From IMG/VR virus record IMGVR_UViG_3300005590_000001, positions 1 to 64,000 of that record: a stretch of 64,000 nucleotides of DNA; one strand, 5' to 3'. Shown here one piece after another: positions 1 to 64,000 of this stretch. This stretch comes from a virus. The position numbers were made by a program, and so were the translations under genes. Numbering within the stretch: the first letter of the stretch is position 1; each line of letters begins with the position of its first letter. The notes under the pieces are model-generated. The model saw nothing but the letters and a program-made list of their open reading frames with translations. It was not told where the DNA came from and did not search any database.

Positions 1-120
1 TTTTGATATTCTTTCAGAAGAAAAAGATCAGGTTTCCGAAACAGAAAGAAAAGATTTTGATTTTGATATTCTTTCAGAAGAAAAAGATCAGGTTTCCGAA
101 ACAGAAAGAAAAGATTTTGA
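1..120 (+). repeat. Exact 60-bp tandem duplication at the window start
   Basis: Positions 1-60 and 61-120 are identical; in frame as a 20-aa duplication of the partial ORF. Confidence 0.95.
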
Positions 121-247
121 AGCAATCGTTTATCTTCGAAATCGTGCTATCCAATTAGACAATAGCGAGTTAGTTGAAAATGTTAAAGAGATACATACAA
201 AGTTTTTTAATGCTCATTGCGATAATGCTTCTCACGACGTCTTATAG
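2..247 (+). CDS. 5'-truncated hypothetical protein
   Basis: Open frame from position 2 (FDILSEEKDQ...HDVL) to TAG at 245-247. Confidence 0.6.
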   Translation, partial: FDILSEEKDQVSETERKDFDFDILSEEKDQVSETERKDFEAIVYLRNRAIQLDNSELVENVKEIHTKFFNAHCDNASHDVL

Positions 248-650
248 TCGCACACAAGATGAATTAGAATCTAATCCAATTGTAGAATACGTTGAAGAAC
301 TGGCTGTTAAAGAAGATATAAGCAATATGGACTTGGAAATCTATTATAGAATTTATCGAGGAGCATATTACTGGGGTAATGATCTAGATTATCAAGACTG
401 TAAAGATTTTGGTGAAGTTTTTGATCGTATGCGATTAGTAAAAACTGCACTAGAACCAGTTGGGACTAGAGACTTTTCCAACGGACTGAATCAAAAGATT
501 AAAGATTTTATTGATGAAGTTGATTCTAATGGGAATCCAACTGGACAAGATAAACCTTTTGAACCTATTTACAAAAATGAATATACAGACTTAATGTTTT
601 ATATTAGTGAAGGGTTAAAGGAAGCTTTGAATAATGATAGATCCGAATGA
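174..650 (+). CDS. Hypothetical protein, probable signal peptide (true start may be ATG near 210)
   Basis: ORF with a hydrophobic N-terminus, coupled to the next gene. Confidence 0.6.
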   Translation: MKMLKRYIQSFLMLIAIMLLTTSYSRTQDELESNPIVEYVEELAVKEDISNMDLEIYYRIYRGAYYWGNDLDYQDCKDFGEVFDRMRLVKTALEPVGTRDFSNGLNQKIKDFIDEVDSNGNPTGQDKPFEPIYKNEYTDLMFYISEGLKEALNNDRSE

Positions 651-2586
651 TAGTGGTTGGATAGATCATAAAGAGGGTGTTGCAGAAATTGAGGCTTTGA
701 AACCTCAGATTATTTACGGCGGTACTCCAGATATGCGACAATCTGGTGCCGGAAAAGTGCAACTCTTATACTCTGTCTATGATTCTTTTCCTGTTATTCA
801 CCAAGGTTCTGCTCCCTCTTGTGTTGCTTGTGCAACTGCTGGCGCTCTTGATTGTCTTCGAAAAACTGAAATTGCAGATGGTGATCGAGAAGATTTTGTA
901 AATTTCTCAGTCGAAGAATTCATCTATTTTGTCAGTAGAGTTATTATCGGCAAAAATAGACTGCGTGGTAGTGGTGGATCTTTAGTTTCTTGGGCTGTTG
1001 CTGGCTTAGAACAAATAGGATTTATTGTTAAAGATAAGTATGGAAACTTAGATCTTACTTCTTATAGTGCAAAAAGAGCAGTTGATTGGGGTGACGGACG
1101 TAATATTCCGGGTTCAGAATTAGTACAAATTGCTGCTGGACAAAAAATACTTGATTTTGTGCGGATTAAGTCTTACGAAGAGGCTCGTGATGCAATCTAT
1201 AATAAATATCCAGTGATAGTTGGAAGTCAGTATGGATACTCACGACAAAGAGATGCTGAAGGATTTGCTCTACAAAATACTAGATGGGCGCATTGTTATT
1301 TACCAAACTCTTTTATTTGGGGGGATGAGTTTAAAAAAATACAAGATTTGTCTGTTGGTGACGGAATTTATTCTCATGATGGTGAACTTACAGAAGTAAC
1401 AGAAATTAAAAAACAAAAATATTGTGGAGATATTTACAATATTCGTGTTTCTAATGGATTTCATAAAGTTACTAGCGACCATCCATTTTTAGTAAAATAT
1501 CAGTATTTACGCAACAGAGAATGTATTCCTTATGATGGATCAGTTTTAGATAATGTAACTTCTAATGTTGTGACAAAATCTAAAACCAAATTAGCATGGA
1601 TCAAGGCAAAAGATTTGTGTCAAGATGATTATCTAATAATGCCAAAACCTAAATTACCATCGCAATCTTTCATACCAGATAATAAAGAATTAAAGATTAC
1701 TCCTAATAGTGATTTAGCTTGGTTTTTTGGTATGTATTTGGGTGATGGTTACTCTACTAAAAATCATAAAATTATTTTTACGCAAAATATTAATGAAACC
1801 AATAATATTAATCGGCTTTTAAGAGTAGCTAAAAAATATTTTAATCTTCTTGGAACTGTAAAAAATAGGAAAATAAAAGAAAATTGCAATGCAGTAAATA
1901 TTATTTTCTACAGCGCAAAACTTTCTAACTTTATGCATAAGTGGTTTAAAACTAAAAATCTAAAAGAAATACCCCAATGGTTATTATCAAAAGAATGGGA
2001 CTTAAGATCTTTATTAATGGGTTTTAATGATTCTGACGGATGTTATTTAGATAACAAATGGTATAGGTTTTGTATCACAAACAGCTCTTATAAGTTGATA
2101 CAGCAATTTAACTTTATTATCAATTATTTAGGTTTTAAGTGTTGGTATAGAGAAATTGCCGGCGGTATGACCATCTTTAATAATAAAAAATATCAAAGAA
2201 AAAGGCAATATGCTTTGAATGTAAATCTTAAAAAGTTTAATAATTCTGATTTTTGTTACAATAATATTAAAAAAATAGAAAAGGAATTTTATTCTGATGA
2301 AATCATCACTCTTGAGACGGCAAATCATACTTATGTGGTAAACGGATCTTTATCCCATAACTGTATGTGGTGGTCTGGAGTAGACGATTCTGGTCGTAGA
2401 CCGGGAATTTGTAATCAGAATAGCTGGGGACGATCTTATCATTACGGTCCTAAACGACATAATCAGCCAGATGGATCTTTTTGGATTGATGCAGATAATG
2501 CCGATAAAATGTGCAGAAATGGAGATGCATGGGCTATTTCAAACTTTAAAGGATTTCCACTTAGAGCTGACTGGAGAATAATATGA
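634..2586 (+). CDS. Papain-like (C1) cysteine peptidase interrupted by an intein
   Basis: QGSAPSCVACA (oxyanion Gln and catalytic Cys), WAH|CM catalytic His, QNSWG motif. Confidence 0.85.
   Translation: MIDPNDSGWIDHKEGVAEIEALKPQIIYGGTPDMRQSGAGKVQLLYSVYDSFPVIHQGSAPSCVACATAGALDCLRKTEIADGDREDFVNFSVEEFIYFVSRVIIGKNRLRGSGGSLVSWAVAGLEQIGFIVKDKYGNLDLTSYSAKRAVDWGDGRNIPGSELVQIAAGQKILDFVRIKSYEEARDAIYNKYPVIVGSQYGYSRQRDAEGFALQNTRWAHCYLPNSFIWGDEFKKIQDLSVGDGIYSHDGELTEVTEIKKQKYCGDIYNIRVSNGFHKVTSDHPFLVKYQYLRNRECIPYDGSVLDNVTSNVVTKSKTKLAWIKAKDLCQDDYLIMPKPKLPSQSFIPDNKELKITPNSDLAWFFGMYLGDGYSTKNHKIIFTQNINETNNINRLLRVAKKYFNLLGTVKNRKIKENCNAVNIIFYSAKLSNFMHKWFKTKNLKEIPQWLLSKEWDLRSLLMGFNDSDGCYLDNKWYRFCITNSSYKLIQQFNFIINYLGFKCWYREIAGGMTIFNNKKYQRKRQYALNVNLKKFNNSDFCYNNIKKIEKEFYSDEIITLETANHTYVVNGSLSHNCMWWSGVDDSGRRPGICNQNSWGRSYHYGPKRHNQPDGSFWIDADNADKMCRNGDAWAISNFKGFPLRADWRII
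1294..2361 (+). mobile_element. Cis intein with LAGLIDADG endonuclease in the C1 peptidase
   Basis: Starts CYLPNS, block B VTSDHPF, FFGMYLGDG and LMGFNDSDG motifs, ends SHN followed by +1 Cys. Confidence 0.92.
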
Positions 2587-3791
2587 ATAGGACTCAACTT
2601 ATTGTACTAATTTTAGGAGTACTTTTGCTGTTATGGCCTGAAGATTCTGTAAAAATTGAAAAACACTTTGACGAATTAGAAGCTAAAGCTATAAGTTCTC
2701 TTTTTGTTTATGTTCACACAGCAGATGAGGATGAAGAGGCTCCACCCGTTCCTAAACCAAACCCCGGAGAATTAGGAGGGGAACCTACATTTGTAGAAGA
2801 ACTTCCAGAAGTTGTGCGGGATGAACCACATAAAGTAGAACAAAATGTTCAACTTAATACATTGCCCGCTGATGTAAATGTCTATGTTTGGTCAGCAAAA
2901 TGGTGTCCGGCCTGTCAAACTTATGTTCCGCAAGTTGCTCGTTATTTCAATACGAAAGATGAAACTAGAGTTTATAAAGTAGATTATGATAAGTCTACGG
3001 CTGTAGCTGCTCAATATAACATTACAAAACTTCCAACTGTTCAAATAGTTAGTAGTGAATTAGATGAGAAGGGTCAGCCAGTAAAAGTATGGACTACTCT
3101 AAATAATCATCTATTGCCGAATAAAGAAACAATTGTTGCTTTGGCAAATCAATCTAGATATGCGGCTAATAATTTCTTAGAGAATAAGACAGTTGATGTT
3201 CCACGATATGTTTATAAAATGGAATGGGGCGGATGGATTGATCTGGACAATTATAGTAAAAATTGTAATTGTAATATGTGTCAAAACATTAGATATTTAC
3301 AAGAACGACGAAGTTTTCAAACTTATAATGATTCAGATTTACCCGATCATCAAGAACCTTCAACTGATAAGGTTATGATTTCTGGAATTCACGCCCTATA
3401 TTTGAATTCTGATGACATCTTGGGGTCTTTGGGATGTGGTGATGCTCGCGAATTGATTTTCGCCGTACAAGAATATGATTGTAAGGCAGTTGGAATCGAA
3501 ATTGATCCAATCAGATATCAAGAAGCTAAACGGCAAGTTGCTTTAGCTGGATTGTCTGACAAAATTACAATTTATCAGGGCGATGTTAGAGATTTTGATT
3601 TAAGTGCGTATGGCATAACCGCCGTATACGCATATCTCTACGAAAATTTACTGGAAGAATTATCAGAGGAAATCGGCAGTGTTAATAAGGCCGTTACTCC
3701 TTATCATAGAATTAAATCTTTACCGGCAACTCCAAAGGGTCAATTATGGCTTTATGGAAGCCTAGCAAAAAGAGAAGTGGTACAATTATAA
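2583..3791 (+). CDS. Membrane-anchored or secreted thioredoxin-like domain fused to a class I SAM methyltransferase-like domain
   Basis: N-terminal hydrophobic segment, WCPAC, LGCGDAR...GIEID motifs. Confidence 0.75.
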   Translation: MNRTQLIVLILGVLLLLWPEDSVKIEKHFDELEAKAISSLFVYVHTADEDEEAPPVPKPNPGELGGEPTFVEELPEVVRDEPHKVEQNVQLNTLPADVNVYVWSAKWCPACQTYVPQVARYFNTKDETRVYKVDYDKSTAVAAQYNITKLPTVQIVSSELDEKGQPVKVWTTLNNHLLPNKETIVALANQSRYAANNFLENKTVDVPRYVYKMEWGGWIDLDNYSKNCNCNMCQNIRYLQERRSFQTYNDSDLPDHQEPSTDKVMISGIHALYLNSDDILGSLGCGDARELIFAVQEYDCKAVGIEIDPIRYQEAKRQVALAGLSDKITIYQGDVRDFDLSAYGITAVYAYLYENLLEELSEEIGSVNKAVTPYHRIKSLPATPKGQLWLYGSLAKREVVQL

Positions 3792-4090
3792 TGATTAAAT
3801 TATTAGAAACTTTATTAAAAGACAAACGAGTTCAAATTAAAGATGGCACCTTTCTTGAATGTGCCGAACAGATAAATTTGAAACTTTATCACAAAAGTGG
3901 ATATTCCGTTGTTGAATTTGGTTCTCCGGGGGTATACCTAAAAATAGAAAATATAGGTCTTAAACTCCTTTCTGTAAATCGTCCAAGAGTAAATCGTTTG
4001 ATCTTAGGACCACAAACTGTGAAGTTGGTGTTAGATAAGTTTATGGATTTTGAGTTCAAAAGATCTGAACTAGAGGCGATGATGAAATGA
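3746..4090 (+). CDS. Hypothetical protein
   Basis: ORF translationally coupled within the + strand operon. Confidence 0.6.
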   Translation: MALWKPSKKRSGTIIMIKLLETLLKDKRVQIKDGTFLECAEQINLKLYHKSGYSVVEFGSPGVYLKIENIGLKLLSVNRPRVNRLILGPQTVKLVLDKFMDFEFKRSELEAMMK

Positions 4091-4446
4091 AAACTGGACT
4101 AGATTTTCAACAAGAGTATTTAGGTCTTGCGTTCGGCGATGCTCCGGGTGAAGAGAAATATAGTGGAGCACATGTTAAGCCGGGCCGCAGACGCTCTGTA
4201 AGGCGTTCTAGAGAGAAAAACGCTGTCAGGGTCGGACAAATTTCCGATAAGGCTATTAAGCGTCTAGGGCGCTCAGGATGGCAATTTGGTAGCGAAGAAG
4301 AAATGCACAAGTTCATTGCTTATGATATGTACAATAACCGTAGAGCTTACGGCATTGGATTCATTGAGGCGTTTCTGATTAAACACGTACTGCTTTGGAT
4401 AGTAACCAAGCTAGTAGAATACTTCTTTAGTGAGTACAAAGCTTAA
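4087..4446 (+). CDS. Hypothetical protein with a C-terminal hydrophobic segment
   Basis: ATGA overlap; last gene before the terminator. Confidence 0.6.
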   Translation: MKTGLDFQQEYLGLAFGDAPGEEKYSGAHVKPGRRRSVRRSREKNAVRVGQISDKAIKRLGRSGWQFGSEEEMHKFIAYDMYNNRRAYGIGFIEAFLIKHVLLWIVTKLVEYFFSEYKA

Positions 4447-4479
4447 TATCTATTCAAACGTGTAACTTAATATAACATC

Positions 4480-4516
4480 AAACCGCAAGAATCGTGAAGA
4501 TTTTTGCGGTTTTTTT
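4480..4516. terminator. Intrinsic terminator, likely bidirectional, between convergent operons
   Basis: AAACCGCAAGAATC-loop-GATTTTTGCGGTTT hairpin followed by a T run. Confidence 0.8.
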
Positions 4517-4526
4517 AGTTGGTTTC

Positions 4527-4976
4527 TCAATAATGAGAACCGAGCACCGACAAGACACCGGCGACGGCCTCTGGCGTAAGTTTTGTATGTTTGTATAAAG
4601 TCTTTTCTGAAATTTCTTCGCATGCAAATTTAATGATATAATCTAAATCTTTACTAGAAATTTTTCTCATTAATATATTATAATCAGAATAAAAAGAACT
4701 ATTTTTAATCATTCTTGTAAAATTAAAATTAGTTCTATGCTGAATACGAAATTTAATCTCTTTGTCACAAACACGTAACATATGATAATAAATTCTATAA
4801 TAAATAAATTTTAATTTATTGTTAGATTTTTTTGGATTAAATCTATCCCAAATCTTGTGACAAATAATAAACATTTCTGAGATAATTTCTTCTTTTTCAA
4901 AAGTATTTTTCATATATCTCGGTAAATGTAAATACATATCATCAGCAATATCTAAAAATTCCTTTTCAGAAATCAT
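4527..4976 (-). CDS. Sigma-70 region-2-like protein (possible phage sigma factor)
   Basis: EEIISEMFI...WDRFNPKK...KFIYYRI resembles sigma region 2.2-2.4. Confidence 0.45.
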   Translation of the reverse strand: MISEKEFLDIADDMYLHLPRYMKNTFEKEEIISEMFIICHKIWDRFNPKKSNNKLKFIYYRIYYHMLRVCDKEIKFRIQHRTNFNFTRMIKNSSFYSDYNILMRKISSKDLDYIIKFACEEISEKTLYKHTKLTPEAVAGVLSVLGSHY

Positions 4977-5593
4977 ACTTCCTGTCCATTTCTAATAATA
5001 ATTAAATCTTTAATCTTTTTCTTTAATTCTTGTAGTTCAAGATAGCTTTCTTCTACATTATCAAATATAGTTTCCGTATTGCCATTTGGGAAAATAGAAA
5101 TAACATGATCACGTTCTTCCGATTTACTATAATTTAATAATTCGCTGACCATATCACTCTGATTAATTTGTGATTCACCTAGAATAGAAATTTCTAAATT
5201 TCTTCTCACTTCACTTGGATCATAACCACGCGCAAATGCAAAGATTAACATATGTGGATCTTGTTGTCTCCAAACAGCCACACCCTTAGTAGAATCTAAT
5301 TTTGTAGCTAGAAGATTATCATCGTGAACATTAAACCCACAAAGGTTAGCAACCCAAATATTGTCGTATAAATTATATGGAGATAAAGGATCTTTTTTTA
5401 GAAAATTTCCAAATGGAGTAAAATCAAATTTATTTGATAAATCCAACATTTTTTCTTGAGTTGCGAATTCAGAATCAAAAAACCCCTTTTCATCTTCATC
5501 TAATAAATCATCAATATCATCAATTTCATTGTCTGGGATCAGATTGGTCTGAAAATGTTCCCATTTTATGTGTTTTTTCGGCATAAATCTCAC
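4973..5593 (-). CDS. Hypothetical protein
   Basis: 206-aa ORF in a coupled minus-strand array. Confidence 0.6.
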   Translation of the reverse strand: MRFMPKKHIKWEHFQTNLIPDNEIDDIDDLLDEDEKGFFDSEFATQEKMLDLSNKFDFTPFGNFLKKDPLSPYNLYDNIWVANLCGFNVHDDNLLATKLDSTKGVAVWRQQDPHMLIFAFARGYDPSEVRRNLEISILGESQINQSDMVSELLNYSKSEERDHVISIFPNGNTETIFDNVEESYLELQELKKKIKDLIIIRNGQEV

Positions 5594-5787
5594 TCGCTTT
5601 TCTAAATCTATTATTTCTACTCGGTTCTACGCTCATCATTTTGTGGATCTCGGTATTTAGCTCTTCAGCTCCATATACTCGTTCCATTAAAATCATGGGT
5701 ATAGAACCGTCAAATATTAATTTCGCAAATTCTACTTCAGTTTCTTTAGAATCGGCAGATATTTTTAACTTTTTATCAAGACCGTTA

Positions 5788-6144
5788 TCAAATATGATGT
5801 AATGATAACGCTTCTCTAATTTGCATTTGGTCTTGAGTAGAAAATTTATTAAAATCGTAATAAATTTTACTAAGAGTTTCTTCATTGAGAAAGTCCTTTG
5901 GGACAAAAGATGTGTAGTTTACGAAGATTGTATTATCTTCTTTTGTAGTTTGCATTTGTGTCAATGACAACCAGCCAATTGGAATGTCGTAACGATTTAA
6001 AATATCCTTAATGTTATCAATAAAAGGAGTTTTATCTTTTATTTGTATTACGGGTAATAAAGCATTTTTTTTGTTATCAGAAATAATTCCAATTTGGTTT
6101 TGATTAATTACCTTAAGTGTCAACTTAATAAAACATTCAATCAT
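5788..6144 (-). CDS. Hypothetical protein
   Basis: ORF, overlapping-stop coupling. Confidence 0.55.
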   Translation of the reverse strand: MIECFIKLTLKVINQNQIGIISDNKKNALLPVIQIKDKTPFIDNIKDILNRYDIPIGWLSLTQMQTTKEDNTIFVNYTSFVPKDFLNEETLSKIYYDFNKFSTQDQMQIREALSLHHI

Positions 6145-6377
6145 GGTGCAATGCCTCTATCCCAATGATATGTATTGGGGCCGTCTTCTCCATCGCAGAA
6201 TTTAGCAATAAATTCATTATAATCTTCACCAGTTAATAAAGTTTCTAAAATTTGATTTAGAAGCCATTGTTTATGGTGCGACCCATCAATTCCGCCGTAT
6301 TGAAAAATTAAATCTAAAATATTATCTATTTTTTCTTTTGAAGACACGATAATAAATCCTTTGCTGTATTTTCCCAC
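6141..6377 (-). CDS. Small phage hypothetical protein
   Basis: YGGIDGSHHKQW...WDRGIAP motif resembles small phage proteins. Confidence 0.6.
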   Translation of the reverse strand: MGKYSKGFIIVSSKEKIDNILDLIFQYGGIDGSHHKQWLLNQILETLLTGEDYNEFIAKFCDGEDGPNTYHWDRGIAP

Positions 6378-7375
6378 GTAAATCTTTTAACATCTTTTGC
6401 TGTCCCACTTATTACACCGTTTGACCATTTGTTATACATGGAACGCATTGCGTTAACTAAATCATCTAGGTTGTATGTAGCCCATTCTCCACAATTTTGA
6501 AATTTATTTCTGTTAAACCACATACCATCATTTGCTATTTGAGTTCCGGTAATTTGTATTTTGCAACAATTATCTGTAATAAATTCAGTATGACCAGAAT
6601 AATCAGTTGCAATCACTTCTTTATTACAAGCCATACTTTCTAAGAGGGGCATATTAAACCCTTCCGCAAGAGAAGGCGCAACATAACAATATGCTTGTTG
6701 CATTATTCTAGCAATTTGCTCATGTTCTGATACACGATCTAATATCACTAAGTTGGAACCTAATAAATCTTTATATTGTCTAGCTTTATTAGCATTGAAT
6801 TCTTTACCAATAAATTTATTTTCAAAAGACATCCATAGTGATACATCTTGTTTATTGCCAAATGCTTTATGAAAAGCTTCTACAATTTGATCTTGCTGTT
6901 TTCTTACTTCCCACTTTCCAATACTTAGAAAGATGCATTTTTGTGGAAAATAATCTACAGGTTTAAATATTTCAGGATCATATCCGGGCGGTACTACTTC
7001 AATATCTTTTTGATAACCAGATTTACGGCAAACTTCCGCAGCCCAGTTTGTTGGTAACACTAATTGATCTAAACAATTTAGACACGCCATTTCCCATTGT
7101 GTTAATCTATTCATTTCAAAAAATGTATAACCAACTTGAGGACCGCACGTTGCGGATTCATTCATCGCAAATTGATGCCAAATTTTTAAAGTTGGAAAAT
7201 CTAAGCTTTGAAGTTCCATTGTTTTCTGCATTTCAACAGATTGTAAAAAATCCGATGAATGCATTTTGCCGATAGGGAATACGGCAACGTCTGTTAAGTT
7301 CCTTAGTTGCGTAAGAATGTTATGAGAAACTATCCCATAACTAGTATCATTAAGTGGGCCATTAAAAAATATCAT
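6326..7375 (-). CDS. Glycosyltransferase, GT-B/GT4 family
   Basis: PSLAEGFNMPLLESMAC (EX7E motif), GKWEVRK. Confidence 0.9.
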   Translation of the reverse strand: MIFFNGPLNDTSYGIVSHNILTQLRNLTDVAVFPIGKMHSSDFLQSVEMQKTMELQSLDFPTLKIWHQFAMNESATCGPQVGYTFFEMNRLTQWEMACLNCLDQLVLPTNWAAEVCRKSGYQKDIEVVPPGYDPEIFKPVDYFPQKCIFLSIGKWEVRKQQDQIVEAFHKAFGNKQDVSLWMSFENKFIGKEFNANKARQYKDLLGSNLVILDRVSEHEQIARIMQQAYCYVAPSLAEGFNMPLLESMACNKEVIATDYSGHTEFITDNCCKIQITGTQIANDGMWFNRNKFQNCGEWATYNLDDLVNAMRSMYNKWSNGVISGTAKDVKRFTWENTAKDLLSCLQKKK

Positions 7376-7737
7376 CTATAAATACTTTAAGGTCTTTAGT
7401 AATAATTGCTGCGTCAGCATATTCAACTTTAATACGTTTGTTGTTTTTTATTGCTGTAAAATAATCATAATTATATGGAAAAAAATTAACTTCTATCAAA
7501 TTACGATTTTTTGTATATTGATTAACATCTTTGCCATAAAACATTCTCAAGGAAGAAATTAAAAATGCACAAGGAGTTTTCTTTTTGTTTTTGCGTAAAG
7601 TTTTTAACGCTCCTTGCCAAACACGAAATTCTACATCTGTTAAAAGTAAACCACCTCTACAATGGAAAATCTTACCCGATGATCCAATCTTTGAAGACCA
7701 AATTTTTCGGGTAAGGTTTTTATATGTCCACATTCTC

Positions 7738-8133
7738 TTAGAAATCATATTCTTCTAATGCCTCTGCCGTCTTTTTCTTAGAAATTCTAGACGAACGCGG
7801 TAATAATGCCTTAACTTCTTCAGCCTTCTGCTTTTCCTCATCAGAGGCTTCTCTCTTAAAAATCTTTTCTGCTTGTTCTTCACTCATTCCAAATTTTTTC
7901 TGTGCAATATGCACACGCAATGGATTTACAAATTGTGATCGAAAAACACCCTGTAACTTCAAACGCTTATCTTCTTCGTCATCCCAATATCCAGTTGCTT
8001 TTTGTACTGTTGCCATAGTGACTTCAGCATTATCCTTCTTTGCAATAGACATCAACTTGATGACCGCTCGTTCCTTTCCGATTTCCTCGATAAGCTCTGT
8101 AAATTTTTCAGTTAGCTCTTTTTCTGTAAACAT
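7738..8133 (-). CDS. Hypothetical protein
   Basis: 131-aa ORF. Confidence 0.6.
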   Translation of the reverse strand: MFTEKELTEKFTELIEEIGKERAVIKLMSIAKKDNAEVTMATVQKATGYWDDEEDKRLKLQGVFRSQFVNPLRVHIAQKKFGMSEEQAEKIFKREASDEEKQKAEEVKALLPRSSRISKKKTAEALEEYDF

Positions 8134-8843
8134 CGAACCACCTTTTCTTTAAATAAACCTTCGTCAAAATAACGAATAAATTTTGGTAGAACCGACATTG
8201 GATCTACGCGTTTTGCTTCTGGAGTTGTAATACTAATATTTTTGCCGTGCCAATGATATTTATTGACTGCTACATTACCAATATATCCAATTTTACCACC
8301 GGCTTTAGCAAGCTTAGTATAAAAGTAATAATCATCGGCATTAATAGCAAATATAGGATCTATATGATCCCACACACTTTTCATATAGAGTATTTGCCCA
8401 GTATCTATACCGGGCTGCATAATATTTTGGAGCATAGCAGCTGAACTAACTTGTTTTTCTACTCCATTTTTAACTTCTATTCTATCGCCGAACACCATAT
8501 CACATTGACTATTTAATAAGTTGGTGACACCGACAGTAAGTTTTGCTTGTATCATTTCGTGATCATCATCCATTGGGATGATAACGTCACCTTTGGCATA
8601 TGACAAAGCAATATTTCTTGGAATGCATACGGTGCCGGAATTAAATTCCGTTGGAATGAATCGTATAAAAAGACCTTTATCTCTAAAAGATTCAATTATT
8701 TTCCAATATTCATCTGCTAGATTCATACCATCTAACACTATAATAGTTTCAATTGGATATATATGACCAATATCTACAATAGATTGTAAAGCTCGTTGTA
8801 GCATTTCTGGTCTATTATGCGTTGGAATAATAATGCTAATCAT
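8112..8843 (-). CDS. Glycosyltransferase family 2
   Basis: ISIIIPTHNRP...LQSI, RNIAL, MDDD (DxD). Confidence 0.9.
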   Translation of the reverse strand: MISIIIPTHNRPEMLQRALQSIVDIGHIYPIETIIVLDGMNLADEYWKIIESFRDKGLFIRFIPTEFNSGTVCIPRNIALSYAKGDVIIPMDDDHEMIQAKLTVGVTNLLNSQCDMVFGDRIEVKNGVEKQVSSAAMLQNIMQPGIDTGQILYMKSVWDHIDPIFAINADDYYFYTKLAKAGGKIGYIGNVAVNKYHWHGKNISITTPEAKRVDPMSVLPKFIRYFDEGLFKEKVVRCLQKKS

Positions 8844-9110
8844 AAGCAGAATTTACTTTCTTGAAAAGTAATTATATTTTTTGATTTTTGTGAAGTTTTA
8901 GTTTTCTGTATAAAAAGAATTTGATCTGCTTTGTCTTTAAGACATTCATCACAAACATAAATTTCCAATCTATGTCCTTCAAATTCGCCTCCATCATATA
9001 CAGAACTACCATAATTACCAACAGACGAAAAATATATTCCATCCATTGGTGGATTTTTTATGTCTTCTTCATTATCTACTCTATGTAATATTTTGTTACA
9101 TATGATACAT

Positions 9111-9557
9111 TTACAAATCAATGACTTCCCTCCCATAAGTTAACCATGTAATTTCATCTGTTTCTGGATTAAATTCATACCATTTATCATTCCAAGGCCC
9201 ACGAAATGTTAAAGCCCACGACGTTTCAGATGGACAAATTCGATGGCAAGATTCTTTTGGAGTCTGTTTTGGTATCAATGATGGTTTATAAACTTGTGAA
9301 AAGTATGTTCTTTCATATTTCCCATTCATAGCTAGAAAACCAAATTTGACAATTTCTTCTACAACTTGACCCTTAAGCCACCACGTAATAGCATTAAATG
9401 CATGACTGTGATAATTTCGGCGTGTTGTATTTTGGCCGAATCTAAGTAATGCAATACTAAAAATTGCTTTCCACTCAATGAGAAAAAAGGCCGTTACTCC
9501 TGAATTTTCCCCACCATCTGGTCTTTTAACGAAAAATTTTGGGATCCATTTACTCAT
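9111..9557 (-). CDS. Cupin-like phage protein
   Basis: YHSHAFNAITWWLKG...CHRI...WALTFRGP. Confidence 0.5.
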   Translation of the reverse strand: MSKWIPKFFVKRPDGGENSGVTAFFLIEWKAIFSIALLRFGQNTTRRNYHSHAFNAITWWLKGQVVEEIVKFGFLAMNGKYERTYFSQVYKPSLIPKQTPKESCHRICPSETSWALTFRGPWNDKWYEFNPETDEITWLTYGREVIDL

Positions 9558-9804
9558 TGTATTCTACACCACTTTTTACCAGCAATCACTTTATTGATAT
9601 CAAAGTCTAACTCCGCATTTGGATCTATTTTTGTAAATAGTTTTTCTAATGCTTGAATCCGTTCTTCAGCATCTTGTTTTTTACTAAAAATTTGTATGTT
9701 ATCATAATCCATATAAATACCACTATTGGTATTGAGATCGTCCCACTCATCATTTAGTAATAAAATTTGGTTAGTCACATTATCATAAATACAATATTGA
9801 TAAT

Positions 9805-10440
9805 TCATATTTGATCCACCTTAATAAACTCAAAAGGATGTTTTCGGAACGTCTCTGCCATTTTAGGTAGACTTTCAGGTACGCCGTTATTACATACATT
9901 ATGACTGTGCGTGTGTGCTACTACAATTTCGTCGGGTAGGAATTCTGGATAAGGATCGGCCAAGTTCCAATTGTAGTAGACTATCTTAATTTTATCAGCA
10001 AACTGATCATTAAGTTCCTTGTAGTCGGTGTGTGAATATACGTGTGTGTATCCTCGGTCAATAAGAACTTCAAATGTGTCGCCGTTAATCCCCCAATGCG
10101 GACCACGAAATACTTTTACGAAATCCAGTTCCGCCTCTTCAAAGTATTGTTCTGCCGCCGATAATCTTAAATCCACTTCTGCCTTATCAATTTTCTTAAA
10201 CTCTTCTGGCGAATGATATAAGCCATGAACAGCTAATGTTACTTTCCCTTTGTAAATTAGGTCACGAATCACGCTTGTCCAACGTATAGCGCTTCGTTCA
10301 CTAATTCTATAACCATTTAAGGCAGCAGGAACGAAGAAATTCATGTGAAAGTCTGGAAATACTTGCCAAAATTTTTCTAAATGTGATAAGCAAGACAGAG
10401 TTGGGTGTTCATCGTCGCATTCAAATATTATTTTTTTCAT
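9805..10440 (-). CDS. Polysaccharide deacetylase-like protein (NodB/DUF2334)
   Basis: ECDD, AVHGLYH, FRGPHW motifs. Confidence 0.75.
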   Translation of the reverse strand: MKKIIFECDDEHPTLSCLSHLEKFWQVFPDFHMNFFVPAALNGYRISERSAIRWTSVIRDLIYKGKVTLAVHGLYHSPEEFKKIDKAEVDLRLSAAEQYFEEAELDFVKVFRGPHWGINGDTFEVLIDRGYTHVYSHTDYKELNDQFADKIKIVYYNWNLADPYPEFLPDEIVVAHTHSHNVCNNGVPESLPKMAETFRKHPFEFIKVDQI

Positions 10441-10642
10441 AAATGTTCTCGATCTACAAGTCTTACAAAAGCATGTTCTATTACATTCTGTTCTTTTTTA
10501 GTACAACAATGTTTCTTAAGTTGCTCTTTCCAATAGAAAGCTTCTAAATATTTTTTTTCATTTAGAATCTTATATTCTTCTTGTACACATTTTAAACACC
10601 ATCCATCTCCACTGTGTGGACAATTCATTAAGTGGGGCATGG

Positions 10643-11029
10643 TCATTTGATTAACTCTTCAGTTGTAACAATAAAATTATAGTAGGCAATATCATGATAT
10701 TCATCTACCAAGGCTAAACGATAACAATATGCATGTTTAATATTGGGATTACATTTTTTAAACCGTGCAATAGTTTGCATTCTACACTTTTCAGATTCTT
10801 CTTTAAAATTTTTCGCCGTACATTTAATAACAGGAATATCATCTCTATCTTTTAATACAAATTGAACCTGTTCTTTTTCAGGTCTACTACAATCAAAACT
10901 TAAACTTAAACTGAATTTAGTGATGATGCGGTCTTCAATAATACAACCATCGCTACCCTCAATACAGAAAAAGCCTTTTGGGGCTAAAACTGCCAAAGTT
11001 GATGATGATATAAAATCGCGTCTATTCAT
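10643..11029 (-). CDS. Hypothetical protein with a Tat-like leader
   Basis: MNRRDFISS N-terminus. Confidence 0.5.
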   Translation of the reverse strand: MNRRDFISSSTLAVLAPKGFFCIEGSDGCIIEDRIITKFSLSLSFDCSRPEKEQVQFVLKDRDDIPVIKCTAKNFKEESEKCRMQTIARFKKCNPNIKHAYCYRLALVDEYHDIAYYNFIVTTEELIK

Positions 11030-11041
11030 AATTTTTACTTT

Positions 11042-11875
11042 CTATAAGTATTCTTTCATTAATCTTTCAGCTTCTTTGACAATTTTTTCAATATCACAAT
11101 TATATAGTCCAGCGGATGTAAATGATCCAGTTTCAATAATATAATTCTGTTTTGGATCTTCTCCGCGTCCTACATCCAATGTCCACAAAGGTGCAGGATG
11201 ATACTTTACTCTTTGAATGATAGAATTAACATAATCATATGTTTCTACAGGAACATTTTTTGATATTAATAATTCGCCATCCTCTTTGTATTGACTAGCA
11301 GTTACAATAGTATTCTTACATTCTATATCTGAACTAATTACAAATCTGTATTCATAAGGGATTTTTGCTGGAGGAGCAACAAAAATTAAATCTTCCGGGA
11401 AGATATGGAATTGTTCTTGTAAATTGTCAAGTTCTTTCCAATCATAATCAGATTTTTTTAAATCCCAAAAATCAATGATATGACCACTGAATAGTTTGTA
11501 TCCGGTGTTTGGTCTAATAAAAGCGCACTTATTATACATATCGCTCAAGTGTCTTTTTAGTATACCAAATGGTACTAAAGCTCCGTCTGAATTTAAACAA
11601 CTATTACCAAAGTATCCCATCCAATGATTTACATCAAAAACTTTATCATATAGCCAAACTTGCCAGAAAAAACCTTTTTTAATAAGTCTACGCCCCATAT
11701 TGATAGATCCATAAAACATCACATCGTGACGATGTTTATGTGGAAACTCTCCGCTAATTACCTCATATGGATTTGTATTGTCAAATGGACGATATTTAAT
11801 TTTAACTACATCTGCAAATTCTTCAAACTTGTAATCAGTTTCTTTAAATGGACCATCCTCAATAACCCAAATCAT
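11042..11875 (-). CDS. ATP-grasp protein, R2K/DUF4343-like
   Basis: FIRP...KLFSG, EYRFVI, TLDVG...IIETGSFTSAGLY. Confidence 0.75.
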   Translation of the reverse strand: MIWVIEDGPFKETDYKFEEFADVVKIKYRPFDNTNPYEVISGEFPHKHRHDVMFYGSINMGRRLIKKGFFWQVWLYDKVFDVNHWMGYFGNSCLNSDGALVPFGILKRHLSDMYNKCAFIRPNTGYKLFSGHIIDFWDLKKSDYDWKELDNLQEQFHIFPEDLIFVAPPAKIPYEYRFVISSDIECKNTIVTASQYKEDGELLISKNVPVETYDYVNSIIQRVKYHPAPLWTLDVGRGEDPKQNYIIETGSFTSAGLYNCDIEKIVKEAERLMKEYL

Positions 11876-11921
11876 AAGCTCTGTCCTAGATCATCACCGC
11901 ATAATGAATAAGTAATTTTTT

Positions 11922-12683
11922 TCATATTCGGAATCTTTTTCTGAAAATTCTTATTTTCGCCTGAACAATATCTTTGTCATATTGCATTACAGCACAATCT
12001 TCTAAACAACTACCTCTATCACGCTCACATGTAAATGAACATGAGGTATGCATGGAAATTGTTTCAGTGTTAAAGAAATGTGAGAACTTATGTTCTGGCA
12101 TATAACCACAGCAAAGCAAACTCGGGACTCGCAGACAACTTGCCAAATGGTAGCAAAAACTTACTGGTCCAACGAAAAACGAGCACCTTAAAAGTTTTTC
12201 TATCATTTTAGGAATATCTTGACAAGATTCCCATTGACTTCTTCCAATATGTTCGATTCGGTGCTCGGGGAAATTTTCTTTCACTAACTGTAGAACATCT
12301 CTAGGTACATATCTACGTTTATGTTCGGCGGATAGATCATTAATAAGAATAGTATCTTCATCTCTTTGATGAATTTTTTGTTTGCCATATGCATCATATA
12401 TTTTTAAGACTTCTGTTGGGTCAGGATAAATTCCAATTTGATGCCCAAATCTATGCATTGTGTGCATACTGTAAACATCTTTGTTGCGCATTTGAGATAC
12501 CCAACCAAATTGGAATACAGGGTTTAAATTTTCCTGCGTTGCATGAATTGTGGGATGGTGTGCAAAAATAGGATTTAATAACTCATTCGTTTGAAATTTA
12601 AGTGGTGCATTAAGTTTTTGCAATGTTGCAGCTACAACTAAACAATCTCCTAAACCACCCATTAGTTTAAATCGTTTATACAT
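11922..12683 (-). CDS. GT9-like (heptosyltransferase-like) glycosyltransferase
   Basis: GGLGDCL N-terminus, FVGPVSFCYHLASCL. Confidence 0.7.
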   Translation of the reverse strand: MYKRFKLMGGLGDCLVVAATLQKLNAPLKFQTNELLNPIFAHHPTIHATQENLNPVFQFGWVSQMRNKDVYSMHTMHRFGHQIGIYPDPTEVLKIYDAYGKQKIHQRDEDTILINDLSAEHKRRYVPRDVLQLVKENFPEHRIEHIGRSQWESCQDIPKMIEKLLRCSFFVGPVSFCYHLASCLRVPSLLCCGYMPEHKFSHFFNTETISMHTSCSFTCERDRGSCLEDCAVMQYDKDIVQAKIRIFRKRFRI

Positions 12684-12875
12684 CAGTGTTTTCTGATCTC
12701 CCTAATCTTAAACCGAGATCAAAAGATATTGCCATATTTTTTTGAATCATTTCAACAATGATTTCTACAGCTTCTTCTGGCTCAATTTCATATGCATAAT
12801 CACCTCTGTGATAAACGAAATCTCTTATTTCAAGAATATTTGTAGTAGTAAATCGAATTGGATATTTATTAATCA

Positions 12876-13502
12876 TTAAATTTCTTCTAAAATAGAAAAG
12901 CCAACCCAAGAATTTTCAAACTTGTAACACTTATATGGAAGTGCTTTTAATACATTAACAACGCCGGGATTTGTTTTATATTCTTGGCAATTTTCAGGAT
13001 ACACATCGTGCCAAACTACTATTCCGGCATTCTTTTCCACTAATTTACAAGCTGAGATACTATCCTTCATTACTTGAGCTTCGGAATGATCTCCGTCAAT
13101 GAATACGCCACCAAATCCTGTACTGTTAGCGGCGAAAAAATCATCTGACTCAATCTTGAACTGTTGTACATTCGGCGCCGTAATAAAACTTCCGCTATCT
13201 TCATTAGATAAAATTTCATGTGTTTGAAACGGCAGCGTTTGTACTATGTCTTTTGTTACATCTATTGTTACTACACTCGCGTTGGGTATAGCCGTAGCTA
13301 TGTTTTGGGTCGTATGTCCGAGATACGTTCCTACCTCTAAAATAGATCGTTCTTGTGCCAATAAAGTAACGATAAGTGCGGTGTCTCGGTTTGTTGTCCA
13401 TTTCAATTGGTACTTTCTACCCATAAATTCTTTGTAATCATGTTCGCTGATATAATCATTATCTATTGCCCACTTATCTGAAACTTCAATTAACACGGCC
13501 AA
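12876..13502 (-). CDS. SAM-dependent methyltransferase (Methyltransf_24-like)
   Basis: LEVGTYLG, VFIDGDH, VVWHD. Confidence 0.85.
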   Translation of the reverse strand: MAVLIEVSDKWAIDNDYISEHDYKEFMGRKYQLKWTTNRDTALIVTLLAQERSILEVGTYLGHTTQNIATAIPNASVVTIDVTKDIVQTLPFQTHEILSNEDSGSFITAPNVQQFKIESDDFFAANSTGFGGVFIDGDHSEAQVMKDSISACKLVEKNAGIVVWHDVYPENCQEYKTNPGVVNVLKALPYKCYKFENSWVGFSILEEI

Positions 13503-14356
13503 TCCTTTTCAATGTATTCTTCATTTGGTCCAAAATATGAATATTTAACAGGTTTCTTTTCTTGTAAATGTTTATACATGTTAACAATGCCATATTCAAT
13601 TCCACGTCCTGTCTTATTTAATTCATTAGTTGTAACGACTTCTGGTAACTCTCCCCACATCTTATGACTATGAAAAGCGTAAACTGGTATTTGAATCTCA
13701 GCATTCTTAAGATTAAGTTCTTTGAGCCGTCTATTCATAAAAGCTTCACATCCACCCGTGTTTCCTGACAAAGGGAAAAACTTTTTATATGTTGAAAACA
13801 ACATTATATGGTGGGCGTTTCCGAGCGCATCATAAATCCTATGCGGACAAATGCTATTTGCATAACCTCTAGGCCCCCACGCACCACGGAAACCCGGGTC
13901 GGTTTGTTCCCAAGGAAGACCACTTCTCAAGGTTACAACACCGATATGTTGATTCTGCTTTAAAAACTCGTAACATACACTTAACCAATCTATACCTTCA
14001 GGGTTGAAATAGACATGATCGTCTTCAAAGTGACAAATCATATCTATATCCTCGTCTAATTTCAACATATAATTGTTGATGGCAGACGAGCTACCATTGT
14101 GTGAAAAAGAATGCACATTCTTTTCACTATTTAACCATTTTACAGCGTCACATAAATTACTCCCATCGTTAATAATATTAACAGGATATGGATTGCAAAA
14201 CTCTTTTAAAGATTGAAAAGATAGTTTTGCAATTTCCAATTTTTCTTCAGGTTTCCAAGCCGTAATATTAAAGCCTTCAATTCCGGGATTAGATCGCGGC
14301 CTACATTTTACATCATCTCTGATGCAAGTTGTCATGTGGATATCTACTTTTATCAT
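13490..14356 (-). CDS. GT2-like glycosyltransferase
   Basis: IINDGS, HFEDD. Confidence 0.65.
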   Translation of the reverse strand: MIKVDIHMTTCIRDDVKCRPRSNPGIEGFNITAWKPEEKLEIAKLSFQSLKEFCNPYPVNIINDGSNLCDAVKWLNSEKNVHSFSHNGSSSAINNYMLKLDEDIDMICHFEDDHVYFNPEGIDWLSVCYEFLKQNQHIGVVTLRSGLPWEQTDPGFRGAWGPRGYANSICPHRIYDALGNAHHIMLFSTYKKFFPLSGNTGGCEAFMNRRLKELNLKNAEIQIPVYAFHSHKMWGELPEVVTTNELNKTGRGIEYGIVNMYKHLQEKKPVKYSYFGPNEEYIEKDWPC

Positions 14357-14925
14357 ACTGGTTTAGATAATTCTTTTATAGTTCTTTTGCCTCGATGATA
14401 TCTAGAAGAAACGGTTTTATATTTTATACCATTTTGTTCTGCAATATCTCTTAGAGTTCTACCTTCTACTTTGATAGTATCTCTTTTGTTGTTACTTTGT
14501 TGTTTAAAAGACGCCCACCTACAATTAGTTGGACTGTAATCTCCATTATTATCTATACGATCTAAGGTATGATTATGAGGCTTAACACCCATATCTGTAA
14601 TAAAATTTTTAAATTCTAACCATCTTTTACAAACCTTAATACCTCTAGCACCATATAAATTATAATTTGCATTTGTTTTTCTATAACACCTAGCTAACAT
14701 GTTTTCCCATGTTAAATATAATGGATGTTTAGTTTTGATAAATTTAAGTGTACAATTTCTACCACACGACTGAACATGTTTATTTTGTAAATTATTTAAT
14801 GTTACTCTTTTAGTGTTACCACATTCACATTTACATAACCACGCTGTGTGTGAACCAATTTTACCATCATGTTTGATTGCAGTTAATAATCCAAATTTTT
14901 TATTAGTTAAATCTTTAATTTTCAC
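14353..14925 (-). CDS. Free-standing HNH homing endonuclease
   Basis: DLTNKKFGLLT, CKCECG, TLDRIDNNGDYSPTNCRWA. Confidence 0.9.
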   Translation of the reverse strand: MKIKDLTNKKFGLLTAIKHDGKIGSHTAWLCKCECGNTKRVTLNNLQNKHVQSCGRNCTLKFIKTKHPLYLTWENMLARCYRKTNANYNLYGARGIKVCKRWLEFKNFITDMGVKPHNHTLDRIDNNGDYSPTNCRWASFKQQSNNKRDTIKVEGRTLRDIAEQNGIKYKTVSSRYHRGKRTIKELSKPV

Positions 14926-15114
14926 TTAAGAATCCACCAATTAAACTATCTATTATAAAAGTTGGTCCAATTGACTGTTTTATCATTCGTTCTATTTTTT
15001 TATATGTTTGATTACTGCATCTAGTACATACAACTAATTTACCAAAACTTCTATCCATTGTAGAAAATTTAGCAAATGCTCCACATTTTTTACATCTAGG
15101 TTGTGAGTTTATTT

Positions 15115-15693
15115 TCACCAAAAGGTTGTCCATATTTCCTTACCCAGTCTATCTTTAGTAAGATGTTGAGCATATTTAGTATTAACTTTATTAAAAAGGT
15201 TAAACCACTCTTCTTTACTCGCAAAATTATGCGTATGAGGAGATTCACCAAACGGTGGTTGTTTGGACGGATCGATAGGAACTATGATCAGTCCAGCCTT
15301 AGACACACGTTGTACTTCCTGAATTACAAGAGAAGGATCCAGAGTGTGTTCTACGGCATGACTGAAAAAACAGTAATCAAAGAAGTCATCGGCAAATTCC
15401 AATAACATCTCATGCATATCACCCTGTAATACCTGCGGCAATCCTGCATTGTTAGCGGCGGCAACTTTTTCTGGAGAAAGGTCTATACCGTATAAAAGTT
15501 CCGGTAAAAAATCTCTTTCTAGCAACGCCTTGAGGCCGCGACCTTCACCGCAACCCAAATCCAAAACACGACTATCTTTAGGTTTATCACTAAGATATTC
15601 TAGGATAGCGGCCTCCATCTGATCTCCCCAACGAGAATTGTAGGACCAGTCGCTACCTTCTATTTGTAGTTTTTGATATTCTTCTTTGTTCAC
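15115..15693 (-). CDS. Class I SAM-dependent methyltransferase
   Basis: VLDLGCGEG, GIDLS, HAVEH. Confidence 0.88.
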   Translation of the reverse strand: MNKEEYQKLQIEGSDWSYNSRWGDQMEAAILEYLSDKPKDSRVLDLGCGEGRGLKALLERDFLPELLYGIDLSPEKVAAANNAGLPQVLQGDMHEMLLEFADDFFDYCFFSHAVEHTLDPSLVIQEVQRVSKAGLIIVPIDPSKQPPFGESPHTHNFASKEEWFNLFNKVNTKYAQHLTKDRLGKEIWTTFW

Positions 15694-15854
15694 TCAAATC
15701 TTCCTCATATAGAGATATTATATTTTGATAACGATCTTTCATTCTAATAAAACAGTCCGATACAATTTTTTGTTCTTCTTTGGTACAACAATGAGATTTA
15801 ATTATTTCCTCCCATTTATTGCAGTCTTGATAAAATTTTACAATATTTTCCCAA

Positions 15855-16292
15855 TCATTCATCTTCAAAAATATTTCCTATAATTTTATTATAGGCGATA
15901 CCGCCTATTAAATTATGATCTTGGAAAAGTCCAACCTGTGGCTCTTCTTTATTTTTTGTTTCTAGGTAAAATCCCATACTGCTGTGTTGTGGAGACTCGC
16001 TTGTGTAAGAAAGGCAGCAGTCTCCAAATTTAACTTGTCCATTATAACTTGTTTCAATTCGTCCATCACGTTCATATGTCACCTTGACAATGTCACCTTC
16101 ATAAATCTCTTGATTATTACGGTCTTTGAGTCCTGTATACTGTTGAACAATAATATCATCCATATTTAATTCGGGTCTATTGAAAGTTTCTGTAGAATAC
16201 CAATCTACTTTCCCAGTATGATCTATAAACACTTCATCAGAAATCCAACAAGCTTTTCTTTTGTGCCAAACTCTAAATTTAATTTCTCTCAT
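15855..16292 (-). CDS. YopX family protein
   Basis: MREIKFRVW...QYTGLKDRN..EIYEGDI...GNIFE. Confidence 0.9.
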   Translation of the reverse strand: MREIKFRVWHKRKACWISDEVFIDHTGKVDWYSTETFNRPELNMDDIIVQQYTGLKDRNNQEIYEGDIVKVTYERDGRIETSYNGQVKFGDCCLSYTSESPQHSSMGFYLETKNKEEPQVGLFQDHNLIGGIAYNKIIGNIFEDE

Positions 16293-16628
16293 CTATATAA
16301 TTTTTCTCGCCAAAGATTTTTTCTTTTATCTTTCATATACCAATAATAACTTCTTACACAGTTGGTTACGGCATGAAAAACTATAGCGGCAGATAAAACA
16401 TATATTGCTGTTGTCATTAAAATGGGTCCGTATAATCCATGTAAACTTCTCCCGAAGACCGGGGAGGCCATCGCAAACGTATCTTGCCAAAATTCTTGAA
16501 AGAAAGAAGGATTATTGCAAGTAAAGCATATATGTATGATTCTGGTGTATTGAATGTTATGGCCAATATAACACAAATGAGATATAAAATATAATTCTTA
16601 CTGATCCACGGTGTATATTTTATATTCA

Positions 16629-16889
16629 TTAGAATGTCCTCGCTTCTGTCAAACTATCTCCAGCACCCAACCTCGCAAAGAGGTTGTTGATCTCTGCCTT
16701 AAGAGCTGCTCTACATTCGTTTGCTGCTCGCGATGCCTTATCCATTTTTGCAATTTTCTCTGCATCAGGATTTTTTTTCTTATGTTCCGCCGCTTTCTCT
16801 TTTTCAAGATGAGCAACTTTCTCCACTTCGATTACCAGCCGATCAAATAGATCAGCTGGACAACTTAAATTTGGAATACCTTCTCTCAT
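16629..16889 (-). CDS. Small helical protein (possibly DUF4254-like)
   Basis: DLFDRLVIE...NECRAALKAEIN. Confidence 0.35.
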   Translation of the reverse strand: MREGIPNLSCPADLFDRLVIEVEKVAHLEKEKAAEHKKKNPDAEKIAKMDKASRAANECRAALKAEINNLFARLGAGDSLTEARTF

Positions 16890-17155
16890 TTATCTTCTTT
16901 CAGTAAATCTATAAGCACATCGCCGTGACACGCATTCGGTGCACACCAACACGCGAGTACTTTATCTTTTAATTCGTGTAAATCTTTTAATAAATCTGGT
17001 TGTTGTAGAATCCATTCCCTATATTTTTCTACAACTTCTTCTCTTGTACCATCCTTACCAATTACAAATGGATTGCCCCATTTAGAAGGACGGCCAATAT
17101 AAACATCAAACGGTTCACGTTTGCAATGTACTACTTTACTCACGATGTTATCCAT
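16886..17155 (-). CDS. DUF4326 family protein
   Basis: DVYIGRPSKWGNPF...LACWCAPNACHGDVL; start moved to MDNIV. Confidence 0.85.
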   Translation of the reverse strand: MDNIVSKVVHCKREPFDVYIGRPSKWGNPFVIGKDGTREEVVEKYREWILQQPDLLKDLHELKDKVLACWCAPNACHGDVLIDLLKEDK

Positions 17156-17240
17156 AAAGTTAACTTCCCCACTTTTAACTAGCCATATAGCAAGTATACT
17201 ATGGATTATACCAAATCCAAATATTGCTAAATTCCACAAA

Positions 17241-19724
17241 CTAAACATAAAGTTCCTTAATAGTATTTAAATTATTTTTAGCCCAATCTAAAATCTGATC
17301 AATACCAGTAGTAATATCTACTTTCGGCGACCACTCAAAAATACGCTGAACTTTATCTAGATCCGATATGTATATACGTTGATCAGCACGACGTTGTTCG
17401 CCGTTTTTATCCACAGATACAAACTTTTCGCCGGTTTTCTCTTCTACCATATTGATTAGTTCAAGTACTGACAATGTATTATTTTTACCACCGCCGACAT
17501 TAACTACAGTTGAAGGTCCGCCGTTATGTAAATACTGAATCTGCTTCAAAACTAAATCTTGAATATCATCCATAAATAGGCAGTCACGCACCTGTTTACC
17601 ACCCCAGCCGTAAATTGTTACTGGTAACTTAAGTAGATTAGCAATGACGAACCACGCGACCCATCCCTGCTCGGATTTTCCCCACTGATAAGGTCCAGCC
17701 AAACAATTGTGTACATGAAAATTATTTGCAATAAAATTATGACTATTTTCTACAGTCATATCATATACGTCATGAATTCCTATAGATTTTTTGTCTACAA
17801 TTTGATCCCAAACCATTCCTTCACCGCTGGTATCTTTGGTGTGAAGCTGTAACCAATCCTTAAATTTTGAGATTGCTAAATCTTCTTTCAAAAATTCTGA
17901 CAAATACATTAAATTATTTTGCCGATGATCATTATAGCTATATCCAATCTTATTAAATTTAGCATATGTATCTTTAGCAGATCCCAATCGTAGTTCAACA
18001 CCAATGGAAGTAGATCCGTCACTATTTTCATATTTAAGTGTTTGATGTAGTGAACTACCAATTCCGAACTCTAATAGCAGATCTCTTAATTCATACATAA
18101 ATGCATACAAATTATCTTGATAATCTTCAAGTTTACACTGAGTCATATTAAGATTTTGTAATTCTAATTTTTCTTGTCCCTTTCTGTTTCTATTTACCAC
18201 ATTGGGACAAGATCCTTCAGCGCCAAACAAACCACCCAAGAATTCTGCTTTGATATCTGTATCGGCAGATTTGATCCAATCCGGAACCAAATATTGATTG
18301 GTTACTTTTCTGTTGGTTGGCAACCCAAGTAAATACATATAGAATGAGAATGAAATACTACTAACACATATCTTTTTTGACTCTCCATCAATAATTTTAC
18401 CATTAGTTAATTCAGATTTAGAATTACTTTTAAAGATATCAGAACAATGAAATCCTAATTCCTTAATTTCATCTCTAATTTTTAATAAAGTTGCATCATG
18501 TTCATCATAAATTTGCATATTAATGGCAAAGTAATCTTTACCATTATCACTCCTTTGGCGTTTTTTAAATGACAAATGTCCGTCGCCGAAACACCACCCT
18601 AACAAACGAGCAATTTTATAAATGTTAGAATTGTTACATTTGAGCGGTAATAAACCTTTATTTTCTAAATCCGCAATAGACTTATCAATAAATTTTTGTG
18701 AGAATAACAAATCTGGATTAGAGATTGCCTCTCTATATTGATTTGAAGATAAAATTACTTTGTCTGATAATGCAGAAATATGTTTGCGTGTTCTTAAATC
18801 TGGATTAATTTCCACAAAAGAACCATGAGATATGTTTTCTAATTTTTGATATCCAGCAGGTGTGTAATACTGATGACAGTCTGTCGATTGAAGTTTAAAA
18901 CCCCTGCGAGTTGTCACTTCAAACAATTCTTTTTGACCGTTATGAAAGACACCGGTAGGTGTAGAATTATACCCTTGGTTGTCTTTAACGTCAATATCTT
19001 TGTCAATATTGATTAATTGTAGATCGCCGGATTTTGTCTTAATAAGAGTATCAGCAGCTAAACAACTAAACCGATTGATAACTGCCGGAATACTATAGGC
19101 GTCAGACCATTCCTGAATAAGTAAGTCGGCCATTGCTTTAGAAACGCCGTAAATACTACGGTCTCCGCCGTTGAGATTAAATCTCGTTGTTATTCCTCTT
19201 TCTGTAAATCCGTCACGTTCGTGTAATGCGACCATTACCGCTTGTTCTGGAGTAAGTTGAGGCTTAATAATATTATTTTTCTGCCGTGGAATAATATCTA
19301 CCCATTCATAACGAGTAGGTTTTTCTACATATGCAAAGTGATTGCAAGGTTCTCCCGGATATACCTTATTGGTAGACCAAAATACAATTGGAATTTTCGT
19401 TTTTCTAGAATACTCTAGAGTATTAAGCACACCAATTGTATTATTCTGAATATCGAATGCGGGATTCTTATAATTCACGGCTGATGGCTGAGCTGCCGTC
19501 AAAAGAATCGCATGATAATCGTCTCCAAGATTCTTGAAATCCTCCGGATTTCTAATGTCGCCGTGAATAAAATTTACTCCATGTTCTTTCAAACGCGGTA
19601 GATTAAATTCACTACCTCGGCGGACTAGGTTGTCTACCACATCCACCATCCATCCGTCTTTGGCAAAGTTACATGCTAAGTTTGCACCGATGAATCCGGC
19701 GCCGCCCAAAATTAAAAGTTTCAT
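17241..19724 (-). CDS. NDP-sugar epimerase (CDP-paratose 2-epimerase/RfbE-like SDR) with an intein
   Basis: GGAGFIG, STNKVY, YGVSK, NRFS|C...GPYQWGKSEQGWV, QVRD. Confidence 0.9.
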   Translation of the reverse strand: MKLLILGGAGFIGANLACNFAKDGWMVDVVDNLVRRGSEFNLPRLKEHGVNFIHGDIRNPEDFKNLGDDYHAILLTAAQPSAVNYKNPAFDIQNNTIGVLNTLEYSRKTKIPIVFWSTNKVYPGEPCNHFAYVEKPTRYEWVDIIPRQKNNIIKPQLTPEQAVMVALHERDGFTERGITTRFNLNGGDRSIYGVSKAMADLLIQEWSDAYSIPAVINRFSCLAADTLIKTKSGDLQLINIDKDIDVKDNQGYNSTPTGVFHNGQKELFEVTTRRGFKLQSTDCHQYYTPAGYQKLENISHGSFVEINPDLRTRKHISALSDKVILSSNQYREAISNPDLLFSQKFIDKSIADLENKGLLPLKCNNSNIYKIARLLGWCFGDGHLSFKKRQRSDNGKDYFAINMQIYDEHDATLLKIRDEIKELGFHCSDIFKSNSKSELTNGKIIDGESKKICVSSISFSFYMYLLGLPTNRKVTNQYLVPDWIKSADTDIKAEFLGGLFGAEGSCPNVVNRNRKGQEKLELQNLNMTQCKLEDYQDNLYAFMYELRDLLLEFGIGSSLHQTLKYENSDGSTSIGVELRLGSAKDTYAKFNKIGYSYNDHRQNNLMYLSEFLKEDLAISKFKDWLQLHTKDTSGEGMVWDQIVDKKSIGIHDVYDMTVENSHNFIANNFHVHNCLAGPYQWGKSEQGWVAWFVIANLLKLPVTIYGWGGKQVRDCLFMDDIQDLVLKQIQYLHNGGPSTVVNVGGGKNNTLSVLELINMVEEKTGEKFVSVDKNGEQRRADQRIYISDLDKVQRIFEWSPKVDITTGIDQILDWAKNNLNTIKELYV
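17706..19064 (-). mobile_element. Cis intein with LAGLIDADG endonuclease in the epimerase
   Basis: CLAADT start, STDCH block B, LLGWCFGDG and FLGGLFGAEG, VYDMTV...HVHN|C end. Confidence 0.93.
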
Positions 19725-20227
19725 TTCTCAAATTCTTTCTTTAGTTCTTCATATTTCTGTTTACGGGCTTTCTTTTCGAACGCCTTTCGCTCTTCCGCTT
19801 CTCTTTTTTTCTTCTCTTCTAATTTATGTTTTTCAATTTTAGCAAATTCTGCCATACGCTCTTTTCCCAACTTATCATACAGTTCAGCAACATCGTCTGG
19901 GTAAGAATTAGATTCTAAATAGTGGGAAATATAATGTTCGGAATCGTTAATATCATCCCACTCATCATCATCTTCATTAATAAAACTGTTTGTAGTAAGA
20001 ACATGGTGGTATGAAGGGTCTGTATTAACATTATCAGAGTTGCCACGATAAGGAGCATACTCAGCTGTTTCCATATCGAAATCAACCATTGCTTCTACAA
20101 GCGACTCGATTGTTTCATGTCTAGACCATCTATCTCTACCTTGAGTAGTGCTCTGTAAACAATTACAACCTCGACCGCAATAATGATCTTCGTATGGTGT
20201 GTATGACAACAAAATATACTTATACAT
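19721..20227 (-). CDS. Hypothetical protein
   Basis: 168-aa coupled ORF. Confidence 0.6.
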   Translation of the reverse strand: MYKYILLSYTPYEDHYCGRGCNCLQSTTQGRDRWSRHETIESLVEAMVDFDMETAEYAPYRGNSDNVNTDPSYHHVLTTNSFINEDDDEWDDINDSEHYISHYLESNSYPDDVAELYDKLGKERMAEFAKIEKHKLEEKKKREAEERKAFEKKARKQKYEELKKEFEK

Positions 20228-20931
20228 TAAAATCTCCCATTTTTAAAGTATGCAGGATATCTTTTATGTTGTCCAAGCGTACTTTCTTGATGTTCAACAA
20301 TAAATTCATTTTCACAATAAAACATAGGTAATCCAACACGCTGGGCATGTTGACTTACCTGAGAATCCTCTGTACCAGAACTCCCACGGATAAGATCATT
20401 TTTCCAAGGTACTGATTTTAAAAATTCTGTAGGAGTAAATCTACAAAAACCACCGACATGCTTTACAGGACGTCTCGTAATAAATCTATTAAATCCAACT
20501 CCCCATTTGATTTCTTGTACATCATGGTCTGCACATTTGGGTACACCCCCCGGATTGTTAATAAGACCTACGGGATATGGCGACCACACCGCATGTGGAT
20601 TTGCTTCAAGCATAGCCAATACTTTTCTTGCCCGCGAATCAATTAGCTTAGCATCGTCATCTAACTTAAGAGTAAATTGTGTATCTTCAATTTCATTTAA
20701 GATTTTTTGTATACCTAAAGCAATGCCGATATTTTCAGACCATTTGTGAATTGTAATACCGTGTCTATCAACAGCACATTCAACTCCCTCATCAACATTA
20801 CATCCTTGACAAATAATGTGGTGGTTTGCTAATTCATACCATTCGAAATCATTATATATCGCTTTAATAGAATCATATAAATAATCATCACGACCACCGA
20901 TTGTGAATTGAATAATATTAAGTTTTTTCAT
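20227..20931 (-). CDS. GT2-like glycosyltransferase
   Basis: ENIGIALG, KLDDD, TED, VEH pattern. Confidence 0.6.
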   Translation of the reverse strand: MKKLNIIQFTIGGRDDYLYDSIKAIYNDFEWYELANHHIICQGCNVDEGVECAVDRHGITIHKWSENIGIALGIQKILNEIEDTQFTLKLDDDAKLIDSRARKVLAMLEANPHAVWSPYPVGLINNPGGVPKCADHDVQEIKWGVGFNRFITRRPVKHVGGFCRFTPTEFLKSVPWKNDLIRGSSGTEDSQVSQHAQRVGLPMFYCENEFIVEHQESTLGQHKRYPAYFKNGRF

Positions 20932-21409
20932 ATTCGACACATTCAATTCCAACTTCATCCATTAATTCACGAGACTGTCGCAAATTCTCTTCCCACCTTG
21001 ATGGTGCCGATTTAAATGGATAAGTTACTATTCTATTAAGATTAGTTTGCATAATATGGACCAAACATCGTACACACGGCGCACCACCCCAAACTTGACC
21101 TGTTGAATCTCTAGCAACCATATACATTGTTGCATCTGATAAATCTTCACCTTTAGTATCAAGAATAGCATTTACTTCTGCATGAATTACCAATTGATAT
21201 TTGAGTTCTCGATTCATTAAGCGTTCAATTGTATCTTCTAATCGTTTTGGTAAACCGTTATATCCTATACCAATAATTTTTTTATCTCTTATGATTACGG
21301 CACCAACTTGTGTACTAGGATCTTTAGACCAATTTGCTACTTCTTCAGTAAATTTTAAAAATCTTTTATCCCATTTTTCATAATTTACGTAAGTCATACT
21401 TTTGCCCAA
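20918..21409 (-). CDS. dCMP deaminase
   Basis: SKDPSTQVGA, GYNG, HAEVNA, PCVRC. Confidence 0.92.
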   Translation of the reverse strand: MGKSMTYVNYEKWDKRFLKFTEEVANWSKDPSTQVGAVIIRDKKIIGIGYNGLPKRLEDTIERLMNRELKYQLVIHAEVNAILDTKGEDLSDATMYMVARDSTGQVWGGAPCVRCLVHIMQTNLNRIVTYPFKSAPSRWEENLRQSRELMDEVGIECVEYEKT

Positions 21410-22107
21410 TCTATAAGCGGTGACATAAACGGTTCATGACAGTGTGTACTATAGCCCGGTATTGGAGTATACAATCTATATCCACACTCATAAAGGTCTC
21501 GAAACAAAGCTCTATCATTAAGATTATATTTTAATGCTTTGCCGAAAATAAGCCCTCTATCAATTTTCGCCGGATTAAGCATCCATGTACAAGTAGTACT
21601 TTCTGCACTTCTCCAATGTGTACTCTCCGTTAAAGTAATTTCTTCAGCTTTATAGCTCCAATCATCATCACGGGTATAACGATCTTTATGATCGTAAAGG
21701 GTCATTAAACCAAATTTTTCCAACCCTTCAAGAATGACCAAGTCTGCATCTTCACGATGCAAATAGTCATCTTCTAAGAAGTAAATTGGAGATTCCAGTT
21801 CTTTTAATTCGCCAACTGATATAGCATATAACAAAGATGATTTATTATTCGCCCAACCATAATCAAAAATTGATACTTCATTGAAATATGCAGCACTTAA
21901 TTGTTTGTTCATATAATCCAATAAGACTCTGGAATTGTTTTTCCCAGTATCAAAAACAATACTTAGAAAGCATTCGCCACGTAATGGAAGCAATACATGT
22001 TTGACGAAGTTATCAAAGCATGCTTTTTTACAAAAATATGCCGGACGTTGTGGTTTTTTTGGTGTAACCACTTCATTGTCACACGCACGATAAATAATTT
22101 CAATCAT
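21394..22107 (-). CDS. GT-A-like glycosyltransferase
   Basis: YFLEDDYLH, LYDHKDRY, PIPGYSTH. Confidence 0.6.
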   Translation of the reverse strand: MIEIIYRACDNEVVTPKKPQRPAYFCKKACFDNFVKHVLLPLRGECFLSIVFDTGKNNSRVLLDYMNKQLSAAYFNEVSIFDYGWANNKSSLLYAISVGELKELESPIYFLEDDYLHREDADLVILEGLEKFGLMTLYDHKDRYTRDDDWSYKAEEITLTESTHWRSAESTTCTWMLNPAKIDRGLIFGKALKYNLNDRALFRDLYECGYRLYTPIPGYSTHCHEPFMSPLIDWAKV

Positions 22108-22639
22108 CTAAATCCTCTCTTCCTTCCAAACGCTCATATAATAATTTATTTCTGATTTTTTATTGTCCTGTAAAAAATTATCTATTAATATTTTGATTCT
22201 TTTTTTATGTTTGGGAGTGCAATTATTGATATCAATCAATATAACTTGATTGTAATAATCTAAAAAATTATCTCGATAATAAGTATTATATCTTAATAAT
22301 CTAGAATCACAATAACTATATATTTCAGTTCTAAGTTTTTTTAGATGATGACTATCTTCATATTCTAAAGCAATACTTAACATTCCAGTTTTAGAAGATT
22401 TTTCTGGAATAAAATATGAATACGATAATCTTGCTCTTTTATCTTTTTTTAAATCTTGAATCTTATTCTTTAATATTAATCCACGAGTATCTCCACGAAT
22501 CAAATAATATTGATAAAATGAAGGTATTGTGTTTAAAGTATATATTTTAAACTGTTCACTATAAACAAAACAATTCTTGAAAAATCTATAATTATATAGA
22601 TAATTTAAATTATATTTTAAAATAACACGGTCAAGTTTA

Positions 22640-23290
22640 TCAACCATACAACAATTCCATAGCAGCAGTATTATTTTTTCCATGAAATCCAAATGACTTG
22701 TAAGACTCTAAATCATGAGGATTGTGTCTATATTCCGTAACATTTTCAACAGAAAATCTCCGCGCTAATTCCATCGGGGCAAATTTAATTTTCTCAATCG
22801 ATGTCATAAAATGATATTCTTTGACACAAGCGGTCCAATCTTCTCCATGTTTTTCCGCTATCACAGAGAAACAATTATGCATTGCTTTTAGAAATTTTTG
22901 ACTACGTAATGAGAAACCACCATTGCCCACCCTATTACATTGGCCGACATTCGGCCATAATGCTCCAATATAATCATACTGTAAAAATGTGTCTGTCCAT
23001 TGTGTTGGATCAATAATGTATCCATCATACTGGATGGTTAGGCAGAATTCTGTGTCAATATACTTGTATAAATTTGATAGTATCCACGGCGAAAATTCTT
23101 TCCACGTAATACTTGTGGGTACATATTCAATCGAATATTCTGATAAGGTGTCGAGTATATTCAGATCTGGTCCAATTAATTTACATAAGAAAGGAATATG
23201 CGGCGGCATTGATCGCCGACAATGTTCTAAGGCTTTAACCGTACGGCCTATAAAATCCTCTGATGTTATCAATGCAACAATAGTAATCAT
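22640..23290 (-). CDS. DUF5672 family (glycosyltransferase-like) protein
   Basis: IQYDG, YDYIGALW, VGNGGFSLRS, ED, FGFH. Confidence 0.8.
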   Translation of the reverse strand: MITIVALITSEDFIGRTVKALEHCRRSMPPHIPFLCKLIGPDLNILDTLSEYSIEYVPTSITWKEFSPWILSNLYKYIDTEFCLTIQYDGYIIDPTQWTDTFLQYDYIGALWPNVGQCNRVGNGGFSLRSQKFLKAMHNCFSVIAEKHGEDWTACVKEYHFMTSIEKIKFAPMELARRFSVENVTEYRHNPHDLESYKSFGFHGKNNTAAMELLYG

Positions 23291-23922
23291 ATTTCTCTAC
23301 ACTCCAATTCGGAAAGACCAATGTAACGTACGCCGTGTACAACTTGATCAAAACTCTTATGATGATGGCCGAACACACAAATTTTTGGTTTTCGTTTACG
23401 CACCATTTCCTCTAGTAATATACTTGTATTATCACAAAATAGTGCCGAAAATCCAAAAGATTCTAAGATTTTTTGATCTTTATGTAATCGCGGTATTACA
23501 GAACGTGGCGGACAATGAGCAATAAGAATTTCGGCCGATGACCAAGTCCACCTATCTTCACAATCCTTCATTTCTCCATATGTAAGTTCTTCTTCAGGCC
23601 ACCACGTTCTAATGTGAGTTTGTATACGTTGAGCTTCTCGATATACTCGATCTATGGATAATCCACCTCTTACAAAAAAGAATTCTTTGTCAAGAGTAAA
23701 CGTACCATAATCACCCAAACAATAAGAACTGTCCAAACATATATCATAATCATCATGATTTCCCGGAATTACCCAGTGTTCGCCTTTGCCAAGACCGGAA
23801 TATTCTAACTTATTCCATGCAGAAGCAAAGCCAAAGTCTCCGACCTGAACTGTGTTTTTCTTATTTTCCACGATCTGAAAGTATTCGTTCACTTTGCCGT
23901 GAACATCGCCAATTACGTACAT
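23287..23922 (-). CDS. Metallophosphoesterase
   Basis: GDVHG, GDFG, GNHD, FGHHH; start moved to ATG 23922 because a tRNA lies upstream. Confidence 0.88.
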   Translation of the reverse strand: MYVIGDVHGKVNEYFQIVENKKNTVQVGDFGFASAWNKLEYSGLGKGEHWVIPGNHDDYDICLDSSYCLGDYGTFTLDKEFFFVRGGLSIDRVYREAQRIQTHIRTWWPEEELTYGEMKDCEDRWTWSSAEILIAHCPPRSVIPRLHKDQKILESFGFSALFCDNTSILLEEMVRKRKPKICVFGHHHKSFDQVVHGVRYIGLSELECREI

Positions 23923-23934
23923 CTTATCCTCAAA

Positions 23935-24007
23935 TAGACCCGGAAGGATTCGCACCTTCGACCTGCGGTTTAGAAGACCGCCGCTCTATCTCCTGAGCTA
24001 CGAGTCC
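23935..24007 (-). tRNA. tRNA-Arg(TCT), no encoded CCA, variant T-loop
   Basis: Cloverleaf GGACTCG...GCGGT-CTTCTAA-ACCGC...GAAGG-TGCGAAT-CCTTC-CGGGTCT-A. Confidence 0.88.
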
Positions 24008-24207
24008 CACTTATATATAAAAATAGTAGTATGACATCCCGGAAAAGGACACTGAAAAGACCACGCTGGTCCATCTCTTTGGGAACTTCTATCTACACAT
24101 TCACGTTGTTCGACTTCAGTAATAGTATTGCAATTAGAACATTTAGCTTGGGTTGTACGTGATTCTGGTAGATATCCTTGTTTAATTATCTTCATGTTCT
24201 TCCTCAC
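23998..24207 (-). CDS. Small Zn-ribbon protein
   Basis: CSNC...CPFPGC; stop codon overlaps the tRNA 5' end. Confidence 0.55.
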   Translation of the reverse strand: MRKNMKIIKQGYLPESRTTQAKCSNCNTITEVEQRECVDRSSQRDGPAWSFQCPFPGCHTTIFIYKWDS

Positions 24208-24697
24208 TAAGAAAATTCAAAATTTTTGTTCGTAATTTCCTTTTGATTGTTCCAATGTGATTCTTGATAGGATTAATAAAGAAAAATGGTACAAGCATAA
24301 TTATCCACAGATTTGCGATAAGCAGAAGTATTGTGCAAAACAAACCAACCGTAATATTTGTAATAAATAAAAAACAATGACGAGGCTCGTCATATAACAG
24401 TTCATTATCATACCATACTTGGTAAGTGGCAATTGGAGAAAACCAATGTAATCTGACCAATATGTTGCAGATTGCTAACACTAAAAGCACAAAGGCTGAA
24501 ATAAATTCTAACACTATCACATCTTTCTCTTACAAAGTTTATAGAGATATATTACCAATTTACATAATCCATATATAGGCCAAAAAATAATGTTAATAAA
24601 CAGATGAGGCCACAGGATTGGCATCATTATAGATGCTATAATCATCACTAGTATTATAAAAACTGTGCATAAAATTGTAGTGAAATTTACTTTATCT

Positions 24698-25318
24698 TCA
24701 TCTTTCATTGAAATACTTAAATACTTTAGTCATAGGAATAATAGTTCCGTAATTTTTCTTATTTCTATAAAAATTGTTACATATTACACCATACAATTTG
24801 TCTTTATGATAAACAGGGCATCCATACCAACTTTTAGAAATTGCACCGCGTATTACCGTATACTTCCAACCATCTTCTGAGTATGTTTCACTATATACTG
24901 AGAGACTTGAAATATGATCCAATCCACTATAAGACCATCTTTTTACTTTTAAAGATTGTTGGTATTCTATACCTTCTTTTATTTGATCTATCTGTATATC
25001 AAACCAATCAAGATTAGGAAAACGATAGAAGAATATGGGTGCTGTTGGAATTGAAGCGACGTGTTCAACTTGAATAATAGCTTGAAAGACAATATTGTCA
25101 GGATGGGAGAGCTTGATTCCTTTTCTGCCGCCACTAAAATCAACTTCTTCAGTAGTTACTGCGTAGTAGTAGTCTTTCGTCTTATGAAAAACGGTAGATT
25201 CATATTCTACGAATTTAGTGCTAAGACCGTCGCGAATACTAACTATAGGGGCGTACGGTAAAAAATCTTCTGCCGAACAAATAGGTATGGTTACTAGTAA
25301 TATGAGTAGTATTCTCAT
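24698..25318 (-). CDS. Secreted protein, possibly a degenerate trypsin-like fold
   Basis: Signal peptide MRILLILLV; C-terminal SWYGCPVY..KLYGVI resembles GDSGGPV..LVGI. Confidence 0.4.
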   Translation of the reverse strand: MRILLILLVTIPICSAEDFLPYAPIVSIRDGLSTKFVEYESTVFHKTKDYYYAVTTEEVDFSGGRKGIKLSHPDNIVFQAIIQVEHVASIPTAPIFFYRFPNLDWFDIQIDQIKEGIEYQQSLKVKRWSYSGLDHISSLSVYSETYSEDGWKYTVIRGAISKSWYGCPVYHKDKLYGVICNNFYRNKKNYGTIIPMTKVFKYFNER

Positions 25319-25322
25319 AATA

Positions 25323-25793
25323 TTAAACCTCGAAAAGCAGATCTGCCGTATTTTCGAAAATTTTAACAAGCTGCGGTGACATATTAAAACGTTTCGCATT
25401 TACTTCAATGCTCTTGCGAATGTTTCCATCGTTATGCCTTTCGCTTGCAGCTTTCCAATCGCACAACATTTCTACCAAGTCCATCAGGTTCATATCGTCA
25501 ACACCATTCTTGTGATGTTCAGGATGATGCCTATTATGTGCGTAATGATGTTCTAGAGCGACACCTAACTCTTTCCTAAAACCTTCATATTCAGGGCTAC
25601 CATATGTTGCCCCTGCCAATTTAGGAGTGTACTCTGTGAATAATTCAACCTCTGGAGACCCCAATTTTGTTTGGTCGTGTTCTTCTCCACGTTTCAAGAG
25701 ATTGGCTATGCACCTGTTTAGAAGATTACGCACCCTTTCAATATGTCGAAATGTATGATAATTACACGCTTCTTGTGATTTTGTTAAACTCAT
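25323..25793 (-). CDS. DUF5662 family (HD-like) protein
   Basis: HIERV, EHDQTK, HHYAHNRHHPEH, EMLCDW. Confidence 0.8.
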   Translation of the reverse strand: MSLTKSQEACNYHTFRHIERVRNLLNRCIANLLKRGEEHDQTKLGSPEVELFTEYTPKLAGATYGSPEYEGFRKELGVALEHHYAHNRHHPEHHKNGVDDMNLMDLVEMLCDWKAASERHNDGNIRKSIEVNAKRFNMSPQLVKIFENTADLLFEV

Positions 25794-25832
25794 TATTCTT
25801 CCTCATTAATTTGCAATAATTCCATTACGATT

Positions 25833-26207
25833 TCACCCACAGTAACTGCTGCTATTAGTCTCATAAATATTCCTCTTAACCTCTAACTTACTAGCGAGTT
25901 CTGCATCAATTCTGGCACCGCCCCAAGTGTGGTTTAAACACTCTAGACAAAATGCACCTTCGTAAAAAACAACTTGCATTTCAAATAGGTTGTCATCTTT
26001 AGAACCGTAACCCGGCCCAAGAACAATGTCGCCCTCATAAATTTCTGTTCCGTTACGGTCTTTTAAATTGGTATACTGCTGTGCAATAAAATTGGCCCGC
26101 CATATACTTACGAACATATTATTAATATCTACATCAGATCGAAAACCCCACTGTGGGTCGAATTTCTTTTCTTCGTTGTTCCAGAATCTAAACTTAATTT
26201 CTCTCAT
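25833..26207 (-). CDS. YopX family protein (second copy)
   Basis: MREIKFRFW...QYTNLKDRNGTEIYEGDI. Confidence 0.9.
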   Translation of the reverse strand: MREIKFRFWNNEEKKFDPQWGFRSDVDINNMFVSIWRANFIAQQYTNLKDRNGTEIYEGDIVLGPGYGSKDDNLFEMQVVFYEGAFCLECLNHTWGGARIDAELASKLEVKRNIYETNSSSYCG

Positions 26208-26574
26208 TATTTATCCTCAACAACAGTGTACTCATATCGCTCAGGATAATACGCAAAACCACGCCATTCAACTACAGTTTCTCTTTTTACAGTGGCAGGC
26301 TCCTCGAAATTTCTAGACATTTCCTTGTTTAGATTAACAGGCTCATCAAAAATTCCTACAGCTACATTTTCATGGGTGTAAACATCAGAAAATTGTGTGT
26401 CTATAATCTCTTTTCTGTCCTCGGCGAACATGAAGAATGCGGCGACAAGTATTGGTGGTATCAGGCACGTCGTACCGAGAAGTTTCTTGCCGTCTTCAGT
26501 GGAATAAAAGATAAAACCGCATATTGAAAATATACAAATGAAAAAACTTAATATTGAAAAAAGTTCTATTGACA

Positions 26575-27333
26575 TTATGGTCCGACCCTTCCGTTTTCAC
26601 AAAAAGCTTTATAAGTCAACGGCCATCCTTTGGCAAAAAATTCTTCTGCTGCTCTAGCGGCGAATTCAATTTCTTTTAGTGGATAGCTAACAAATTGAGC
26701 ACGATCTGGCTCATATGTTCTTAATGATAAGAACGCCATCAAGGAACGGGGATTACAAGTAACCCAACACCTTGAATAGATTCCAACAGGTAAACAAGAA
26801 CGTGCAACTCCGGGATCAATTCCAAGATCTAAATTAGCCTCATACATTTGATAGGATAATTCGTATGATTTCTTAAGGTTTTCTACCACCTGTAGATTTA
26901 CATCAGTAGGAGTTTCTGCAAATTTTGGTCGTCCAGCACGCCACTTTTCAACTTTAGACATTGCTCTTTCTAAGGATGGAATATAAAAAGTAGGTTCCAG
27001 CTTAGTATATCTCCCACTTTCCTCATTATATCCAAAGCCAATCCTATGACGATGCCACTCTCGCCAAACAAAAATTGGTGCCCTAACATAGAATGTCATA
27101 GCGGCATGTTCAAATGGCGTGCCGTGTCTATGCTTCATCAAGTAATTAATTAGTCCAAAATTTTCATCATTACATTCTGGTTCTACATATTTAAGGCATT
27201 CATCACCGCTAGTTGAGACACGAGCAGCAGCTACAACCATATGATCGCCACCCATTTTTTGTACTAATTCTAAATCTATATCACTCTTGTAATTCAAAAC
27301 GATGCTCCTTCTTGTTTGCATCTCACCGAACAC
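26575..27333 (-). CDS. thyX: FAD-dependent thymidylate synthase
   Basis: AARVS, HGTPFEH, REWHRHR...NEESGRY signature. Confidence 0.95.
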   Translation of the reverse strand: MFGEMQTRRSIVLNYKSDIDLELVQKMGGDHMVVAAARVSTSGDECLKYVEPECNDENFGLINYLMKHRHGTPFEHAAMTFYVRAPIFVWREWHRHRIGFGYNEESGRYTKLEPTFYIPSLERAMSKVEKWRAGRPKFAETPTDVNLQVVENLKKSYELSYQMYEANLDLGIDPGVARSCLPVGIYSRCWVTCNPRSLMAFLSLRTYEPDRAQFVSYPLKEIEFAARAAEEFFAKGWPLTYKAFCENGRVGP

Positions 27334-27913
27334 TTAATTTCTTCGAAGGTCATACTAATTTTCCTTTGTAATTTTTGATAAGCATAGTATATTTTTAAAA
27401 CCAATATAATTTAACAGAGTTGGATTAATATCTTCTTCACAATAAATAATCCACATTGTGAATTTATAACGAAAATCAATTTTTGAACTGATTGATTTCA
27501 ATATATTGATGACTGTATCAGTGTTATGATTAGGAGTGTCAAATCTTATAATTTTCATCAATCATTACTCTTATTACTTAAAGTAGCATTTTCATTTTCT
27601 AAAAATTCAACATATTTTTTCAATGTCTCCAATTCTTTATTTTGTGCGTCCATTGCAGATTGATTCATTTCAATTTGATTTTTAGCAATACAAAAACACG
27701 CTATAAATCCAGCTGTGTATTGTATTTGTAAATTTGTGGCATGTTTGGGTAATGTACCAAGTTTAATTTCTGCACTGAGCCAATCTATTTGATTCATTAA
27801 GAAATCTTTAATATATTGCTCATCGCATATATTGGACAAAATATCATCCATTGAAATTGATTTATTTTTTCTTTGCTCTAAGAATAAATCAATCGCTTCT
27901 TGACTAAACATTA

Positions 27914-28351
27914 TTACTCCAATCTTAATCCGTGTGAATGACTTTGACCTGTTGCGGAAGACATGGCGCAAAAATGAAATAGGCCGCTTGCCATCAAGCG
28001 AGACCCATTTTCCCTAATGCGTAGGACATTAACCATAATACTGATTCGTCTATTACCCAATCTATCTACTACCGCATTTAATCTTAGGAGATCACCTTGA
28101 GATGCCCCAAAATTAAATCTTATATTTTCGATTCCTACAGTCACGGCATAATCAGCTCTATATTTCAATTGTTTTTGACCGACTGGCATATAAACAGAAC
28201 TAAATAATGCAAGTCGTGCCAAATCTGCCGCACAACGATCCATTTGCATAGTCAAATAACCGCCATGAATCATTGGTTTATTTTCTTCTGTGTGGAAGTG
28301 ATTACACATTTCTGGATATACAGTGAAATGTGTCACGTGTTCAGTGATCAT
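27914..28351 (-). CDS. Hotdog-fold acyl-CoA thioesterase-like protein
   Basis: VYPEMCN...IHGGYLTMQMDRCAA. Confidence 0.75.
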   Translation of the reverse strand: MITEHVTHFTVYPEMCNHFHTEENKPMIHGGYLTMQMDRCAADLARLALFSSVYMPVGQKQLKYRADYAVTVGIENIRFNFGASQGDLLRLNAVVDRLGNRRISIMVNVLRIRENGSRLMASGLFHFCAMSSATGQSHSHGLRLE

Positions 28352-29316
28352 TACATTTCTTTCCCATTTATAAAAACTTTACCACTAATATTTATTCCGC
28401 CGTCTTTTAAAGGTTCAATTTTAGCTTTAGGCCAAACCATCTTCCCAGTATTATAAATAATACATTTGTGACCAGATTCACCCTTAAAGCCTAAATAAAC
28501 AGCGGGAGATTCTTTATCATATGATTTATGTTCGATCCAAGAGTTAGACAGTTGGTTAATGTGAAATTTGTCTGCCCAGTTTCCAAACTCTTCTTGTGAG
28601 GGGAAATTTTGTCCTGCGACTAAATAAAAGTCACCAGTTGCACCAACTCCGGGTCCCACAATTTTCAGTTTACTATTTAAGGCAGTGCCAAGAATTTTAG
28701 TACTAGTGCTTTGATTTAAAAGCACATCCCCTTTGGTATTATCTTCTGCATAACCACCTGTTAAAGTGGTGTCTTTACATTGTACAATGTAAAATCCTTT
28801 GTTATTTGCTTCTGATTCACAACCAATTAATGTATTGCCGACACCATTTAATAGAGTAAAACCCATCTGGCAAAATCTAGCTGTACAATTTATAAAAGTA
28901 TTACTATTAAATCTACGCGGTGTCTCATTGTGTGATGCTAAATGGAAACCAGTAGAAAATCCATTTTTATTTTGACCGACATGAATATTTTCAAATTTAT
29001 TAAAATAAACTCCGTATCCACGTACTGCTATAATATTAACTGCAGCATTAGTAGATTGTTCAGATGTTTCTATTCTAATATTTGAAAAATGTGATTTGCG
29101 TAAACCTAATGCAACTATACCAGAAGAATCTTTGGGTTGTATGATTAAATCACGTATGGTAATATTTTCACCCTGATCAATATCAGTAATAATGATAGAA
29201 CCTTTTAACGTAGCTCCATTACCATTTAAGGTTTGGTTATTCCTTAAATAAATATCACCTTCATATTCTTGATTCTGAAGATTAATTACTGGTTGATCTA
29301 TATTAACATTTTTCAT
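28351..29316 (-). CDS. Right-handed parallel beta-helix (pectin lyase-like) protein
   Basis: Repeating NxF/NT strands, GNGATL. Confidence 0.65.
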   Translation of the reverse strand: MKNVNIDQPVINLQNQEYEGDIYLRNNQTLNGNGATLKGSIIITDIDQGENITIRDLIIQPKDSSGIVALGLRKSHFSNIRIETSEQSTNAAVNIIAVRGYGVYFNKFENIHVGQNKNGFSTGFHLASHNETPRRFNSNTFINCTARFCQMGFTLLNGVGNTLIGCESEANNKGFYIVQCKDTTLTGGYAEDNTKGDVLLNQSTSTKILGTALNSKLKIVGPGVGATGDFYLVAGQNFPSQEEFGNWADKFHINQLSNSWIEHKSYDKESPAVYLGFKGESGHKCIIYNTGKMVWPKAKIEPLKDGGINISGKVFINGKEM

Positions 29317-29515
29317 TGACGGTCAACCTGTCTATTAGGATCTGCTAAGCCGTTATCAAGTCTATCTTTAGTTGTAATATAAATATGAGTATCATCTCTA
29401 CAACAAACTTCATTTTCGGCAAGTTTATAAATATCCGGTGCAGGAATTATCATACTTTTATGAGACCCATACGCCGAAGGTGTGGTGATGGTCGTAAAAT
29501 TCTCACGTTTAATTT

Positions 29516-29902
29516 TTACTTGTTTCTTTGCCATGATTTACTTTCTAAATGTCGTTCTATATTATTAAAAAACTTTTTTCTAAATCCATGATCGTCAGAC
29601 TGTAGGTTTGATAACTTAGCTTTAGTACTTGCTAATTTTGCTAATTTGGTACCAATACCACGTCGGCGATATGATCTCATAACATAAACACCAATATTAA
29701 ATATATCATATATTGACAATTTTGGACATATACACGCACCTATTGGATAATGATTATCAAATGCTATTGATAAACTAATTATTTCTTCAGGATCCTCCCA
29801 CCAAAATTTCATTAATCCATTTGCGTGTAATTTTCTAATATTCTTATCATCACAAAATTCTTTTATTCTATATGAATCTGCAGTATAAACATAATGTATC
29901 AT
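29516..29902 (-). CDS. GNAT acetyltransferase
   Basis: VYVMRSYRRRGIGTKL acetyl-CoA motif. Confidence 0.8.
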   Translation of the reverse strand: MIHYVYTADSYRIKEFCDDKNIRKLHANGLMKFWWEDPEEIISLSIAFDNHYPIGACICPKLSIYDIFNIGVYVMRSYRRRGIGTKLAKLASTKAKLSNLQSDDHGFRKKFFNNIERHLESKSWQRNK

Positions 29903-29953
29903 AATGTTAAATCTTTAATAGATTTTGTTGATGGACAAATTTCTAAATAATAA

Positions 29954-30808
29954 CTATTTGTTATAGAGCAGGTTGGAGTTAATCTTCCTTCTTGGTGTTC
30001 TTGTTTGAAGATGTTTACTCGGTACCGATCGTCTTTTAAATATCTTATGGAGATTTTGTGGGGCTTGAATGAGACTTTTGTTTTCACCCATTCTCTTATA
30101 ACCATCTCTGATTGAGTGTGATTGTCGGATTTCTTTGCGGACATCTGTTGTTTGTGTGCCTGTTTTACGGTTGACATAACCATCTACCTCTCTGAGTTTT
30201 AGATTTAGAACTTTATTAATTTTATTACAATGATGTTCTAAACCAAGAAACTTTAAAACCGATAAGCATTGATCATACGATGTTTTTTCGTAAGGAACAA
30301 CTAAACATCTATCTCCTAATAATTGAACGGCTTCATCTCGGTTAATACACATTTGATAATATTGAAAAAACTTTTCTTTGGAAACATAATCATATATTTG
30401 TTTGTATGACTGATACGAAATTTCAGGATCTCTAGTGCAAAATATATATTTTGTATCAGTAAATAAATGATTCCATGCAGACACTGCTTGATATGTAGGA
30501 CTTAAAATTTTAAATCCATCATATTCTCCAAATCCAATATAGGATTGGATCATAGTTTTAAATAATTCAAAAGTTTTTTGTGGACTAGGGCTTAAATTAG
30601 CCGAGAATGTATTGCGATCCTTCTTAAACGCTTCCCATTGTTCTATAGATCTTTGAACATTTTGTGGATGTAGAGTTTGTAAAAAACTTCTAGCGGATTC
30701 CATAAGTCCATTCTGTTCGCCGTATACGATTCCTTCATTGCAAACATTAATTAATCTTTGAATAAATGTACTGCCGGTACGATAAGTTTGTCCTATTATA
30801 ACAATCAT
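29954..30808 (-). CDS. Sulfotransferase-like protein
   Basis: RTGSTFIQRL (5'-PSB), RDP...S (3'-PB), VPYE. Confidence 0.7.
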   Translation of the reverse strand: MIVIIGQTYRTGSTFIQRLINVCNEGIVYGEQNGLMESARSFLQTLHPQNVQRSIEQWEAFKKDRNTFSANLSPSPQKTFELFKTMIQSYIGFGEYDGFKILSPTYQAVSAWNHLFTDTKYIFCTRDPEISYQSYKQIYDYVSKEKFFQYYQMCINRDEAVQLLGDRCLVVPYEKTSYDQCLSVLKFLGLEHHCNKINKVLNLKLREVDGYVNRKTGTQTTDVRKEIRQSHSIRDGYKRMGENKSLIQAPQNLHKIFKRRSVPSKHLQTRTPRRKINSNLLYNK

Positions 30809-30967
30809 CTATCATTTTCCCATAATGAAATCATCTTAAAACAATCTATACAATATTCTGCATAACCACCACATTCAAGTATTAAAATTCTAGTACTGTT
30901 GTGTATACACAGACTGTCTCTTATTCTTTGTTTAATCTGAGCATTCTTTCTTGCAGTATTGGGCTCT

Positions 30968-32512
30968 CTATCTCTCACGTTTGGGTTTAATAACTCCACT
31001 TTTCTTTTCATAAAACTCCACATCATCATGACCCTTGCGTTTACTGAGAAGATCAAAAATTTCTATTTCAGATACTGGCCGAATTTCTTTCCAGATTCTA
31101 TAAATAGTTTCCGGAGATACTTCTGTTGAACGACGCTCAGGCCAAATCGCATCTAAGGTTTCTTCGCGTTGATCGTGGCAATTGCCAGTGAGTACAACCT
31201 TACCATTTCTACGCATCAAAAAGTTTCCATTATTACACTTAATGCACCAAAATTTTTGGTTATCTACACGTCGAGAATTAAATCTATTTTTTAGATTTGT
31301 AATATCTACTCTGGTTTTATCTTTGGAAACAGATAATTGATATTGAATATTTTTTGTAAATCCAGTACCTTCTCTGCTATATTTAGTTGCTCCGCAACCA
31401 TTAGTTACCGCTGCATGTTGCAGAATATCAATCTCTTCTTCTTTAGCTGAATAAATTATAACACCACCCGAGTCGGTAAAACAACCGTCTGAGTGCCCAT
31501 ATGCTTCTAATATCGCTTCAAATTGAGATCTTTTTACAAAAGCTAATTTAGGATCTAAACCTTTGATTTTATATTGCAAGATGTTTTCCGGAATATAAAA
31601 GTTAAAACTTGTATAATTCTTTTTGTTTTTAGTTTTAAAAATTATTCCATTATTTTTAAGTACATATTCAATATAATCTTTTTTATACTGCTTCGAAACT
31701 CTAATACGACATAGGTTTGTTTCTGTTTTAATAGAACCATCTGCTGCAATTAAAATCAGTAACTTTAATTCGGCGTCAGTTAAATCTACAGAAGATGTCC
31801 AATCGTGACCACAACGCGCCACAGTGGGTCTAGACTGTTGAAAAAAGTCTTTAGCTTCTGTAAACACCATCCGATCATCATTATTAAATGAAACACATCG
31901 ATGTTTATCAGTAAAGCACATACTCATGGATGGAGAATCAAATTGATATACATCTCCAGAGTATAAAATTTCTATAATATCATTAACAGTATCATCTACA
32001 AGATTACCATGTTCATCCATAGAGTAAATTTCTTCACCGATGAATAGTTCATATCTCGTTTTCCATCCGCGTTTCGTAAGAATTTCAGTTTGCATATCCA
32101 TGCAATGACCGTATAAATGGTAAGATTCACGATGAGAAGCTGGCCAATAAGCATGTGGATAATGACTTAAGAAACAACGAGCATCACATATCTGAATATC
32201 CATTGTATCCTTAACCATGCCCTGTCCCCATACTTCTTCGCAAGCTTTCCAACTTGGATCATGATTACCTTTGATCAGGAAGTATTGTACACCAGACTTA
32301 AGTTGACTTCTAAACTTGCCAGCGTGTCTGAAAGAGAAATCGCCGAGCAAATATAGAATATCACCTCTATTAATAGTAGAATTAATTTGACCAATTATAA
32401 AAGTTTGCCAAGCATTAATATCTTTAAAGAAGGGATGATCCCCCATAACACCACGTCGTACAGGTAGAAGCACATCGTGGTCAATATGAACATCACTTAA
32501 GAACCATTTCAT
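30968..32512 (-). CDS. Calcineurin-like metallophosphoesterase with an intein
   Basis: SDVH, LGD, GNHD, SHYP, LYGH|CH motifs. Confidence 0.88.
   Translation of the reverse strand: MKWFLSDVHIDHDVLLPVRRGVMGDHPFFKDINAWQTFIIGQINSTINRGDILYLLGDFSFRHAGKFRSQLKSGVQYFLIKGNHDPSWKACEEVWGQGMVKDTMDIQICDARCFLSHYPHAYWPASHRESYHLYGHCMDMQTEILTKRGWKTRYELFIGEEIYSMDEHGNLVDDTVNDIIEILYSGDVYQFDSPSMSMCFTDKHRCVSFNNDDRMVFTEAKDFFQQSRPTVARCGHDWTSSVDLTDAELKLLILIAADGSIKTETNLCRIRVSKQYKKDYIEYVLKNNGIIFKTKNKKNYTSFNFYIPENILQYKIKGLDPKLAFVKRSQFEAILEAYGHSDGCFTDSGGVIIYSAKEEEIDILQHAAVTNGCGATKYSREGTGFTKNIQYQLSVSKDKTRVDITNLKNRFNSRRVDNQKFWCIKCNNGNFLMRRNGKVVLTGNCHDQREETLDAIWPERRSTEVSPETIYRIWKEIRPVSEIEIFDLLSKRKGHDDVEFYEKKSGVIKPKRER
31181..32104 (-). 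mobile_element. Cis intein with a LAGLIDADG-like domain in the phosphoesterase
   Basis: CMDMQTEILTKRGW start, TDKH, IAADG and YGHSDG, FWCI...RRNGKVVLTGN|C end. Confidence 0.9.
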
Positions 32513-32514
32513 TA

Positions 32515-33402
32515 TTAAAATTCCACATAAGGATTAGCAACGGAAATTATATTCGGCATTTTTAGATCATGCCAACAACGAATCATTTGCGGCCGATCAT
32601 CAACCACTGCACACACATTGTACTTAGGACTTACAGAAGAAAAGAGCAATTCGGTTTTTATAATCGAGTCTCGGCGATTATCTCCGGCAGCTCTCATGAA
32701 TAGATCGCTATACTCAATGTAATTATCTTTTAACCACCGTTCTGTCTCTGATCTTGCGGCCGAATCTCTACCGCTGAGTAATACCACCTGATAATTTCTA
32801 GTTATGGCTAATGATGCAACCATATCAATAATAGTATCTCGTGGCTTATCATTGTAAACCTTATCCCACTCAAACGGCTTTCTATTATGCATCTCCGCAA
32901 TAGTGCCGTCAATATCACAGATAATACATGATGGCAAATCTTTGTTAGGTTTGTAAAATTTATATCGGCCATCTTCAGACAGATATTTAAGCCACTGTCC
33001 CCATTGCCTATACAAAACTTGAGGACCAACGCCATTTGTCCGCGCCGTATCCCTTTTCTGTGCTTCCTCTAATTTAATGGGAAATTCTTTAATGGATACT
33101 TCGTATCCAAGAGATTGTAGTTTTGAAATCAACGATTTGCGGGAACCACTATGTAAATTAGTATCTGATATGACAATATCTTTTTGTATAACAGAACAAT
33201 GCTCAACTATCTTAAGATTAACGGCTGTAACAAAATTTTCCACAGAAGATTTAAATTTGTAAGTTGACCAATCTTTATGGCCAAACAAAGTAAATCTCAT
33301 ATTATCACGATTAATATTTATCGCACCTGTCTTACGACAATGCTCATCAGCCCATGTGCTTTTTCCAGAAGCACTAATTCCTACTGTCAGTATTGCTTTC
33401 AT
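32515..33402 (-). CDS. pseT: T4-type polynucleotide 5'-kinase/3'-phosphatase
   Basis: GISASGKST P-loop with NRD; DIDGT HAD motif; SGR; DDR. Confidence 0.92.
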   Translation of the reverse strand: MKAILTVGISASGKSTWADEHCRKTGAININRDNMRFTLFGHKDWSTYKFKSSVENFVTAVNLKIVEHCSVIQKDIVISDTNLHSGSRKSLISKLQSLGYEVSIKEFPIKLEEAQKRDTARTNGVGPQVLYRQWGQWLKYLSEDGRYKFYKPNKDLPSCIICDIDGTIAEMHNRKPFEWDKVYNDKPRDTIIDMVASLAITRNYQVVLLSGRDSAARSETERWLKDNYIEYSDLFMRAAGDNRRDSIIKTELLFSSVSPKYNVCAVVDDRPQMIRCWHDLKMPNIISVANPYVEF

Positions 33403-33814
33403 TTCGTTTACGTTCTTCCATCTTTCTTTTTACACATGTACGAATATCGGCGTTAACCGCTCGTAAATTATTATTTGCTAATTGCATTTTAATAAACGTC
33501 ATATTCTGACGCATATCTCCATACATTTTTTCTGTGGGTACTAACTTCATTAGATTATCAAGAGTTAGCCGTGGAGTAACAAATTCTTGAATCAAGTTAG
33601 ATTGACGCCTTTTCTTGTTATCATTGCCACGTTCAGCATCAATCATTAATTTCTGTGAAAGAATTTTAGCTTGAGTTCTAATATTAACTGTAGTAATCTG
33701 TGATAATGTATTAATATTATCTAAAAGAGATTGATATGCTTGCATAGCTTCAATATTACGAGTGTGTTTTGCTTTATTTAAATTTGAAAATATTTCTTGA
33801 ATTAAAACATTCAT
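33374..33814 (-). CDS. Helical protein, weak YqeY-like resemblance
   Basis: LIQEI...AKHTRN..AMQAYQSLL pattern; paralog-like to 50178-50567. Confidence 0.35.
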   Translation of the reverse strand: MNVLIQEIFSNLNKAKHTRNIEAMQAYQSLLDNINTLSQITTVNIRTQAKILSQKLMIDAERGNDNKKRRQSNLIQEFVTPRLTLDNLMKLVPTEKMYGDMRQNMTFIKMQLANNNLRAVNADIRTCVKRKMEERKRNESNTDSRN

Positions 33815-34353
33815 TTTATATAACCCTTATTTTTTCGACATCGATCACAGTATGTAAATCTTCGTGCTTTAAGAATATCATCACAATCTTTGCATCTTTT
33901 AATCATTAAATGCATTGTTACACCAGTTGCATCATACATATCACAATTAACCATAAATTGGTGTAACGCATCAGATATCATAGTCGGCGGAATTTCATTC
34001 GCTTCAAATCTATTATTAATAATACCTTTATATTGACCCCAACAGACAATATCAAAACGATCGCTGCCAGCCCTAAATTCAATATGAGGATGATAATATT
34101 TAGACGTGGGTAAAGTTTTAATCTTTCCTAAAAAGATATGCTTACCCCTATAAGTTTGTGACGGAACAATAAATAGATTTACAGTTGTAGGAAAAGTTCT
34201 ACCCTGTATTTCAAATTTGAATGTTTTTCTTTTTGAGAGATTGAAAGAATTTCTACCATCATTAAAAGACCAGCCCTCGTTTAAGAGGGCCTCTATGTCT
34301 TTTTCCCATTTTTTAATTAATTCTTTATGTTCTTTTCGCATTTTTCTTTCCAC
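33811..34353 (-). CDS. E2 (UBC)-like protein with a C-terminal Zn finger
   Basis: YHPHI...IVCWG catalytic-like motif; CKDC/CDRC. Confidence 0.6.
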   Translation of the reverse strand: MERKMRKEHKELIKKWEKDIEALLNEGWSFNDGRNSFNLSKRKTFKFEIQGRTFPTTVNLFIVPSQTYRGKHIFLGKIKTLPTSKYYHPHIEFRAGSDRFDIVCWGQYKGIINNRFEANEIPPTMISDALHQFMVNCDMYDATGVTMHLMIKRCKDCDDILKARRFTYCDRCRKNKGYIK

Positions 34354-34603
34354 GAAATCTACGTTGGTAATAGGGTCTATCTACCATTACAGAAAATCCT
34401 GCAAAGTTTTGCAACTCAGGCTTCCCATCCCATTTTTCTTTATAAACAGGAGGCCAGTGTAGATTAAAAACTACTTGTAAAGTTCGAACATCATCCAGAT
34501 TTGCTTTCCCCATTTCTAAATGGTTAAGAAAATCAACAAGCCAATCATCATAATCGGCAATAATAGTTGAGTTCTTATCAAATCTAATCTTAATTTTCTT
34601 CAT
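34325..34603 (-). CDS. Hypothetical protein within the Ubl module
   Basis: Coupled between the E1 and an E2-like gene. Confidence 0.55.
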   Translation of the reverse strand: MKKIKIRFDKNSTIIADYDDWLVDFLNHLEMGKANLDDVRTLQVVFNLHWPPVYKEKWDGKPELQNFAGFSVMVDRPYYQRRFRGKKNAKRT

Positions 34604-35286
34604 TACTTCTTACCTTTGTTATCGTCTTCAAATTTAAGTTCTTCAAACAAACCAATCGGCAGATGAATTAGGAAATTCTTAAGAACATAACGGCCCATTA
34701 CGGCAGAAGTAAATTGTGAAACAAGCATAGATGCGGCAATATTTGCTCCATGTTTGATCATGGGGTTATGACAACCACCAGTATTTTGTACAGCTTTATC
34801 ACTATAGAAAGTATTGGCGTAACCTTCTTTTGATTCGTCGTCTACCAAAGCGAAAGTACGAATCTGTTCGCCAGCTACACGACTATCAAAGATAAATTTA
34901 GCCTTGTCTTTATAGAACTTGTAAAGCTTTTCTCTCATACTGAAAGTATCAACACACATGAAGAGAACATCATAAGAATCTTTATGGGGTCGCCACCTAT
35001 CATTGATATGTTTAATTTCAATATTTGGATTAATAGAATGCATTTCTTCCGCAGTACATTCAACTTTAGGTCTACCAATATCGGCAGTTTTATAACCCTG
35101 CGAAGTACAGTTGTGTTCCTCAACTGTATCAAAGTCATAAATTGTAATACTACCAACACCGTTGGCGGCAATTGTGCGTGCGATTTCTCGACCAACAGCC
35201 CCGACACCAACAATTAAAGCTTTAGTTTTGCTAACAATATCTTGATCAATAATTTCAGATTGACGAGAGTAACGATCATCAGACAT
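34603..35286 (-). CDS. ThiF/E1-like ubiquitin-like activating enzyme
   Basis: RYSRQ, GVGAVG, DFDTVEEHN, CVD, DSR, candidate catalytic Cys in GGCH. Confidence 0.9.
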   Translation of the reverse strand: MSDDRYSRQSEIIDQDIVSKTKALIVGVGAVGREIARTIAANGVGSITIYDFDTVEEHNCTSQGYKTADIGRPKVECTAEEMHSINPNIEIKHINDRWRPHKDSYDVLFMCVDTFSMREKLYKFYKDKAKFIFDSRVAGEQIRTFALVDDESKEGYANTFYSDKAVQNTGGCHNPMIKHGANIAASMLVSQFTSAVMGRYVLKNFLIHLPIGLFEELKFEDDNKGKK

Positions 35287-36392
35287 TATACAACTCCTTC
35301 ATAACCAAGTTCTTGAACTTCTTTAATATATTGCTCAAGAGCTTTTTGTAAAAAGTTAGGACGAACTTTATATTTACCACAGATATATGACTGCTTTAAC
35401 GGTGTTAATTCGTTAAAGACACATTTCAAACCACGGTAAACCTCTGGATGATCATCCATAATTATAGAACAATCATGATCATCAAACTTAGATTCAATGT
35501 TTGTCATATTTCTAAACATTCTGACCACTTCATTTTTTGGATGACTATAAAGTGTATCAAAATATTTATAATCAGCTTTATTTAATTGACACTTCTTTTC
35601 GGTAAGAAGACGTAAAGCAATTCGCCGACTGATAATTTCTTTTTTATCCTCAGCTTCTGGAATTGTTGCCCCGTTACTTATTGGGTAATAACCAGCATTA
35701 TGACTGTTAGGTTGATAATGTCCTACAACCCTACCAGTACCAATATTGTGATTGTATTGCTTTTTTCTGACACACTCTTTTAACTCTTTTAACCAATTGT
35801 CATGAAAAGCTTTATATTGTGAGAGAAATGACTCTTCAATATAAGAAATATTATATTGTTGAGCAGCTTCTTCAAGATCAAAAATGTATGAAGTTGGAAC
35901 AATCCAATTACCAACTATTACTTTTGCAGATTCAAGAGTTTGCTTTTGTCCAAGACGAGAGTCATACATAGTACGACAATAGTCTTTATTCTTTTTTGCC
36001 ACAATATACATGCAAGCGAAATCAGCATCCTCTTTAATTTTCTTAAAGTTATCCTCATCTACATTTGAAGGATTGGGAGATTCTCCGGGATGAGTATGAA
36101 TCCAAATACGTGAGAATGTAATAGGGTCCATTTTGTCATCGAACATACGAGCTTCTCGCCAATCAGTATATTCTTTCTCAAGAAATTCTGTATTGCCGCC
36201 GGTACATTCTTGGGGTACACACAAAACATCTACAACTCGGTGTATATCATCCTCACTATTTTTAGAAATTCCCATAAGAGATACTTCTAAAAATGATTCT
36301 GATTTTTCTCCACCACCCTGAACATTTTTTTCAATACAATTATCACGAAAGAATAAAACTTTCGCGAAAGCTTTTTCATCAAAAATAATCAC
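35286..36392 (-). CDS. JAB/MPN metallopeptidase with a C-terminal extension
   Basis: LEV (catalytic Glu), PQEC, WIHTHP...PSNVD JAMM motif. Confidence 0.88.
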   Translation of the reverse strand: MIIFDEKAFAKVLFFRDNCIEKNVQGGGEKSESFLEVSLMGISKNSEDDIHRVVDVLCVPQECTGGNTEFLEKEYTDWREARMFDDKMDPITFSRIWIHTHPGESPNPSNVDEDNFKKIKEDADFACMYIVAKKNKDYCRTMYDSRLGQKQTLESAKVIVGNWIVPTSYIFDLEEAAQQYNISYIEESFLSQYKAFHDNWLKELKECVRKKQYNHNIGTGRVVGHYQPNSHNAGYYPISNGATIPEAEDKKEIISRRIALRLLTEKKCQLNKADYKYFDTLYSHPKNEVVRMFRNMTNIESKFDDHDCSIIMDDHPEVYRGLKCVFNELTPLKQSYICGKYKVRPNFLQKALEQYIKEVQELGYEGVV

Positions 36393-36394
36393 TA

Positions 36395-37288
36395 TTAGTT
36401 ACCTTTTCGACAACTAGTACAGATGCTTTTCTCCGCACCTTTAGGAGTACGCACACCAACTGTACGTTTTTCACAAGTCTCACACACACTTAAGAAATGA
36501 GACAGATGAGGATATCCTGTGTGCTCATCTATATTCATTCCACTATTCACACATTTTTCACACAACCTAACATTAGATGTTGCACATGCAACAAATTCAT
36601 CTACTGGCCTAAGATCACCACATTCTTGACACTCATAACCAACCCATTTTGCAATTGGAGAATGAGCACCTTCTCGCCGACCAAGATTTTCATCCCCGCC
36701 GTATTTAGTAAGAACTTTTAATACTATATCAAAAGCATCTCCTAAGCGACAATTGGATGCAAATTTTTCGTACATTTTTCTGAAATCACCAAGACATAAA
36801 TTGTATGCTCCATTTACATAGGGATGAAACATACCATCCTTTTCAGTATTGTTTTCAGCTGGAACAACCTTGACGTGATTTTCACCTAAAGTACTGTAAC
36901 CAAAAATCATACTAATATCAAACTTACCGAAGTCAAAACTTTCTCCGGATACTACATCTTCCATAATGATATGTTTAGAACGTACTTTGAACAAGTTAGT
37001 ACGCACGCTTCTAATTCTTGTACAGTTTTCTCTAATGTAATTTAACTGATTTTCAATTTCATCATCAGTTAAAAACATTGATCGGCTTAATACATTTTGG
37101 AGATGATACATAGCATCTCTATTCGGAAGAGATTCTGCTAATATAGATAATGCCCCAATAAGCTCATCCATATTATTAACATCTGGTTTACGAATAGTTG
37201 CGAGTCTATCAAAATCAATTGTTTTAAAATGACGAAATTCGTTTCTATATACAGCTATGTGATCTTTTAAAATATCTTCTACTGCCAT
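36395..37288 (-). CDS. Prokaryotic E2-like protein with multiple C-terminal Zn fingers
   Basis: FHPYV...NLCLGD followed by helices; CQEC, CEKC, CETC, CTSC. Confidence 0.75.
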   Translation of the reverse strand: MAVEDILKDHIAVYRNEFRHFKTIDFDRLATIRKPDVNNMDELIGALSILAESLPNRDAMYHLQNVLSRSMFLTDDEIENQLNYIRENCTRIRSVRTNLFKVRSKHIIMEDVVSGESFDFGKFDISMIFGYSTLGENHVKVVPAENNTEKDGMFHPYVNGAYNLCLGDFRKMYEKFASNCRLGDAFDIVLKVLTKYGGDENLGRREGAHSPIAKWVGYECQECGDLRPVDEFVACATSNVRLCEKCVNSGMNIDEHTGYPHLSHFLSVCETCEKRTVGVRTPKGAEKSICTSCRKGN

Positions 37289-37299
37289 TAGTGAATCCT

Positions 37300-37339
37300 A
37301 AAAAGAAAACAAAGACGGGTATTTGCATACCCGTCTTTG
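37300..37339 (-). terminator. Intrinsic terminator/attenuator after the Ubl gene
   Basis: Perfect 13-bp stem CAAAGACGGGTAT/ATACCCGTCTTTG with a U-rich tail on the minus strand. Confidence 0.85.
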
Positions 37340-37355
37340 AGATACGACAGAAAGA

Positions 37356-37970
37356 CTACTCTGCAGAAGTCTTCCACACATCAGATTTTGCGTCAGGAAC
37401 GCTACAGCCCATTCGAGCACAATAGTGTGATGCATCGCCCTTGAGACCAAGATAAGCGATTGCAGAAAACACATTGTAAACGTCAGGCTTAAGAAGCTGA
37501 GACAGAGCATAATTAGCCTCTGCACGCTGCTTATTCAGATCAGCAAGACGCTTCTCGGTAGCTTCAATCTCTCGGTTGAGAGAGCCAGAATCAGCCCGCA
37601 TCATACCAAGAACCTCAGCAACAACAGTCTTCTGAGCCTTACAAGCGGTTTCAAACTCTTCTTTCAAAACCTCACCGATAACACCGTCATTGATGGCAAG
37701 CTTACCTGCACCAAAATTGACAATGCTTTCGTAAGTCTTCGTTTGAAGAGCATCAACCTCATCAGCACCCTTCATATCACGCTGGGTAACAGTGATGATA
37801 TCACCATTGCCAAGAACCTGATCTTCAGCGGCATCCTGACGATTAACCCGAACAATAGAATTGCTGAAGTTAATACCCTGACCACTAACAAGCTTGCCAA
37901 CAGTCGTACCATCTTCAACATTCAGACCAACAGACGCACCAGTGGCCTTAACCAAGTTTACCCGAATCAT
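37356..37970 (-). CDS. Ubiquitin-like (ThiS/MoaD beta-grasp) domain fused to a C-terminal coiled-coil domain
   Basis: MIRVNLV...GTTVGKL...VRVN...VLGNGDIITVT..MKGA (aa 1-69), then about 135 aa of tail. Confidence 0.82.
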   Translation of the reverse strand: MIRVNLVKATGASVGLNVEDGTTVGKLVSGQGINFSNSIVRVNRQDAAEDQVLGNGDIITVTQRDMKGADEVDALQTKTYESIVNFGAGKLAINDGVIGEVLKEEFETACKAQKTVVAEVLGMMRADSGSLNREIEATEKRLADLNKQRAEANYALSQLLKPDVYNVFSAIAYLGLKGDASHYCARMGCSVPDAKSDVWKTSAE

Positions 37971-38017
37971 TTTAAACCTCCAATTGGAAAAAGGGGAAAA
38001 CTTAGAACTTACTCAAC

Positions 38018-38626
38018 TCAAGCAAGTTCTTTGCACACATTACAGACTTTGTCTTTTAAAATTACATCGTCGCACATTTCACAACGATTAACTTTAAAAA
38101 ATCTACCAAGTCCGTCTTTGATAGTTGCTTTTTGCAACATATCAATAATAATTTCTACACATAATCCTATATCATGTTTTTTTACAAGAGCATCTCTAAC
38201 ATGATGAGCAACACTACCCAAACACAAAAGAAGTTCTTTGCGGTGTGGATTTTCATGCGACATTTTATAAATGTTATAATGAGAACATCTTTCTTTATTG
38301 TTCGCATAATTAAAATCTATATTACCACCGGTTACAAACATTCCATGACGATGTGCTTGTAAAACTTTTTCAATATCAAAAAAGATTTTAAATTCACCAA
38401 AATTTAATTGTGTTACAGAACAGGTAATATTGCCAGTGTTAAATACAAAACCATAGACATCCTTTTTATATTCATGTCTAAAATAATAATCAATACCTCG
38501 TAATTCATTAATCCGTGTTAAGTGTCTAGCAAGATCATTAATTCTATAACCCGGTATCTTATCAGTTGGAAATCTATATAAGAAATCTTTTTTTGTTACT
38601 TTAATGCTTTCTGTATTAGTTTCCAC
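38018..38626 (-). CDS. E2-like protein with a C-terminal Zn finger
   Basis: FGEFKI, SHYNI...LLCLGS, CEMC/CNVC; same layout as 36395-37288. Confidence 0.6.
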   Translation of the reverse strand: METNTESIKVTKKDFLYRFPTDKIPGYRINDLARHLTRINELRGIDYYFRHEYKKDVYGFVFNTGNITCSVTQLNFGEFKIFFDIEKVLQAHRHGMFVTGGNIDFNYANNKERCSHYNIYKMSHENPHRKELLLCLGSVAHHVRDALVKKHDIGLCVEIIIDMLQKATIKDGLGRFFKVNRCEMCDDVILKDKVCNVCKELA

Positions 38627-39588
38627 TTGCGAGGCTGACCTTTCTTTTTACCATGTTCATACATCAAACCAGAAAATTTATTACGCATAGAAATAATTGG
38701 CGAAACTCGCGTAGATCCATTATCTACAAAAGGTCTATTAGATTTAGTTTCAGCACACCTTAAATCTCTTTCATCTTTCTGAGTCTTCCACCAAGGAACT
38801 TCAAGAACTTCAATTTCATTACTCATTATCTTCACCACAATTTGCAAGGAAAAATGCACGACCAAGAGCATGTTTCACGCCCTCTTTTTTAATGAACAAT
38901 TCATTAGGTCTACAAAAAGCTTCACCAACAAACTCTTTATCTCCTTTGCGTAAAATTACAGATGTAGAACCACCCTTATTGCTAAGAATTGGTTCTGTTA
39001 AATTATGTGTCTTACCCTTTTGATCAGTAATTCTTTCAATATAATTACGATAATGCCGTACGTATACTGACCATCCAAGTGCACGAACTTCTTCGACTGT
39101 CATTTTTTACACCTTTCTTTGGAAAGATTAGTAATCTCTTCTTCAAATTGACCAGATTCTTTTTCTGCAAGTTCTCTTTCTGCGGAAGTCATCTGTGTAA
39201 ATTTAACCATTTCTCTACAAGAATTCATTACATCTGTCATATCAAATAATTCGCCAGTCATAATTGCTATTTTATAGCAATCAAATGTTGGAGAAACAGC
39301 ACCAACACCGTCAATCTTTAATAGCATTCTAGCGTCATCTTCTCTAAATTTACGATTAGATATAATATAAAATGAATTAGGGGCTCTCATCCTCCGTACT
39401 TTTACTTGAAGTTTTAACATAATCACCTAACCTTTCACCCAACCAAAATAGAAATATAAACAGGGCGCAATATGATGCCGTGATAGATCCAGAGTTTATA
39501 CCGGCCGGTTCACCAAGTCGTATTGTTATATCACACCCTACAGGAATTAAACACATTGTAAAAAATAACAATGTTTGACATACGTTTT

Positions 39589-41226
39589 TTACCAACATCC
39601 TATCCTTTCTCTAATTTCGGCGAGAGTAGTTTCATTCTGAATCTCACCATTACGAAAGACAGTTTGTAATTCATTACCAAGAGCTTCTTCTTCTTGGGTT
39701 ACATCCTCCACCAAATAGTATTTACCGTTAGTATCTTTTCTGACACACAGTAAACCTTTGGCCGACTTTTTAAATCCAGAATGTCCATCGGCACGTTTAT
39801 TTTTATTAGTCTTAGGATCTTTAAAGATGGATATAACTTGATCATTGATCACACAAGATGTGGCCTTACATGCAATGCCGAATGTATCTCGCGTAACATA
39901 CTGATATGTAAAACTGCCGAAGCCAAACACTACATTAGTACTAGCGAACTTTTGTTCAACCAGTCTCGTAATAATATTCTTAGCCTTATCATAATTAATC
40001 GAATCGCCGTAGATAAGTCCAATCTTAGGATTCAATTCTTTGTAACCCTTAGAATTAACGGTACTGCCAAAAATTTCATCAAGCACAGCAACACTACCTA
40101 TTGCTTCTTCTCTTGTAATTTCGCCATTTGCCGTCAGAAATCTACCATCGTCGGTTTGGGCACATTCTATTTGCTCGGAATATGTCATCTCATTCATTTT
40201 ACCAAATTGATAATTTGAATTATGATGTACCCTCGTAATTCTGTAACCGGCAACAATATGTCTAGGATCTCCACTGTCTGGTCTGATTACTAGCTTACCA
40301 TCCCGAGCAAGAATTTCATCTTTGAGCGCAGGTAAAAGTTTAGTTAAAACTCTCCAGTAATCATAGGTATCGCTAACTACTGACAGGATGCCTTTAGGAA
40401 ACCTCTTGAAGAGTTCTTTAAACCATTTTAGTTCGGCATCGTAACGTTCTTCTTCAGAAGTCAAGTTGTTAAAACTTGCCATTCCAATCTGCATAATAGA
40501 ATGTTCAGTTGCCGGAACGCTACCACCGACGAGTTCTTTTTCAATATCGGCACTATAAAATTCTTCTAGGAATTCAATACCGGGAATCGTATCAGTACCA
40601 TAAAAACTTAGAAGATGTGCGGCACCACTAGCACCGGCAGCTTCCATACCAAACAAACCACGCATAGAAAAATCATGACCTTGCCAAGGTACAAAGTTTG
40701 GATCGCCAGTTGCTTCGGCAAATTCATTTAACATTTGTCGAATATGATTAGCAGTAGTAGCTGAAGTCATAGGACCCCAAACAACATTTTGTTCAATGGT
40801 TTCTAAGTATCCCGGCAACCACGGAAAATCTTTATGAGTACTAACCATAGTGGTGAATGGAACTTTAGTCGGACACTTAGATCCTTCTGGCAGTGCTTTA
40901 ATATGGATCGGTAGATAACCAAGTTTGTGTAATTGCCGCAAATTATCAATAGGGTAATCGATTTCTTCTACACCAAGACAATGCTTAAGGATTCTACTAA
41001 ATCTATTGACGGCGTCGTTTTCATCAAGATCGAAGAAGTATTTGTTCCAATAATCTATTAAGTAGTGTTTAATGAAATATTGTAGGCCGAAAACTACAAC
41101 CTCATCTACATTTTCAACTCGCGAATTACGTGCTGTTGTGTTATTGTATACTTTGGTAACTCCATCAGCTACCATTTTAGGATGGAGACACTTATAAAAG
41201 TCTGCCGCACTAAGAGCGCTTTTCAT
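39589..41226 (-). CDS. Nicotinamide phosphoribosyltransferase-family protein (NAMPT/Namat-like)
   Basis: ADFYK, HDFSMRG, PATEHS, SVVSDTYD, RPDSGDP, YGDSI, KKSAKG. Confidence 0.93.
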   Translation of the reverse strand: MKSALSAADFYKCLHPKMVADGVTKVYNNTTARNSRVENVDEVVVFGLQYFIKHYLIDYWNKYFFDLDENDAVNRFSRILKHCLGVEEIDYPIDNLRQLHKLGYLPIHIKALPEGSKCPTKVPFTTMVSTHKDFPWLPGYLETIEQNVVWGPMTSATTANHIRQMLNEFAEATGDPNFVPWQGHDFSMRGLFGMEAAGASGAAHLLSFYGTDTIPGIEFLEEFYSADIEKELVGGSVPATEHSIMQIGMASFNNLTSEEERYDAELKWFKELFKRFPKGILSVVSDTYDYWRVLTKLLPALKDEILARDGKLVIRPDSGDPRHIVAGYRITRVHHNSNYQFGKMNEMTYSEQIECAQTDDGRFLTANGEITREEAIGSVAVLDEIFGSTVNSKGYKELNPKIGLIYGDSINYDKAKNIITRLVEQKFASTNVVFGFGSFTYQYVTRDTFGIACKATSCVINDQVISIFKDPKTNKNKRADGHSGFKKSAKGLLCVRKDTNGKYYLVEDVTQEEEALGNELQTVFRNGEIQNETTLAEIRERIGCW

Positions 41227-41485
41227 TCTTTGACCTCTCTTCTAAATCAAGTTGACCAAGAGTGTGACCTAAAGCTGTAACGGTCATAAAAATTGTAAAT
41301 AGTAAAAATAGATTTGTTAAAGATGCATAAATAACATATGACCAAAAAGTTAAATCAGAAAATGCTAATTTACATAATAGTGCAATGTTTGCAAAGACAC
41401 CAACCAAAGAAAGAATAAACGATAAAATGCCAACTAAAACCATTACTATGTTAAATGTATCACTATACTTTTTAATTTCTACCAT
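41210..41485 (-). CDS. Small membrane protein
   Basis: Two hydrophobic helices. Confidence 0.55.
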   Translation of the reverse strand: MVEIKKYSDTFNIVMVLVGILSFILSLVGVFANIALLCKLAFSDLTFWSYVIYASLTNLFLLFTIFMTVTALGHTLGQLDLEERSKNEKRS

Positions 41486-42378
41486 GTTAAAAACTCACTT
41501 ATGTGGATTGCATTAACTCCAACTTGATTTAATGATGTCAAAACTTGATGATCATCATCTACTACGGTTACGTCTCGTTTGTCCAACTTCCTCGAACGAA
41601 TGATAGAAAGCGCTTCCACATATTTATAACGTTTATTACCAACGAAGAAACGATTTTCTTTAGGAATAAAAGGGGCGTGCTTATCAAGCCACTCCTCTTT
41701 TTCTCGTAAACTTTGGCTATTAGGCATGGCAGAAAGAATGTAAACGTTATCACGATTAAGAATGCGGTCCAAAACTGGTTGAACGGGTCTAGCATACTTA
41801 AAATATTCCCCATCTGTAAAATTAATGTTGCCGTTTTCATCTAACGGCATGTGTTGATATGCCGCAAGCGTACCATCCATATCAAAGAAGATATGTTTGT
41901 TGGTATAGTATGGAACGTCAACGACATCATCACAGTATTCAAGTAATCTGTGGTAGCAACGATTTTTAATAATTGCTTTCTTAATAATCGCCGATTCAGG
42001 TACTGTTCTTTCTCGCTGCTTATTTCGTTCTAAGCAAACTGCAAGTGGCGTGTCAATATTAACAAGTACAATTTGATACTCACCGATCTGATCAACTTCA
42101 CTCATCAATCTCGCATTATACTTATTATTGATACCACCACCGTCAAAGAATATTGTACTATATTTTAATGATTTAGCGGCGTTTATAAGCTGTTGTTCTG
42201 CTCTTTCTACACTTAATTGATGTAGAGCTTCGGGAAATGCTGGATTATATAAAGGGTTTTGTTTTTTGATTTCATCAGCGGATATAATAATTGGGTCGAA
42301 AAAATTATCTAACCTATTTTGTATCCAAGTTGTTTTACCGGCACCCGGCAAACCGAACATAAAGTAAACGGTTCTCAT
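41479..42378 (-). CDS. P-loop kinase (AAA_33) fused to a HAD phosphatase
   Basis: GLPGAGKTT, RNKQRER lid; FDMDGTL, LS, VDD. Confidence 0.85.
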   Translation of the reverse strand: MRTVYFMFGLPGAGKTTWIQNRLDNFFDPIIISADEIKKQNPLYNPAFPEALHQLSVERAEQQLINAAKSLKYSTIFFDGGGINNKYNARLMSEVDQIGEYQIVLVNIDTPLAVCLERNKQRERTVPESAIIKKAIIKNRCYHRLLEYCDDVVDVPYYTNKHIFFDMDGTLAAYQHMPLDENGNINFTDGEYFKYARPVQPVLDRILNRDNVYILSAMPNSQSLREKEEWLDKHAPFIPKENRFFVGNKRYKYVEALSIIRSRKLDKRDVTVVDDDHQVLTSLNQVGVNAIHISEFLTW

Positions 42379-43172
42379 TTTGAGTACTCCAAACCTTTTC
42401 TACTATAAATATTTGTAATACCAGATTCGTATAGAGTATCTACACCCTTAGAAAGTATCAAGTGTGAGCAATATAAATCTACACATTTGGGTTTGGTATT
42501 CTTATGTATTGCTTCGGCCGCGAGCTTAAATGTCATACCGCCGTCGCAAATATCATCTACTATTAGACATCTTTGCCCTTGTAAGTCTTTAAATTTACTT
42601 CTTGCTAAGGGTTCAGACATGGTAATATAGCCAGTTTCAGGATCTCGTTGTTTAAGTAAAACAAAATCCTTGTTTGTTCGTAAAATATATCTTTTTGCGG
42701 CAGATTCGTCTGGATAAATTGTGTAATCATATTTATATTGTTTAATAATTCTACGAATAATATGATCGGGTGATTGAACAGTAATGAAACCCTCAAGTAC
42801 ATCATGCCAACAGTGTAAATCAAAGCATATAATTTTATTTACATAATTACGCATTAAACCTACAAAAGTAAATAATGCAAATGTATTATTGTTATTTATT
42901 GATTTGTCTTGTCTGGCATAAGGTAAGTATGGAGCATGTAATGTAATTACTAAATCTGGACAATATGATCTGAGCAAGTCGCAAAGCTGACAAATATGAA
43001 AGATTTCTGATTCATTTTCAAATTGCCAATCAATTTTTACATGTTTATCGGCAACAATTTGTAAACACATTTCTGCAGAAAGATGCCAAACTTGACTAGT
43101 TTTGTCGGGAAAAACGGTGGGTTGAATGACATGACTGTCAATACTAATCATCTTTTTTATCCTGTTGAACAA
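42375..43172 (-). CDS. Ribose-phosphate pyrophosphokinase-family protein (Prs/Adps-like)
   Basis: FPD, PYLPYARQD, YPD, LIVDDICDGGMTF. Confidence 0.9.
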   Translation of the reverse strand: MFNRIKKMISIDSHVIQPTVFPDKTSQVWHLSAEMCLQIVADKHVKIDWQFENESEIFHICQLCDLLRSYCPDLVITLHAPYLPYARQDKSINNNNTFALFTFVGLMRNYVNKIICFDLHCWHDVLEGFITVQSPDHIIRRIIKQYKYDYTIYPDESAAKRYILRTNKDFVLLKQRDPETGYITMSEPLARSKFKDLQGQRCLIVDDICDGGMTFKLAAEAIHKNTKPKCVDLYCSHLILSKGVDTLYESGITNIYSRKGLEYSK

Positions 43173-43621
43173 GTATAGAACTTACAAAAAGCATACCAAC
43201 TAACAATGTTATATTAATCGCAATCAAAGCTGGGATAACAATATCTTTTTCCATACCCATATCTTGAATTAGATAGTGTTGACCAACAACGCTTCCAGCC
43301 ATAGCTAAAATTGATGATCCAAAACAAAACAATACGATTAAAGCTTTCATTATTTTATGCATCATATATCCTTTTAAGGCTAAAAATTATTAAACACAAT
43401 ATTAAAATACAATCTATTATCGGCCAAGCTAGTAAGTGTACTGAAGTAGCCATAAAACAAAACGGTCCATCATCCTCATTATTTCTATTACATTCAAGCC
43501 AATGCCACATTGGAACACATTTATATAACCGCCAGTAACCAAAAATGTAAATTAGATGTAATATAACACCGGTTAGATGTATAAAGGCGATATACTGATA
43601 ATAATTCATTAAGTTATATCC

Positions 43622-43765
43622 TTAAATTGCATTACGACACTCTTGCATACAAAAGACACAACAATCGCATAATGATAGATGATCATCTTCTATTTCTTCG
43701 CGATAAGGACATGTATGCAATTCTAGATTTTCATTTTGACATGATTCATTGTCTTCACAAGACAT
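43622..43765 (-). CDS. Small Cys-rich protein (47 aa), absent from the ORF track
   Basis: MSCEDNESC...HTCPY...CDCCVFCMQEC; GGGGAG RBS upstream. Confidence 0.5.
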   Translation of the reverse strand: MSCEDNESCQNENLELHTCPYREEIEDDHLSLCDCCVFCMQECRNAI

Positions 43766-43798
43766 TTAGATTCTCCCCCTTAAATTAACTACTCATAA

Positions 43799-43824
43799 TA
43801 GCCGAGGTCGGATTCGAACCGACA
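43799..43824 (-). pseudogene. Orphan tRNA 3' fragment (T arm plus acceptor strand)
   Basis: GTCGG-TTCGAAT-CCGAC-CTCGGCT-A with no matching 5' half seen. Confidence 0.7.
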
Positions 43825-43829
43825 AGGAT

Positions 43830-43904
43830 TGACACTGGAGAGATTCGAACTCTCAACTCACTGCTTCTAAGGCAGCGTCCTCTTGCCTATTGGGATACAG
43901 TGCC
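43830..43904 (-). tRNA. tRNA-Leu(TAG) with a short variable loop, no CCA
   Basis: GGCACTG/CAGTGTC-A, GCTGC-CTTAGAA-GCAGT, GAGAG-TTCGAAT-CTCTC. Confidence 0.85.
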
Positions 43905-43939
43905 GTTTATAAACTTTTTTTAATTAATTATGGTATACA

Positions 43940-43950
43940 TGCGTAATATA
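43940..43950 (+). promoter_or_regulatory. TGCGTAATATA putative phage promoter
   Basis: Shared motif upstream of all four antisense endonuclease genes. Confidence 0.5.
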
Positions 43951-43981
43951 TTATATACACATTTACCATAAGGAATTAATT

Positions 43982-44647
43982 ATGAAATATACAAAAGAAT
44001 TATTAGAACCAATTGTTCGAGAATGCACATCTATAAGACAAGTTTTACAGAGACTAGGACTCAAAGAAACTGGCGGAAATTATTCAAATATTGGAAAAAG
44101 AATAGATAAACATGGTATTGATCGATCTCATTTTACTGGACAGGGACATATGAAGGGTAAAAAAGCATTAAATAGAAAATCAACTAAATATTACTTAGAT
44201 AATAAAGCTCATATACACTCCAATGCATTACGTTTACGATTACTTAACGAAGGATATTTCGAACACCAATGCCAAGGATGTGGTGCAAAAGAGTGGAGGG
44301 GTGATTCTATACCTCTAGAATTACACCATATTGATTGTAACCATCACAATAATAGCTTAGATAACTTAATGATTTTATGCCCAAATTGTCACAAATATGA
44401 ACATGATCAATTAAAAAAGAAATCTAAAAACCCTAAACATAAAAAAAAATGTAAAGACTGCACTGAGCAAATAAGAAAAGAGTCGTTGAGATGTAGATCA
44501 TGTGCGTCAAAATTACGACCGACTAAAATTAATTGGCCAGATACCAAATCTTTAAAGAAAATGGTATCTGAAACCAATTATTCTGTAGTTGCAAGATCTT
44601 TAAAAGTTTCTGATAACGCAATTAGAAAACGATTGAGAAATCATTAA
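43982..44647 (+). CDS. HNH endonuclease, antisense to flanking genes, next to a tRNA
   Basis: CQGC...LELHHIDCNHHNNSLDNLMILCPNCH; C-terminal VSDNAIRK HTH. Confidence 0.9.
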   Translation: MKYTKELLEPIVRECTSIRQVLQRLGLKETGGNYSNIGKRIDKHGIDRSHFTGQGHMKGKKALNRKSTKYYLDNKAHIHSNALRLRLLNEGYFEHQCQGCGAKEWRGDSIPLELHHIDCNHHNNSLDNLMILCPNCHKYEHDQLKKKSKNPKHKKKCKDCTEQIRKESLRCRSCASKLRPTKINWPDTKSLKKMVSETNYSVVARSLKVSDNAIRKRLRNH

Positions 44648-45921
44648 TGGTAAAGACTTTGCATACTACGATATGCAATATTTGTTGAACGATGACGTGC
44701 AAATCGGATTTCTACATCCTTAATAAGCTTTTTACCTTCAAAGGTAATATGCTTACGGGATTTTTCAAAATCCTTTTTCAATTCTTCAAGTTGTGAATTG
44801 TTTTTCACAAGTTCATCTTGTTGTTCTTTATAATTATCCTTTATAGACTTGATAGGATCTTTATCTTCATTTTCAGACCACATATCTACAGATGCCGCTT
44901 TATTATAACGGCCGAAATAACAATCACAGATATATTTGTAAAATTGCGGTGTTAGGATCCATTCAACTTTCGCCGTATTCTTACTAGTATATTCCTTGAT
45001 CTTACAAATTTGAAAACCAAAGTTATCAATGATGTATGGCTCATCTAATGTATCGTCATCAGGATCGAACGCTGAATTCAGATAAACATTTTTCTTCCAT
45101 ACCAACTTCTTATCGCCATCAAGTACCCAAATATCCACACAGTTATTACCGTAGTAACTTGAATTTGTACTTGATCCACAATTAAAGTAACTAATAAAGT
45201 CACTTGCACGCTGTTCATGCATATTAACTTCGCGAATTACTTCCATGACAATATCGATTGATATATTGTAAAGCTCTACAAGACTTTCTACAAGATCATC
45301 TTTAAAATCTTTATTCTCCAAAAGATCATCAATGATTTGTTCAATAACAGCTTTGGAAAGCGAATCATATTTTTTCAAATATCTGATCCGTGTTGGTCTT
45401 TCTAAAAGATTTGGGTTTACGCTAAGTTTATTAGCGGTTAGAATAAAGAAAATTTTTGCCTTAGGATCTTGCACGCCATCCATACATGAAAGCAAAGCAC
45501 CACGCTCATCTTCTGGAAAAACTTTCTCATATTCGTCAACTAAAACCACACAATCAAAATCAATGTTTGAAATAAACTGTGCAATATTTGGAATTTGATT
45601 CTGTACAAGAATTACCGGCAAGCCCAACTGATTACATAAAAGTTTTGCCGTAAACGTTTTACCAGTTCCTTTAAGGCCGCTTAACAGAATACCAAGATTC
45701 TTTTCTTTTTGAAAATGAAATTGTTTGATACATCTTTCAATGAAGGGTTGGTCAATATCATAAACCTTATCAGGCATTTCAAACTTCTCAAAAGTATGAG
45801 ATAGGTACGGCCCAACCAAAGGATTAAAATTTAACGTATAGACATGATTTTTAATTTCGGCACGGCGATATTCAGGAACATTTTTAATACCAACATCAGT
45901 TTCAATCCAAACTCTACTCAT
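44644..45921 (-). CDS. AAA+ ATPase
   Basis: GLKGTGKT, VLVDEYEK, LTAN, RPTRI. Confidence 0.9.
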   Translation of the reverse strand: MSRVWIETDVGIKNVPEYRRAEIKNHVYTLNFNPLVGPYLSHTFEKFEMPDKVYDIDQPFIERCIKQFHFQKEKNLGILLSGLKGTGKTFTAKLLCNQLGLPVILVQNQIPNIAQFISNIDFDCVVLVDEYEKVFPEDERGALLSCMDGVQDPKAKIFFILTANKLSVNPNLLERPTRIRYLKKYDSLSKAVIEQIIDDLLENKDFKDDLVESLVELYNISIDIVMEVIREVNMHEQRASDFISYFNCGSSTNSSYYGNNCVDIWVLDGDKKLVWKKNVYLNSAFDPDDDTLDEPYIIDNFGFQICKIKEYTSKNTAKVEWILTPQFYKYICDCYFGRYNKAASVDMWSENEDKDPIKSIKDNYKEQQDELVKNNSQLEELKKDFEKSRKHITFEGKKLIKDVEIRFARHRSTNIAYRSMQSLYH

Positions 45922-46113
45922 TTTTATTAACCTTTAAAGATTTTGTAACAGAAAACAAACGGGCTGACCAAAAATCAGGTGACTGATTATACTCTTGACA
46001 ATATGAAGCAACTACTTTCTTTTCTATCTGCTCTTTAGTAAATTGCTCAGGTAAACCTCCATTAATAGTTATACATTCAACGGGTTTTTGTTTATAAGAC
46101 AAAACTACAATAT

Positions 46114-46950
46114 TCATGATTCTTCTTCCATATCCATATAATTGTCATCATCTTTAACAATTTGTTCAAGAACTTTAAAGTCCCAGCTTTTATGTTTGAA
46201 AGTATGCCAGCCGGGTTTGTTAATACGAACACATACTCCCTCTTTTGGGTGACGTGAATCTATTGGGTCTTCACCTTCTGTGAGTTTATCAATATAATCG
46301 ATTGCCATATCACGAACAGTTCTTATATCATCACCTTCAGGATGTAATCGTGTAAGTTCTGGAACATGTTTGATATTATGATGATTACACCATGATACAA
46401 CTTCGTCCCATGTCCAATCTACAGTTTTACCGTCAGCTAATACCCAAACAATTCTATATACATAGACATCGAATTCACCATCAGCACAACCATAAGTGTA
46501 GGTTATAGTATCACCATACTTTTTACGTAATTGTTTATTATTGCTACGTTTAGTTGGTTGACGTGGCATAATTGGCTGATTTGGACCTTCGAATCCAACC
46601 ACTTCATAGTAGACGATCATATGGTCTTCTAGAAATGGAATTATTTTCGCCGCCGCTTTAGCTCTCATATCTGGGCAATGATATCCCTCTTTCCCTTTGT
46701 CATTTAAGACAACTCTACGAGTACCATTCAGTACTTTTACCTCATTCTCAGATATGGGAATACCCAAACGACGAAGAAATCTCTCAAACCAATTAAGTTC
46801 TCGATTTGCGAGTACTCGACCAGTTCTTTGAGAAGTGTTATGTATTAAAATGTTGTTTGCATAAAAATTATTTGTTGCTGACACCGTTAGATCGTATCGA
46901 TCATTTTTCTTTCTTAGTTTGGTAATCTTGGTGATTTTCTTGTATTTCAT
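46114..46950 (-). CDS. Split-intein C-fragment (38 aa) fused to the RNA ligase C-terminal half
   Basis: MKYKKITKI...YDLTVS..NFYANNILIHN|TSQR; ligase motifs YYEVVG, EGVCVR, FKHKS. Confidence 0.9.
   Translation of the reverse strand: MKYKKITKITKLRKKNDRYDLTVSATNNFYANNILIHNTSQRTGRVLANRELNWFERFLRRLGIPISENEVKVLNGTRRVVLNDKGKEGYHCPDMRAKAAAKIIPFLEDHMIVYYEVVGFEGPNQPIMPRQPTKRSNNKQLRKKYGDTITYTYGCADGEFDVYVYRIVWVLADGKTVDWTWDEVVSWCNHHNIKHVPELTRLHPEGDDIRTVRDMAIDYIDKLTEGEDPIDSRHPKEGVCVRINKPGWHTFKHKSWDFKVLEQIVKDDDNYMDMEEES
46837..46950 (-). mobile_element. IntC of a naturally split intein
   Basis: Blocks F/G, terminal HN, +1 Thr, own ATG. Confidence 0.9.
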
Positions 46951-46958
46951 TGGTTTTC

Positions 46959-46969
46959 TGTGTAATAAA
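46959..46969 (+). promoter_or_regulatory. TGTGTAATAAA putative phage promoter
   Basis: Motif about 30 nt upstream of the endonuclease ATG at 47000. Confidence 0.45.
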
Positions 46970-46999
46970 TTACACGACTCCATGTACTTGAGGTGTAAG

Positions 47000-47851
47000 A
47001 TGAATTGTGAAAAATGTAACTTTAAAGCTCAAAAAAGAGGTCAATTAGGTATCCATAAGAAGACGTGTAAAAAATGGAAAAAGTTTTGTAGGAAAATGAC
47101 ATTACAAAAATTTGATTTTTTATATAATCACTTAAAAATGTCTGCGATAGATATTCAAAAAGCATACAAACTCAACTCATACGCAATTGTGTACACATTA
47201 ATGAAGAAGGTTGGATTCAAATGTAGGACTTTGTCTGAATCTGCGAAAATTTGTAGAAAGAAAGTCAAACATCACAACTTTAGTAAAAATCACCCGTCTA
47301 GAAAGAGATGGGAGAAGAGGCTGTTAAAAGAAGAAGGTATCACTAATGTTTTCCAACGTGAATCAGTTAAAAGAAAATCTGTTCAAACTCTACTAAAAAA
47401 ATATGGTGTAGAATCACCATACAAAATTACAACTTCACGAGGGAAAAATATATATTCATCAATTCATAGAAAAGTTGTAACTATATGTCAAGAACTTGAC
47501 ATTGAGATTGCTATTGAGTTTAAGCTTCCTAAAAAATCTGGTCGATATTTTGCTTATGATATATTTATATCTAACACTAAAAAGATTATAGAAGTTTATG
47601 GAGATTATTGGCATGGAAATCCATTAATCTACAAACCGAATGATTTAATCCTTAAGGGGTCAAGCGGTGAAAAAATAGTGAAAGAAAAATGGGAATTTGA
47701 TGAACTTAAAAATCGACATGCTGTTTTAGCAGGTTATCAGGTGTTGATTATATGGGAATCAGATTTAGTTAAAGATATCAATAAATTGATATTAGACTAC
47801 TCATCTGATAAGCATAGATCTCCGATACTTAATTCATCAACTCTTCTATAA
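47000..47851 (+). CDS. Free-standing Vsr/DUF559-like homing endonuclease between the split-intein halves
   Basis: YDIFI...IIEVYGDYWHG...LIIWESD; GAGGTG RBS before ATG 47000. Confidence 0.82.
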   Translation: MNCEKCNFKAQKRGQLGIHKKTCKKWKKFCRKMTLQKFDFLYNHLKMSAIDIQKAYKLNSYAIVYTLMKKVGFKCRTLSESAKICRKKVKHHNFSKNHPSRKRWEKRLLKEEGITNVFQRESVKRKSVQTLLKKYGVESPYKITTSRGKNIYSSIHRKVVTICQELDIEIAIEFKLPKKSGRYFAYDIFISNTKKIIEVYGDYWHGNPLIYKPNDLILKGSSGEKIVKEKWEFDELKNRHAVLAGYQVLIIWESDLVKDINKLILDYSSDKHRSPILNSSTLL

Positions 47852-48099
47852 ACTGAAAATTCTGGAAGCCAGACAGGATTATTTCCTGTAATGGTCAATT
47901 TAGAGCCATCATCGAACTCCAACTCGAACCATTCACCATCATTGGGAACATAATAAAATTCATCAATTGGGACATAGATATCCTGATGTGTGTTTAAATC
48001 ACGTGCTTTAATATGCACAGTAAGTTTAAGATCAACAATATCTCCGATTTTTTGTGTGCCCAATTCTAATGTTTGAACTTTGGTATTACGCTCTACACA
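47797..48099 (-). mobile_element. IntN (100 aa) of a naturally split intein
   Basis: CVERNTKV start, KIGDIV, FELEFDDGSKLTITGNNPV, VDELSIGD, then stop. Confidence 0.88.
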
Positions 48100-48651
48100 A
48101 CCATGAACTTTATTTGTAATGATTAACTCATCACCAATATTTATCTTTTCAATATTATACCTAAGCTGTTCTGTATCACGATGCTCAGGAAAACATAGTT
48201 CTTTTTTCTTAGTTGGTTTTTGTGAAGAGTTTCGATGAGGGTTTCTGCGTGAAATATATTTGCAACAGATTGGTATTCCTGCAAACTCATCTATTTGATC
48301 GCCCTCTTTTAATGCAGACGTATCTCCGAAGTGATTTAGATAAGAAAGAGGACACCAGAATCCATGAGATCGGACGCCTCGAAATTTTTGTACGCGGACG
48401 CGGCGATTTGGATCGAACATACCGCCTTCATTTGCACCAGTTTCTGGATTCTTACGGCGGATCAAATCGTTCTTCGCCGCAAACTCTGCGGACAACTGCA
48501 ACTCACACGGGAAGTATAAACCCAATGCTTGGTCCGGAGTATCTTTGCCGACAATAATAGTTTCACCCATTACTGTGCCAACGGCTAAACTATGTACTTC
48601 TGGATCTGGGTGTGGAGTAACTGTAACTTTACACACTATTGCTTTGTGCAT
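47797..48651 (-). CDS. RNA ligase (DRB0094-like) N-terminal half fused to the split-intein N-fragment
   Basis: N-terminal OB-like region (HPD, KFRGVRSHG), FPEHRDTEQL, motif I TNKVHG|C. Confidence 0.88.
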   Translation of the reverse strand: MHKAIVCKVTVTPHPDPEVHSLAVGTVMGETIIVGKDTPDQALGLYFPCELQLSAEFAAKNDLIRRKNPETGANEGGMFDPNRRVRVQKFRGVRSHGFWCPLSYLNHFGDTSALKEGDQIDEFAGIPICCKYISRRNPHRNSSQKPTKKKELCFPEHRDTEQLRYNIEKINIGDELIITNKVHGCVERNTKVQTLELGTQKIGDIVDLKLTVHIKARDLNTHQDIYVPIDEFYYVPNDGEWFELEFDDGSKLTITGNNPVWLPEFSVYRRVDELSIGDLCLSDE

Positions 48652-48941
48652 TTTAAATCCTCAAAATATTGTTGACGTTCATTATCCAACTTTTCAAACT
48701 CTTTCATAATTTTTTTAGAATTTTTTACCCAATCGTTATACATAATATGATTAGGTCTTTCTTCAATCATTAATTGATAATCATAATGTATTTCCAACAT
48801 ATCTACCATTTTTTTTTCTAAGTTACGCAAATGAATATTTGTTTGTGAAAACTTAGGTTTTGAGAAACTAAAATGAAAATATACATCAACCCAAACAAAA
48901 ATCATTATAATGATAAGTATTGTTTTGAGCAATTTCATTTA

Positions 48942-49937
48942 TCACTTCCCATACTTTCTAAAGATAGAAGAAATTTCATCAACAATAATAGAATCTAAAT
49001 CTTTATGCGCCCGCTCTATGTTGCCGTAATGAGATTCTAAACAATTCATTAGTAATGCCCGAATAAAATTTTCATTCGGTCGATCTGGTAATTTAGAAGT
49101 TTCTTTTAATCTTTCAAGTCTATGTTCAGCCTCTTGAAACCATCGAATTATTTCTTTTTCCGGCACCTCAGCATTACGGATAGCTTTCATCTTTGCTACT
49201 CGACCAGATTCTTGAAGATCTAAATCGCCGTGAGTAAGCATATATTCAGCTTGAGATACTAGACGATATACATGATATGCAAACTTAAGATCAAATCCAT
49301 GAATCTTTTGTGATTCAAATCTCTTACTTTTATTTACACCATCGACGTAAATCTCTAAGTATTTAGAATTACCAAGAGTTTGAGCTTCTGCAAATGTAGT
49401 ACTGTGTGGTATTCCAGCACTTTCTTCAAAGCTCCATATTAAAGCACAGCTTTTCTTTGCTTTCTTTAAATCAGTAAGTTGACCGTAAGCATATCCCTTA
49501 AACGTATTGAATAAACCTTTATGTAAAAAGCCGCGTCTATTTTCTCTAATGATTTCAAATGCTTGAGTGATATGTTTGATACATTCACGAGGAACAAATA
49601 GAGAGTCAATAATATTTGGATTATTTTTTCTTAGAAGCTGAAAATATTTAGCTATATTAAAGATTTGAAAGTCATAATGTTTCTTAGAAGATTTATCTTG
49701 CACATCATGTTGAAGCCAGTTATTAAAAACCTTAGTGTCAATATCAAAACCGTGTATTACATTTGGTTTGAAAAGATATTCTTTCGGCGGAATTGCAACG
49801 CCGTACATATCAAGGTCAGACCATTCCGTAGCAACACCATACGCTTGACTACCCATCACAGTTAGATAATGAGTATTACTTGGTAACCAAGTAGGTGGTT
49901 CAATTAGTTTCTTTTCTACTAAGTCTTGAAGTAACAT
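48942..49937 (-). CDS. Pol-beta superfamily nucleotidyltransferase (RlaP/YcgL-like)
   Basis: GSQAYG...SDLD, NNPNIID, GYAYGQ, KFAYHVYRL. Confidence 0.85.
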   Translation of the reverse strand: MLLQDLVEKKLIEPPTWLPSNTHYLTVMGSQAYGVATEWSDLDMYGVAIPPKEYLFKPNVIHGFDIDTKVFNNWLQHDVQDKSSKKHYDFQIFNIAKYFQLLRKNNPNIIDSLFVPRECIKHITQAFEIIRENRRGFLHKGLFNTFKGYAYGQLTDLKKAKKSCALIWSFEESAGIPHSTTFAEAQTLGNSKYLEIYVDGVNKSKRFESQKIHGFDLKFAYHVYRLVSQAEYMLTHGDLDLQESGRVAKMKAIRNAEVPEKEIIRWFQEAEHRLERLKETSKLPDRPNENFIRALLMNCLESHYGNIERAHKDLDSIIVDEISSIFRKYGK

Positions 49938-50177
49938 TAATGACCATTCTTTTTTCTATAACTTTGCAACCGCATAAATGGAATAGCAATTATAAAACCA
50001 GCACATATTAATATAAGCATTAAAAGTGTTAAGTACCAGAATACCAAAAATGGTATTGGACAATCCCAATCCTCTGATGGAACTTTTGCATATTTTGATG
50101 GATATAATATAAAAAAACAAAGTCGGAATGTCCAAAACAATAAGAGTGGTCCCATCAGTATAAAAAATACTAATGTA

Positions 50178-50567
50178 TCAGACATTATTTAGGAATTCCT
50201 TAACCAAATTAATATCCGGCACATAACCGGCCGACTTCAAAGCATTACAAACAACACCGATTTTCTTACCGTCATTCTTAGGTAAAGCTTTCCCATCCAT
50301 CACTTTTTCAATATCGCCGATAGTCAATTTAGGAATAAATTCCTTCAGTAGTTCATTTTCCCTTTGTAATTTATTGTCAGGTTTGTGTGCAAGAGATTCT
50401 TCATTAGACTTAATGAGTTTATTGATTCGACTAAGTACAAACGAGTCAGTTGTATCATTTGCAGAATCGCACTCATAAAGGATTACACAATAGACATCAA
50501 TCGCTAATTGATTCTTAAGTTTACGTGCTTGTAATCTGTTTGCTTTAATAGTATCATATAGTGACAT
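50178..50567 (-). CDS. YqeY-like protein
   Basis: LYDTIK..RLQARK...D..VL..I.KLIKSNEES...ENELLKEFIP. Confidence 0.55.
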   Translation of the reverse strand: MSLYDTIKANRLQARKLKNQLAIDVYCVILYECDSANDTTDSFVLSRINKLIKSNEESLAHKPDNKLQRENELLKEFIPKLTIGDIEKVMDGKALPKNDGKKIGVVCNALKSAGYVPDINLVKEFLNNV

Positions 50568-51204
50568 TGTTTAACCTTTTAACTTCCTTACTATTGGCTT
50601 GCTCTTTGTGGGATAGAGTAATGTATTTGCCGTACTTACCATGATAAAAGAAACCACAACAATCATTATAAGATCCAGTAAATGGATAAAATACATCACA
50701 TGCGGTCGGTCTGAATATTTGATAGTGATATGTTAATTTGCTACTTGGAGAAGATTTTTTGCTTATCTGTTTTAGAGGTGAAGCTTTTACTCTATACCAA
50801 ATATTGTTATATTTATAAAATAATTGGTTATCAAGCTCAATCAAATTATACTGTTTCTTTTCACGGCGATATGGTTTGCGTTTAAATTTTTGTAAAGTTT
50901 GAGTCCTAGGGCAAACATAAAAACATAATCTCATGTAAGATTTTAGAAGTTCATCCTTAGAATCATACAACTTACCATCTTTAATGATAGTATCTTGATC
51001 TACGTACAACTCTATACAATAATCAGCACGTGATCTTTTCCAGCCTTTGTATTTAGTACAAATTTTAGAATAAACATTATCCCATTTTTGACCAATACTA
51101 CCTTTGAGAAGCTTTAGTACTTCATCAAATACAGTGTCACGTTTACCTTTATCTGGATAATAGTGAGGCTTACGCCATTGTTTACGCATGCTTTCTTTGG
51201 TCAT
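50554..51204 (-). CDS. Hypothetical basic protein
   Basis: IGQKWDNVYSKIC motif; start likely MTKES. Confidence 0.5.
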   Translation of the reverse strand: MTKESMRKQWRKPHYYPDKGKRDTVFDEVLKLLKGSIGQKWDNVYSKICTKYKGWKRSRADYCIELYVDQDTIIKDGKLYDSKDELLKSYMRLCFYVCPRTQTLQKFKRKPYRREKKQYNLIELDNQLFYKYNNIWYRVKASPLKQISKKSSPSSKLTYHYQIFRPTACDVFYPFTGSYNDCCGFFYHGKYGKYITLSHKEQANSKEVKRLNNVTI

Positions 51205-51369
51205 GATAGTAAAATTAAAAATGCAAAGAATAAAAGCCAGCCAGAAATTGATTCCTGACCTAAGAATGAAGATATAACAGCAAGTACAGACAGACTGATA
51301 CAAAGTAAAGCTTTGGCCCATAGTCTATATAATGTAAATTTATTTTCGTCCATTGTATTTTCCTTTAAA

Positions 51370-51391
51370 TAACCCCGGGTGGACTTGAACC
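51370..51391 (-). pseudogene. Orphan tRNA 3' fragment
   Basis: GGTTCAAGTCCAC-CCGGGGTTA directly upstream of the HNH promoter. Confidence 0.6.
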
Positions 51392-51417
51392 TTTATTTTA
51401 AAGGTTCGACTGTAAAT

Positions 51418-51428
51418 TGCGTAATATA
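51418..51428 (+). promoter_or_regulatory. TGCGTAATATA putative phage promoter
   Basis: Identical 11-mer to 43940-43950, followed by an AGGAGG RBS. Confidence 0.55.
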
Positions 51429-51443
51429 CGCTAGGAGGTTATA

Positions 51444-52073
51444 ATGACATATAAAGTATCTGATGATGATTTTAAATCATCAATTGAAAAATCAAACAAT
51501 ATAGGTGAAGCACTTAAAAATATGGGGTACACAACAGCATCACAAAATTATAGGATGTTCAATAAAAGAGTAAAACAATTAAATATTGATATTAGTCATT
51601 TTAATGCAAAACGCTGGGAGCGTAATAAGTTTATAAAAAAACCTATTGAAGAATTTCTTCAAAAGAATCGGTGTGTGAATAGTAGTAATCTAAAGAAAAG
51701 GTTGATTAATGAAGGCTTCTTAGAAAACAAATGTTATGAATGTAACATAACAGACTGGCAAAATAAAAAACTTGTAATGCATTTAGAACACAAAGATGGT
51801 GATCCTCTTAATAATGAATTAAGCAATTTAACTTTATTATGTCCTAATTGTCATTCACAAACAAGTACATATTGTCGTGGACAAAAAAGAAAAAAACACA
51901 CAAAAAACAAAAGAAATAAACCTAGATTTCATTTAAGAAAAGTTGAGCGTCCACCTCTTGAAGTTTTAGAACAAGATGTGAAAATTTTAGGTTATTTAGG
52001 TACTGGAAGAAAATATAAAGTTAGTGATAACGCTATTAGAAAATGGATCAAATATTATAAAAATAGCCCTTGA
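51444..52073 (+). CDS. HNH endonuclease, paralog of 43982-44647
   Basis: CYEC...HLEHKDGDPLNNELSNLTLLCPNCH; VSDNAIRKW. Confidence 0.9.
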   Translation: MTYKVSDDDFKSSIEKSNNIGEALKNMGYTTASQNYRMFNKRVKQLNIDISHFNAKRWERNKFIKKPIEEFLQKNRCVNSSNLKKRLINEGFLENKCYECNITDWQNKKLVMHLEHKDGDPLNNELSNLTLLCPNCHSQTSTYCRGQKRKKHTKNKRNKPRFHLRKVERPPLEVLEQDVKILGYLGTGRKYKVSDNAIRKWIKYYKNSP

Positions 52074-52134
52074 CGGGATCGAACCGCCGTATGCAACTCC
52101 AAAAGTTGCCGTCTTACCATTAGACGAAAGGGCA
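52064..52134 (-). tRNA. tRNA-Gln(TTG), no CCA
   Basis: GCAAC-TTTTGGA-GTTGC, GGCGG-TTCGATC-CCGTC, U1 mismatch typical of Gln. Confidence 0.9.
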
Positions 52135-52142
52135 TCATTTTA

Positions 52143-52502
52143 TTAAATCGGCGGAATTGCAACTGCCAAACAACCAGCTTGGATAATATCATTCATGAGT
52201 TGCTGCCGTGCATCAAACAAACTATTCAGTAGAGTTTGAATGTCGTCCAATGCTTGTTGATCATCTTCAGACAATCCACCCTCATCCAGCCATTTTTGAA
52301 GAAGATCGTTTTGTTGCTGAATAAGAAGCAACATAAAATCGTTTAAGGCAATGAGTTGATCCAACTTATTCCAACAATACAAATAAGTACCCATTGGTGG
52401 ATCAATATTTGTTTCAATATACGGATCTGGAACTGGAGTAAGTTCTGCTTGTGGTTGAGAGAAAGCACAAAGTAGAGAAAGGAGAATAGCCGGTGTGTTC
52501 AT
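52143..52502 (-). CDS. Secreted hypothetical protein
   Basis: Signal peptide MNTPAILLSLLCAFS. Confidence 0.55.
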   Translation of the reverse strand: MNTPAILLSLLCAFSQPQAELTPVPDPYIETNIDPPMGTYLYCWNKLDQLIALNDFMLLLIQQQNDLLQKWLDEGGLSEDDQQALDDIQTLLNSLFDARQQLMNDIIQAGCLAVAIPPI

Positions 52503-52605
52503 TTAGTTTTTCCTGCATCAATAAAAGTAACAGTTAAGTATACGCCGACAACTAACATAGTACCGGCAACTAAAATTTGAGATAAGTTCATACTGAACTC
52601 CACAA

Positions 52606-52678
52606 TACTACCGGAAGGATTCGAACCCTCGACCATTTGGGTAGAAACCAAACGCTCTATCCACTGAGCTACGGTAGC
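52606..52678 (-). tRNA. tRNA-Arg(TCT), second copy, no CCA
   Basis: GCTACCG...TTTGG-TTTCTAC-CCAAA...GAGGG-TTCGAAT-CCTTC-CGGTAGT-A. Confidence 0.9.
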
Positions 52679-53825
52679 TTATTTTTAAAAAGTTTTCTAT
52701 CCACCCTTCTCTCCAAAGCCTCATACTTTTTTTCTATTTGAAATATAATGCTGAGAATTTGTGCCAACATCAGAAAGATTATACCCGGCCACATATGGTA
52801 TGGATATTTATCTGTGGATATTATTAGACTAATTCCACCAATAATTAGTAGAAGGATCCAAATATTTTTCATCATTGATATACAATCCACGCCATATACG
52901 GCGGACTTGCCAAATTACATAGAGGATGAAGATAGATACAAAGATATAAGTATCAATTTCCATCCTCGTGAAATTTGTGAACATTAAGAATTTCATACTG
53001 TTGCTGTTTCAAAGATTGAATGATGGCCTGTACTTGCGGCCCTCTGCAAATTTTAGCTCCGTAAGAATAATCTTCGAAGTCTTCATAGTAAATGTGTTCT
53101 CGATATGAGATTACGTAGAGAATCTTTTCATCGTCCATTTTCTTCAGACTCAGTTATTGTTTCTTCATCAAGTTGGATCCATTCAAAATGACTGGTAGTG
53201 GGATTATATCGGCCGACTCCAGCTTCTACAGCGTCTATTTCCCAAAGATCATTATTGATCGATAATGAAATATTACATACTATAAACCAGAATAAACTAG
53301 ATAAAAGTACTCCAAGTTCGAAATCTTGATCACGCATCTTCAGAATCTTCCTCAAAAAGAAAGTAACGAATCTTGTAAGCACCGAGATGAATATTTTCGG
53401 CTAAATATTTATCGGCGACTTCTTCGCAGTTAAAGGTTAGGAATTCATTTTTGTGTTCCAGAGGAATAACGACGGCGAATTGCTCTTCGTTCATAATAGA
53501 ATCCTTTTGGTTTGATAATATACGCATACTAGTCTACCACATTATAGTTTTCAAACATAAATATTATTCCAATTGCATCTATGAGAATATCCTAACATTC
53601 TCAAGTACCAAGGAATTTCAGGTAAATCTTCTGGTGTCAATCCCGGTTCCCAAAAATGGCAGTTATAAACACCCGGTATTCTAGTACCTCTATAATCACG
53701 GGCCTCTTCATTAAGACACCAAAGTGTTACTGCACCACGCAAAAAGAAACAGTCTGAACATGACTTCTTTTCAGCATCTGGTTTTTTAGATTCATGAATA
53801 AATCTTTGCATTGTTTACTCCAAAG

Positions 53826-54291
53826 TAGCACCGGTGGGAGTCGAACCCACATGGGGTATTCACCCCCTCAGATTTTAAGTCTGCATACCACTACAGTTTT
53901 CACTGCCTAAGTTTTTTACCCCTTTAATTCCTGCTGAACTTATCCGAGTTTCTATGAACTGAATCATATTCAGGGGTACAGGGTTTAGTTTGTGGTCTGG
54001 ACTATCCCTTTAGCTTTGCCTAAGCTTTAGCTAGGTGATTATAGTCTCTGCACCTTCTGTGTTGTCTGGCTTTATTTATCCCACTTGAATAAGTACCAGC
54101 TTAGGGTGTATCTAGAATTCCAACACAGCTTGGCTCAGGGTTCCCATACGAGTTAGCATAAAGCTAAGTCATCCTATTTGCTCACGCTCAAGGTTTTCTT
54201 CACGCTTAGGGTTCTCTGAATTTACACCATTTAGACATGGCTTTCACCATGAATGCACCTTATGATGCGTATGCCGTTCCGCCACGATGCC
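53826..54291 (-). tRNA. tRNA-Leu(TAA) split by a group I intron (exon 1 54291-54265; exon 2 53883-53826)
   Basis: Joined exons give a type II cloverleaf: TCAGA-CTTAAAA-TCTGA and variable arm GGGG-TGAATA-CCCC. Confidence 0.9.
53884..54264 (-). mobile_element. ORF-less group I intron (IC3-like), 381 nt, inserted at tRNA position 27/28
   Basis: P AAATTCAGAGAAC, Q AACCCTGAGCCAAG, R GAAGGTGCAGAGACT, S AAAGGGATAGTCC; P1 GCAU/GUGC with U.G pair; terminal G. Confidence 0.92.
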
Positions 54292-55126
54292 ATTAATTAC
54301 TTATTTTCATTCTTTTTAATATCAACCATAGTATCTCCAAGCAATATCAATACTGCTACAGTAGTTGCACCACACAATAATCCAGATACAATACAGCCTG
54401 TTCCCGCAACTTCAGGATCTATTGCTAAGGTTTTTACTAAATATTCATGTAAGAAGGTTAAACCTAAAACAACAAATGGAAGGACCATAATAGATCCAAT
54501 CATTAACATTCGAATAAATATTTTCATACAGACTCCCCAAAAAGTTTCTCACAATCTTCAAAAGTAACTCTGATAGGATTTTTCTTGACCAGAGAAATCT
54601 CTACAAAAGTTCGATGAATTTTCTTAATCTTGATTTTACCGTACTCACTATGCTGTGCAATGGTACCAACTTTAAGTACTGGTGTTTGTGTTTTCATGAT
54701 AATGATATCAATCCCAATTCTAAAACCTCGAAACCTAAATCTGTCAACAGTTTTGATTGTTTTTCTAAATTGTCACACGGCCAATCTGGTTGATATGAAT
54801 ATACAGCTTCCATATCTTCGCTAAAATCTGGTATATCTAATCCTTCACCAGATTCATCTAAGTATCCATGTTTATCCCAAAATTCTTTTTTGGTTATACA
54901 CCAAGACAAAGTTTTCTTATCGCTTTTCATAATACCACCGCCGGGTTTCATTTCCCAGTGAGCGTCATCAATGAAAGGTAGGGCAACGAATCCTTCAAAG
55001 GGTAGCTTTTTTTCTCTTGCAGATTCAAATGCGGCTTTGACCCAACTTACAGCCTCTTTTGGAATACGTTCGGCACGAAGAGAGAATCCTTCCAACTCTT
55101 CGTACCAATCTTCAAACGTATCGTAC

Positions 55127-55501
55127 TTATAGCTCATTGATCTTAGCCAAAAGATCTGCTTCTGAAAGATTCTCAAGTGCAGCATCTTGCTTCCTTGAAA
55201 GAACTTCCAAATACTTATCTTTGAGTTCCTTACGAGCTTTAGCAGATCTAGCCTCTTCACTTTCCTGCTTTTTAACACTTAGTACATGAAGAACAAGATC
55301 AAATTGCAACTTGGTCAATTGATCTTCTTTAGTAGTCTCAGCAAGAAAATCTTCTTCTTCATTCTGTTTACGCTTACGGTTCAAAGCTTTGGCCATACGG
55401 TTAAGTTCAGCCATGCTGATATCCCACAAATCTTCTGTAGAAACCAAACCATGTTTGTCACTTTGAAATCGCAGCTTCAGACGTGTTGCTTTATCGAACA
55501 T
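55127..55501 (-). CDS. Phage hypothetical protein, likely partner of the upstream large gene
   Basis: MFDKATRLKLRF...TEDLWD motif, coiled coil. Confidence 0.65.
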   Translation of the reverse strand: MFDKATRLKLRFQSDKHGLVSTEDLWDISMAELNRMAKALNRKRKQNEEEDFLAETTKEDQLTKLQFDLVLHVLSVKKQESEEARSAKARKELKDKYLEVLSRKQDAALENLSEADLLAKINEL

Positions 55502-55513
55502 TTTAATTACCTT

Positions 55514-57589
55514 TCAAAATTTAACTTTAAGAGTACGTTGAAACTTACCGTCAACTTTAACGATAAGATGATTCCTTTGAGTGGATGAAAATCCTACTCC
55601 ACAAAGTTGCTCATCACTGTAATCAACTTTCATATTTGAAGCAAGTGCCTCAAAAACTTTTCTATGCGGATTCAAATCCTCCTGCAAAAATTCATTAAAG
55701 AAACCACGAGGACTATCCTCGTTTTTGCATCCTTCAAGAATGAAACAGTAATGCTTATTTCCAACTTGTTTTTCATGCCAGAAATTGGGACTAAACATCA
55801 TACATTTAACACGTGTAAACTGATTAGTATCTACTCCCCAAATACTACGTGTAGATTGATTAGATTGTAGAATGGGATTGATTGTAAATCCACCTTGTTT
55901 TTTATTGAACTCTACCTTGCATACATGAATAGATTGATGACCATCTAACGGCTTATCATATTCAAATTCATGAATCTCGCCATCACACTCAATTTGAGCT
56001 TTAAATCCAGCTTTAGAACGACCACTAAAATAATTATGCACATAGAATGTATAAGATCCACCTCTCATCTTTTCAGTATTGGGCCAATAAATATTTTCTA
56101 CCGCGACTCCTCTGGGTGTGATAATATCTACATCTAAAGTACCGCCGGTTTTATGCCATTTTGGATACTTGCATGTGTGGAATGCAATTTCTGAATTGTC
56201 TGGACAAATACAGTGAGCATCAAAATCTATGACATTATCATTATTTTCATTCCACTGAATAGAGAATCTCATTATACCATTTACATTACCACCAGCATTC
56301 TTAACATTTTCTTTAATTTGGCTATCGGCGATGTTACCATTGTATGACCATGAAAAATTATTACCCCATTTAAACATACTTGGAGCATCTTTATTAACTG
56401 GTGCAACAATATTCATAAGATTCCTTTCATGCCTACCCTCAAGCATGACTTGAATCTCACGAGCTTTTGGCACTACATTTTTGATAAAGTCTTCAATAGA
56501 GATCTCCTCAACCTTATCAAACTTTTTCACATCGGCGGATTTCTTCACTGCTCCACCCATCAATTCATCAAAGACGTCACCTTCTTTCATATGTTCTCTG
56601 ACGTCACGATTTACAAAGATGATATCATTGACGGATATATCGGAAATAGTAGCATGTCTACGTTGCAATGATTTCGCGAATCCCATTTCGGCGATTTTAT
56701 TACGGGCAGCTTCAATCATCGCCTTGGTATAAATAGGTTGCGGCCGTTTATAATTCGCCGGAGCTACAACTCTTTCAAACTGTCGTACAGCCTTATCAAT
56801 ATCTACACCTTCTGATAAGTTAATCAACAACGTACCAATTGCCGTATTCCTAATACGCTGTGCAGAGTTATCGAACATATTGTTCCAACAGTAAATCAAA
56901 CGATTTTCGCCGTCTACTTTTTCAAATTGTTTCTTTGCCTTAACAAAGTCCGAAACTGATTTTTTAAATTCATCTCCGCGGTATAAAGATCCTTGATCAA
57001 TAAGTTCCAGCACTGTTTCGCCAGCATCCAAAGAAAGTTCTTCCATAGAACGTTTGAATACTTGCAATGTAGCTTCCATATTAGAAAGCTTACGGTTACG
57101 TGCAGTTTTATCTGGCAGGGCCATACTGCGAGGAACTTCGGCAAAGAAGTGATACCATGTTTTAACAGTACCATCTTCCATCATTTGTTTGTTACTTGAA
57201 CACTGACCAAGAATACGTTCTGGTGAAATGAAAACATTCTTGATTGTACATGTGTCTACATATGCTTTCATTGCGTTAATGACTTCTTGATAAGGATATT
57301 GAGAAGTTTCAAAATCCCACAATGAAACCATTTTACCATTTTCAATGTAGACAATCCCGCCGTAGTTCTTCAAAAATGCTCGGCAACAAGAACAATCATG
57401 CTCTCTTCTTTCCTTGTAAATCTCATTAGTACCTGCTGGAAAAGAATCAAGGTAAATCTGCCAAAGTTTATCAGGATCAATATCGGCAATAAAAAGTTGA
57501 GTATTCGAAGCAGTCAATGTGTTGAAATGTGCATCGAAATCTTTTCGAAACGCTTTGAATGGGTCCATATCGTGTTCCTTTGCGGACAA
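55514..57589 (-). CDS. Large phage protein with a YfaP/TerD-like C-terminal domain
   Basis: HDCSCCR; DFDAHC...LDVD...ENIYW...YVHN motifs. Confidence 0.6.
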   Translation of the reverse strand: MSAKEHDMDPFKAFRKDFDAHFNTLTASNTQLFIADIDPDKLWQIYLDSFPAGTNEIYKERREHDCSCCRAFLKNYGGIVYIENGKMVSLWDFETSQYPYQEVINAMKAYVDTCTIKNVFISPERILGQCSSNKQMMEDGTVKTWYHFFAEVPRSMALPDKTARNRKLSNMEATLQVFKRSMEELSLDAGETVLELIDQGSLYRGDEFKKSVSDFVKAKKQFEKVDGENRLIYCWNNMFDNSAQRIRNTAIGTLLINLSEGVDIDKAVRQFERVVAPANYKRPQPIYTKAMIEAARNKIAEMGFAKSLQRRHATISDISVNDIIFVNRDVREHMKEGDVFDELMGGAVKKSADVKKFDKVEEISIEDFIKNVVPKAREIQVMLEGRHERNLMNIVAPVNKDAPSMFKWGNNFSWSYNGNIADSQIKENVKNAGGNVNGIMRFSIQWNENNDNVIDFDAHCICPDNSEIAFHTCKYPKWHKTGGTLDVDIITPRGVAVENIYWPNTEKMRGGSYTFYVHNYFSGRSKAGFKAQIECDGEIHEFEYDKPLDGHQSIHVCKVEFNKKQGGFTINPILQSNQSTRSIWGVDTNQFTRVKCMMFSPNFWHEKQVGNKHYCFILEGCKNEDSPRGFFNEFLQEDLNPHRKVFEALASNMKVDYSDEQLCGVGFSSTQRNHLIVKVDGKFQRTLKVKF

Positions 57590-58017
57590 ATGAAAGTTCT
57601 GTTATTTGTAAAGTTGTGTTTTTAGATACACACAAGTATCGTGTGGCTTTTTCTTTAGAGATTCAAAAATTTCTTTTATACAAGATTCTTGTTCTGGAGG
57701 AATTTGGTTATCGTTAATAAAATAAGAGAGTTTTGATTCAATCACGATAAATGGTTTGGGACGCATCCAAGCACCATAGTCTTCATAAAGCCTTCTCTCT
57801 ACTTTTCGCTCTATTGTTTTTTGCGCAATAGTAATTTCAGCAGCATTTTTAGAGCATCTATAAAGACCTAGAAGCGACGGGCCGGTCTCATAATCCAAGT
57901 ATGAAGCTATATCTATAGAAAGATCATAATCTATTTTATTAATAAAATTCAACAGGATATAATTCTTAGCAACTGGATCCCAAACCAGTAATAAATCATC
58001 ATTCATTATTACACTCC

Positions 58018-58056
58018 AAAAAAATAGACCCTCCTGCTTGTCAGCAGTCAGGTCTA
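58018..58056 (-). terminator. Hairpin with a U tract in the leader of 57602-58006
   Basis: TAGACC...CTGCT/AGCAG...GGTCTA followed by a T7 run on the minus strand. Confidence 0.6.
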
Positions 58057-58095
58057 GTGATAAGTAACCTATATCTTTATTTCAACGTGTACCTT

Positions 58096-58126
58096 AATAT
58101 AGCATGAAATCAGAAAAGTAGGTCAA
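58096..58126 (-). promoter_or_regulatory. Possible sigma70-like promoter
   Basis: TTGACC-19 nt-TATATT with an extended TG; the spacer is long. Confidence 0.3.
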
Positions 58127-58165
58127 ATTTTGTCGGAATATCCGGCCGTTCTCAAAAATAGGAAT

Positions 58166-58292
58166 GGCGGGGTCTGGGTCGTATCAGCGAAACCAGCAGA
58201 CCCCGCCTGAGAGGCCCGGAGCGCGTCGCATAGGCGTTATGAGTGCCGGGTGGTGCGTCACCACCTTAGCACCACCCGTCGCCTTAGCGGGC
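58166..58292. ncRNA. GC-rich structured intergenic element, identity unknown
   Basis: 11-bp and 10-bp perfect stems in an otherwise AT-rich genome. Confidence 0.5.
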
Positions 58293-58604
58293 TTCTACGG
58301 AGCCTTGACTTCTCTCAAGAATTTCTTTTACTTTTTGTTTACGTTCTTTATGTTCTTTTTCTTTCTTATCATAAAGCTCATATATTGGTGTAATGTCATC
58401 AAAAACTTGTTCACACTTCAAACAGACCCTAATGGAATAAAATTTACTTGAAGTAAAAAAATCTGGTCTTAGTGATTTTTGACCCCTTTTTTCAAAACAA
58501 TCACACTCTATTTCGTAGAGAGACATAGTTTTGATAAGATAAAAATCATGTTGACACTCATCTGATTTGAAGAAACTTTTTATCCATGTAAAAAACTTAT
58601 TCAT
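58284..58604 (-). CDS. Hypothetical protein
   Basis: CQHDF...VCLKC. Confidence 0.55.
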   Translation of the reverse strand: MNKFFTWIKSFFKSDECQHDFYLIKTMSLYEIECDCFEKRGQKSLRPDFFTSSKFYSIRVCLKCEQVFDDITPIYELYDKKEKEHKERKQKVKEILERSQGSVEAR

Positions 58605-60619
58605 GATATCTCCTGAATTTCTTTTTCAAACAGAATTCTATCTCTAACCTTCATCAGACAAAGCCCAAGCAAATTTTTACCCAACCACTTATCTGGGTCA
58701 CCTATCCTAGGATCATCGGCAGATAAACCAACACCCCAAATCTTATCATAAGGACTAGCTTCAATCAATACTGTATCATTAGTTGCTAGCAATCTTTCTT
58801 TAAGATCCTCATTCTGATTAAATTTCAACATATTAATGGAATTAACTATTTTTTTGTTAGATACACTCCACATATATTCATTGAAATTTTTTACCTGTCT
58901 TCCTAATTTTTTAACTTCATTTGGATCGTGTGTCTTTAAAATTCTTTCTTTAATTTGATGATCATCAAACAAATTTGCTTTCATAAACATCATAGCTTGT
59001 TCAGCAGATGTAAATTTACATTCCTCTCCACCAAGCATCATTTTAAAATTACATCTAAACCATTGACTTAAAAATCCATATTCTTCATTTACTCTGAAAA
59101 ATGTAATAAATTTTTTACCATTCCTCAAAGCAGATTTCATTCTTTTTTCTGTTTTCTTAAAGGTGTTATTTTTATTATACTTATCTCTTATATTTCCAAT
59201 TTCTACCTTAAGTATTTTTTCTTCCGGAGTCATTGTAAGAGATTTATAAAGACCCATACCATCTTTTATCAATATATCCTTATTGATATCATATTTGCTC
59301 AATTGAACACGATATACATGATCTAAAGCTTTACCCATTTCTGGTCCCGGCTTAGCACCAGCTTTAATCAAATCATAACCACTGACTTTTCGAGGCTCTT
59401 TGTCAAACAACACATTAAATTTAGACGCAGTCTCTTCTAAATTATGAATGAAGGCAACATGCTGATCATCTGGCAATTTATCACCGCGACCAAACATATC
59501 AGAGCGTACAAGCATCAACAATTCTGAAATATTTGTGCCAAACTCACTAAGTTTGAACGCTAATTTCTTAATATTTTTTGATGATAGTTTCATATTACTA
59601 TCAAGCATATGATACTTAGTTAAACCCTTAACTGGTCTAACATACATATTTGGAACACCAATCTGTTCAAAGAAATCATCAATAATATCATCGGCGATTC
59701 TTTCGTGATTGTGTGAAGCAATATGGCCTTTATGCAATTTGGTAGTTTTATACTTACCAATATCATGACACAATGCTGCAAAAAACATTTGAATACTATA
59801 ATCTGTATTAAAAATATTTCTTTGTGCAAGAATCGCATACATCATATCAACAACATGACATGTATGTGTGAAGACATCACCTTCTGGGTGATATTCTGAA
59901 TCTTGCGGCGTAAAAATCATTTGCTGAAGAGCAGGCGTATACGATAGCCAACCAGTATTATTCAAAAATTGCAATGCTCGACTCGGTTGAATAGAAGTTG
60001 CAATCTTTTTCCACTCTCCCCAGATTCTCTCTTTTGAGATTGTATAATAATCTCTATGCAGAATTTTAGAATATGTTATCAAATCTGCAGATGGTTCAAA
60101 TTGAAATCGTGCAAGAAATTGTGCCGCACGAAGAACACGCAATGGGTCTTCACAAAATTTTGCCGAAGTTGGATGCAAGATACCATCTTTAAGATTTTTT
60201 TGACCGCCGTAATGATCAATAATAGTGCCATCAAAACTCATCAACATAGAATTTATAGTAAAATCTCTACGAAGACAGGCTTCTTTTGTACTAGTATCTT
60301 TATCGGCGATTATTTTAAAATCTTTATGCGATGGTCCAGTGCTCTTTTCTCTTCTCGGCAAACTAAAATCAAATTCGCCGTCATCATTCGTCAACTTATG
60401 TACAAAAAAAGATTCGCCGTGAGAACTTACTTTACCATATTTTGACAAGGTCTCAACCAAATCTGCCGAATGAACATCATAGACCTCAACGTCCCAATCC
60501 TTTGGTTCATAACCAAGCAAAATATCTCTTACACAACCACCAGCCATAAACAATCTCGCCGAATAACCAGATTGTTTTAGCTCATTCTCAATTTTGAGAA
60601 GGGTCAAAGGAATATCCAT
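58601..60619 (-). CDS. cca: CCA-adding tRNA nucleotidyltransferase (NTase + HD) fused to a C-terminal NADAR domain
   Basis: GGCVRD, DWDV, RRDFTIN, EDPLRVLR, ERIW, YHPEGDV, LCHDIGK; then LSQWF, SAEQAMM..KA, KLGRQV, EASPYDKIWGVG, GKNLLG..LM.VR. Confidence 0.9.
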   Translation of the reverse strand: MDIPLTLLKIENELKQSGYSARLFMAGGCVRDILLGYEPKDWDVEVYDVHSADLVETLSKYGKVSSHGESFFVHKLTNDDGEFDFSLPRREKSTGPSHKDFKIIADKDTSTKEACLRRDFTINSMLMSFDGTIIDHYGGQKNLKDGILHPTSAKFCEDPLRVLRAAQFLARFQFEPSADLITYSKILHRDYYTISKERIWGEWKKIATSIQPSRALQFLNNTGWLSYTPALQQMIFTPQDSEYHPEGDVFTHTCHVVDMMYAILAQRNIFNTDYSIQMFFAALCHDIGKYKTTKLHKGHIASHNHERIADDIIDDFFEQIGVPNMYVRPVKGLTKYHMLDSNMKLSSKNIKKLAFKLSEFGTNISELLMLVRSDMFGRGDKLPDDQHVAFIHNLEETASKFNVLFDKEPRKVSGYDLIKAGAKPGPEMGKALDHVYRVQLSKYDINKDILIKDGMGLYKSLTMTPEEKILKVEIGNIRDKYNKNNTFKKTEKRMKSALRNGKKFITFFRVNEEYGFLSQWFRCNFKMMLGGEECKFTSAEQAMMFMKANLFDDHQIKERILKTHDPNEVKKLGRQVKNFNEYMWSVSNKKIVNSINMLKFNQNEDLKERLLATNDTVLIEASPYDKIWGVGLSADDPRIGDPDKWLGKNLLGLCLMKVRDRILFEKEIQEIS

Positions 60620-60846
60620 TATACTTCTTCTTGTGTAAATTTGTAGTTATGCGTACGCAAAAAGGTCAACAAATTAGGCAAGGTAACCAAACGAATCAAT
60701 GTCCCGTGCCTTCTAGAACCCTTCATTCGCTTTGCATCAATCCATTTTGCAACTGTTCTGGGTGCAACACCCATTATAGCTGCAATATCAGCACTTGTAA
60801 AGACAAATTTATTTACCGGAATTACCAAGAGATCTGATGAAAGCAT
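60619..60846 (-). CDS. Excisionase-like HTH_17 DNA-binding protein
   Basis: VFTSADIAAIMGVAPRTVAKWID. Confidence 0.8.
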   Translation of the reverse strand: MLSSDLLVIPVNKFVFTSADIAAIMGVAPRTVAKWIDAKRMKGSRRHGTLIRLVTLPNLLTFLRTHNYKFTQEEV

Positions 60847-61216
60847 TATAAATCCTTTGTGCGCGACCCCGTTCTAGATTACTTGTAGCACACATAAAAG
60901 CTTCAAACCGTCTTTGTGTTTTATTGCAAACGACCTCTAGAAAACTTTCCCACGATTCAGATTCTGGGATATGAAACTTCGAATTACCCACGATAAACAA
61001 ATCTGGTAAAACATTCCACTCTTCAAGACCCGCATTCAAATCATTTAGAAATGCCATTGCTGGATCATATGATTTAAACCAAAAGGTATCTTTTACTCCT
61101 GAATTCACAATGATTTCACGTTCTTTTACCGTAAATGGTCGAAGATTAAGACGTTTATGCATATCTTCATTGAGAACCCTTGTCAGTCCACGAAAATCAT
61201 CTAATAGTAAAATCAT
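60809..61216 (-). CDS. Possible receiver-like (cyclic-phosphate processing Rec) protein
   Basis: MILLLDDFR N-terminus only. Confidence 0.3.
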   Translation of the reverse strand: MILLLDDFRGLTRVLNEDMHKRLNLRPFTVKEREIIVNSGVKDTFWFKSYDPAMAFLNDLNAGLEEWNVLPDLFIVGNSKFHIPESESWESFLEVVCNKTQRRFEAFMCATSNLERGRAQRIYNAFIRSLGNSGK

Positions 61217-61356
61217 TACCAATCCTCATCTTCATCTTCGTAATAATCATCCTCATCATCATAAAAATCTTCGTCTTCTTCGTCCCAATAATTATCTTCT
61301 TCATCCCAATCTTCTTCACCCTCAACCCAATCGTCTTCTTCATCAGTCATTGGCAT
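61216..61356 (-). CDS. 46-aa hyper-acidic microprotein, absent from the ORF track
   Basis: MPMTDEEDDWVEGEEDWDEEDNYWDEEDEDFYDDEDDYYEDEDEDW; GGAGA RBS; TAATG overlap with the next gene. Confidence 0.7.
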   Translation of the reverse strand: MPMTDEEDDWVEGEEDWDEEDNYWDEEDEDFYDDEDDYYEDEDEDW

Positions 61357-62106
61357 TGTTCATCTCCCGAAATTTAACAGTAAACTGAGAACCCCTTGGT
61401 CCACAACGTTTAATTTTAGTCTGAAATTTATCAGACAATTCTGCAGTTTTCATTTGTGCATCAACATAATTATTCAGAGGTTTTGTTTTGTTCCACTTCA
61501 TTTATATTAAATCCTTTGCTGAAAAAAGCATCAATGTCTTCTAAAGAAGACATATCAATTGCATTACCAAGCCGACGCAATTCATCCCAAATCAACTGTA
61601 TTTCAATTTCAAGTTCTGCTGAAGTTCTCATAATTGGACCTGTTCGGAATCGAACCGAAGTCTTACCCGCTACTAGAATACCCGTAGTCTTTTGCTTGAG
61701 CATTTATCTACGTTACAGTCCCACCTGTAGATATCTATTTACACGAATAATCAAAACCAGTCAGGCCCCAGTTCGGACAAACGTTATTCGCACGTTACAT
61801 GCTTAGAAAGAAATTCGAAAAATAAACCAAGATTTTCATCCTTGTAAAAAGGATCACACTTCATATTTGTAACATCAGGCATATTCTTATACCTTGCACG
61901 GTACAGATTATACGCCCATTGTCCACGCCGTAAATGATTTGGTGGATCTTGCGTATAAATCTCTATAACAAATTGACCAAGTTGTTCAGGAGTCATTCTG
62001 ATCCTTTATGTCTTCAAGAGTTTCTTGAGCCTTAGATGCCTTGCGTTGAAAATCTAACGCAATGATCATCAGTATAACAAACCAAAACAAAGGAGATTCA
62101 AACATA

Positions 62107-62841
62107 TTATCTGTATCCTAAATTTTGCAGGTGCTTAAATCTGTCGGCAAGATTATACGACGACTTACCGTTAAATGAAACAATCATAGGATGTGCCAAT
62201 CCTTTTTCTTTATAAGACAATAACAGCTGAGTCTGCTTTTTTGTCATTATATGCAAACATGTAGCAAAAGCATTTGCGTTTGGATTCTTTGCAAATGCGG
62301 CAACATAATATGGCAATATATTATATTTCTGCACATCTTTTACATTACGCGCAGCAACAAAATTAGTTAGAATAACAGCATCTTTGTCGGTAGATCTACT
62401 AAAATTTTCGATCCATTCTTGCATACATTGTGACAGATAACTACATGTATCCAAATATGCAAGATCTACCGTTGTTTGTCGTAAATGTGTTAGAGCTACA
62501 TTCAAATCAAAAGTGTTGACATCAGTTAACTTTTTGCCGAAAACAAAAACTTTTGTAAAACCCATTGATTCAAGAGTCTTACGTACTTCATCCACCTTAT
62601 TCTTATTGTATTCTACAGCAATGATCGCCGTGTCTAAATCTATCAACCCAAATTCAAGTGCTGATTTGATACAAACACATGTGGTGGATGGCAAACAAAA
62701 AAAACATTTGAAAACTCTTTGACGATATTGCGTCTTAACCGCCGCAAACAGACCCTGAGTAATTTTTTTCTTAATAGGTCTATCTTTAGTTGTGTCAAAC
62801 ATTCTACCACCTATTAACAGGAACAACCGTGCAAGTACCAT
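62107..62841 (-). CDS. Hypothetical protein, possible Rossmann methyltransferase fold
   Basis: IIAVEYN and VDLAYLDTC strands. Confidence 0.4.
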   Translation of the reverse strand: MVLARLFLLIGGRMFDTTKDRPIKKKITQGLFAAVKTQYRQRVFKCFFCLPSTTCVCIKSALEFGLIDLDTAIIAVEYNKNKVDEVRKTLESMGFTKVFVFGKKLTDVNTFDLNVALTHLRQTTVDLAYLDTCSYLSQCMQEWIENFSRSTDKDAVILTNFVAARNVKDVQKYNILPYYVAAFAKNPNANAFATCLHIMTKKQTQLLLSYKEKGLAHPMIVSFNGKSSYNLADRFKHLQNLGYR

Positions 62842-63054
62842 CCGCCGTATTCAATTGAAGCTTAATGGTTTCACCATATTTAATGAAATTTTCAGCTACT
62901 TTCTTTACAAGTTCTTTCTCATCTTCTGTAAGATGATCAATCGCAGGATCAAGACAATTAGGTGTTTTTACTATAAACTGAATTGAGATTGGTTCTGGAC
63001 ACTCTTGACTTCCCGGTTTACCCGGTGACGGAAATTCTCCAGCTGCATTAAACA

Positions 63055-63297
63055 TCAACAGACTTCCTTGATAATGACATAATCAGTTTCTGTTACGCCA
63101 AAATATTTCTTGTTCACCTCAAACTCAATATCATCGTAACGACCAACAAATTTGAAAGCATATTCACCAGCTTCTTGCAAAGTATCAAAGACATGATTAT
63201 GATAATCACTAAAAGCTTCATCTTCTAAAAATAAGACAGCTGGTTCTTCTGTTGATTCAGAATAATTGTCACCGGAGAAAACTGCATATTGCATCAT
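63055..63297 (-). CDS. Acidic hypothetical protein
   Basis: Start moved to MMQYAV because the upstream region is a tRNA remnant. Confidence 0.55.
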   Translation of the reverse strand: MMQYAVFSGDNYSESTEEPAVLFLEDEAFSDYHNHVFDTLQEAGEYAFKFVGRYDDIEFEVNKKYFGVTETDYVIIKEVC

Positions 63298-63312
63298 TAC
63301 TCTCACACAAAA

Positions 63313-63349
63313 CTGGCCCAGCAGGATTCGAACCTGCAACCTAGCGATT
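63313..63349 (-). pseudogene. tRNA 3' half (Asn-like, G discriminator) disrupted by the HNH gene
   Basis: AATCGCT-AGGTT-GCAGG-TTCGAAT-CCTGC-TGGGCCA-G; 5' remnant TGGCGTAGCTCAAT at 63777-63764. Confidence 0.7.
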
Positions 63350-63404
63350 TTAATCCCTTTATAAATCGAAATAATGGTAAAATTTTTTATGTTATACCAA
63401 AATT

Positions 63405-63415
63405 TGTGTAATACA
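63405..63415 (+). promoter_or_regulatory. TGTGTAATACA putative phage promoter
   Basis: Motif followed by an AGGAGG RBS and the HNH ATG. Confidence 0.5.
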
Positions 63416-63429
63416 TTTAGGAGGAATCT

Positions 63430-63768
63430 ATGAAAAAAAATATCAAAAAACAATGTAAAACACACGGATTAACTGATTTTATTTTAGAAGGACGTGGCTA
63501 TTATCGTTGTAAAAAATGTAGAAGTGCGTCTGTAACAAAATATCGCACAAAAATGAAAATTAAAGCTGTTCAATATAAAGGCGGTAAGTGTGAACGCTGT
63601 GGATATGATCGTAGCATTGCTGCATTAGAATTTCACCATAAAGATCCAACACAAAAAGATTTTGAAATTTCAACAACTGGTTGTACTAGATCATGGGAAA
63701 AAATAAAAGCGGAAGTCAATAAATGTGAATTATTGTGTGCTAACTGCCATCGCGAAATTCATAATTGA
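63430..63768 (+). CDS. HNH endonuclease
   Basis: CKTHG, CKKC, CERCGY, LEFHHKDP, LLCANCHREIH. Confidence 0.88.
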   Translation: MKKNIKKQCKTHGLTDFILEGRGYYRCKKCRSASVTKYRTKMKIKAVQYKGGKCERCGYDRSIAALEFHHKDPTQKDFEISTTGCTRSWEKIKAEVNKCELLCANCHREIHN

Positions 63769-63785
63769 GCTACGCCATTGATGAA

Positions 63786-63998
63786 TTATAATTCATTATC
63801 AACTGTCAAGATTATTCTATAAGTAACACCATCCACTTCAAACAAAAGTTCTGGCATGCATAAAGTACCTCTACCAACCAAACCAACATTAGCCCCACTT
63901 TTTTCAAGTAAAGGCTTAATAGATGTTTTAAGCAGATTCATAGCCAGCTTATTTCTCTGCTCTCTTTGCTCAGCATGTTTTCTATCACGTTCCCGCTC
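63786..63998 (-). CDS. 5'-truncated hypothetical protein
   Basis: Open frame from the window end to TAA at 63786-63788. Confidence 0.5.
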   Translation of the reverse strand, partial: ERERDRKHAEQREQRNKLAMNLLKTSIKPLLEKSGANVGLVGRGTLCMPELLFEVDGVTYRIILTVDNEL

Positions 63999-64000
63999 TG

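Follow-up and report, generated by a model that had tools for sequence, protein, structure and literature searches.

A phage-borne gene cassette resembling a ubiquitin-like conjugation system, with a counterpart operon in Planctomycetota

Described ubiquitin-like systems and the phage cassette

The Bil system (BilABCD; class 6d of Iyer 2006) encodes a ubiquitin-like protein (Ubl), an E2 with a catalytic Cys, a JAB peptidase, and an E1 as separate genes in the order Ubl-E2-JAB-E1, the Ubl being trimmed by the JAB (PMC11601596, PMC1779556), and it tags a phage tail protein (bioRxiv 10.1101/2023.09.04.556158). In Bub operons, the Ubl is produced as a fusion which is cut by the operon's own peptidase/JAB, while the E1 and E2 are devoid of a catalytic Cys and an oxyester route is followed (PMC11601596). 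In type II CBASS, Cap2 represents an E2-E1 fusion which conjugates the CD-NTase itself.

The cassette described here is located in a 64,000-nucleotide window of the complete 172-kb genome of a phage from marine sediment, and is set apart from all three systems by their defining features. As in Bil, its core consists of separate genes in the order Ubl-E2-JAB-E1; however, the canonical His is missing from class 6d E2s, whereas the central phage E2 (E2b) carries H-P where canonical E2s do, and Bil, a host system, possesses a single E2 and no zinc-finger fusion, in contrast to the three E2-like genes with a zinc finger or ribbon in this phage-borne cassette. With Bub (6E/DUF6527; BubAB, BubCD, BubE), it shares a Ubl made as a fusion and the pairing of a JAB with a minimal homodimer-type E1, fused in Bub and encoded by overlapping genes in the phage. 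Unlike the Cys-less Bub enzymes, the phage E1 and E2b have conserved cysteines (C172 and C165, respectively), and BubB ranks only 26th among the E2b structural matches (Z 5.0), behind canonical E2s; a Pfam search of the cassette ORFs detected neither a DUF6527 protein nor a BubE-like serine protease. The chemistry of E1, E2, and JAB is held in common with CBASS Cap2/Cap3, and PADLOC models of E1-E2 (Cap2) and JAB (Cap3) match the phage E1 region and JAB at 3.7e-14 and 1e-6, respectively. Unlike in CBASS, the phage E1 and E2 are separate, a dedicated beta-grasp Ubl is encoded, and no CD-NTase is present in the cluster; no PADLOC model matched the phage E2s or Ubl.

Organization and components of the cassette

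All seven ORFs of the original prediction, spanning positions 33811-38626, exist at those coordinates on the minus strand, on which every feature described below is located. Its parts list stands for the Ubl, JAB, and E1, which are well supported, and for one firm E2 (E2b, 297 aa; 36395..37288), while E2a (202 aa; 38018..38626) and E2c (180 aa; 33811..34353) are probably E2-like. An intrinsic-terminator-like hairpin (37310..37339), composed of a perfect 13-bp stem, a 4-nt loop, and a T tract, lies between the Ubl gene and E2b. The E2b stop and JAB start are separated by 2 nt, JAB overlaps E1 by 1 nt, as does E1 the small ORF which follows it (92 aa, devoid of Cys; 34325..34603), and the latter, overlapping E2c by 29 nt, seems to be translationally coupled to E1 on one side and to E2c on the other. 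A helical ORF of 146 aa (33374..33814), with a 4-nt overlap with the E2c stop, may also belong to the transcription unit. The 92-aa ORF returned no family match in Pfam/profile and PADLOC searches, nor did the 146-aa ORF in family searches.

The anticipated Ubl fusion was confirmed, as the N-terminal 67 residues of the 204-aa precursor model as a ThiS/MoaD-type beta-grasp and match ThiS/MoaD and RnfH models (ESM Atlas; TM 0.84 by target). The Ubl domain (residues 1 to 68; 37767..37970) terminates in M-K-G68, followed by Ala, and the phage Ubl ends in Gly-Ala rather than Gly-Gly, which counts against a reading as ubiquitin-like conjugation. It is followed by a helical C-terminal extension (residues 69 to 204; 37356..37766, stop codon included) of about 135 aa, in which neither a family match nor a conserved motif was detected, and which is missing from bacterial Ubl homologs. 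Planctomycetota Ubls share the pattern IRVNRQ...GD...T....(E/K)GA, their alignments with the phage protein all stop at phage residue 69, and several end at ...E-G-A, exactly where the phage precursor runs on. Because several bacterial proteins end at the Gly-Ala beyond which the phage protein continues, this junction is the likely JAB cleavage site, and cleavage between the Gly and Ala of M-K-G-A, releasing the extension, is predicted.

The proposed JAB gene (368 aa; 35286..36392) is substantiated by a complete JAMM motif, E...HxHx7Sx2D (E36, H99, H101, S109, and D112), together with the PADLOC JAB matches given above. Its product is the sole Prok-JAB match across the whole genome, with a catalytic domain covering approximately residues 1 to 150 and a C-terminal half of about 200 aa beyond it.

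The E1 (227 aa; 34603..35286) is a minimal, single-domain ThiF/MoeB/UBA5-like protein (Pfam ThiF, 6.7e-30) with the motifs RYSRQ, GVGAVG, DFD, and CVD, in agreement with the ThiF/E1 originally proposed from GVGAVG and a distal Cys. In a PDB search, its closest solved relatives were Uba1-type E1s (1e-14), with MoeB and BubCD (1.3e-5) also matched. The distal Cys is C172, the crossover-loop position of which makes it the candidate catalytic Cys; a Cys is kept there in most related phage E1s and in a Planctomycetota E1. The E1 has no rhodanese fusion, and neither a UFD nor another known E2-docking element was found in it, so that E1-to-E2 transfer is assumed rather than supported. In complex predictions of the E1 dimer with Ubl(1-68), the Ubl chain folds at pLDDT 82 to 83 without an alignment, with at least 84% of contacts shared between runs. 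The complex reached an ipSAE of 0.50, compared with 0.20 for the best control, to be read against a mark that 58 of 80 solved complexes attained, as did 2 of 110 mismatched pairs, with scores of 0.60 or below obtained for only 7 of the 80 solved complexes and for both false passes. The prediction lends weak support to E1-Ubl pairing, and its score may mirror resemblance to solved E1-Ubl complexes.

E2b comprises an N-terminal helical region (residues 1 to 88), a UBC-fold core (about 60 to 229), and a binuclear, FYVE/RING/PHD-like zinc finger (C220 to C293; assigned from structural matches). It carries the motifs H155-P156-Y and C165-L-G167, in which His and Cys are 10 residues apart, the spacing of canonical E2s (UbcH5 H75/C85). 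An E2 with zinc fingers had been predicted at this position, and the AlphaFold2 (AF2) model (pLDDT 87) has a UBC fold: among re-aligned Foldseek candidates, all top matches are E2s (Z 7.5, 130/150 residues), as are the best 19 when 48,161 chains were searched without bias, with middling Z scores of 6 to 7.5. A search found 133 homologs of E2b, and 70 aligned family sequences retain H155, P156, C165, G167, W215, and the Cys ligands without exception, while the position of the canonical HPN Asn is occupied by Tyr or His. Pfam UQ_con matches 3 of these 70 members, E2b itself being below detection.

The designation of E2a and E2c as E2-like can be retained in the weaker form of probable remote paralogs of E2b, on the basis of profile comparison. 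E2c carries H88-P-H...C104-W-G and a C-terminal CxxC...CxxC zinc ribbon (C154/157/169/172), and was recovered with the E2b family by hhalign (83%, E 8.9e-6) and by hmmsearch among 11 window proteins (3.5e-6). E2a carries NPH...C135-L-G, with Asn in place of His, and an equivalent ribbon (C182/185/195/198); its scores were 62% (E 7.6e-5) and 7e-4, respectively, with the hhalign alignment covering the FG.F.I strand, the PH/CLG motif, and the zinc ribbon. When the complete genome was translated in six frames and searched with the E2b-family profile, E2b and E2c alone were retrieved, E2a being missed.

Related operons in Planctomycetota and other phages

Each gene of the phage core has its counterpart, in identical order, in a Planctomycetota operon for which a literature search found neither a name nor a description. 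The Ubl-E2(Zn)-JAB-E1 order is kept in 21 Planctomycetota loci, wherever the locus is long enough, and the Planctomicrobium sp. SH527 chromosome (L033) carries homologs of the four core genes in the order and orientation of the phage. Such same-order homology at 21 loci argues that the cassette is more than a chance assembly. The phage does own its cascade, as had been proposed, but it is not unique, its core being homologous to the bacterial operon. Identity amounts to 36 to 38% for E1, 35 to 36% for JAB (over residues 4 to 148), 38 to 43% for Ubl, and 25 to 28% for E2. The Planctomycetota E2 resembles that of the phage in its H-P-H...C-x-G motif and CxxC-rich C terminus, and the Ubl ends in ...GA, the residues of the phage junction. 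However, the bacterial Ubl is free (about 75 to 85 aa, ending at or just past GA), the E2 has about 10 CxxC pairs versus 4 to 5 in E2b, the JAB is about 230 to 270 aa in size, and the E2a/E2c paralogs and 92-aa ORF of the phage are absent.

Modules of Ubl, E2-like, JAB, and E1 genes are also widespread in other phages, including crAss-like phages, Flavobacterium phage FpV4, and Xanthomonas jumbo phages. In crAss-like phages (crAss001 gp79-gp76, DAC15), FpV4, and IMG/VR contigs, the gene order is that of the present cassette. The crAss-type Ubl precursor, of about 200 aa with a K-S-G-G/K-S-G-A junction, is similar in architecture, extensions of approximately 130 aa following the junction in the crAss001, DAC15, FpV4, and L008/L009 proteins, and these modules likewise encode a JAMM peptidase and a minimal E1, with an invariant YDFDTVEExN motif. 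Their middle protein models with an E2/UEV-like core, its top structural match being BubB (Z 6.2, 120/128 residues). The relationship is distant, with about 22 to 27% identity between E1s and no phmmer-detectable similarity of the crAss-type JAB, Ubl, or E2 to the present cassette. Unlike E2b, the single crAss-type E2-like protein (400 to 700 aa) has H-S-H...C-x-G with longer spacing and no zinc finger. The crAss-like, FpV4, and jumbo-phage modules are located amid replication genes, whereas the present cassette, with its three E2-like genes, occupies an accessory region.

A proposed conjugation cascade and alternative readings

The analysis establishes which domains are present, that their catalytic residues are conserved, and that four of the genes are syntenic with a bacterial operon. 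We infer a conjugation chemistry, and propose, with a probability of roughly 0.65, that the cassette specifies a phage-borne ubiquitin-like conjugation cascade which modifies host or phage proteins during infection. The JAMM peptidase would cut the precursor after Gly68, yielding a 68-residue Ubl and a 135-residue C-terminal fragment, following which the E1, probably homodimeric, would adenylate the Ubl C terminus and accept it as a thioester on C172. The Ubl would then pass to the E2 catalytic Cys (C165 in E2b, probably C135 in E2a and C104 in E2c) and onto lysines of target proteins. The zinc finger or ribbon of each E2 and the helical arm of E2b most likely represent built-in, E3-like substrate-recognition modules; each paralog would thereby have its own target specificity, three in all, with no need for a separate E3. 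Termination at the hairpin past the Ubl gene would lead to more tag than enzyme being made, and the JAB may also undo conjugation.

The same biochemistry could instead serve a Bil-like exclusion of competing phages or mobile elements by tagging rivals' structural or replication proteins. The bacterial operon adjoins a tyrosine integrase gene in locus L023 and a large serine recombinase gene in L039 and is present in two copies each in one metagenome-assembled genome (MAG) and one contig, features typical of accessory or defence cargo, and both the Bil-like gene order (PMC11601596) and the tail-protein tagging by Bil (bioRxiv 10.1101/2023.09.04.556158) fit such a role. However, the surroundings of the phage copy showed neither a regulator nor an effector associated with defence, the neighbouring genes look like counter-defence or repair rather than defence, the E2s and Ubl escape the PADLOC models, and the other phage modules sit amid replication genes, and we regard exclusion as unlikely. 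That the cassette performs no conjugation of its own, the JAB stripping host Ubl marks (Bil or CBASS cGAS conjugates) while the Ubl and E2-like proteins decoy or inhibit host E1/E2, appears improbable: the match to CBASS-type JAB models, the counter-defence flavour of the neighbourhood, and the suggestion that phage DUB domains represent an anti-Bil measure (bioRxiv 10.1101/2023.09.04.556158) are in its favour, but a decoy could dispense with an E1 whose ATP-binding motifs are all intact and whose Cys is conserved, and likewise with an invariant H-P...C-x-G across 70 E2 homologs, and the four genes also occur together in bacteria.

Two further readings centre on the Ubl itself. The freed 135-aa fragment could be the real effector, with the beta-grasp serving mainly as a pro-domain or chaperone that is cleaved off its N terminus, in the manner of eukaryotic ubiquitin-ribosomal-protein fusions; an extension of approximately 130 aa after G-G/G-A characterizes all phage versions and no bacterial one, and Bub operons also produce a peptidase-cleaved Ubl fusion (PMC11601596). 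This is considered quite improbable as a replacement for conjugation, with which it is compatible, since it leaves the conserved E1 and E2 partners unexplained and no family or conserved motif could be discerned in the extension. A sulfur carrier, in which a ThiS/MoaD-like protein and a ThiF/MoeB-like enzyme supply a thiocarboxylate for cofactor or tRNA/DNA thiolation and the E2-like proteins are zinc-binding accessories, would suit the closest structural look-alikes of the Ubl (ThiS/MoaD/RnfH), the ThiF/MoeB-sized E1, and the GenBank label "thiamine biosynthesis protein" on phage relatives. It is judged very improbable: rhodanese, cysteine desulfurase, MoaE, and ThiG are all absent from the complete genome, in keeping with the lack of a sulfur-transfer client noted originally, the E1 is not fused to a rhodanese, a JAMM peptidase is a fixed partner, as is a UBC-fold protein whose Cys is conserved, and the Ubl is made as a precursor which requires trimming.

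For the conjugation cascade favoured here, the role in modifying host or phage proteins is the weakest step of the proposal. The cascade might, as suggested originally, tag host defence proteins, act as a decoy for or strip host Ubl marks, or modify competing phages, and the present findings do not separate these roles. The neighbouring genes encode PNKP, NAMPT, a phosphoribosyltransferase-domain (Prs-like) protein, and NADAR, which we take to be repair or counter-defence functions; read in this way, they favour host takeover or counter-defence, the latter by guilt by association. Judged by its gene content, the phage cassette looks like a complete ubiquitin-type protein-tagging kit, with a precursor, a protease, an activating enzyme, and three transfer enzymes, and such kits have, to our knowledge, so far been studied in cells only.

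Organization and genome setting of the cassette

The seven minus-strand ORFs between 33811 and 38626 represent a real and coherent phage-encoded cassette for ubiquitin-like protein (Ubl) conjugation, the chemistry of which is predicted. They are arranged head to tail in the order E2a (38018-38626), the Ubl precursor (37356-37970), E2b (36395-37288), JAB (35286-36392), E1 (34603-35286), a 92-aa ORF (34325-34603), and E2c (33811-34353). From E2b to E2c, successive ORFs overlap by 1 to 29 nt or are separated by 2-nt gaps, with the JAB gene overlapping the start of the E1 gene by 1 nt, and a 146-aa ORF follows E2c with a 4-nt overlap. The cassette stands out for fusing an E2 to a zinc finger, for encoding three E2 paralogs, for its minimal E1, and for the long extension on its Ubl precursor. 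A hairpin with a 13-bp perfect stem and a T tract is located between the Ubl gene and E2b, and is consistent with production of the tag in excess over the enzymes. The G+C peak of the window falls in the 2-kb bin holding the Ubl gene (0.385, versus approximately 0.33), a possible sign of recent acquisition or of high expression.

The source record (171,987 bp) carries direct terminal repeats and is rated complete, the window being its first 64 kb, with a G+C content of approximately 33% and four tRNA genes. DNA near-identical to that of the phage is present in three marine-sediment metagenome runs, of which one is possibly where the record originated, and no RNA run was listed among the public runs with such DNA. 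A megablast search of the cassette against GenBank phages returned no match, and the phage has no close relative among them. Inteins were observed elsewhere in the window, namely, in an NAD-dependent epimerase/dehydratase whose intein bears a LAGLIDADG domain (17241-19724, minus strand) and in a 650-aa ORF with an intein splicing domain (634-2586, plus strand), while a metallophosphoesterase-like 514-aa ORF (30968-32512, minus strand; DVHIDHD...GNHD) contains an intein-like insert recognized by eye.

Predicted functions of the cassette proteins

The product of the E1 gene (227 aa) contains a single ThiF domain at residues 15 to 199 (Pfam, 6.7e-30) and no Pfam-detectable rhodanese domain. Its best solved relatives are Uba1-type E1s (1e-14), MoeB, ThiF, and UBA5, with BubCD also being matched, and it harbors the motifs RYSRQ, GVGAVG, DFD, and CVD. 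Residue C172, within GGC-HNP, is found at the crossover-loop position, and a cysteine is retained there in most related phage E1s and in the one Planctomycetota E1 examined. The JAB protein possesses a complete JAMM motif, E...HxHx7Sx2D (E36, H99, H101, S109, and D112), and is the sole Prok-JAB match across the whole genome; the Pfam match is weak (0.007), PADLOC JAB models score 1e-6, and RPN11 is among weak PDB matches. Approximately 200 residues at its C terminus are without domain assignment. No PADLOC model matched the Ubl, the E2s, or the 92-aa ORF.

Residues 1 to 67 of the Ubl precursor, as modeled in the ESM Atlas, superpose on ThiS/MoaD (TM score of 0.84 by target), RnfH, and ubiquitin-family clusters. 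The protein matched no Pfam or PHROG family, and a word-indexed homolog search yielded nothing beyond the query or a 99% twin. Its residue G68 aligns with the conserved glycine of the EGA terminus of bacterial homologs, which share the pattern IRVNRQ...GD...T....EGA. Because several of these bacterial Ubls terminate at GA-stop, while the phage precursor reads M-K-G-A and continues for a further 135 residues, G68|A69 is likely the site of JAB cleavage, a position placed from the alignment boundary. The fused extension is a helical domain other than an E2.

Complex prediction lent weak support to the pairing of the E1 dimer with Ubl(1-68), which obtained an ipSAE of 0.50 against 0.20 for the best control. 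Of 80 solved complexes, 58 attained this mark, as did 2 of 110 mismatched pairs, passes at or below 0.60 being more often wrong unless the pairing is likely beforehand. Contacts agreed to 84% or more between runs, and the partner pLDDT was 82 to 83; resemblance to solved E1-Ubl complexes may account for the pass.

For E2b, while a word-indexed search returned nothing but the query and tblastn against GenBank phages yielded no match, an exhaustive search of representatives recovered 133 homologs, the closest of which derive mostly from Logan assemblies, with one located on a 156-kb contig (P0004); a search of viral contigs for related loci using family member P0002 or alignment A4 found no relatives. 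The residues H155, P156, C165, G167, and W215, as well as the paired cysteines, do not vary across 70 aligned sequences. Pfam UQ_con (PF00179) did not match E2b at E values up to 1, and matched 3 of the 70 family members at E values up to 0.01 (best, 1.3e-4). The AF2 model of E2b (pLDDT, 87; pTM, 0.76) retrieved almost exclusively E2/UEV proteins as top Foldseek matches (E, 0.01 to 0.08; probability up to 0.98). VIA realignment to UBE2S gave a Z score of 7.5 (rmsd, 3.9; 130 of 150 residues), all 50 listed entries being E2s, and in an unbiased comparison with 48,161 chains canonical E2s occupied ranks 1 to 19 (Z, 5.3 to 6.5), with BubB at rank 26. As these Z values are middling, the fold is assigned from the consistency of the hits in combination with the motif. 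The spacing from H155 to C165 is 10 residues, and the HPN-to-Cys spacing of canonical E2s is likewise 10 residues; the position of the HPN asparagine is occupied by Tyr or His in the E2b family. Over its last 80 residues, E2b looks like a binuclear zinc finger, of the cellulose synthase RING-like (2.3e-4) and FYVE (5.8e-4) types in profile comparisons and of the FYVE/RIM type by structure (Z, 4.4 to 5.3), and the family profile matched zinc fingers and no E2s among PDB sequences.

The original prediction had envisaged three E2-like genes, and the UBC fold on which that view depended is supported by the model of E2b, with its uniform E2 matches and motif; E2c and E2a follow with decreasing certainty. 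No significant BLAST match was obtained among the three proteins. Against the E2b-family profile, E2c scored 83% (8.9e-6) by hhalign and 3.5e-6 by hmmsearch, and is probably an E2b paralog, while E2a (hhalign, 62%, 7.6e-5; hmmsearch, 7e-4) is likely another, though the sequence comparison is weaker. Both alignments span the pre-motif strand, the [HN]-P-[HY]...C-x-G motif, and the zinc ribbon, and the remaining eight window proteins tested with the profile scored 0.12 or worse. When all six frames of the entire genome were searched with the profile, E2b and E2c were the only matches, and a profile of alignment A6 did not match E2a significantly (3.7%).

Related loci in Planctomycetota and other phages

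A scan with one genome per species, queried with a sub-alignment built from the longer relatives of E2b, identified 21 Planctomycetota loci, including one on the complete chromosome of Planctomicrobium sp. SH527. With the window proteins as queries, phmmer and BLAST detected homologs of four cassette genes in these loci: the Ubl (38 to 43% identity, alignments stopping at residue 69), the E2 (25 to 28%), the JAB (35 to 36% across residues 4 to 148), and the E1 (36 to 38%, E values down to 1e-48). The gene order is always Ubl-E2-JAB-E1 on a single strand, with Pfam reporting ThiF and a weak Prok-JAB match. The Planctomycetota E1 and JAB are far nearer to those of the window than is any phage E1 or JAB found. 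No homolog of E2a, E2c, or the 92-aa ORF was detected in the Planctomycetota loci, and the extra E2s thus appear to be phage-side additions. Two of the loci are flanked by a tyrosine integrase (L023) and a large serine recombinase (L039), respectively; one contig carries two inverted operon copies (1545-4239, plus strand, and 7076-9982, minus strand), and the metagenome-assembled genome MFD01716.bin.2.82 contains near-identical Ubl-E2-JAB-E1 copies on two contigs (L023 and L024). These flanking genes and duplications suggest that at least some bacterial copies of the operon ride on integrative elements.

More distant modules were recovered from phages. In IMG/VR, where the original prediction had proposed to survey operon conservation, a JAMM protein is encoded immediately upstream of E1 at every locus recovered via E1, preceded by a 400- to 700-aa protein wherever the locus reached far enough. 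An approximately 200-aa protein is first in the module at the inspected loci, and a similar layout is seen in crAss001 (gp79-gp76), DAC15, bajarodcaudo virus 1, and FpV4. The first module protein (approximately 200 to 290 aa) has a beta-grasp-like start and a junction of K-S-G-G, K-S-G-A, or D-N-A-A. Searches of the E1-recovered phage loci by phmmer with the window Ubl, E2s, and JAB returned nothing. The middle protein of one type of locus, represented by a 148-kb IMG/VR contig (L004), is linked to the E2b family by hhalign (85%, 5.9e-6); on that contig a reverse transcriptase gene (RVT_1, 1.8e-19; 8945-10093, plus strand) lies directly downstream of E1. The crAss/FpV4-type middle protein contains an invariant Y-x-H-S-H...C-x-G motif and could not be linked to the E2b family by profile (hhalign, 10 to 19%; E, 0.001 to 0.003). 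When its AF2 model (pLDDT, 76) was compared exhaustively with 48,161 chains by VIA, Citrobacter BubB ranked first (Z, 6.2; 120 of 128 residues aligned), ahead of many E2, UEV, and RWD entries, all at modest Z values. As Foldseek returned noise only for this model, its resemblance to E2s is suggestive only.

The cultured Xanthomonas jumbo phage PhiXhv-12 carries a further module composed of a 140-aa protein (2751-3173) ending in S-G-G-stop, an 892-aa protein (3253-5931), and a ThiF/E1 protein (5944-6627). The 892-aa protein combines an H-P-H...L-C-L-G motif with very Cys-rich termini (hhalign, 69%, 4.5e-5), and a scan confined to this protein detected no JAMM motif. If PhiXhv-12 is devoid of a JAB, this would fit a Ubl that requires no trimming. 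The genes of this module are annotated as hypothetical or "thiamine biosynthesis protein" only, the latter also being the GenBank label for phage E1 relatives, and the module proteins of crAss001 and of a further related locus (L008) that were tested against PHROGs fall under "unknown function."

Relationship to known systems and proposed role

The cassette combines a Ubl, a rhodanese-free E1 with a JAB, an E2, and a JAMM motif, the features of the general class in rows 6a to 6e of Iyer et al. (2006), who reported for phages only the Ubl-JAB pair of lambdoid tail assembly genes. Our literature search found no description of a phage-encoded E1/E2/JAB/Ubl cascade, the work retrieved being bacterial or archaeal, which is not proof of absence. 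The composition and order Ubl-E2-JAB-E1, as separate proteins, are those of Bil (PMC11601596); however, the E1 of Bil has adenylation domains in tandem plus a Cys domain (PMC11601596), whereas the phage E1 is a single 227-aa ThiF domain with neither. Bub resembles the cassette in its JAB-E1 partnership and may do so in its cleaved Ubl fusion, the phage fusion being to a non-E2 helical domain and its cleavage being predicted, yet its E1 and E2 lack catalytic cysteines and employ oxyester chemistry, and it includes a DUF6527 protein (PMC11601596). In the phage, by contrast, C172 of E1 is at a conserved position and C165 of E2b is invariant, and no cassette protein matched DUF6527 in Pfam at E values up to 1. 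In CBASS, Cap2 is an E2-E1 fusion which acts on the CD-NTase; the phage E1 and E2 are separate genes, PADLOC E1-E2 models match the E1 part only, and Pfam detected no CD-NTase gene in the cluster. E2b itself shares the modeled UBC fold and the H-to-Cys spacing of 10 with canonical E2s, but falls below the Pfam UQ_con threshold and has the HPN asparagine replaced by Tyr or His.

A ThiS/MoaD-ThiF/MoeB-type sulfur carrier system is disfavored because no rhodanese, cysteine desulfurase (IscS/NifS), MoaE, or ThiG is encoded in the complete 171,987-bp genome, in which positive controls were detected, and because E2 and JAB are fixed partners of the module. The absence of a sulfur transfer client, as originally noted, thus extends to the entire phage genome, though host enzymes could supply such functions. 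With respect to biological role, the cassette is accompanied by minus-strand genes specifying a PNKP-type kinase/phosphatase (32515-33402), a NAMPT homolog (39589-41226), a second P-loop kinase/5'-nucleotidase fusion (41479-42378), and a Prs-like phosphoribosyltransferase-domain protein (42375-43172), flanks which look like an NAD salvage and RNA repair neighborhood. Also present is a gene that joins a poly(A) polymerase/CCA-adding head domain to NADAR (58601-60619, minus strand; NADAR, 1e-49). NADAR domains have been linked to the reversal of ADP-ribosylation, and the fusion may be a counterdefense or RNA repair gene. Since we take these neighbors to have repair or counterdefense functions, they favor, by association only, a role of the cassette in host takeover or counterdefense. 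The main alternative, in which the cassette would serve to exclude competing elements, draws on the recombinase-flanked bacterial homologs.

We tentatively propose, with a probability of roughly one in three, that the cassette is a Ubl "writer" in which three E2/E3 hybrids, each comprising a UBC core and its own zinc fingers, direct one phage-made tag to three sets of host or phage proteins in the course of infection, for example to disable host defense or remodel the cell. The eukaryote-like H-P...Cys geometry of the cassette E2, its RING/FYVE-like zinc finger, and its triplication would represent a compact, E3-free route to target diversification. What these systems tag can be tested directly, given the predicted cleavage site, the catalytic residues, and the homologous operon in Planctomicrobium, a cultured and fully sequenced strain which would provide a tractable model. 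Bacterial Ubl conjugation by Bil, Bub, and CBASS Cap2/Cap3 has so far been characterized as cellular antiphage immunity. Together with the crAss-like, Flavobacterium, and jumbo phage modules, the cassette suggests that phages commonly resort to Ubl tagging, a strategy as yet unstudied in them. If the "writer" proposal is true, such tagging would serve phages as well as the immunity of cells.

Follow-up and report, generated by a model that had tools for sequence, protein, structure and literature searches.

The RNA ligase gene of a phage is broken directly after its motif I by a split intein, and between its two halves lies an EDxHD/Vsr-like homing endonuclease (HE) gene on the opposite strand. 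We consider it probable that the ligase gene harbors two nested selfish elements and that its separately encoded halves trans-splice into a working ligase. The locus lies in the window, which is the whole stretch of 64,000 nucleotides that was analysed, and comprises the following features:

48942..49937, minus strand, RlaP nucleotidyltransferase (RNA ligase-associating Pol-beta family; PF10127 at 7e-18, PHROG 388)
48651..47797, minus strand, N gene, whole ORF of 284 aa: 184 aa of ligase, 100 aa of IntN and a stop codon
48100..48651, minus strand, N-extein of the RNA ligase, 184 aa, last residues ...ITNKVHG
47797..48099, minus strand, IntN, 100 aa, with Cys1 and a TAG stop at 47797-47799
47000..47851, plus strand, free-standing HE, 283 aa, frame intact (Foldseek; PHROG 22677 at 2e-14; vsr profile at 0.005)
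46960..46975, no strand, perfect palindrome GTGTAAT-AA-ATTACAC in the spacer between HE and IntC
46950..46114, minus strand, C gene: IntC of 38 aa, then 240 aa of ligase
46837..46950, minus strand, IntC, 38 aa, MKYKK...DRYDLTV...NFYANNILIHN (TIGR01443 above cut-off)
46114..46836, minus strand, C-extein of the ligase, 240 aa and a stop codon, from Thr+1 (TSQRTG...; PF09414, PHROG 968)

This arrangement is confirmed as a real observation. A first-pass annotation had described a ligase N-half ending in KVHG that runs into an acidic IntN with a stop codon, a plus-strand Vsr-like endonuclease, and a separate ORF in which a basic IntC ending in HN/T precedes the ligase C-half, and each of these elements was found as described.

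Two ORFs carry the halves of one RNA ligase

A conserved enzyme gene is broken in two at a single locus, with its halves in their original order and orientation; the N part continues in frame into IntN and a stop codon, and the C part opens with an in-frame IntC. The N-extein comprises an OB-like N-terminal domain and the beginning of the nucleotidyltransferase domain, up to motif I. In a Pfam/NCBIfam search the C-half matched RNA_ligase PF09414 above the cut-off (4.5e-8), and the PHROG 968 'RNA ligase' profile of 398 positions is tiled by both halves, the N-half covering positions 23-198 and the C-half positions 190-393. When joined in silico, the exteins form a sequence of 424 aa that aligns from residue 1 to 424 with uninterrupted ligases of 417-429 aa with 52-59% of residues identical and the junction free of gaps; across this junction the uninterrupted homologues read K[VLMI]HGTSQR. 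This end-to-end alignment, a check that had been proposed for the locus, agrees with the earlier expectation that joining the halves would restore KVHGTS.

The N-half starts at ATG 48651, with GAGGA upstream and a 16-nt overlap with the upstream ORF. The most likely start of the C-half, judged from the sequence, is ATG 46950, which is preferred because homologues begin MKIKSIKKL; the C-half stops at 46114, where a 4-nt overlap with the ORF at 45914..46117 couples it to the downstream ORFs. The RlaP gene is situated two genes upstream of the N-half in the same minus-strand gene string.

An assignment of the ligase to the DRB0094 family had also been suggested, and it is borne out weakly: the N-half scored 14.8 bits with the TIGR02306 equivalog model, below its cut-off of 151, whereas the order of the N-terminal OB-like and nucleotidyltransferase domains is common to the window ligase and the Rnl5-type ligases of Naegleria gruberi and Deinococcus radiodurans, and the motif I Lys is matched. 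The best solved relative, a remote one at a profile E of 1e-5, is the Rnl5 ligase NgrRnl of N. gruberi (PDB 5cot). The profile of uninterrupted homologues matches NgrRnl from the N domain through motif I, with 'viteklhGtsq' aligned to 'VTVKLDGSSM'; the window ligase has K-x-H-G at motif I and not the K-x-D-G of the Rnl5 type. Relatives of the window ligase carry PF21189 together with PF09414.

The intein has an asparagine at the block B histidine position

The two intein parts are oppositely charged, IntN having 20 acidic and 9 basic residues (net -11) and IntC 9 basic and 2 acidic residues (net +7). Besides the TIGR01443 match of IntC, the search returned the intein N-terminal profile at 5.5e-4. 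IntC has the block F Asp, the penultimate His and the terminal Asn, the last two within a terminal ILIHN. Several class 1 features were conserved across the family: Cys1 is present in the window IntN and in 72/72 relatives, as is the block B Thr (72/72); block G reads H-N/T here and HN in 31/31 relatives, with Thr at +1 in 30 and Ser in 1, the +1 Thr being part of the ligase motif and uninformative on intein conservation; and nearly all relatives have the block F Asp. Column identity of the intein alignments averages only 46-48%, and the invariant intein residues are therefore under selection. The same junctions recur, far beyond chance, in cluster representatives from public data, about 72 of which bear IntN and 31 IntC.

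Block B departs from the class 1 pattern T-x-x-H, with the Thr kept and the His replaced by Asn. It reads T71-G-N-N74-P, the N74 codon being AAT at 47878-47880, and HMMER alignments to NrdJ-1 (8ubs, TPDHPVY) and Npu DnaE (TKDHKF) placed their His opposite N74, confirming the register. Among the IntN cluster representatives, 71/72 have T-G-N-N and 1/72 has T-E-N-N, so that Asn stands for His in all 72. Asn is also found at this position in at least 58 of the best 150 clusters at 50% identity and Asp in a few, and sister inteins in other ligases retain T-G-N-H. This substitution had been missed in the first-pass annotation. A group of longer ligases (P0234-P0241) carries a contiguous mini-intein of about 140 aa at the same site and with the same T-G-N-N motif; these forms would need to splice in cis because the ligase would otherwise be inactive.

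The N-S acyl shift usually cannot proceed without the block B His, a residue that is essential in many inteins (PMC6333167). Its replacement throughout the clade would suit an alternative in which splicing was lost together with the His and the intein halves merely hold the ligase halves together as a non-covalent clasp, in the manner of the Aeh1 NrdA tails; a precedent for such an assembly domain exists (PMC3045599). We regard this alternative as unlikely. A clasp would have no need for Cys1, the terminal His-Asn or the block B Thr, yet all of them are invariant, and a 138-aa domain remaining directly after motif I would occupy the adenylylation site. The existence of the contiguous mini-intein forms with the same Asn also speaks against it, as does the finding that a few natural inteins lacking this His are able to splice (PMC6333167).

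An EDxHD/Vsr-like endonuclease gene lies antisense between the halves

The HE begins with a CxxC..H..C zinc finger, which is followed by a helical DNA-binding part and, at the C-terminus, by an EDxHD/Vsr-like nuclease domain. The best Foldseek match of its AF2 model (pLDDT 83) was I-Bth0305I (3r3p; target TM 0.73-0.75, probability 1.0), followed by Vsr (1cw0). A Vsr-type nuclease fold is accompanied by the conserved E, D, H and D residues, of which D187, H205 and D234 are invariant in the HE alignment and E173 is nearly invariant. Identification needed profile and fold searches, as a phmmer search of the PDB with the HE by itself returned noise only. GAGGTG precedes the best HE start, ATG 47000, by 6 nt; at its 3' end the gene overlaps the IntN 3' end of the N-half on the opposite strand by 55 nt.

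The divergent spacer between the HE start (47000) and the IntC start (46950) is 49 nt long. The palindrome within it is predicted to form a hairpin in either transcript, and it is not conserved in relatives. In the window, IntC is preceded by a weak Shine-Dalgarno sequence. Neither sigma-70-like promoter sites nor T4-late TATAAATA sites were more frequent than in shuffled sequence, and no promoter signal for the C-half or the HE rose above chance. The Pfam Gp23 profile gave no match in the genome, a result without weight since the control likewise gave none. No flanking inverted repeats able to explain an inversion were found, and an Rfam search over 45.8-49.0 kb revealed no group I intron and no other RNA family.

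The inverted layout is shared by one diverged clade

The antisense HE layout was also found on four independent metagenome contigs (L086, L088, L089 and L090), at 44-59% protein identity. In the N-half tree the window and these four contigs form one clade (SH-aLRT 100), which has diverged to about 55% identity with the inverted layout retained, and the convergent HE/IntN overlap spans 22-55 nt in each of the four loci where it was measured (the window, L086, L089 and L090). Tree and layout together show a single origin of the inverted arrangement and its persistence. In about 35 relatives the HE is on the sense strand. The forms seen among relatives are an intein-free ligase, a mini-intein, a split intein with a sense HE, one without an HE and one with an antisense HE, and further relatives have a split intein with HE pseudogenes (1-7 stops) or HE remnants. 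Among 50,697 deposited phages, blastn of the locus gave no match, and tblastn of the N-half found uninterrupted N-exteins only, with no record covering 80% or more of the query.

The degenerate HE genes of several relatives, and the weak ribosome-binding site of IntC in the window, could be read as signs of a decaying locus, in which insertions inactivated the ligase and the gene is heading for loss. This is highly improbable given that three of three frames are open, that both exteins retain the residues invariant among uninterrupted ligase homologues, that the layout has been kept across so diverged a clade, and that the fractured gene, near RlaP, is the only PF09414 RNA ligase in the 172-kb phage genome. 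The source of the window is a virus record derived from a metagenome, but an assembly artefact or chimeric contig, a hazard raised in the first-pass annotation, is effectively refuted as the source of the inverted endonuclease by the same inverted layout in the four contigs, which stem from different projects and have diverged in sequence, and by identical proteins on two contigs.

Comparison with known systems

Fractured genes that combine split inteins with free-standing endonucleases include gp41-1, NrdJ-1, IMPDH-1, NrdA-2 and others, and a DNA ligase fractured locus was listed already in 2009 (PMC2677866). Like these, the locus described here is a conserved nucleic-acid enzyme of phage origin broken at a catalytic motif within one locus, with a Vsr-like HE between the halves; its IntN and IntC of 100 and 38 aa match the published ranges of 88-105 and 33-54 aa, and the pattern of a negative N part and a positive C part is that of NrdJ-1, IMPDH-1 and NrdA-2 (PMC2677866). 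The initial reading of the layout as a known fractured gene holds for the broken gene, IntN, IntC and HE but not for orientation: the published definition puts the three coding regions on one strand, the HE 3' end overlapping the IntC start (PMC2677866), whereas the window HE is antisense, lies over IntN and faces the IntC start. The window locus differs further in its host, an RNA ligase being unlisted in PMC2677866, and in having Asn, not His, in block B.

The closest solved intein by sequence is the trans-splicing NrdJ-1 (PDB 8ubs; E 2.6e-7, with the contiguous member P0240 as query). NrdJ-1 and the window family both have ...PVY/PVW downstream of block B and a C-terminal NFFAN..L.HN; block B itself is the canonical T-P-D-H in NrdJ-1 and T-G-N-N in the window family, and the host protein of NrdJ-1 is a ribonucleotide reductase. 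The +1 residue is Ser in NrdJ-1 and Thr in the window intein. The window HE resembles I-Bth0305I, the EDxHD prototype (PMC3239194, 3r3p), in its nuclease fold, conserved E/D/H/D and multidomain build, but the gene of that enzyme lies in a group I intron, and the window HE is free-standing in a split intein, antisense, and has an N-terminal zinc finger. Inteins of the Tko CDC21-1 type likewise lack the block B His naturally, with a compensatory mechanism presumed (PMC6333167). They are archaeal and cis-splicing with a bulky Leu at -1 (PMC6333167) and have no sequence relationship to the window intein, which belongs to a phage clade of split and mini-inteins whose flanking residues are Gly at -1 and His at -2 and whose block B has Asn in place of His.

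Literature searches found no report of a split intein in an RNA ligase and none of an opposite-strand HE in a split intein; actinophages are reported to carry inteins of RtcB-type and tRNA-splicing ligases, and LAGLIDADG genes in antisense orientation have been described within contiguous inteins. New here are the host and site, an Rnl5-like RNA ligase broken directly after motif I; the HE orientation, antisense in one well-supported clade as against sense in the published definition; and a block B with Asn for His in every family representative while Cys1 and the terminal His-Asn are invariant. The suggestion of a new split-intein allele stands as far as the literature searched is concerned, with the qualification that such alleles are common in metagenomes.

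Proposed origin and function

A class-1-type mini-intein probably inserted directly after motif I (K-V-H-G/T-S), and an EDxHD/Vsr-like HE gene would later have entered it at the usual endonuclease site, splitting the intein. The ligase halves would then be translated separately, and we infer that the acidic IntN pairs with the basic IntC and that the pair splices in trans, which would yield the 424-aa ligase with its adenylylation motif KVHGTSQR restored. The spliced enzyme would presumably be active and serve RNA repair together with the RlaP nucleotidyltransferase encoded nearby. In the antisense subclade the HE cassette lies inverted, with its 3' end over the IntN 3' end and its start facing the IntC start; the putatively active HE would therefore be transcribed against the operon, and transcription of the C-half would require either read-through of the antisense HE or a promoter within that gene.

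We propose more tentatively, at somewhat less than even confidence, that the inteins at ligase motif I form a large natural clade, split and mini-inteins alike, which splices without the block B His, maybe aided by the conserved extein His at -2 (K-x-H-G/C), and that it includes a subclade with a stably inverted HE transcribed against the ligase operon and overlapping the IntN 3' end. If this is true, the HE inversion would uncouple the selfish gene from the repair enzyme or regulate the two by antisense.

The family, which is related to the fast NrdJ-1, would be a new natural source of split inteins, of putative biotechnological value, with +1 Thr, Gly -1 and many diverged alleles that might be mutually orthogonal. 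With His, Asn or Asp at block B within one intein lineage, it constitutes a natural experiment on the His requirement, in which the need for this residue in the first splicing step could be compared directly in natural backgrounds. In genome annotation, the RNA ligases of uncultured phages can easily be mistaken for two unrelated short genes. Together, the relatives provide a near-complete homing-cycle series in one host gene, from empty sites and mini-inteins to live, dying and lost endonucleases and a heritable inverted form, and this series extends the 2009 model of split-intein origin.

The split RNA ligase and its host family

The ligase locus (46114-48651) carries a homing endonuclease gene (HE) between the two halves of an RNA ligase gene, each half fused to one half of a split intein (IntN and IntC).

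Features of the split ligase locus
47797..48651, minus strand: ligase N-half gene, 284 aa, with 184 aa of ligase ending ...ITNKVHG, a 100-aa IntN starting with Cys, and a TAG stop
46114..46983, minus strand: ligase C-half open reading frame (ORF), containing ...NFYANNILIHN and then TSQRTG...
47000..47851, plus strand: HE, between the halves; best start ATG 47000 with GAGGTG ahead
47878-47880, minus strand: codon AAT of IntN N74, the second Asn of block B, placed by HMMER alignments to NrdJ-1 and Npu DnaE
46960-46975: perfect palindrome with a 7-bp stem in the sequence of the spacer between the HE and IntC starts

The anatomy agrees with what the first-pass annotation had described, namely an N-half ending in KVHG and continuing into an acidic IntN before a stop codon, a plus-strand Vsr-like endonuclease, and a separate ORF with a basic IntC ending in HN before a Thr. 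IntN has a net charge of -11 and IntC one of +7. Homologues begin MKIKSIKKL, and we therefore place the real start of the C-half at ATG 46950, for an IntC of 38 aa. HE and the N-half gene overlap convergently at their 3' ends, over the last 55 nt of HE. Profile searches returned RNA_ligase PF09414 on the C-half (4.5e-8), an intein C-terminal region above the NCBIfam cut-off, an intein N-terminal region (5.5e-4) and a weak vsr match on the plus-strand ORF, and no group I intron or other RNA family was found at the locus with Rfam (45.8-49.0 kb).

Compared to PHROG 968 ("RNA ligase", 398 positions), the N-half covers profile positions 23-198 and the C-half 190-393. Uninterrupted homologues (417-470 aa) read K-[VLMI]-H-G-T-S-Q-R over the break, and the 424-aa product of joining the exteins in silico aligns to them over residues 1-424 with 52-59% identity and a gap-free junction. 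These alignments indicate that the two halves are one ligase, and they uphold the earlier proposal that trans-splicing would restore KVHGTS. The profile of the uninterrupted homologues matched the Naegleria gruberi Rnl5 ligase (5cot; E 1e-5), with ...klhGtsq aligned to VTVKLDGSSM, which places the intein site directly after motif I. The score of the TIGR02306/DRB0094 model was far under its cut-off; therefore, the DRB0094-family host suggested previously is better called Rnl5-like than a DRB0094 equivalog.

The endonuclease and its antisense orientation

In an alignment of 19 intact relatives, a CxxC..H..C finger at the N terminus of the HE product is followed by a conserved helical region and a C-terminal domain; within this last domain, D187, H205 and D234 do not vary and E173 is almost invariant. 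The profile matches I-Bth0305I (3r3p; E 0.006), and the AF2 model (mean pLDDT 83) was most similar in Foldseek to 3r3p (target TM 0.73-0.75, probability 1.0), with Vsr (1cw0) next. On the conserved residues and these profile and model matches, we place HE in the EDxHD family, a group whose existence was predicted in 2009 from fractured genes (Dassa et al., PMC2677866) and which was characterised in 2011 (PMC3239194).

Fractured genes were defined from 26 loci encoding gp41, IMPDH, DnaE, NrdA, NrdJ, a DNA ligase, a terminase and one unknown protein; RNA ligase is absent from that list. All three coding regions lie on the same strand in those genes, often with the HE 3' end over the IntC start (PMC2677866). 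The split enzyme, the split intein and the intervening HE thus conform to the known layout that the first-pass annotation had invoked, but the antisense HE, with its 3' end overlapping IntN, does not.

We fetched and mapped 14 IMG/VR and 46 metagenome loci of the ligase-intein family. About 35 carry a sense-strand HE, often over the IntC start, and 4 of these are pseudogenes with 1-7 stop codons; 4 further loci retain only HE remnants. Six loci have no HE between the halves, and the 4 with both frames readable (L091, L093, L117 and L129) are still split. Two pairs of near-identical ligase loci (L092/L093 and L114/L117) differ solely in the presence of a ~100-200-nt endonuclease remnant, and appear to capture split inteins in the course of losing their endonuclease.

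The HE is antisense in all four closest relatives (L086, L088, L089 and L090; extein identity 51-59%, HE identity 44-52%), and the convergent HE/IntN overlap is 22-26 nt in the three measured (L086, L089 and L090). On the N-half tree the five antisense loci group together in a single clade (SH-aLRT 100), and one change thus suffices to account for the orientation. In the tree of HEs, three antisense ones cluster, and that of the window falls among sense-strand HEs of the same well-supported group without resolved branching, which is compatible with one origin without proving it. The misassembly raised as a possibility earlier is ruled out because the same inverted layout persists in these diverged sequences from different projects; identical window proteins were also found on two contigs.

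The divergent spacer between the HE and IntC starts (49 nt in the window, ~78 nt in L086 and 26 nt in L089) leaves little or no space for two promoters. The palindrome is not conserved in relatives. No promoter signal above chance (sigma-70-like or T4-late sites) was found for the C-half or HE, and the transcription scheme is inferred: the C-half would probably be reached either by read-through of ~850 nt that are antisense to HE or from a promoter within that stretch, and HE would have to be transcribed from inside the C-half coding region.

Genome setting

The virus record (171,987 bp, ~33% G+C) has direct terminal repeats, and its initial 64 kb make up the window; the minus strand carries nearly all genes at 30-64 kb. 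The PF09414 ligase is single-copy in the genome. An RlaP nucleotidyltransferase is encoded two genes upstream of it in the same gene string; RlaP proteins are described as RNA ligase-associated proteins of RNA repair. Downstream in that string, a 425-aa AAA ATPase (44644-45921, minus; PF00004 7.6e-12, PHROG 2376 3e-54) is coupled to the C-half via a 67-aa ORF. The free-standing plus-strand genes at 30-64 kb are all endonuclease-like, the EDxHD gene and three HNH-like genes:

43982-44647, plus strand: HNH match above the Pfam cut-off
51444-52073, plus strand: weaker HNH match
63430-63768, plus strand: weaker HNH match

Homing endonuclease genes of this phage tend to oppose the minus-strand operons around them. 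The genome holds another fractured gene, nrdA (162882-166283, outside the window), which has one split-intein half on each part (Ribonuc_red_lgC 6e-59 and 7e-58) and a 250-aa ORF between; in contrast to the ligase locus, its three ORFs share one strand, the canonical layout. Further intein-bearing ORFs were also observed. An 827-aa ORF (17241-19724, minus) is an NAD-dependent epimerase/dehydratase broken by a contiguous intein with a LAGLIDADG endonuclease domain (Epimerase 7e-25, Intein_splicing 2.5e-11, LAGLIDADG_3 8e-6), and a 650-aa ORF (634-2586, plus) has an intein splicing domain and a weak LAGLIDADG match, with no host protein identified by Pfam.

Intein conservation and the block B substitution

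With a contiguous mini-intein ligase of the family (P0240) as query, the closest solved intein was split NrdJ-1 (8ubs; E 2.6e-7), followed by Npu DnaE and Ssp DnaE. Contiguous ~140-aa mini-inteins occupy the same site in longer ligases. The same lineage also occurs after motif I in several ligase families with K-x-H-G|C and K-x-D-G|C hosts (L059, L064, L077 and others), where the inteins are almost all split N-halves ending 22-29 aa past block B.

Cys1 and the block B Thr are kept in 72/72 IntN-bearing cluster representatives and the terminal His-Asn in 31/31 IntC-bearing ones, and conservation of these residues does bear on the predicted splicing. The +1 residue (Thr in 30 of the 31, Ser in one) is uninformative, since intein-free ligases conserve this Thr as well.

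Block B of the window's IntN, on which the first-pass annotation was silent, reads T-G-N-N-P-V-W rather than T-x-x-H, the second Asn lying opposite the His of NrdJ-1 (TPDHPVY) and Npu DnaE (TKDHKF) in HMMER alignments. This His is held to be essential or important, with natural exceptions forming a very small group (PMC6333167). When IntN was searched against 1.84 billion cluster representatives, 317 relatives were found; among the best 150, the position is His in 81, Asn in 58 and Asp in 7 (as in ITGEDRIW). All but two (KIHA and LTEK) of the 54 Asn forms with a readable N-terminal junction occur in K-x-H-G or K-x-E-G hosts. T-G-N-H is retained in the sister inteins that occupy this site in more distantly related ligases (K-x-H-G|C and K-x-D-G|C hosts).

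The missing His lends some weight to the main rival, in which the intein halves clasp the ligase halves without joining them, but the invariant Cys1 and terminal His-Asn make this improbable. Judged from sequence, the locus probably encodes a functional trans-splicing split intein that would restore an Rnl5-like RNA ligase, nested with an inverted, intact EDxHD HE. Fractured genes with a split intein and an HE are an established kind of arrangement; this locus is a new variant by virtue of its host and site, its heritable antisense HE and the clade-wide His-to-Asn change in block B.

Follow-up and report, generated by a model that had tools for sequence, protein, structure and literature searches.

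Does a tRNA group I intron need the anticodon loop as its insertion site? The question is raised by a split tRNA-Leu(UAA) gene in a phage genome. The four classical classes (Leu.3Ug, Arg.5Ug, fMet.2Ug and Ile2.5Ug, all IC3) and their extension to 21 classes all lie in the anticodon loop, the mapping pipeline tests only eight loop positions, and the sole group I site mentioned outside this loop is the T-loop of tmRNA, which is not a tRNA (Williams 2020, bioRxiv 10.1101/2020.01.27.920355). A 2014 review placed every phage group I intron known at the time in a protein-coding gene, although phage tRNA genes are numerous (PMC3984707), and tRNAscan-SE 2.0 is by its own account not designed for group I introns. 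We analyzed a window of 64,000 nt (the whole stretch of DNA considered here) from a virus genome (171,987 bp, direct terminal repeats), for which a sequence-only reading had placed a group I intron between tRNA positions 27 and 28. This placement was borne out by a match to the group I core, by the cloverleaf obtained after in-silico removal of the insert, and by a natural DNA allele that is devoid of it. We consider it very probable that the insert is a genuine, intact and compact IC3-like group I intron at 27/28 of the only tRNA-Leu(UAA) of the phage, which would be removed by guanosine-initiated splicing.

A tRNA-Leu(UAA) gene split between positions 27 and 28

The gene consists of three parts:

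54265-54291, minus strand: exon 1, 27 nt, tRNA positions 1-27 (ARAGORN cloverleaf of the joined exons, alignment with 14 relatives)
53884-54264, minus strand: group I intron, 381 nt (Rfam RF00028, family profile, covariation, DNA contigs without the same 381 nt)
53826-53883, minus strand: exon 2, 58 nt, tRNA positions 28-73 (cloverleaf of the joined exons, alignment with relatives)

Exon 1 comprises the 5' strand of the acceptor stem (GGCAUCG), U8 and G9, the complete D arm, A26 and U27, and its 3' end reads ACGCAU. The intron begins with CAUAAGGUGC and ends with GGUAUG. Exon 2 starts with CAGACUUAAAAUCUGA and holds the remaining anticodon stem, the loop CUUAAAA, a long variable arm, the T arm and the 3' strand of the acceptor stem; the discriminator A is present and CCA is not encoded. 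As exon 2 opens with CAGA-CUUAAAA-UCUGA, the 7-nt anticodon loop is intact, in agreement with the earlier reading and with the ARAGORN cloverleaf. ARAGORN recognized the product of in-silico exon joining as a tRNA-Leu(taa) of 86 nt. Its class II cloverleaf is perfect, with an acceptor stem of 7 bp, the anticodon UAA, a long variable arm and A73 as discriminator. The anticodon stem lies nearly entirely in exon 2, with pairs 28-31/39-42 wholly within it and U27-A43 as the sole possible pair between the exons. Two features of IC3-type tRNA introns, insertion inside the 7-nt anticodon loop and an anticodon stem that bridges the exons beside the splice sites, are therefore absent from this gene.

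The unspliced gene was called neither by ARAGORN nor by the Rfam tRNA model, as had been anticipated from the letters alone, while four other tRNAs were called in the window. The genome carries seven other tRNA genes besides the split one, and no second tRNA-Leu(UAA) was found in its 172 kb, which leaves the split gene as the only reader of UUA and UUG. These codons make up 58% of the Leu codons in the long ORFs of the phage (UUA 41%, UUG 17%); the Leu tRNA that the phage needs most thus escapes ARAGORN and Rfam. Inside the intron no ORF reaches 40 aa, which confirms its description as ORF-less, and a scan for promoters and terminators around the gene gave nothing above shuffled sequences. A complete tRNA made of the intron 3' end and exon 2 (53907-53827) was considered and rejected: it has no D stem, ARAGORN was silent on it, and its match to Rfam tRNA-Sec (31.6 bits) is below the cut-off.

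Ribozyme anatomy, covariation and relatives

The covariance model check proposed by the earlier reading gave an end-to-end match of Rfam Intron_gpI to 54274-53977 (minus strand, model positions 1-253 of 253, 36.2 bits), with E-values of 2.3e-7 in the region and 8.6e-9 in the 172-kb genome. The score is below the gathering score of 50, which reflects a choice of the curators and no structural property; the seed of this model holds no bacterial sequences, and 18-20 bits were used for tRNA introns (Williams 2020). A family profile built from the 14 relatives with introns outside the loop, with the window left out, matched the 172-kb genome once, over the full length of the gene (54290-53825, minus strand, 166 bits, E 3e-50). 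A second Intron_gpI match in the window (4486-4667, 21 bits) was attributed to chance, as it lacks a P7 motif and falls on a terminator hairpin that separates convergent ORFs. By blastn, the whole feature had no match in 50,697 GenBank phage records.

The following elements were assigned, all on the minus strand:

54255-54268: P1, exon GCAU (tRNA 24-27) plus intron C with guide GGUGC (fold, covariation)
54236-54251: P2 hairpin, 6 bp, GAAA tetraloop at 54242-54245, compensatory changes in 5 of 6 pairs
54224-54229: P3 5' strand, pairs with 54033-54038, compensatory changes in 6 of 6 pairs
54134-54220: P4-P5 domain, P4 54214-54220/54134-54140, P5 54209-54211/54143-54145 (covariation)
54053-54133: P6 domain, P6 of 2 bp, P6a of 8 bp (54121-54128/54057-54064), extension (covariation, fold)
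54041-54048: P7 5' strand, G-A bulge-GACUAU (covariation)
54033-54038: P3 3' strand (family covariation)
54012-54032: P8 hairpin (family covariation)
53999-54005: P7 3' strand, AUAGUCC, compensatory changes in relatives L063, L073, L041 and L097
53887-53996: P9 domain, ACCAC (53992-53996)/GUGGU (53887-53891), P9 and P9a covary, fold z -2.0
53884: terminal (omega) G, 3 nt past the P9 3' strand and abutting exon 2, spacing kept in relatives

The P1 pairing of exon GCAU with intron GUGC, including the U27 (54265).G (54258) wobble at the splice site, had been proposed before and is corroborated here: the P1-P2 segment folded in isolation into the drawn structure (z -3.2), and exon position 24 covaries with its guide partner. 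The terminal G at 53884 likewise holds, given that the distance from P9 is 2-5 nt in the 15 relatives outside the loop, is kept also at canonical sites, and fits the DNA joint described below. U at -1 in a U.G wobble and G at the intron 3' end are both hallmarks of group I introns, and the compact-core features expected of IC3-type tRNA introns (no P5abc, no P7.1/P7.2, a short J7/3, GNRA loops in L2 and L9 with helix receptors) are borne out by a J7/3 of 2-3 nt, GAAA loops in P2 and P9a (hairpin 53893-53906), and an exact 11-nt GAAA-receptor motif in P5, CCUAAG (54205-54210)/UAUGG (54144-54148). Three large peripheral insertions enlarge this copy, in P5 (about 56 nt, 54149-54204, specific to this phage), P6 (about 60 nt) and P9 (84 nt); they are missing from the compact relatives, which measure 189-222 nt. 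P10 has 1-2 bp at most. A bulge-helix-bulge intron of the archaeal, protein-spliced kind was rejected, the insert being a 381-nt group I ribozyme core with P1 and terminal G.

Covariation was scored on an alignment of 15 sequences (the window plus 14 relatives) against a hand-drawn P1-P9a structure of 51 pairs. Paired letters filled 88.4% of the cells, compared with 35-42% when partners were slid by 1-3 columns, changes on both sides occurred in 33 of the 51 pairs, and none of 500 shuffles reached any of the observed covariation measures. The conserved group I core (P3-P8 with the P3/P7 pseudoknot and a G-binding P7) is present, with P3, P4, P6, P7 and P8 all covarying in the 15 sequences. For instance, P3 is wholly replaced in several members (UGGUGU/UCACC(U/C) vs. 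GAAACC/GGUUUC, CUUCUU/AGGAAG and others), and compensatory changes were also seen in P7, P8, P9 and P9a. Exon position 24 and its guide partner form G-C in seven sequences and A-U in eight, shifting in step with the D-stem pair 11:24 (GGCGG...ACGCAU with guide GGUGC vs. GGUGG...ACACAU with guide GGUGUG). Since the two positions change together, P1 is truly built from these exon nucleotides.

An 18-nt block spanning P7, J7/3 and the P3 3' strand is identical in 19 viral contigs. Further relatives were retrieved from viral and metagenome contigs with a pattern that combined the loop of P9a, the 3' strand of P9 and the first letters of exon 2; the exact exon-2 word had no match in viral contigs. 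Running ARAGORN on every possible U/G splice-site pair let too much through on its own, and filters for P1 and the D arm were added. The search for 27/28 introns in phage and metagenome contigs suggested by the earlier reading yielded at least 11 distinct complete genes, along with two sister classes (identical sequences are joined by an equals sign):

27/28, complete genes: the window, L014=L015=L089, L026, L041, L044, L063, L073, L097, L105, L110, L123; truncated, in addition: L031, L032
26/27, one gene: L028
25/26, four genes: L013, L022=L114, L025, L106

All members outside the loop are tRNA-Leu(UAA) genes in which U stands at -1 and P9 is followed within 2-5 nt by the terminal G, both features being kept in all 11 complete 27/28 genes. 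In the 27/28 and 25/26 classes CAU precedes the splice site and is paired to GUG (exon ends ACGCAU, ACACAU and GACAU), and the lone 26/27 gene has CGCU with a different guide, CGGC. The stem-site introns constitute a family, comprising no fewer than 16 distinct genes, that had not been described before. Related cores were found at 34/35 (L012, L017) and 33/34 (L003, L004, L018, L019) of tRNA-Leu(UAA) in viral contigs, sharing the exact 18-nt block, and the same core occurs in tRNA(CAU), tRNA-Arg and tRNA-Ile genes of viral contigs; the best core identity is 74%, to L019 over 171 core columns. No family member was found with one narrow pattern in 185,579 species genomes, where 50 pattern matches, re-checked with the profile, were ordinary tRNA-Leu D arms fitting the pattern or chance, none of them with an intron.

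A tree of 24 intron cores (173 columns) was mostly unresolved. In it support was obtained for a clade of the 25/26 introns (97/96), those at 27/28 do not come out as one group, and a single clade of all stem-site introns was borderline rejected (AU p 0.044). Neither the direction nor the number of site changes was drawn from the tree, because it is too poorly resolved.

An intron-less allele and proposed splicing at 27/28

The stretch is present in three DNA runs (X1, X2 and X3), which are marine-sediment metagenomes from three studies; no RNA run with it was listed. In X1, probably the sample from which the phage genome came, only the intron-bearing form was found. X2 and X3 share an identical 502-nt intron-bearing contig (53854-54355, depth 11.2 and 7.4, respectively) and a 121-nt contig with the same end points that joins 53881 to 54263 (depth 24.5 and 31.2), so that exactly 381 nt are omitted and the intron-less allele is the commoner one in both runs. 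The intron and exon 2 both start with CA, which leaves 2 nt of slack at the joint, and the permitted registers include 53883 to 54265, i.e., the predicted exon junction. The ligated sequence expected by the earlier reading (...CGCAU/CAGAC...) is hence matched by a natural allele in DNA, and the predicted junction sequence ACGCAUCAGACU also stands uninterrupted in the related tRNA-Leu of L019. Two A>G differences, at 54295 and 54325 on the upstream side of the tRNA, mark the intron-less contig, and it was therefore taken as the same locus in a slightly different haplotype. The shorter side of the joint measures 28 (+2) letters, a length in the range of warnings for cross-organism joins; such a join is unlikely here because both contig forms have the same end points, differ by exactly 381 nt and recur in two runs. 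The intron is thus optional in the natural population, which fits a recent gain or a precise loss.

Splicing is proposed to proceed as follows. The tRNA-Leu gene would be transcribed from the minus strand, and the guide GGUGC would pair with G24-C25-A26-U27 (the 3' strand of the D stem plus positions 26 and 27) to form P1 with the U27.G wobble. As P1 takes C23/G24-U27, the D stem (pairs 10-12 with 23-25) would be excluded until ligation. Free guanosine would attack after U27, then the terminal G (53884), 3 nt beyond P9, would enter the G site, and the exons would be ligated as ...ACGCAU-CAGACUUAAAAUCUGA... Upon ligation, the D stem and U27-A43 could form, giving a normal class II tRNA that reads UUA and UUG. 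The longer P1 (4-5 exon bp) probably makes up for the missing exon-bridging anticodon stem.

It is on this last point that another explanation has some, if small, plausibility, namely that splicing at 27/28 depends on a helper protein, such as an RNA chaperone of host or phage or a maturase-like factor, because the exon-bridging anticodon stem that stabilizes the short P1 of classical tRNA introns is missing. The Azoarcus and Anabaena ribozymes perform best when the anticodon stem is present at the splice sites (PMC3895272), and here no comparable helix between the exons is found near these sites, and P10 is 1-2 bp at most. However, P1 is longer in this gene, with 4-5 exon pairs vs. 3 in Azoarcus, and no linked cofactor candidate was seen, since the flanking ORFs are without a Pfam match and the neighbours vary among members. 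We consider the need for a helper unlikely.

Less plausible still is a dead or badly impaired intron copy, in which case the gene would be a pseudogene, the intron-less allele would be the working one, and the loss would be tolerated because the host supplies tRNA-Leu(UAA). The greater depth of the intron-less allele in X2 and X3 would fit, as would the mismatches of this copy (A.C in P4, U-U at both ends of P3), the three large insertions foreign to the compact relatives, the peripheral folds that are no better than shuffles (z -0.6 and -1.2) and the Rfam score under the cut-off. Against this, U-U ends of P3 are found in most family members, all conserved core positions of the family are kept (the G-site pairs of P7, the J3/4, J4/5 and J8/7 purines, the U.G pair and the terminal G), the GAAA loops and the exact 11-nt receptor are present, and the 502-nt intron-bearing sequence is without any difference across the three samples. 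A dead copy thus appears distinctly improbable, and an intact ribozyme remains our preferred explanation.

True splice sites 1-2 nt away (28/29 or 29/30) would use the slack in the DNA joint, where all three registers give the same mature sequence, but only 27/28 provides a U paired to G before the 5' site together with a G at the intron 3' end, and both are kept in relatives without the CA repeat (intron UAUAAC..., exon 2 UGGAC), so that a shifted site is very improbable. An assembly chimera of a tRNA gene and an unrelated intron, for which only the general risk of metagenome assemblies speaks, is hardly credible, given the identical intron-bearing contigs in three runs from three studies and the same layout in fourteen independent relatives.

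Spread of the family and comparison with known systems

The earlier reading had suggested that the intron may be mobilized in trans by nearby HNH genes, which is not supported by the surroundings of the gene: the flanking ORFs (54297-54527 and 53551-53811) had no Pfam match and no nuclease domain, and the nearest HNH match, a weak one below the cut-off (E 1e-3), lies 1.75 kb away on the other strand (51444-52073). Among ten ORFs neighbouring family members, only the one next to L025 is an HNH_3/NUMOD endonuclease gene, and the neighbouring genes vary between members. Since a U paired to a fitting guide precedes every stem-site intron, be it at 25/26, 26/27 or 27/28, new sites may rather have been reached by guide-directed retargeting, be it by reverse splicing or by co-evolution of guide and site. 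A bolder and tentative proposal, which we find conceivable though on balance doubtful, is that phages carry an endonuclease-free IC3-type lineage outside the anticodon loop that moves along the 5' side of tRNA-Leu(UAA) by re-pairing its GUG with nearby ...CAU sequences and splices without an exon-bridging stem; such re-pairing would speak for reverse splicing or guide-site co-evolution, and not for homing by an endonuclease. If so, the plus/minus polymorphism in sediment would be ongoing mobility caught in the act, and splicing could gate the timing or quality of tRNA maturation, owing to the competition of P1 with the D stem.

That a whole family is conserved at sites in the anticodon and D stems implies that the anticodon loop is no requirement for tRNA group I introns. 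Because such introns exist while the main mapping pipeline tests only eight loop positions, phage and metagenome tRNA sets are under-called. The family is also an experiment of nature on the dependence of compact tRNA ribozymes on an anticodon stem that bridges the exons, a question that bears on ribozyme engineering (trans-splicing and circular-RNA designs derived from the Anabaena and Azoarcus introns). In addition, related introns occupy at least four sites within 10 nt of a single gene, with a fitting guide in each case, and this multi-site family, together with the plus/minus polymorphism in the wild, is a concrete system for the debated role of reverse splicing in the spread of group I introns to new sites.

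In the literature searched, with subscription journals largely outside it, we found no description of a group I intron in a tRNA stem, and what is new against this literature is the position, outside the anticodon loop, of a tRNA group I intron of the IC3-like kind. The earlier claim of a new or rare insertion position thus stands as regards the described sites, though the position is not unique to this phage and has sister classes at 26/27 and 25/26. The Williams 2020 classes are of the same ribozyme type and the same validation applies (U at -1, terminal G, a regular tRNA after removal); all of them lie in the loop, whereas 25/26, 26/27 and 27/28 lie outside it.

The closest known systems are the tRNA-Leu introns at canonical sites, with homology judged on tRNA-Leu introns of viral contigs; the likeness to the cyanobacterial or plastid intron proposed by the earlier reading was thereby addressed indirectly. 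Shared with these are the tRNA-Leu(UAA) host gene, a compact ORF-less ribozyme with the 18-nt block, the U.G pair, the spacing of 3 nt between P9 and the terminal G, and GAAA tetraloops in L2 and L9. In contrast to the canonical 34/35 site, the insertion here is 7 nt upstream, in the anticodon stem; P1 is formed from D-stem nucleotides and positions 26 and 27 instead of anticodon-loop nucleotides, the anticodon stem no longer links the exons, and the length is 381 nt, with extra insertions in P5, P6 and P9, compared with roughly 190-250 nt.

In Azoarcus, the GUG guide core of the tRNA-Ile(CAU) intron (Ile2.5Ug, IC3, PDB 1U6B family) pairs with CAU and the cut is made after U (PMC2709566). The same CAU/GUG recognition is seen here, as GCAU/GUGC or ACAU/GUGU, along with a compact core and GAAA tetraloops in L2 and L9, the receptor motif being seen only in P5 in our intron. 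The CAU of Azoarcus is the anticodon itself (36/37), while here it is C25-A26-U27 of tRNA-Leu. In Azoarcus and Anabaena the exons are connected, at a distance of 3 nt from either splice site, by an anticodon stem of 5 bp, which is reported as needed or important for activity (PMC3895272, citing Zaug 1993). Finally, the collaborative homing pairs F-CphI/psbA of cyanophage S-PM2 (PMC6083498) and mobE/I-TevIII of T4 (PMC2790892) resemble the present case in having an ORF-less phage group I intron with plus/minus alleles, but there a free-standing endonuclease gene adjoins the intron-bearing gene, whereas here no endonuclease gene flanks the intron.

Related introns outside the anticodon loop

The introns carried by tRNA-Leu(UAA) genes of four related contigs form a sister class within the family of the window intron, inserted at 25/26 instead of 27/28, and were recovered as a supported clade (97/96) in the tree of intron cores. 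In this class, exon 1 ends in GACAU, the guide reads GUGUC and exon 2 starts with AA[C/G]AGAC.

Intron-bearing tRNA-Leu(UAA) genes with insertion at 25/26, by contig
L013:10307-10612
L022:5854-6159
L025:6781-7086
L106:5841-6143

On L025, a free-standing endonuclease gene with HNH_3 and NUMOD1/NUMOD4 domains (7097-7927, minus strand) ends 11 nt upstream of the intron-bearing tRNA-Leu, and is a candidate for collaborative homing.

A further family member was located on another contig:
L028, about 1100-1500, plus strand, intron best placed at 26/27

Insertion at 26/27 is the best reading here, with exon 1 ending in GACGCU, the intron beginning with G, and its terminal G followed by GCAGAC. Placing the same intron at 27/28 would require a G at -1.

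On a related viral contig, the following gene lies 354 nt upstream of the tRNA-Leu that bears a 27/28 intron:
L015:1710-2381, plus strand, PP-loop ATPase (ATP_bind_3, E 2e-30)

The ATP_bind_3 family includes tRNA-Ile lysidine synthase.

The 3' end of the tRNA gene and its surroundings

CCA is not encoded by the window tRNA-Leu(UAA) gene, in which the discriminator A (53826) is followed by CUU; most relatives in alignment A2 (the window gene and 14 relatives with introns outside the anticodon loop) encode ACCA. The intron 3' end (P9a and the 3' strand of P9) and exon 2 together (53827-53907, minus strand) look tRNA-like, with a pseudo-D arm. This segment scored 31.6 bits against the Rfam tRNA-Sec model, below the cut-off, and 6 of the 7 nucleotides in its GGCAGUG could pair with the acceptor 3' strand. 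Ordinary tRNA-Leu D arms also fit the pattern GAAARYNNTAGT, and the likeness is probably a coincidence.

In the marine-sediment metagenome runs X2 and X3, a contig has 14 nt at 53506-53521 swapped for 204 other letters; this insertion/deletion polymorphism lies downstream of the tRNA, in a region of small ORFs. Loose ends at 53822-53861 in both runs belong to another tRNA-Leu(UAA)-like gene, which has no interruption and whose anticodon stem differs (GCGGA/UCCGC). This gene has only its 3' part in common with the window tRNA and therefore represents a related phage or allele in those samples.

A second, weak Intron_gpI match in the window (4486-4667, plus strand, 21 bits) falls between two convergent ORFs, on a bidirectional terminator hairpin; it lacks a P7 motif and was judged spurious.

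The same core at other sites and in other tRNA genes

The core of the window intron also occurs in other phage tRNA genes (contigs L006/L008, L011/L020 and L021). In one of them, a tRNA(CAU), the intron lies at 33/34; the others are a probable tRNA-Arg(UCU) and a probable tRNA-Ile with a second intron-bearing tRNA-Leu after it in tandem. On L011/L020, the stretch just upstream of the split tRNA contains the end of an ORF, with an HNH-like CPNCH motif at its terminus.

Within tRNA-Leu(UAA) itself, introns with this core were found at 33/34 on viral contigs L003, L004/L010, L018 and L019, where exon 1 ends in GGACU, the guide is GGGUC and exon 2 reads UAAAAUCC. This site lies one position ahead of the classical 34/35, which was seen in L012 and L017.
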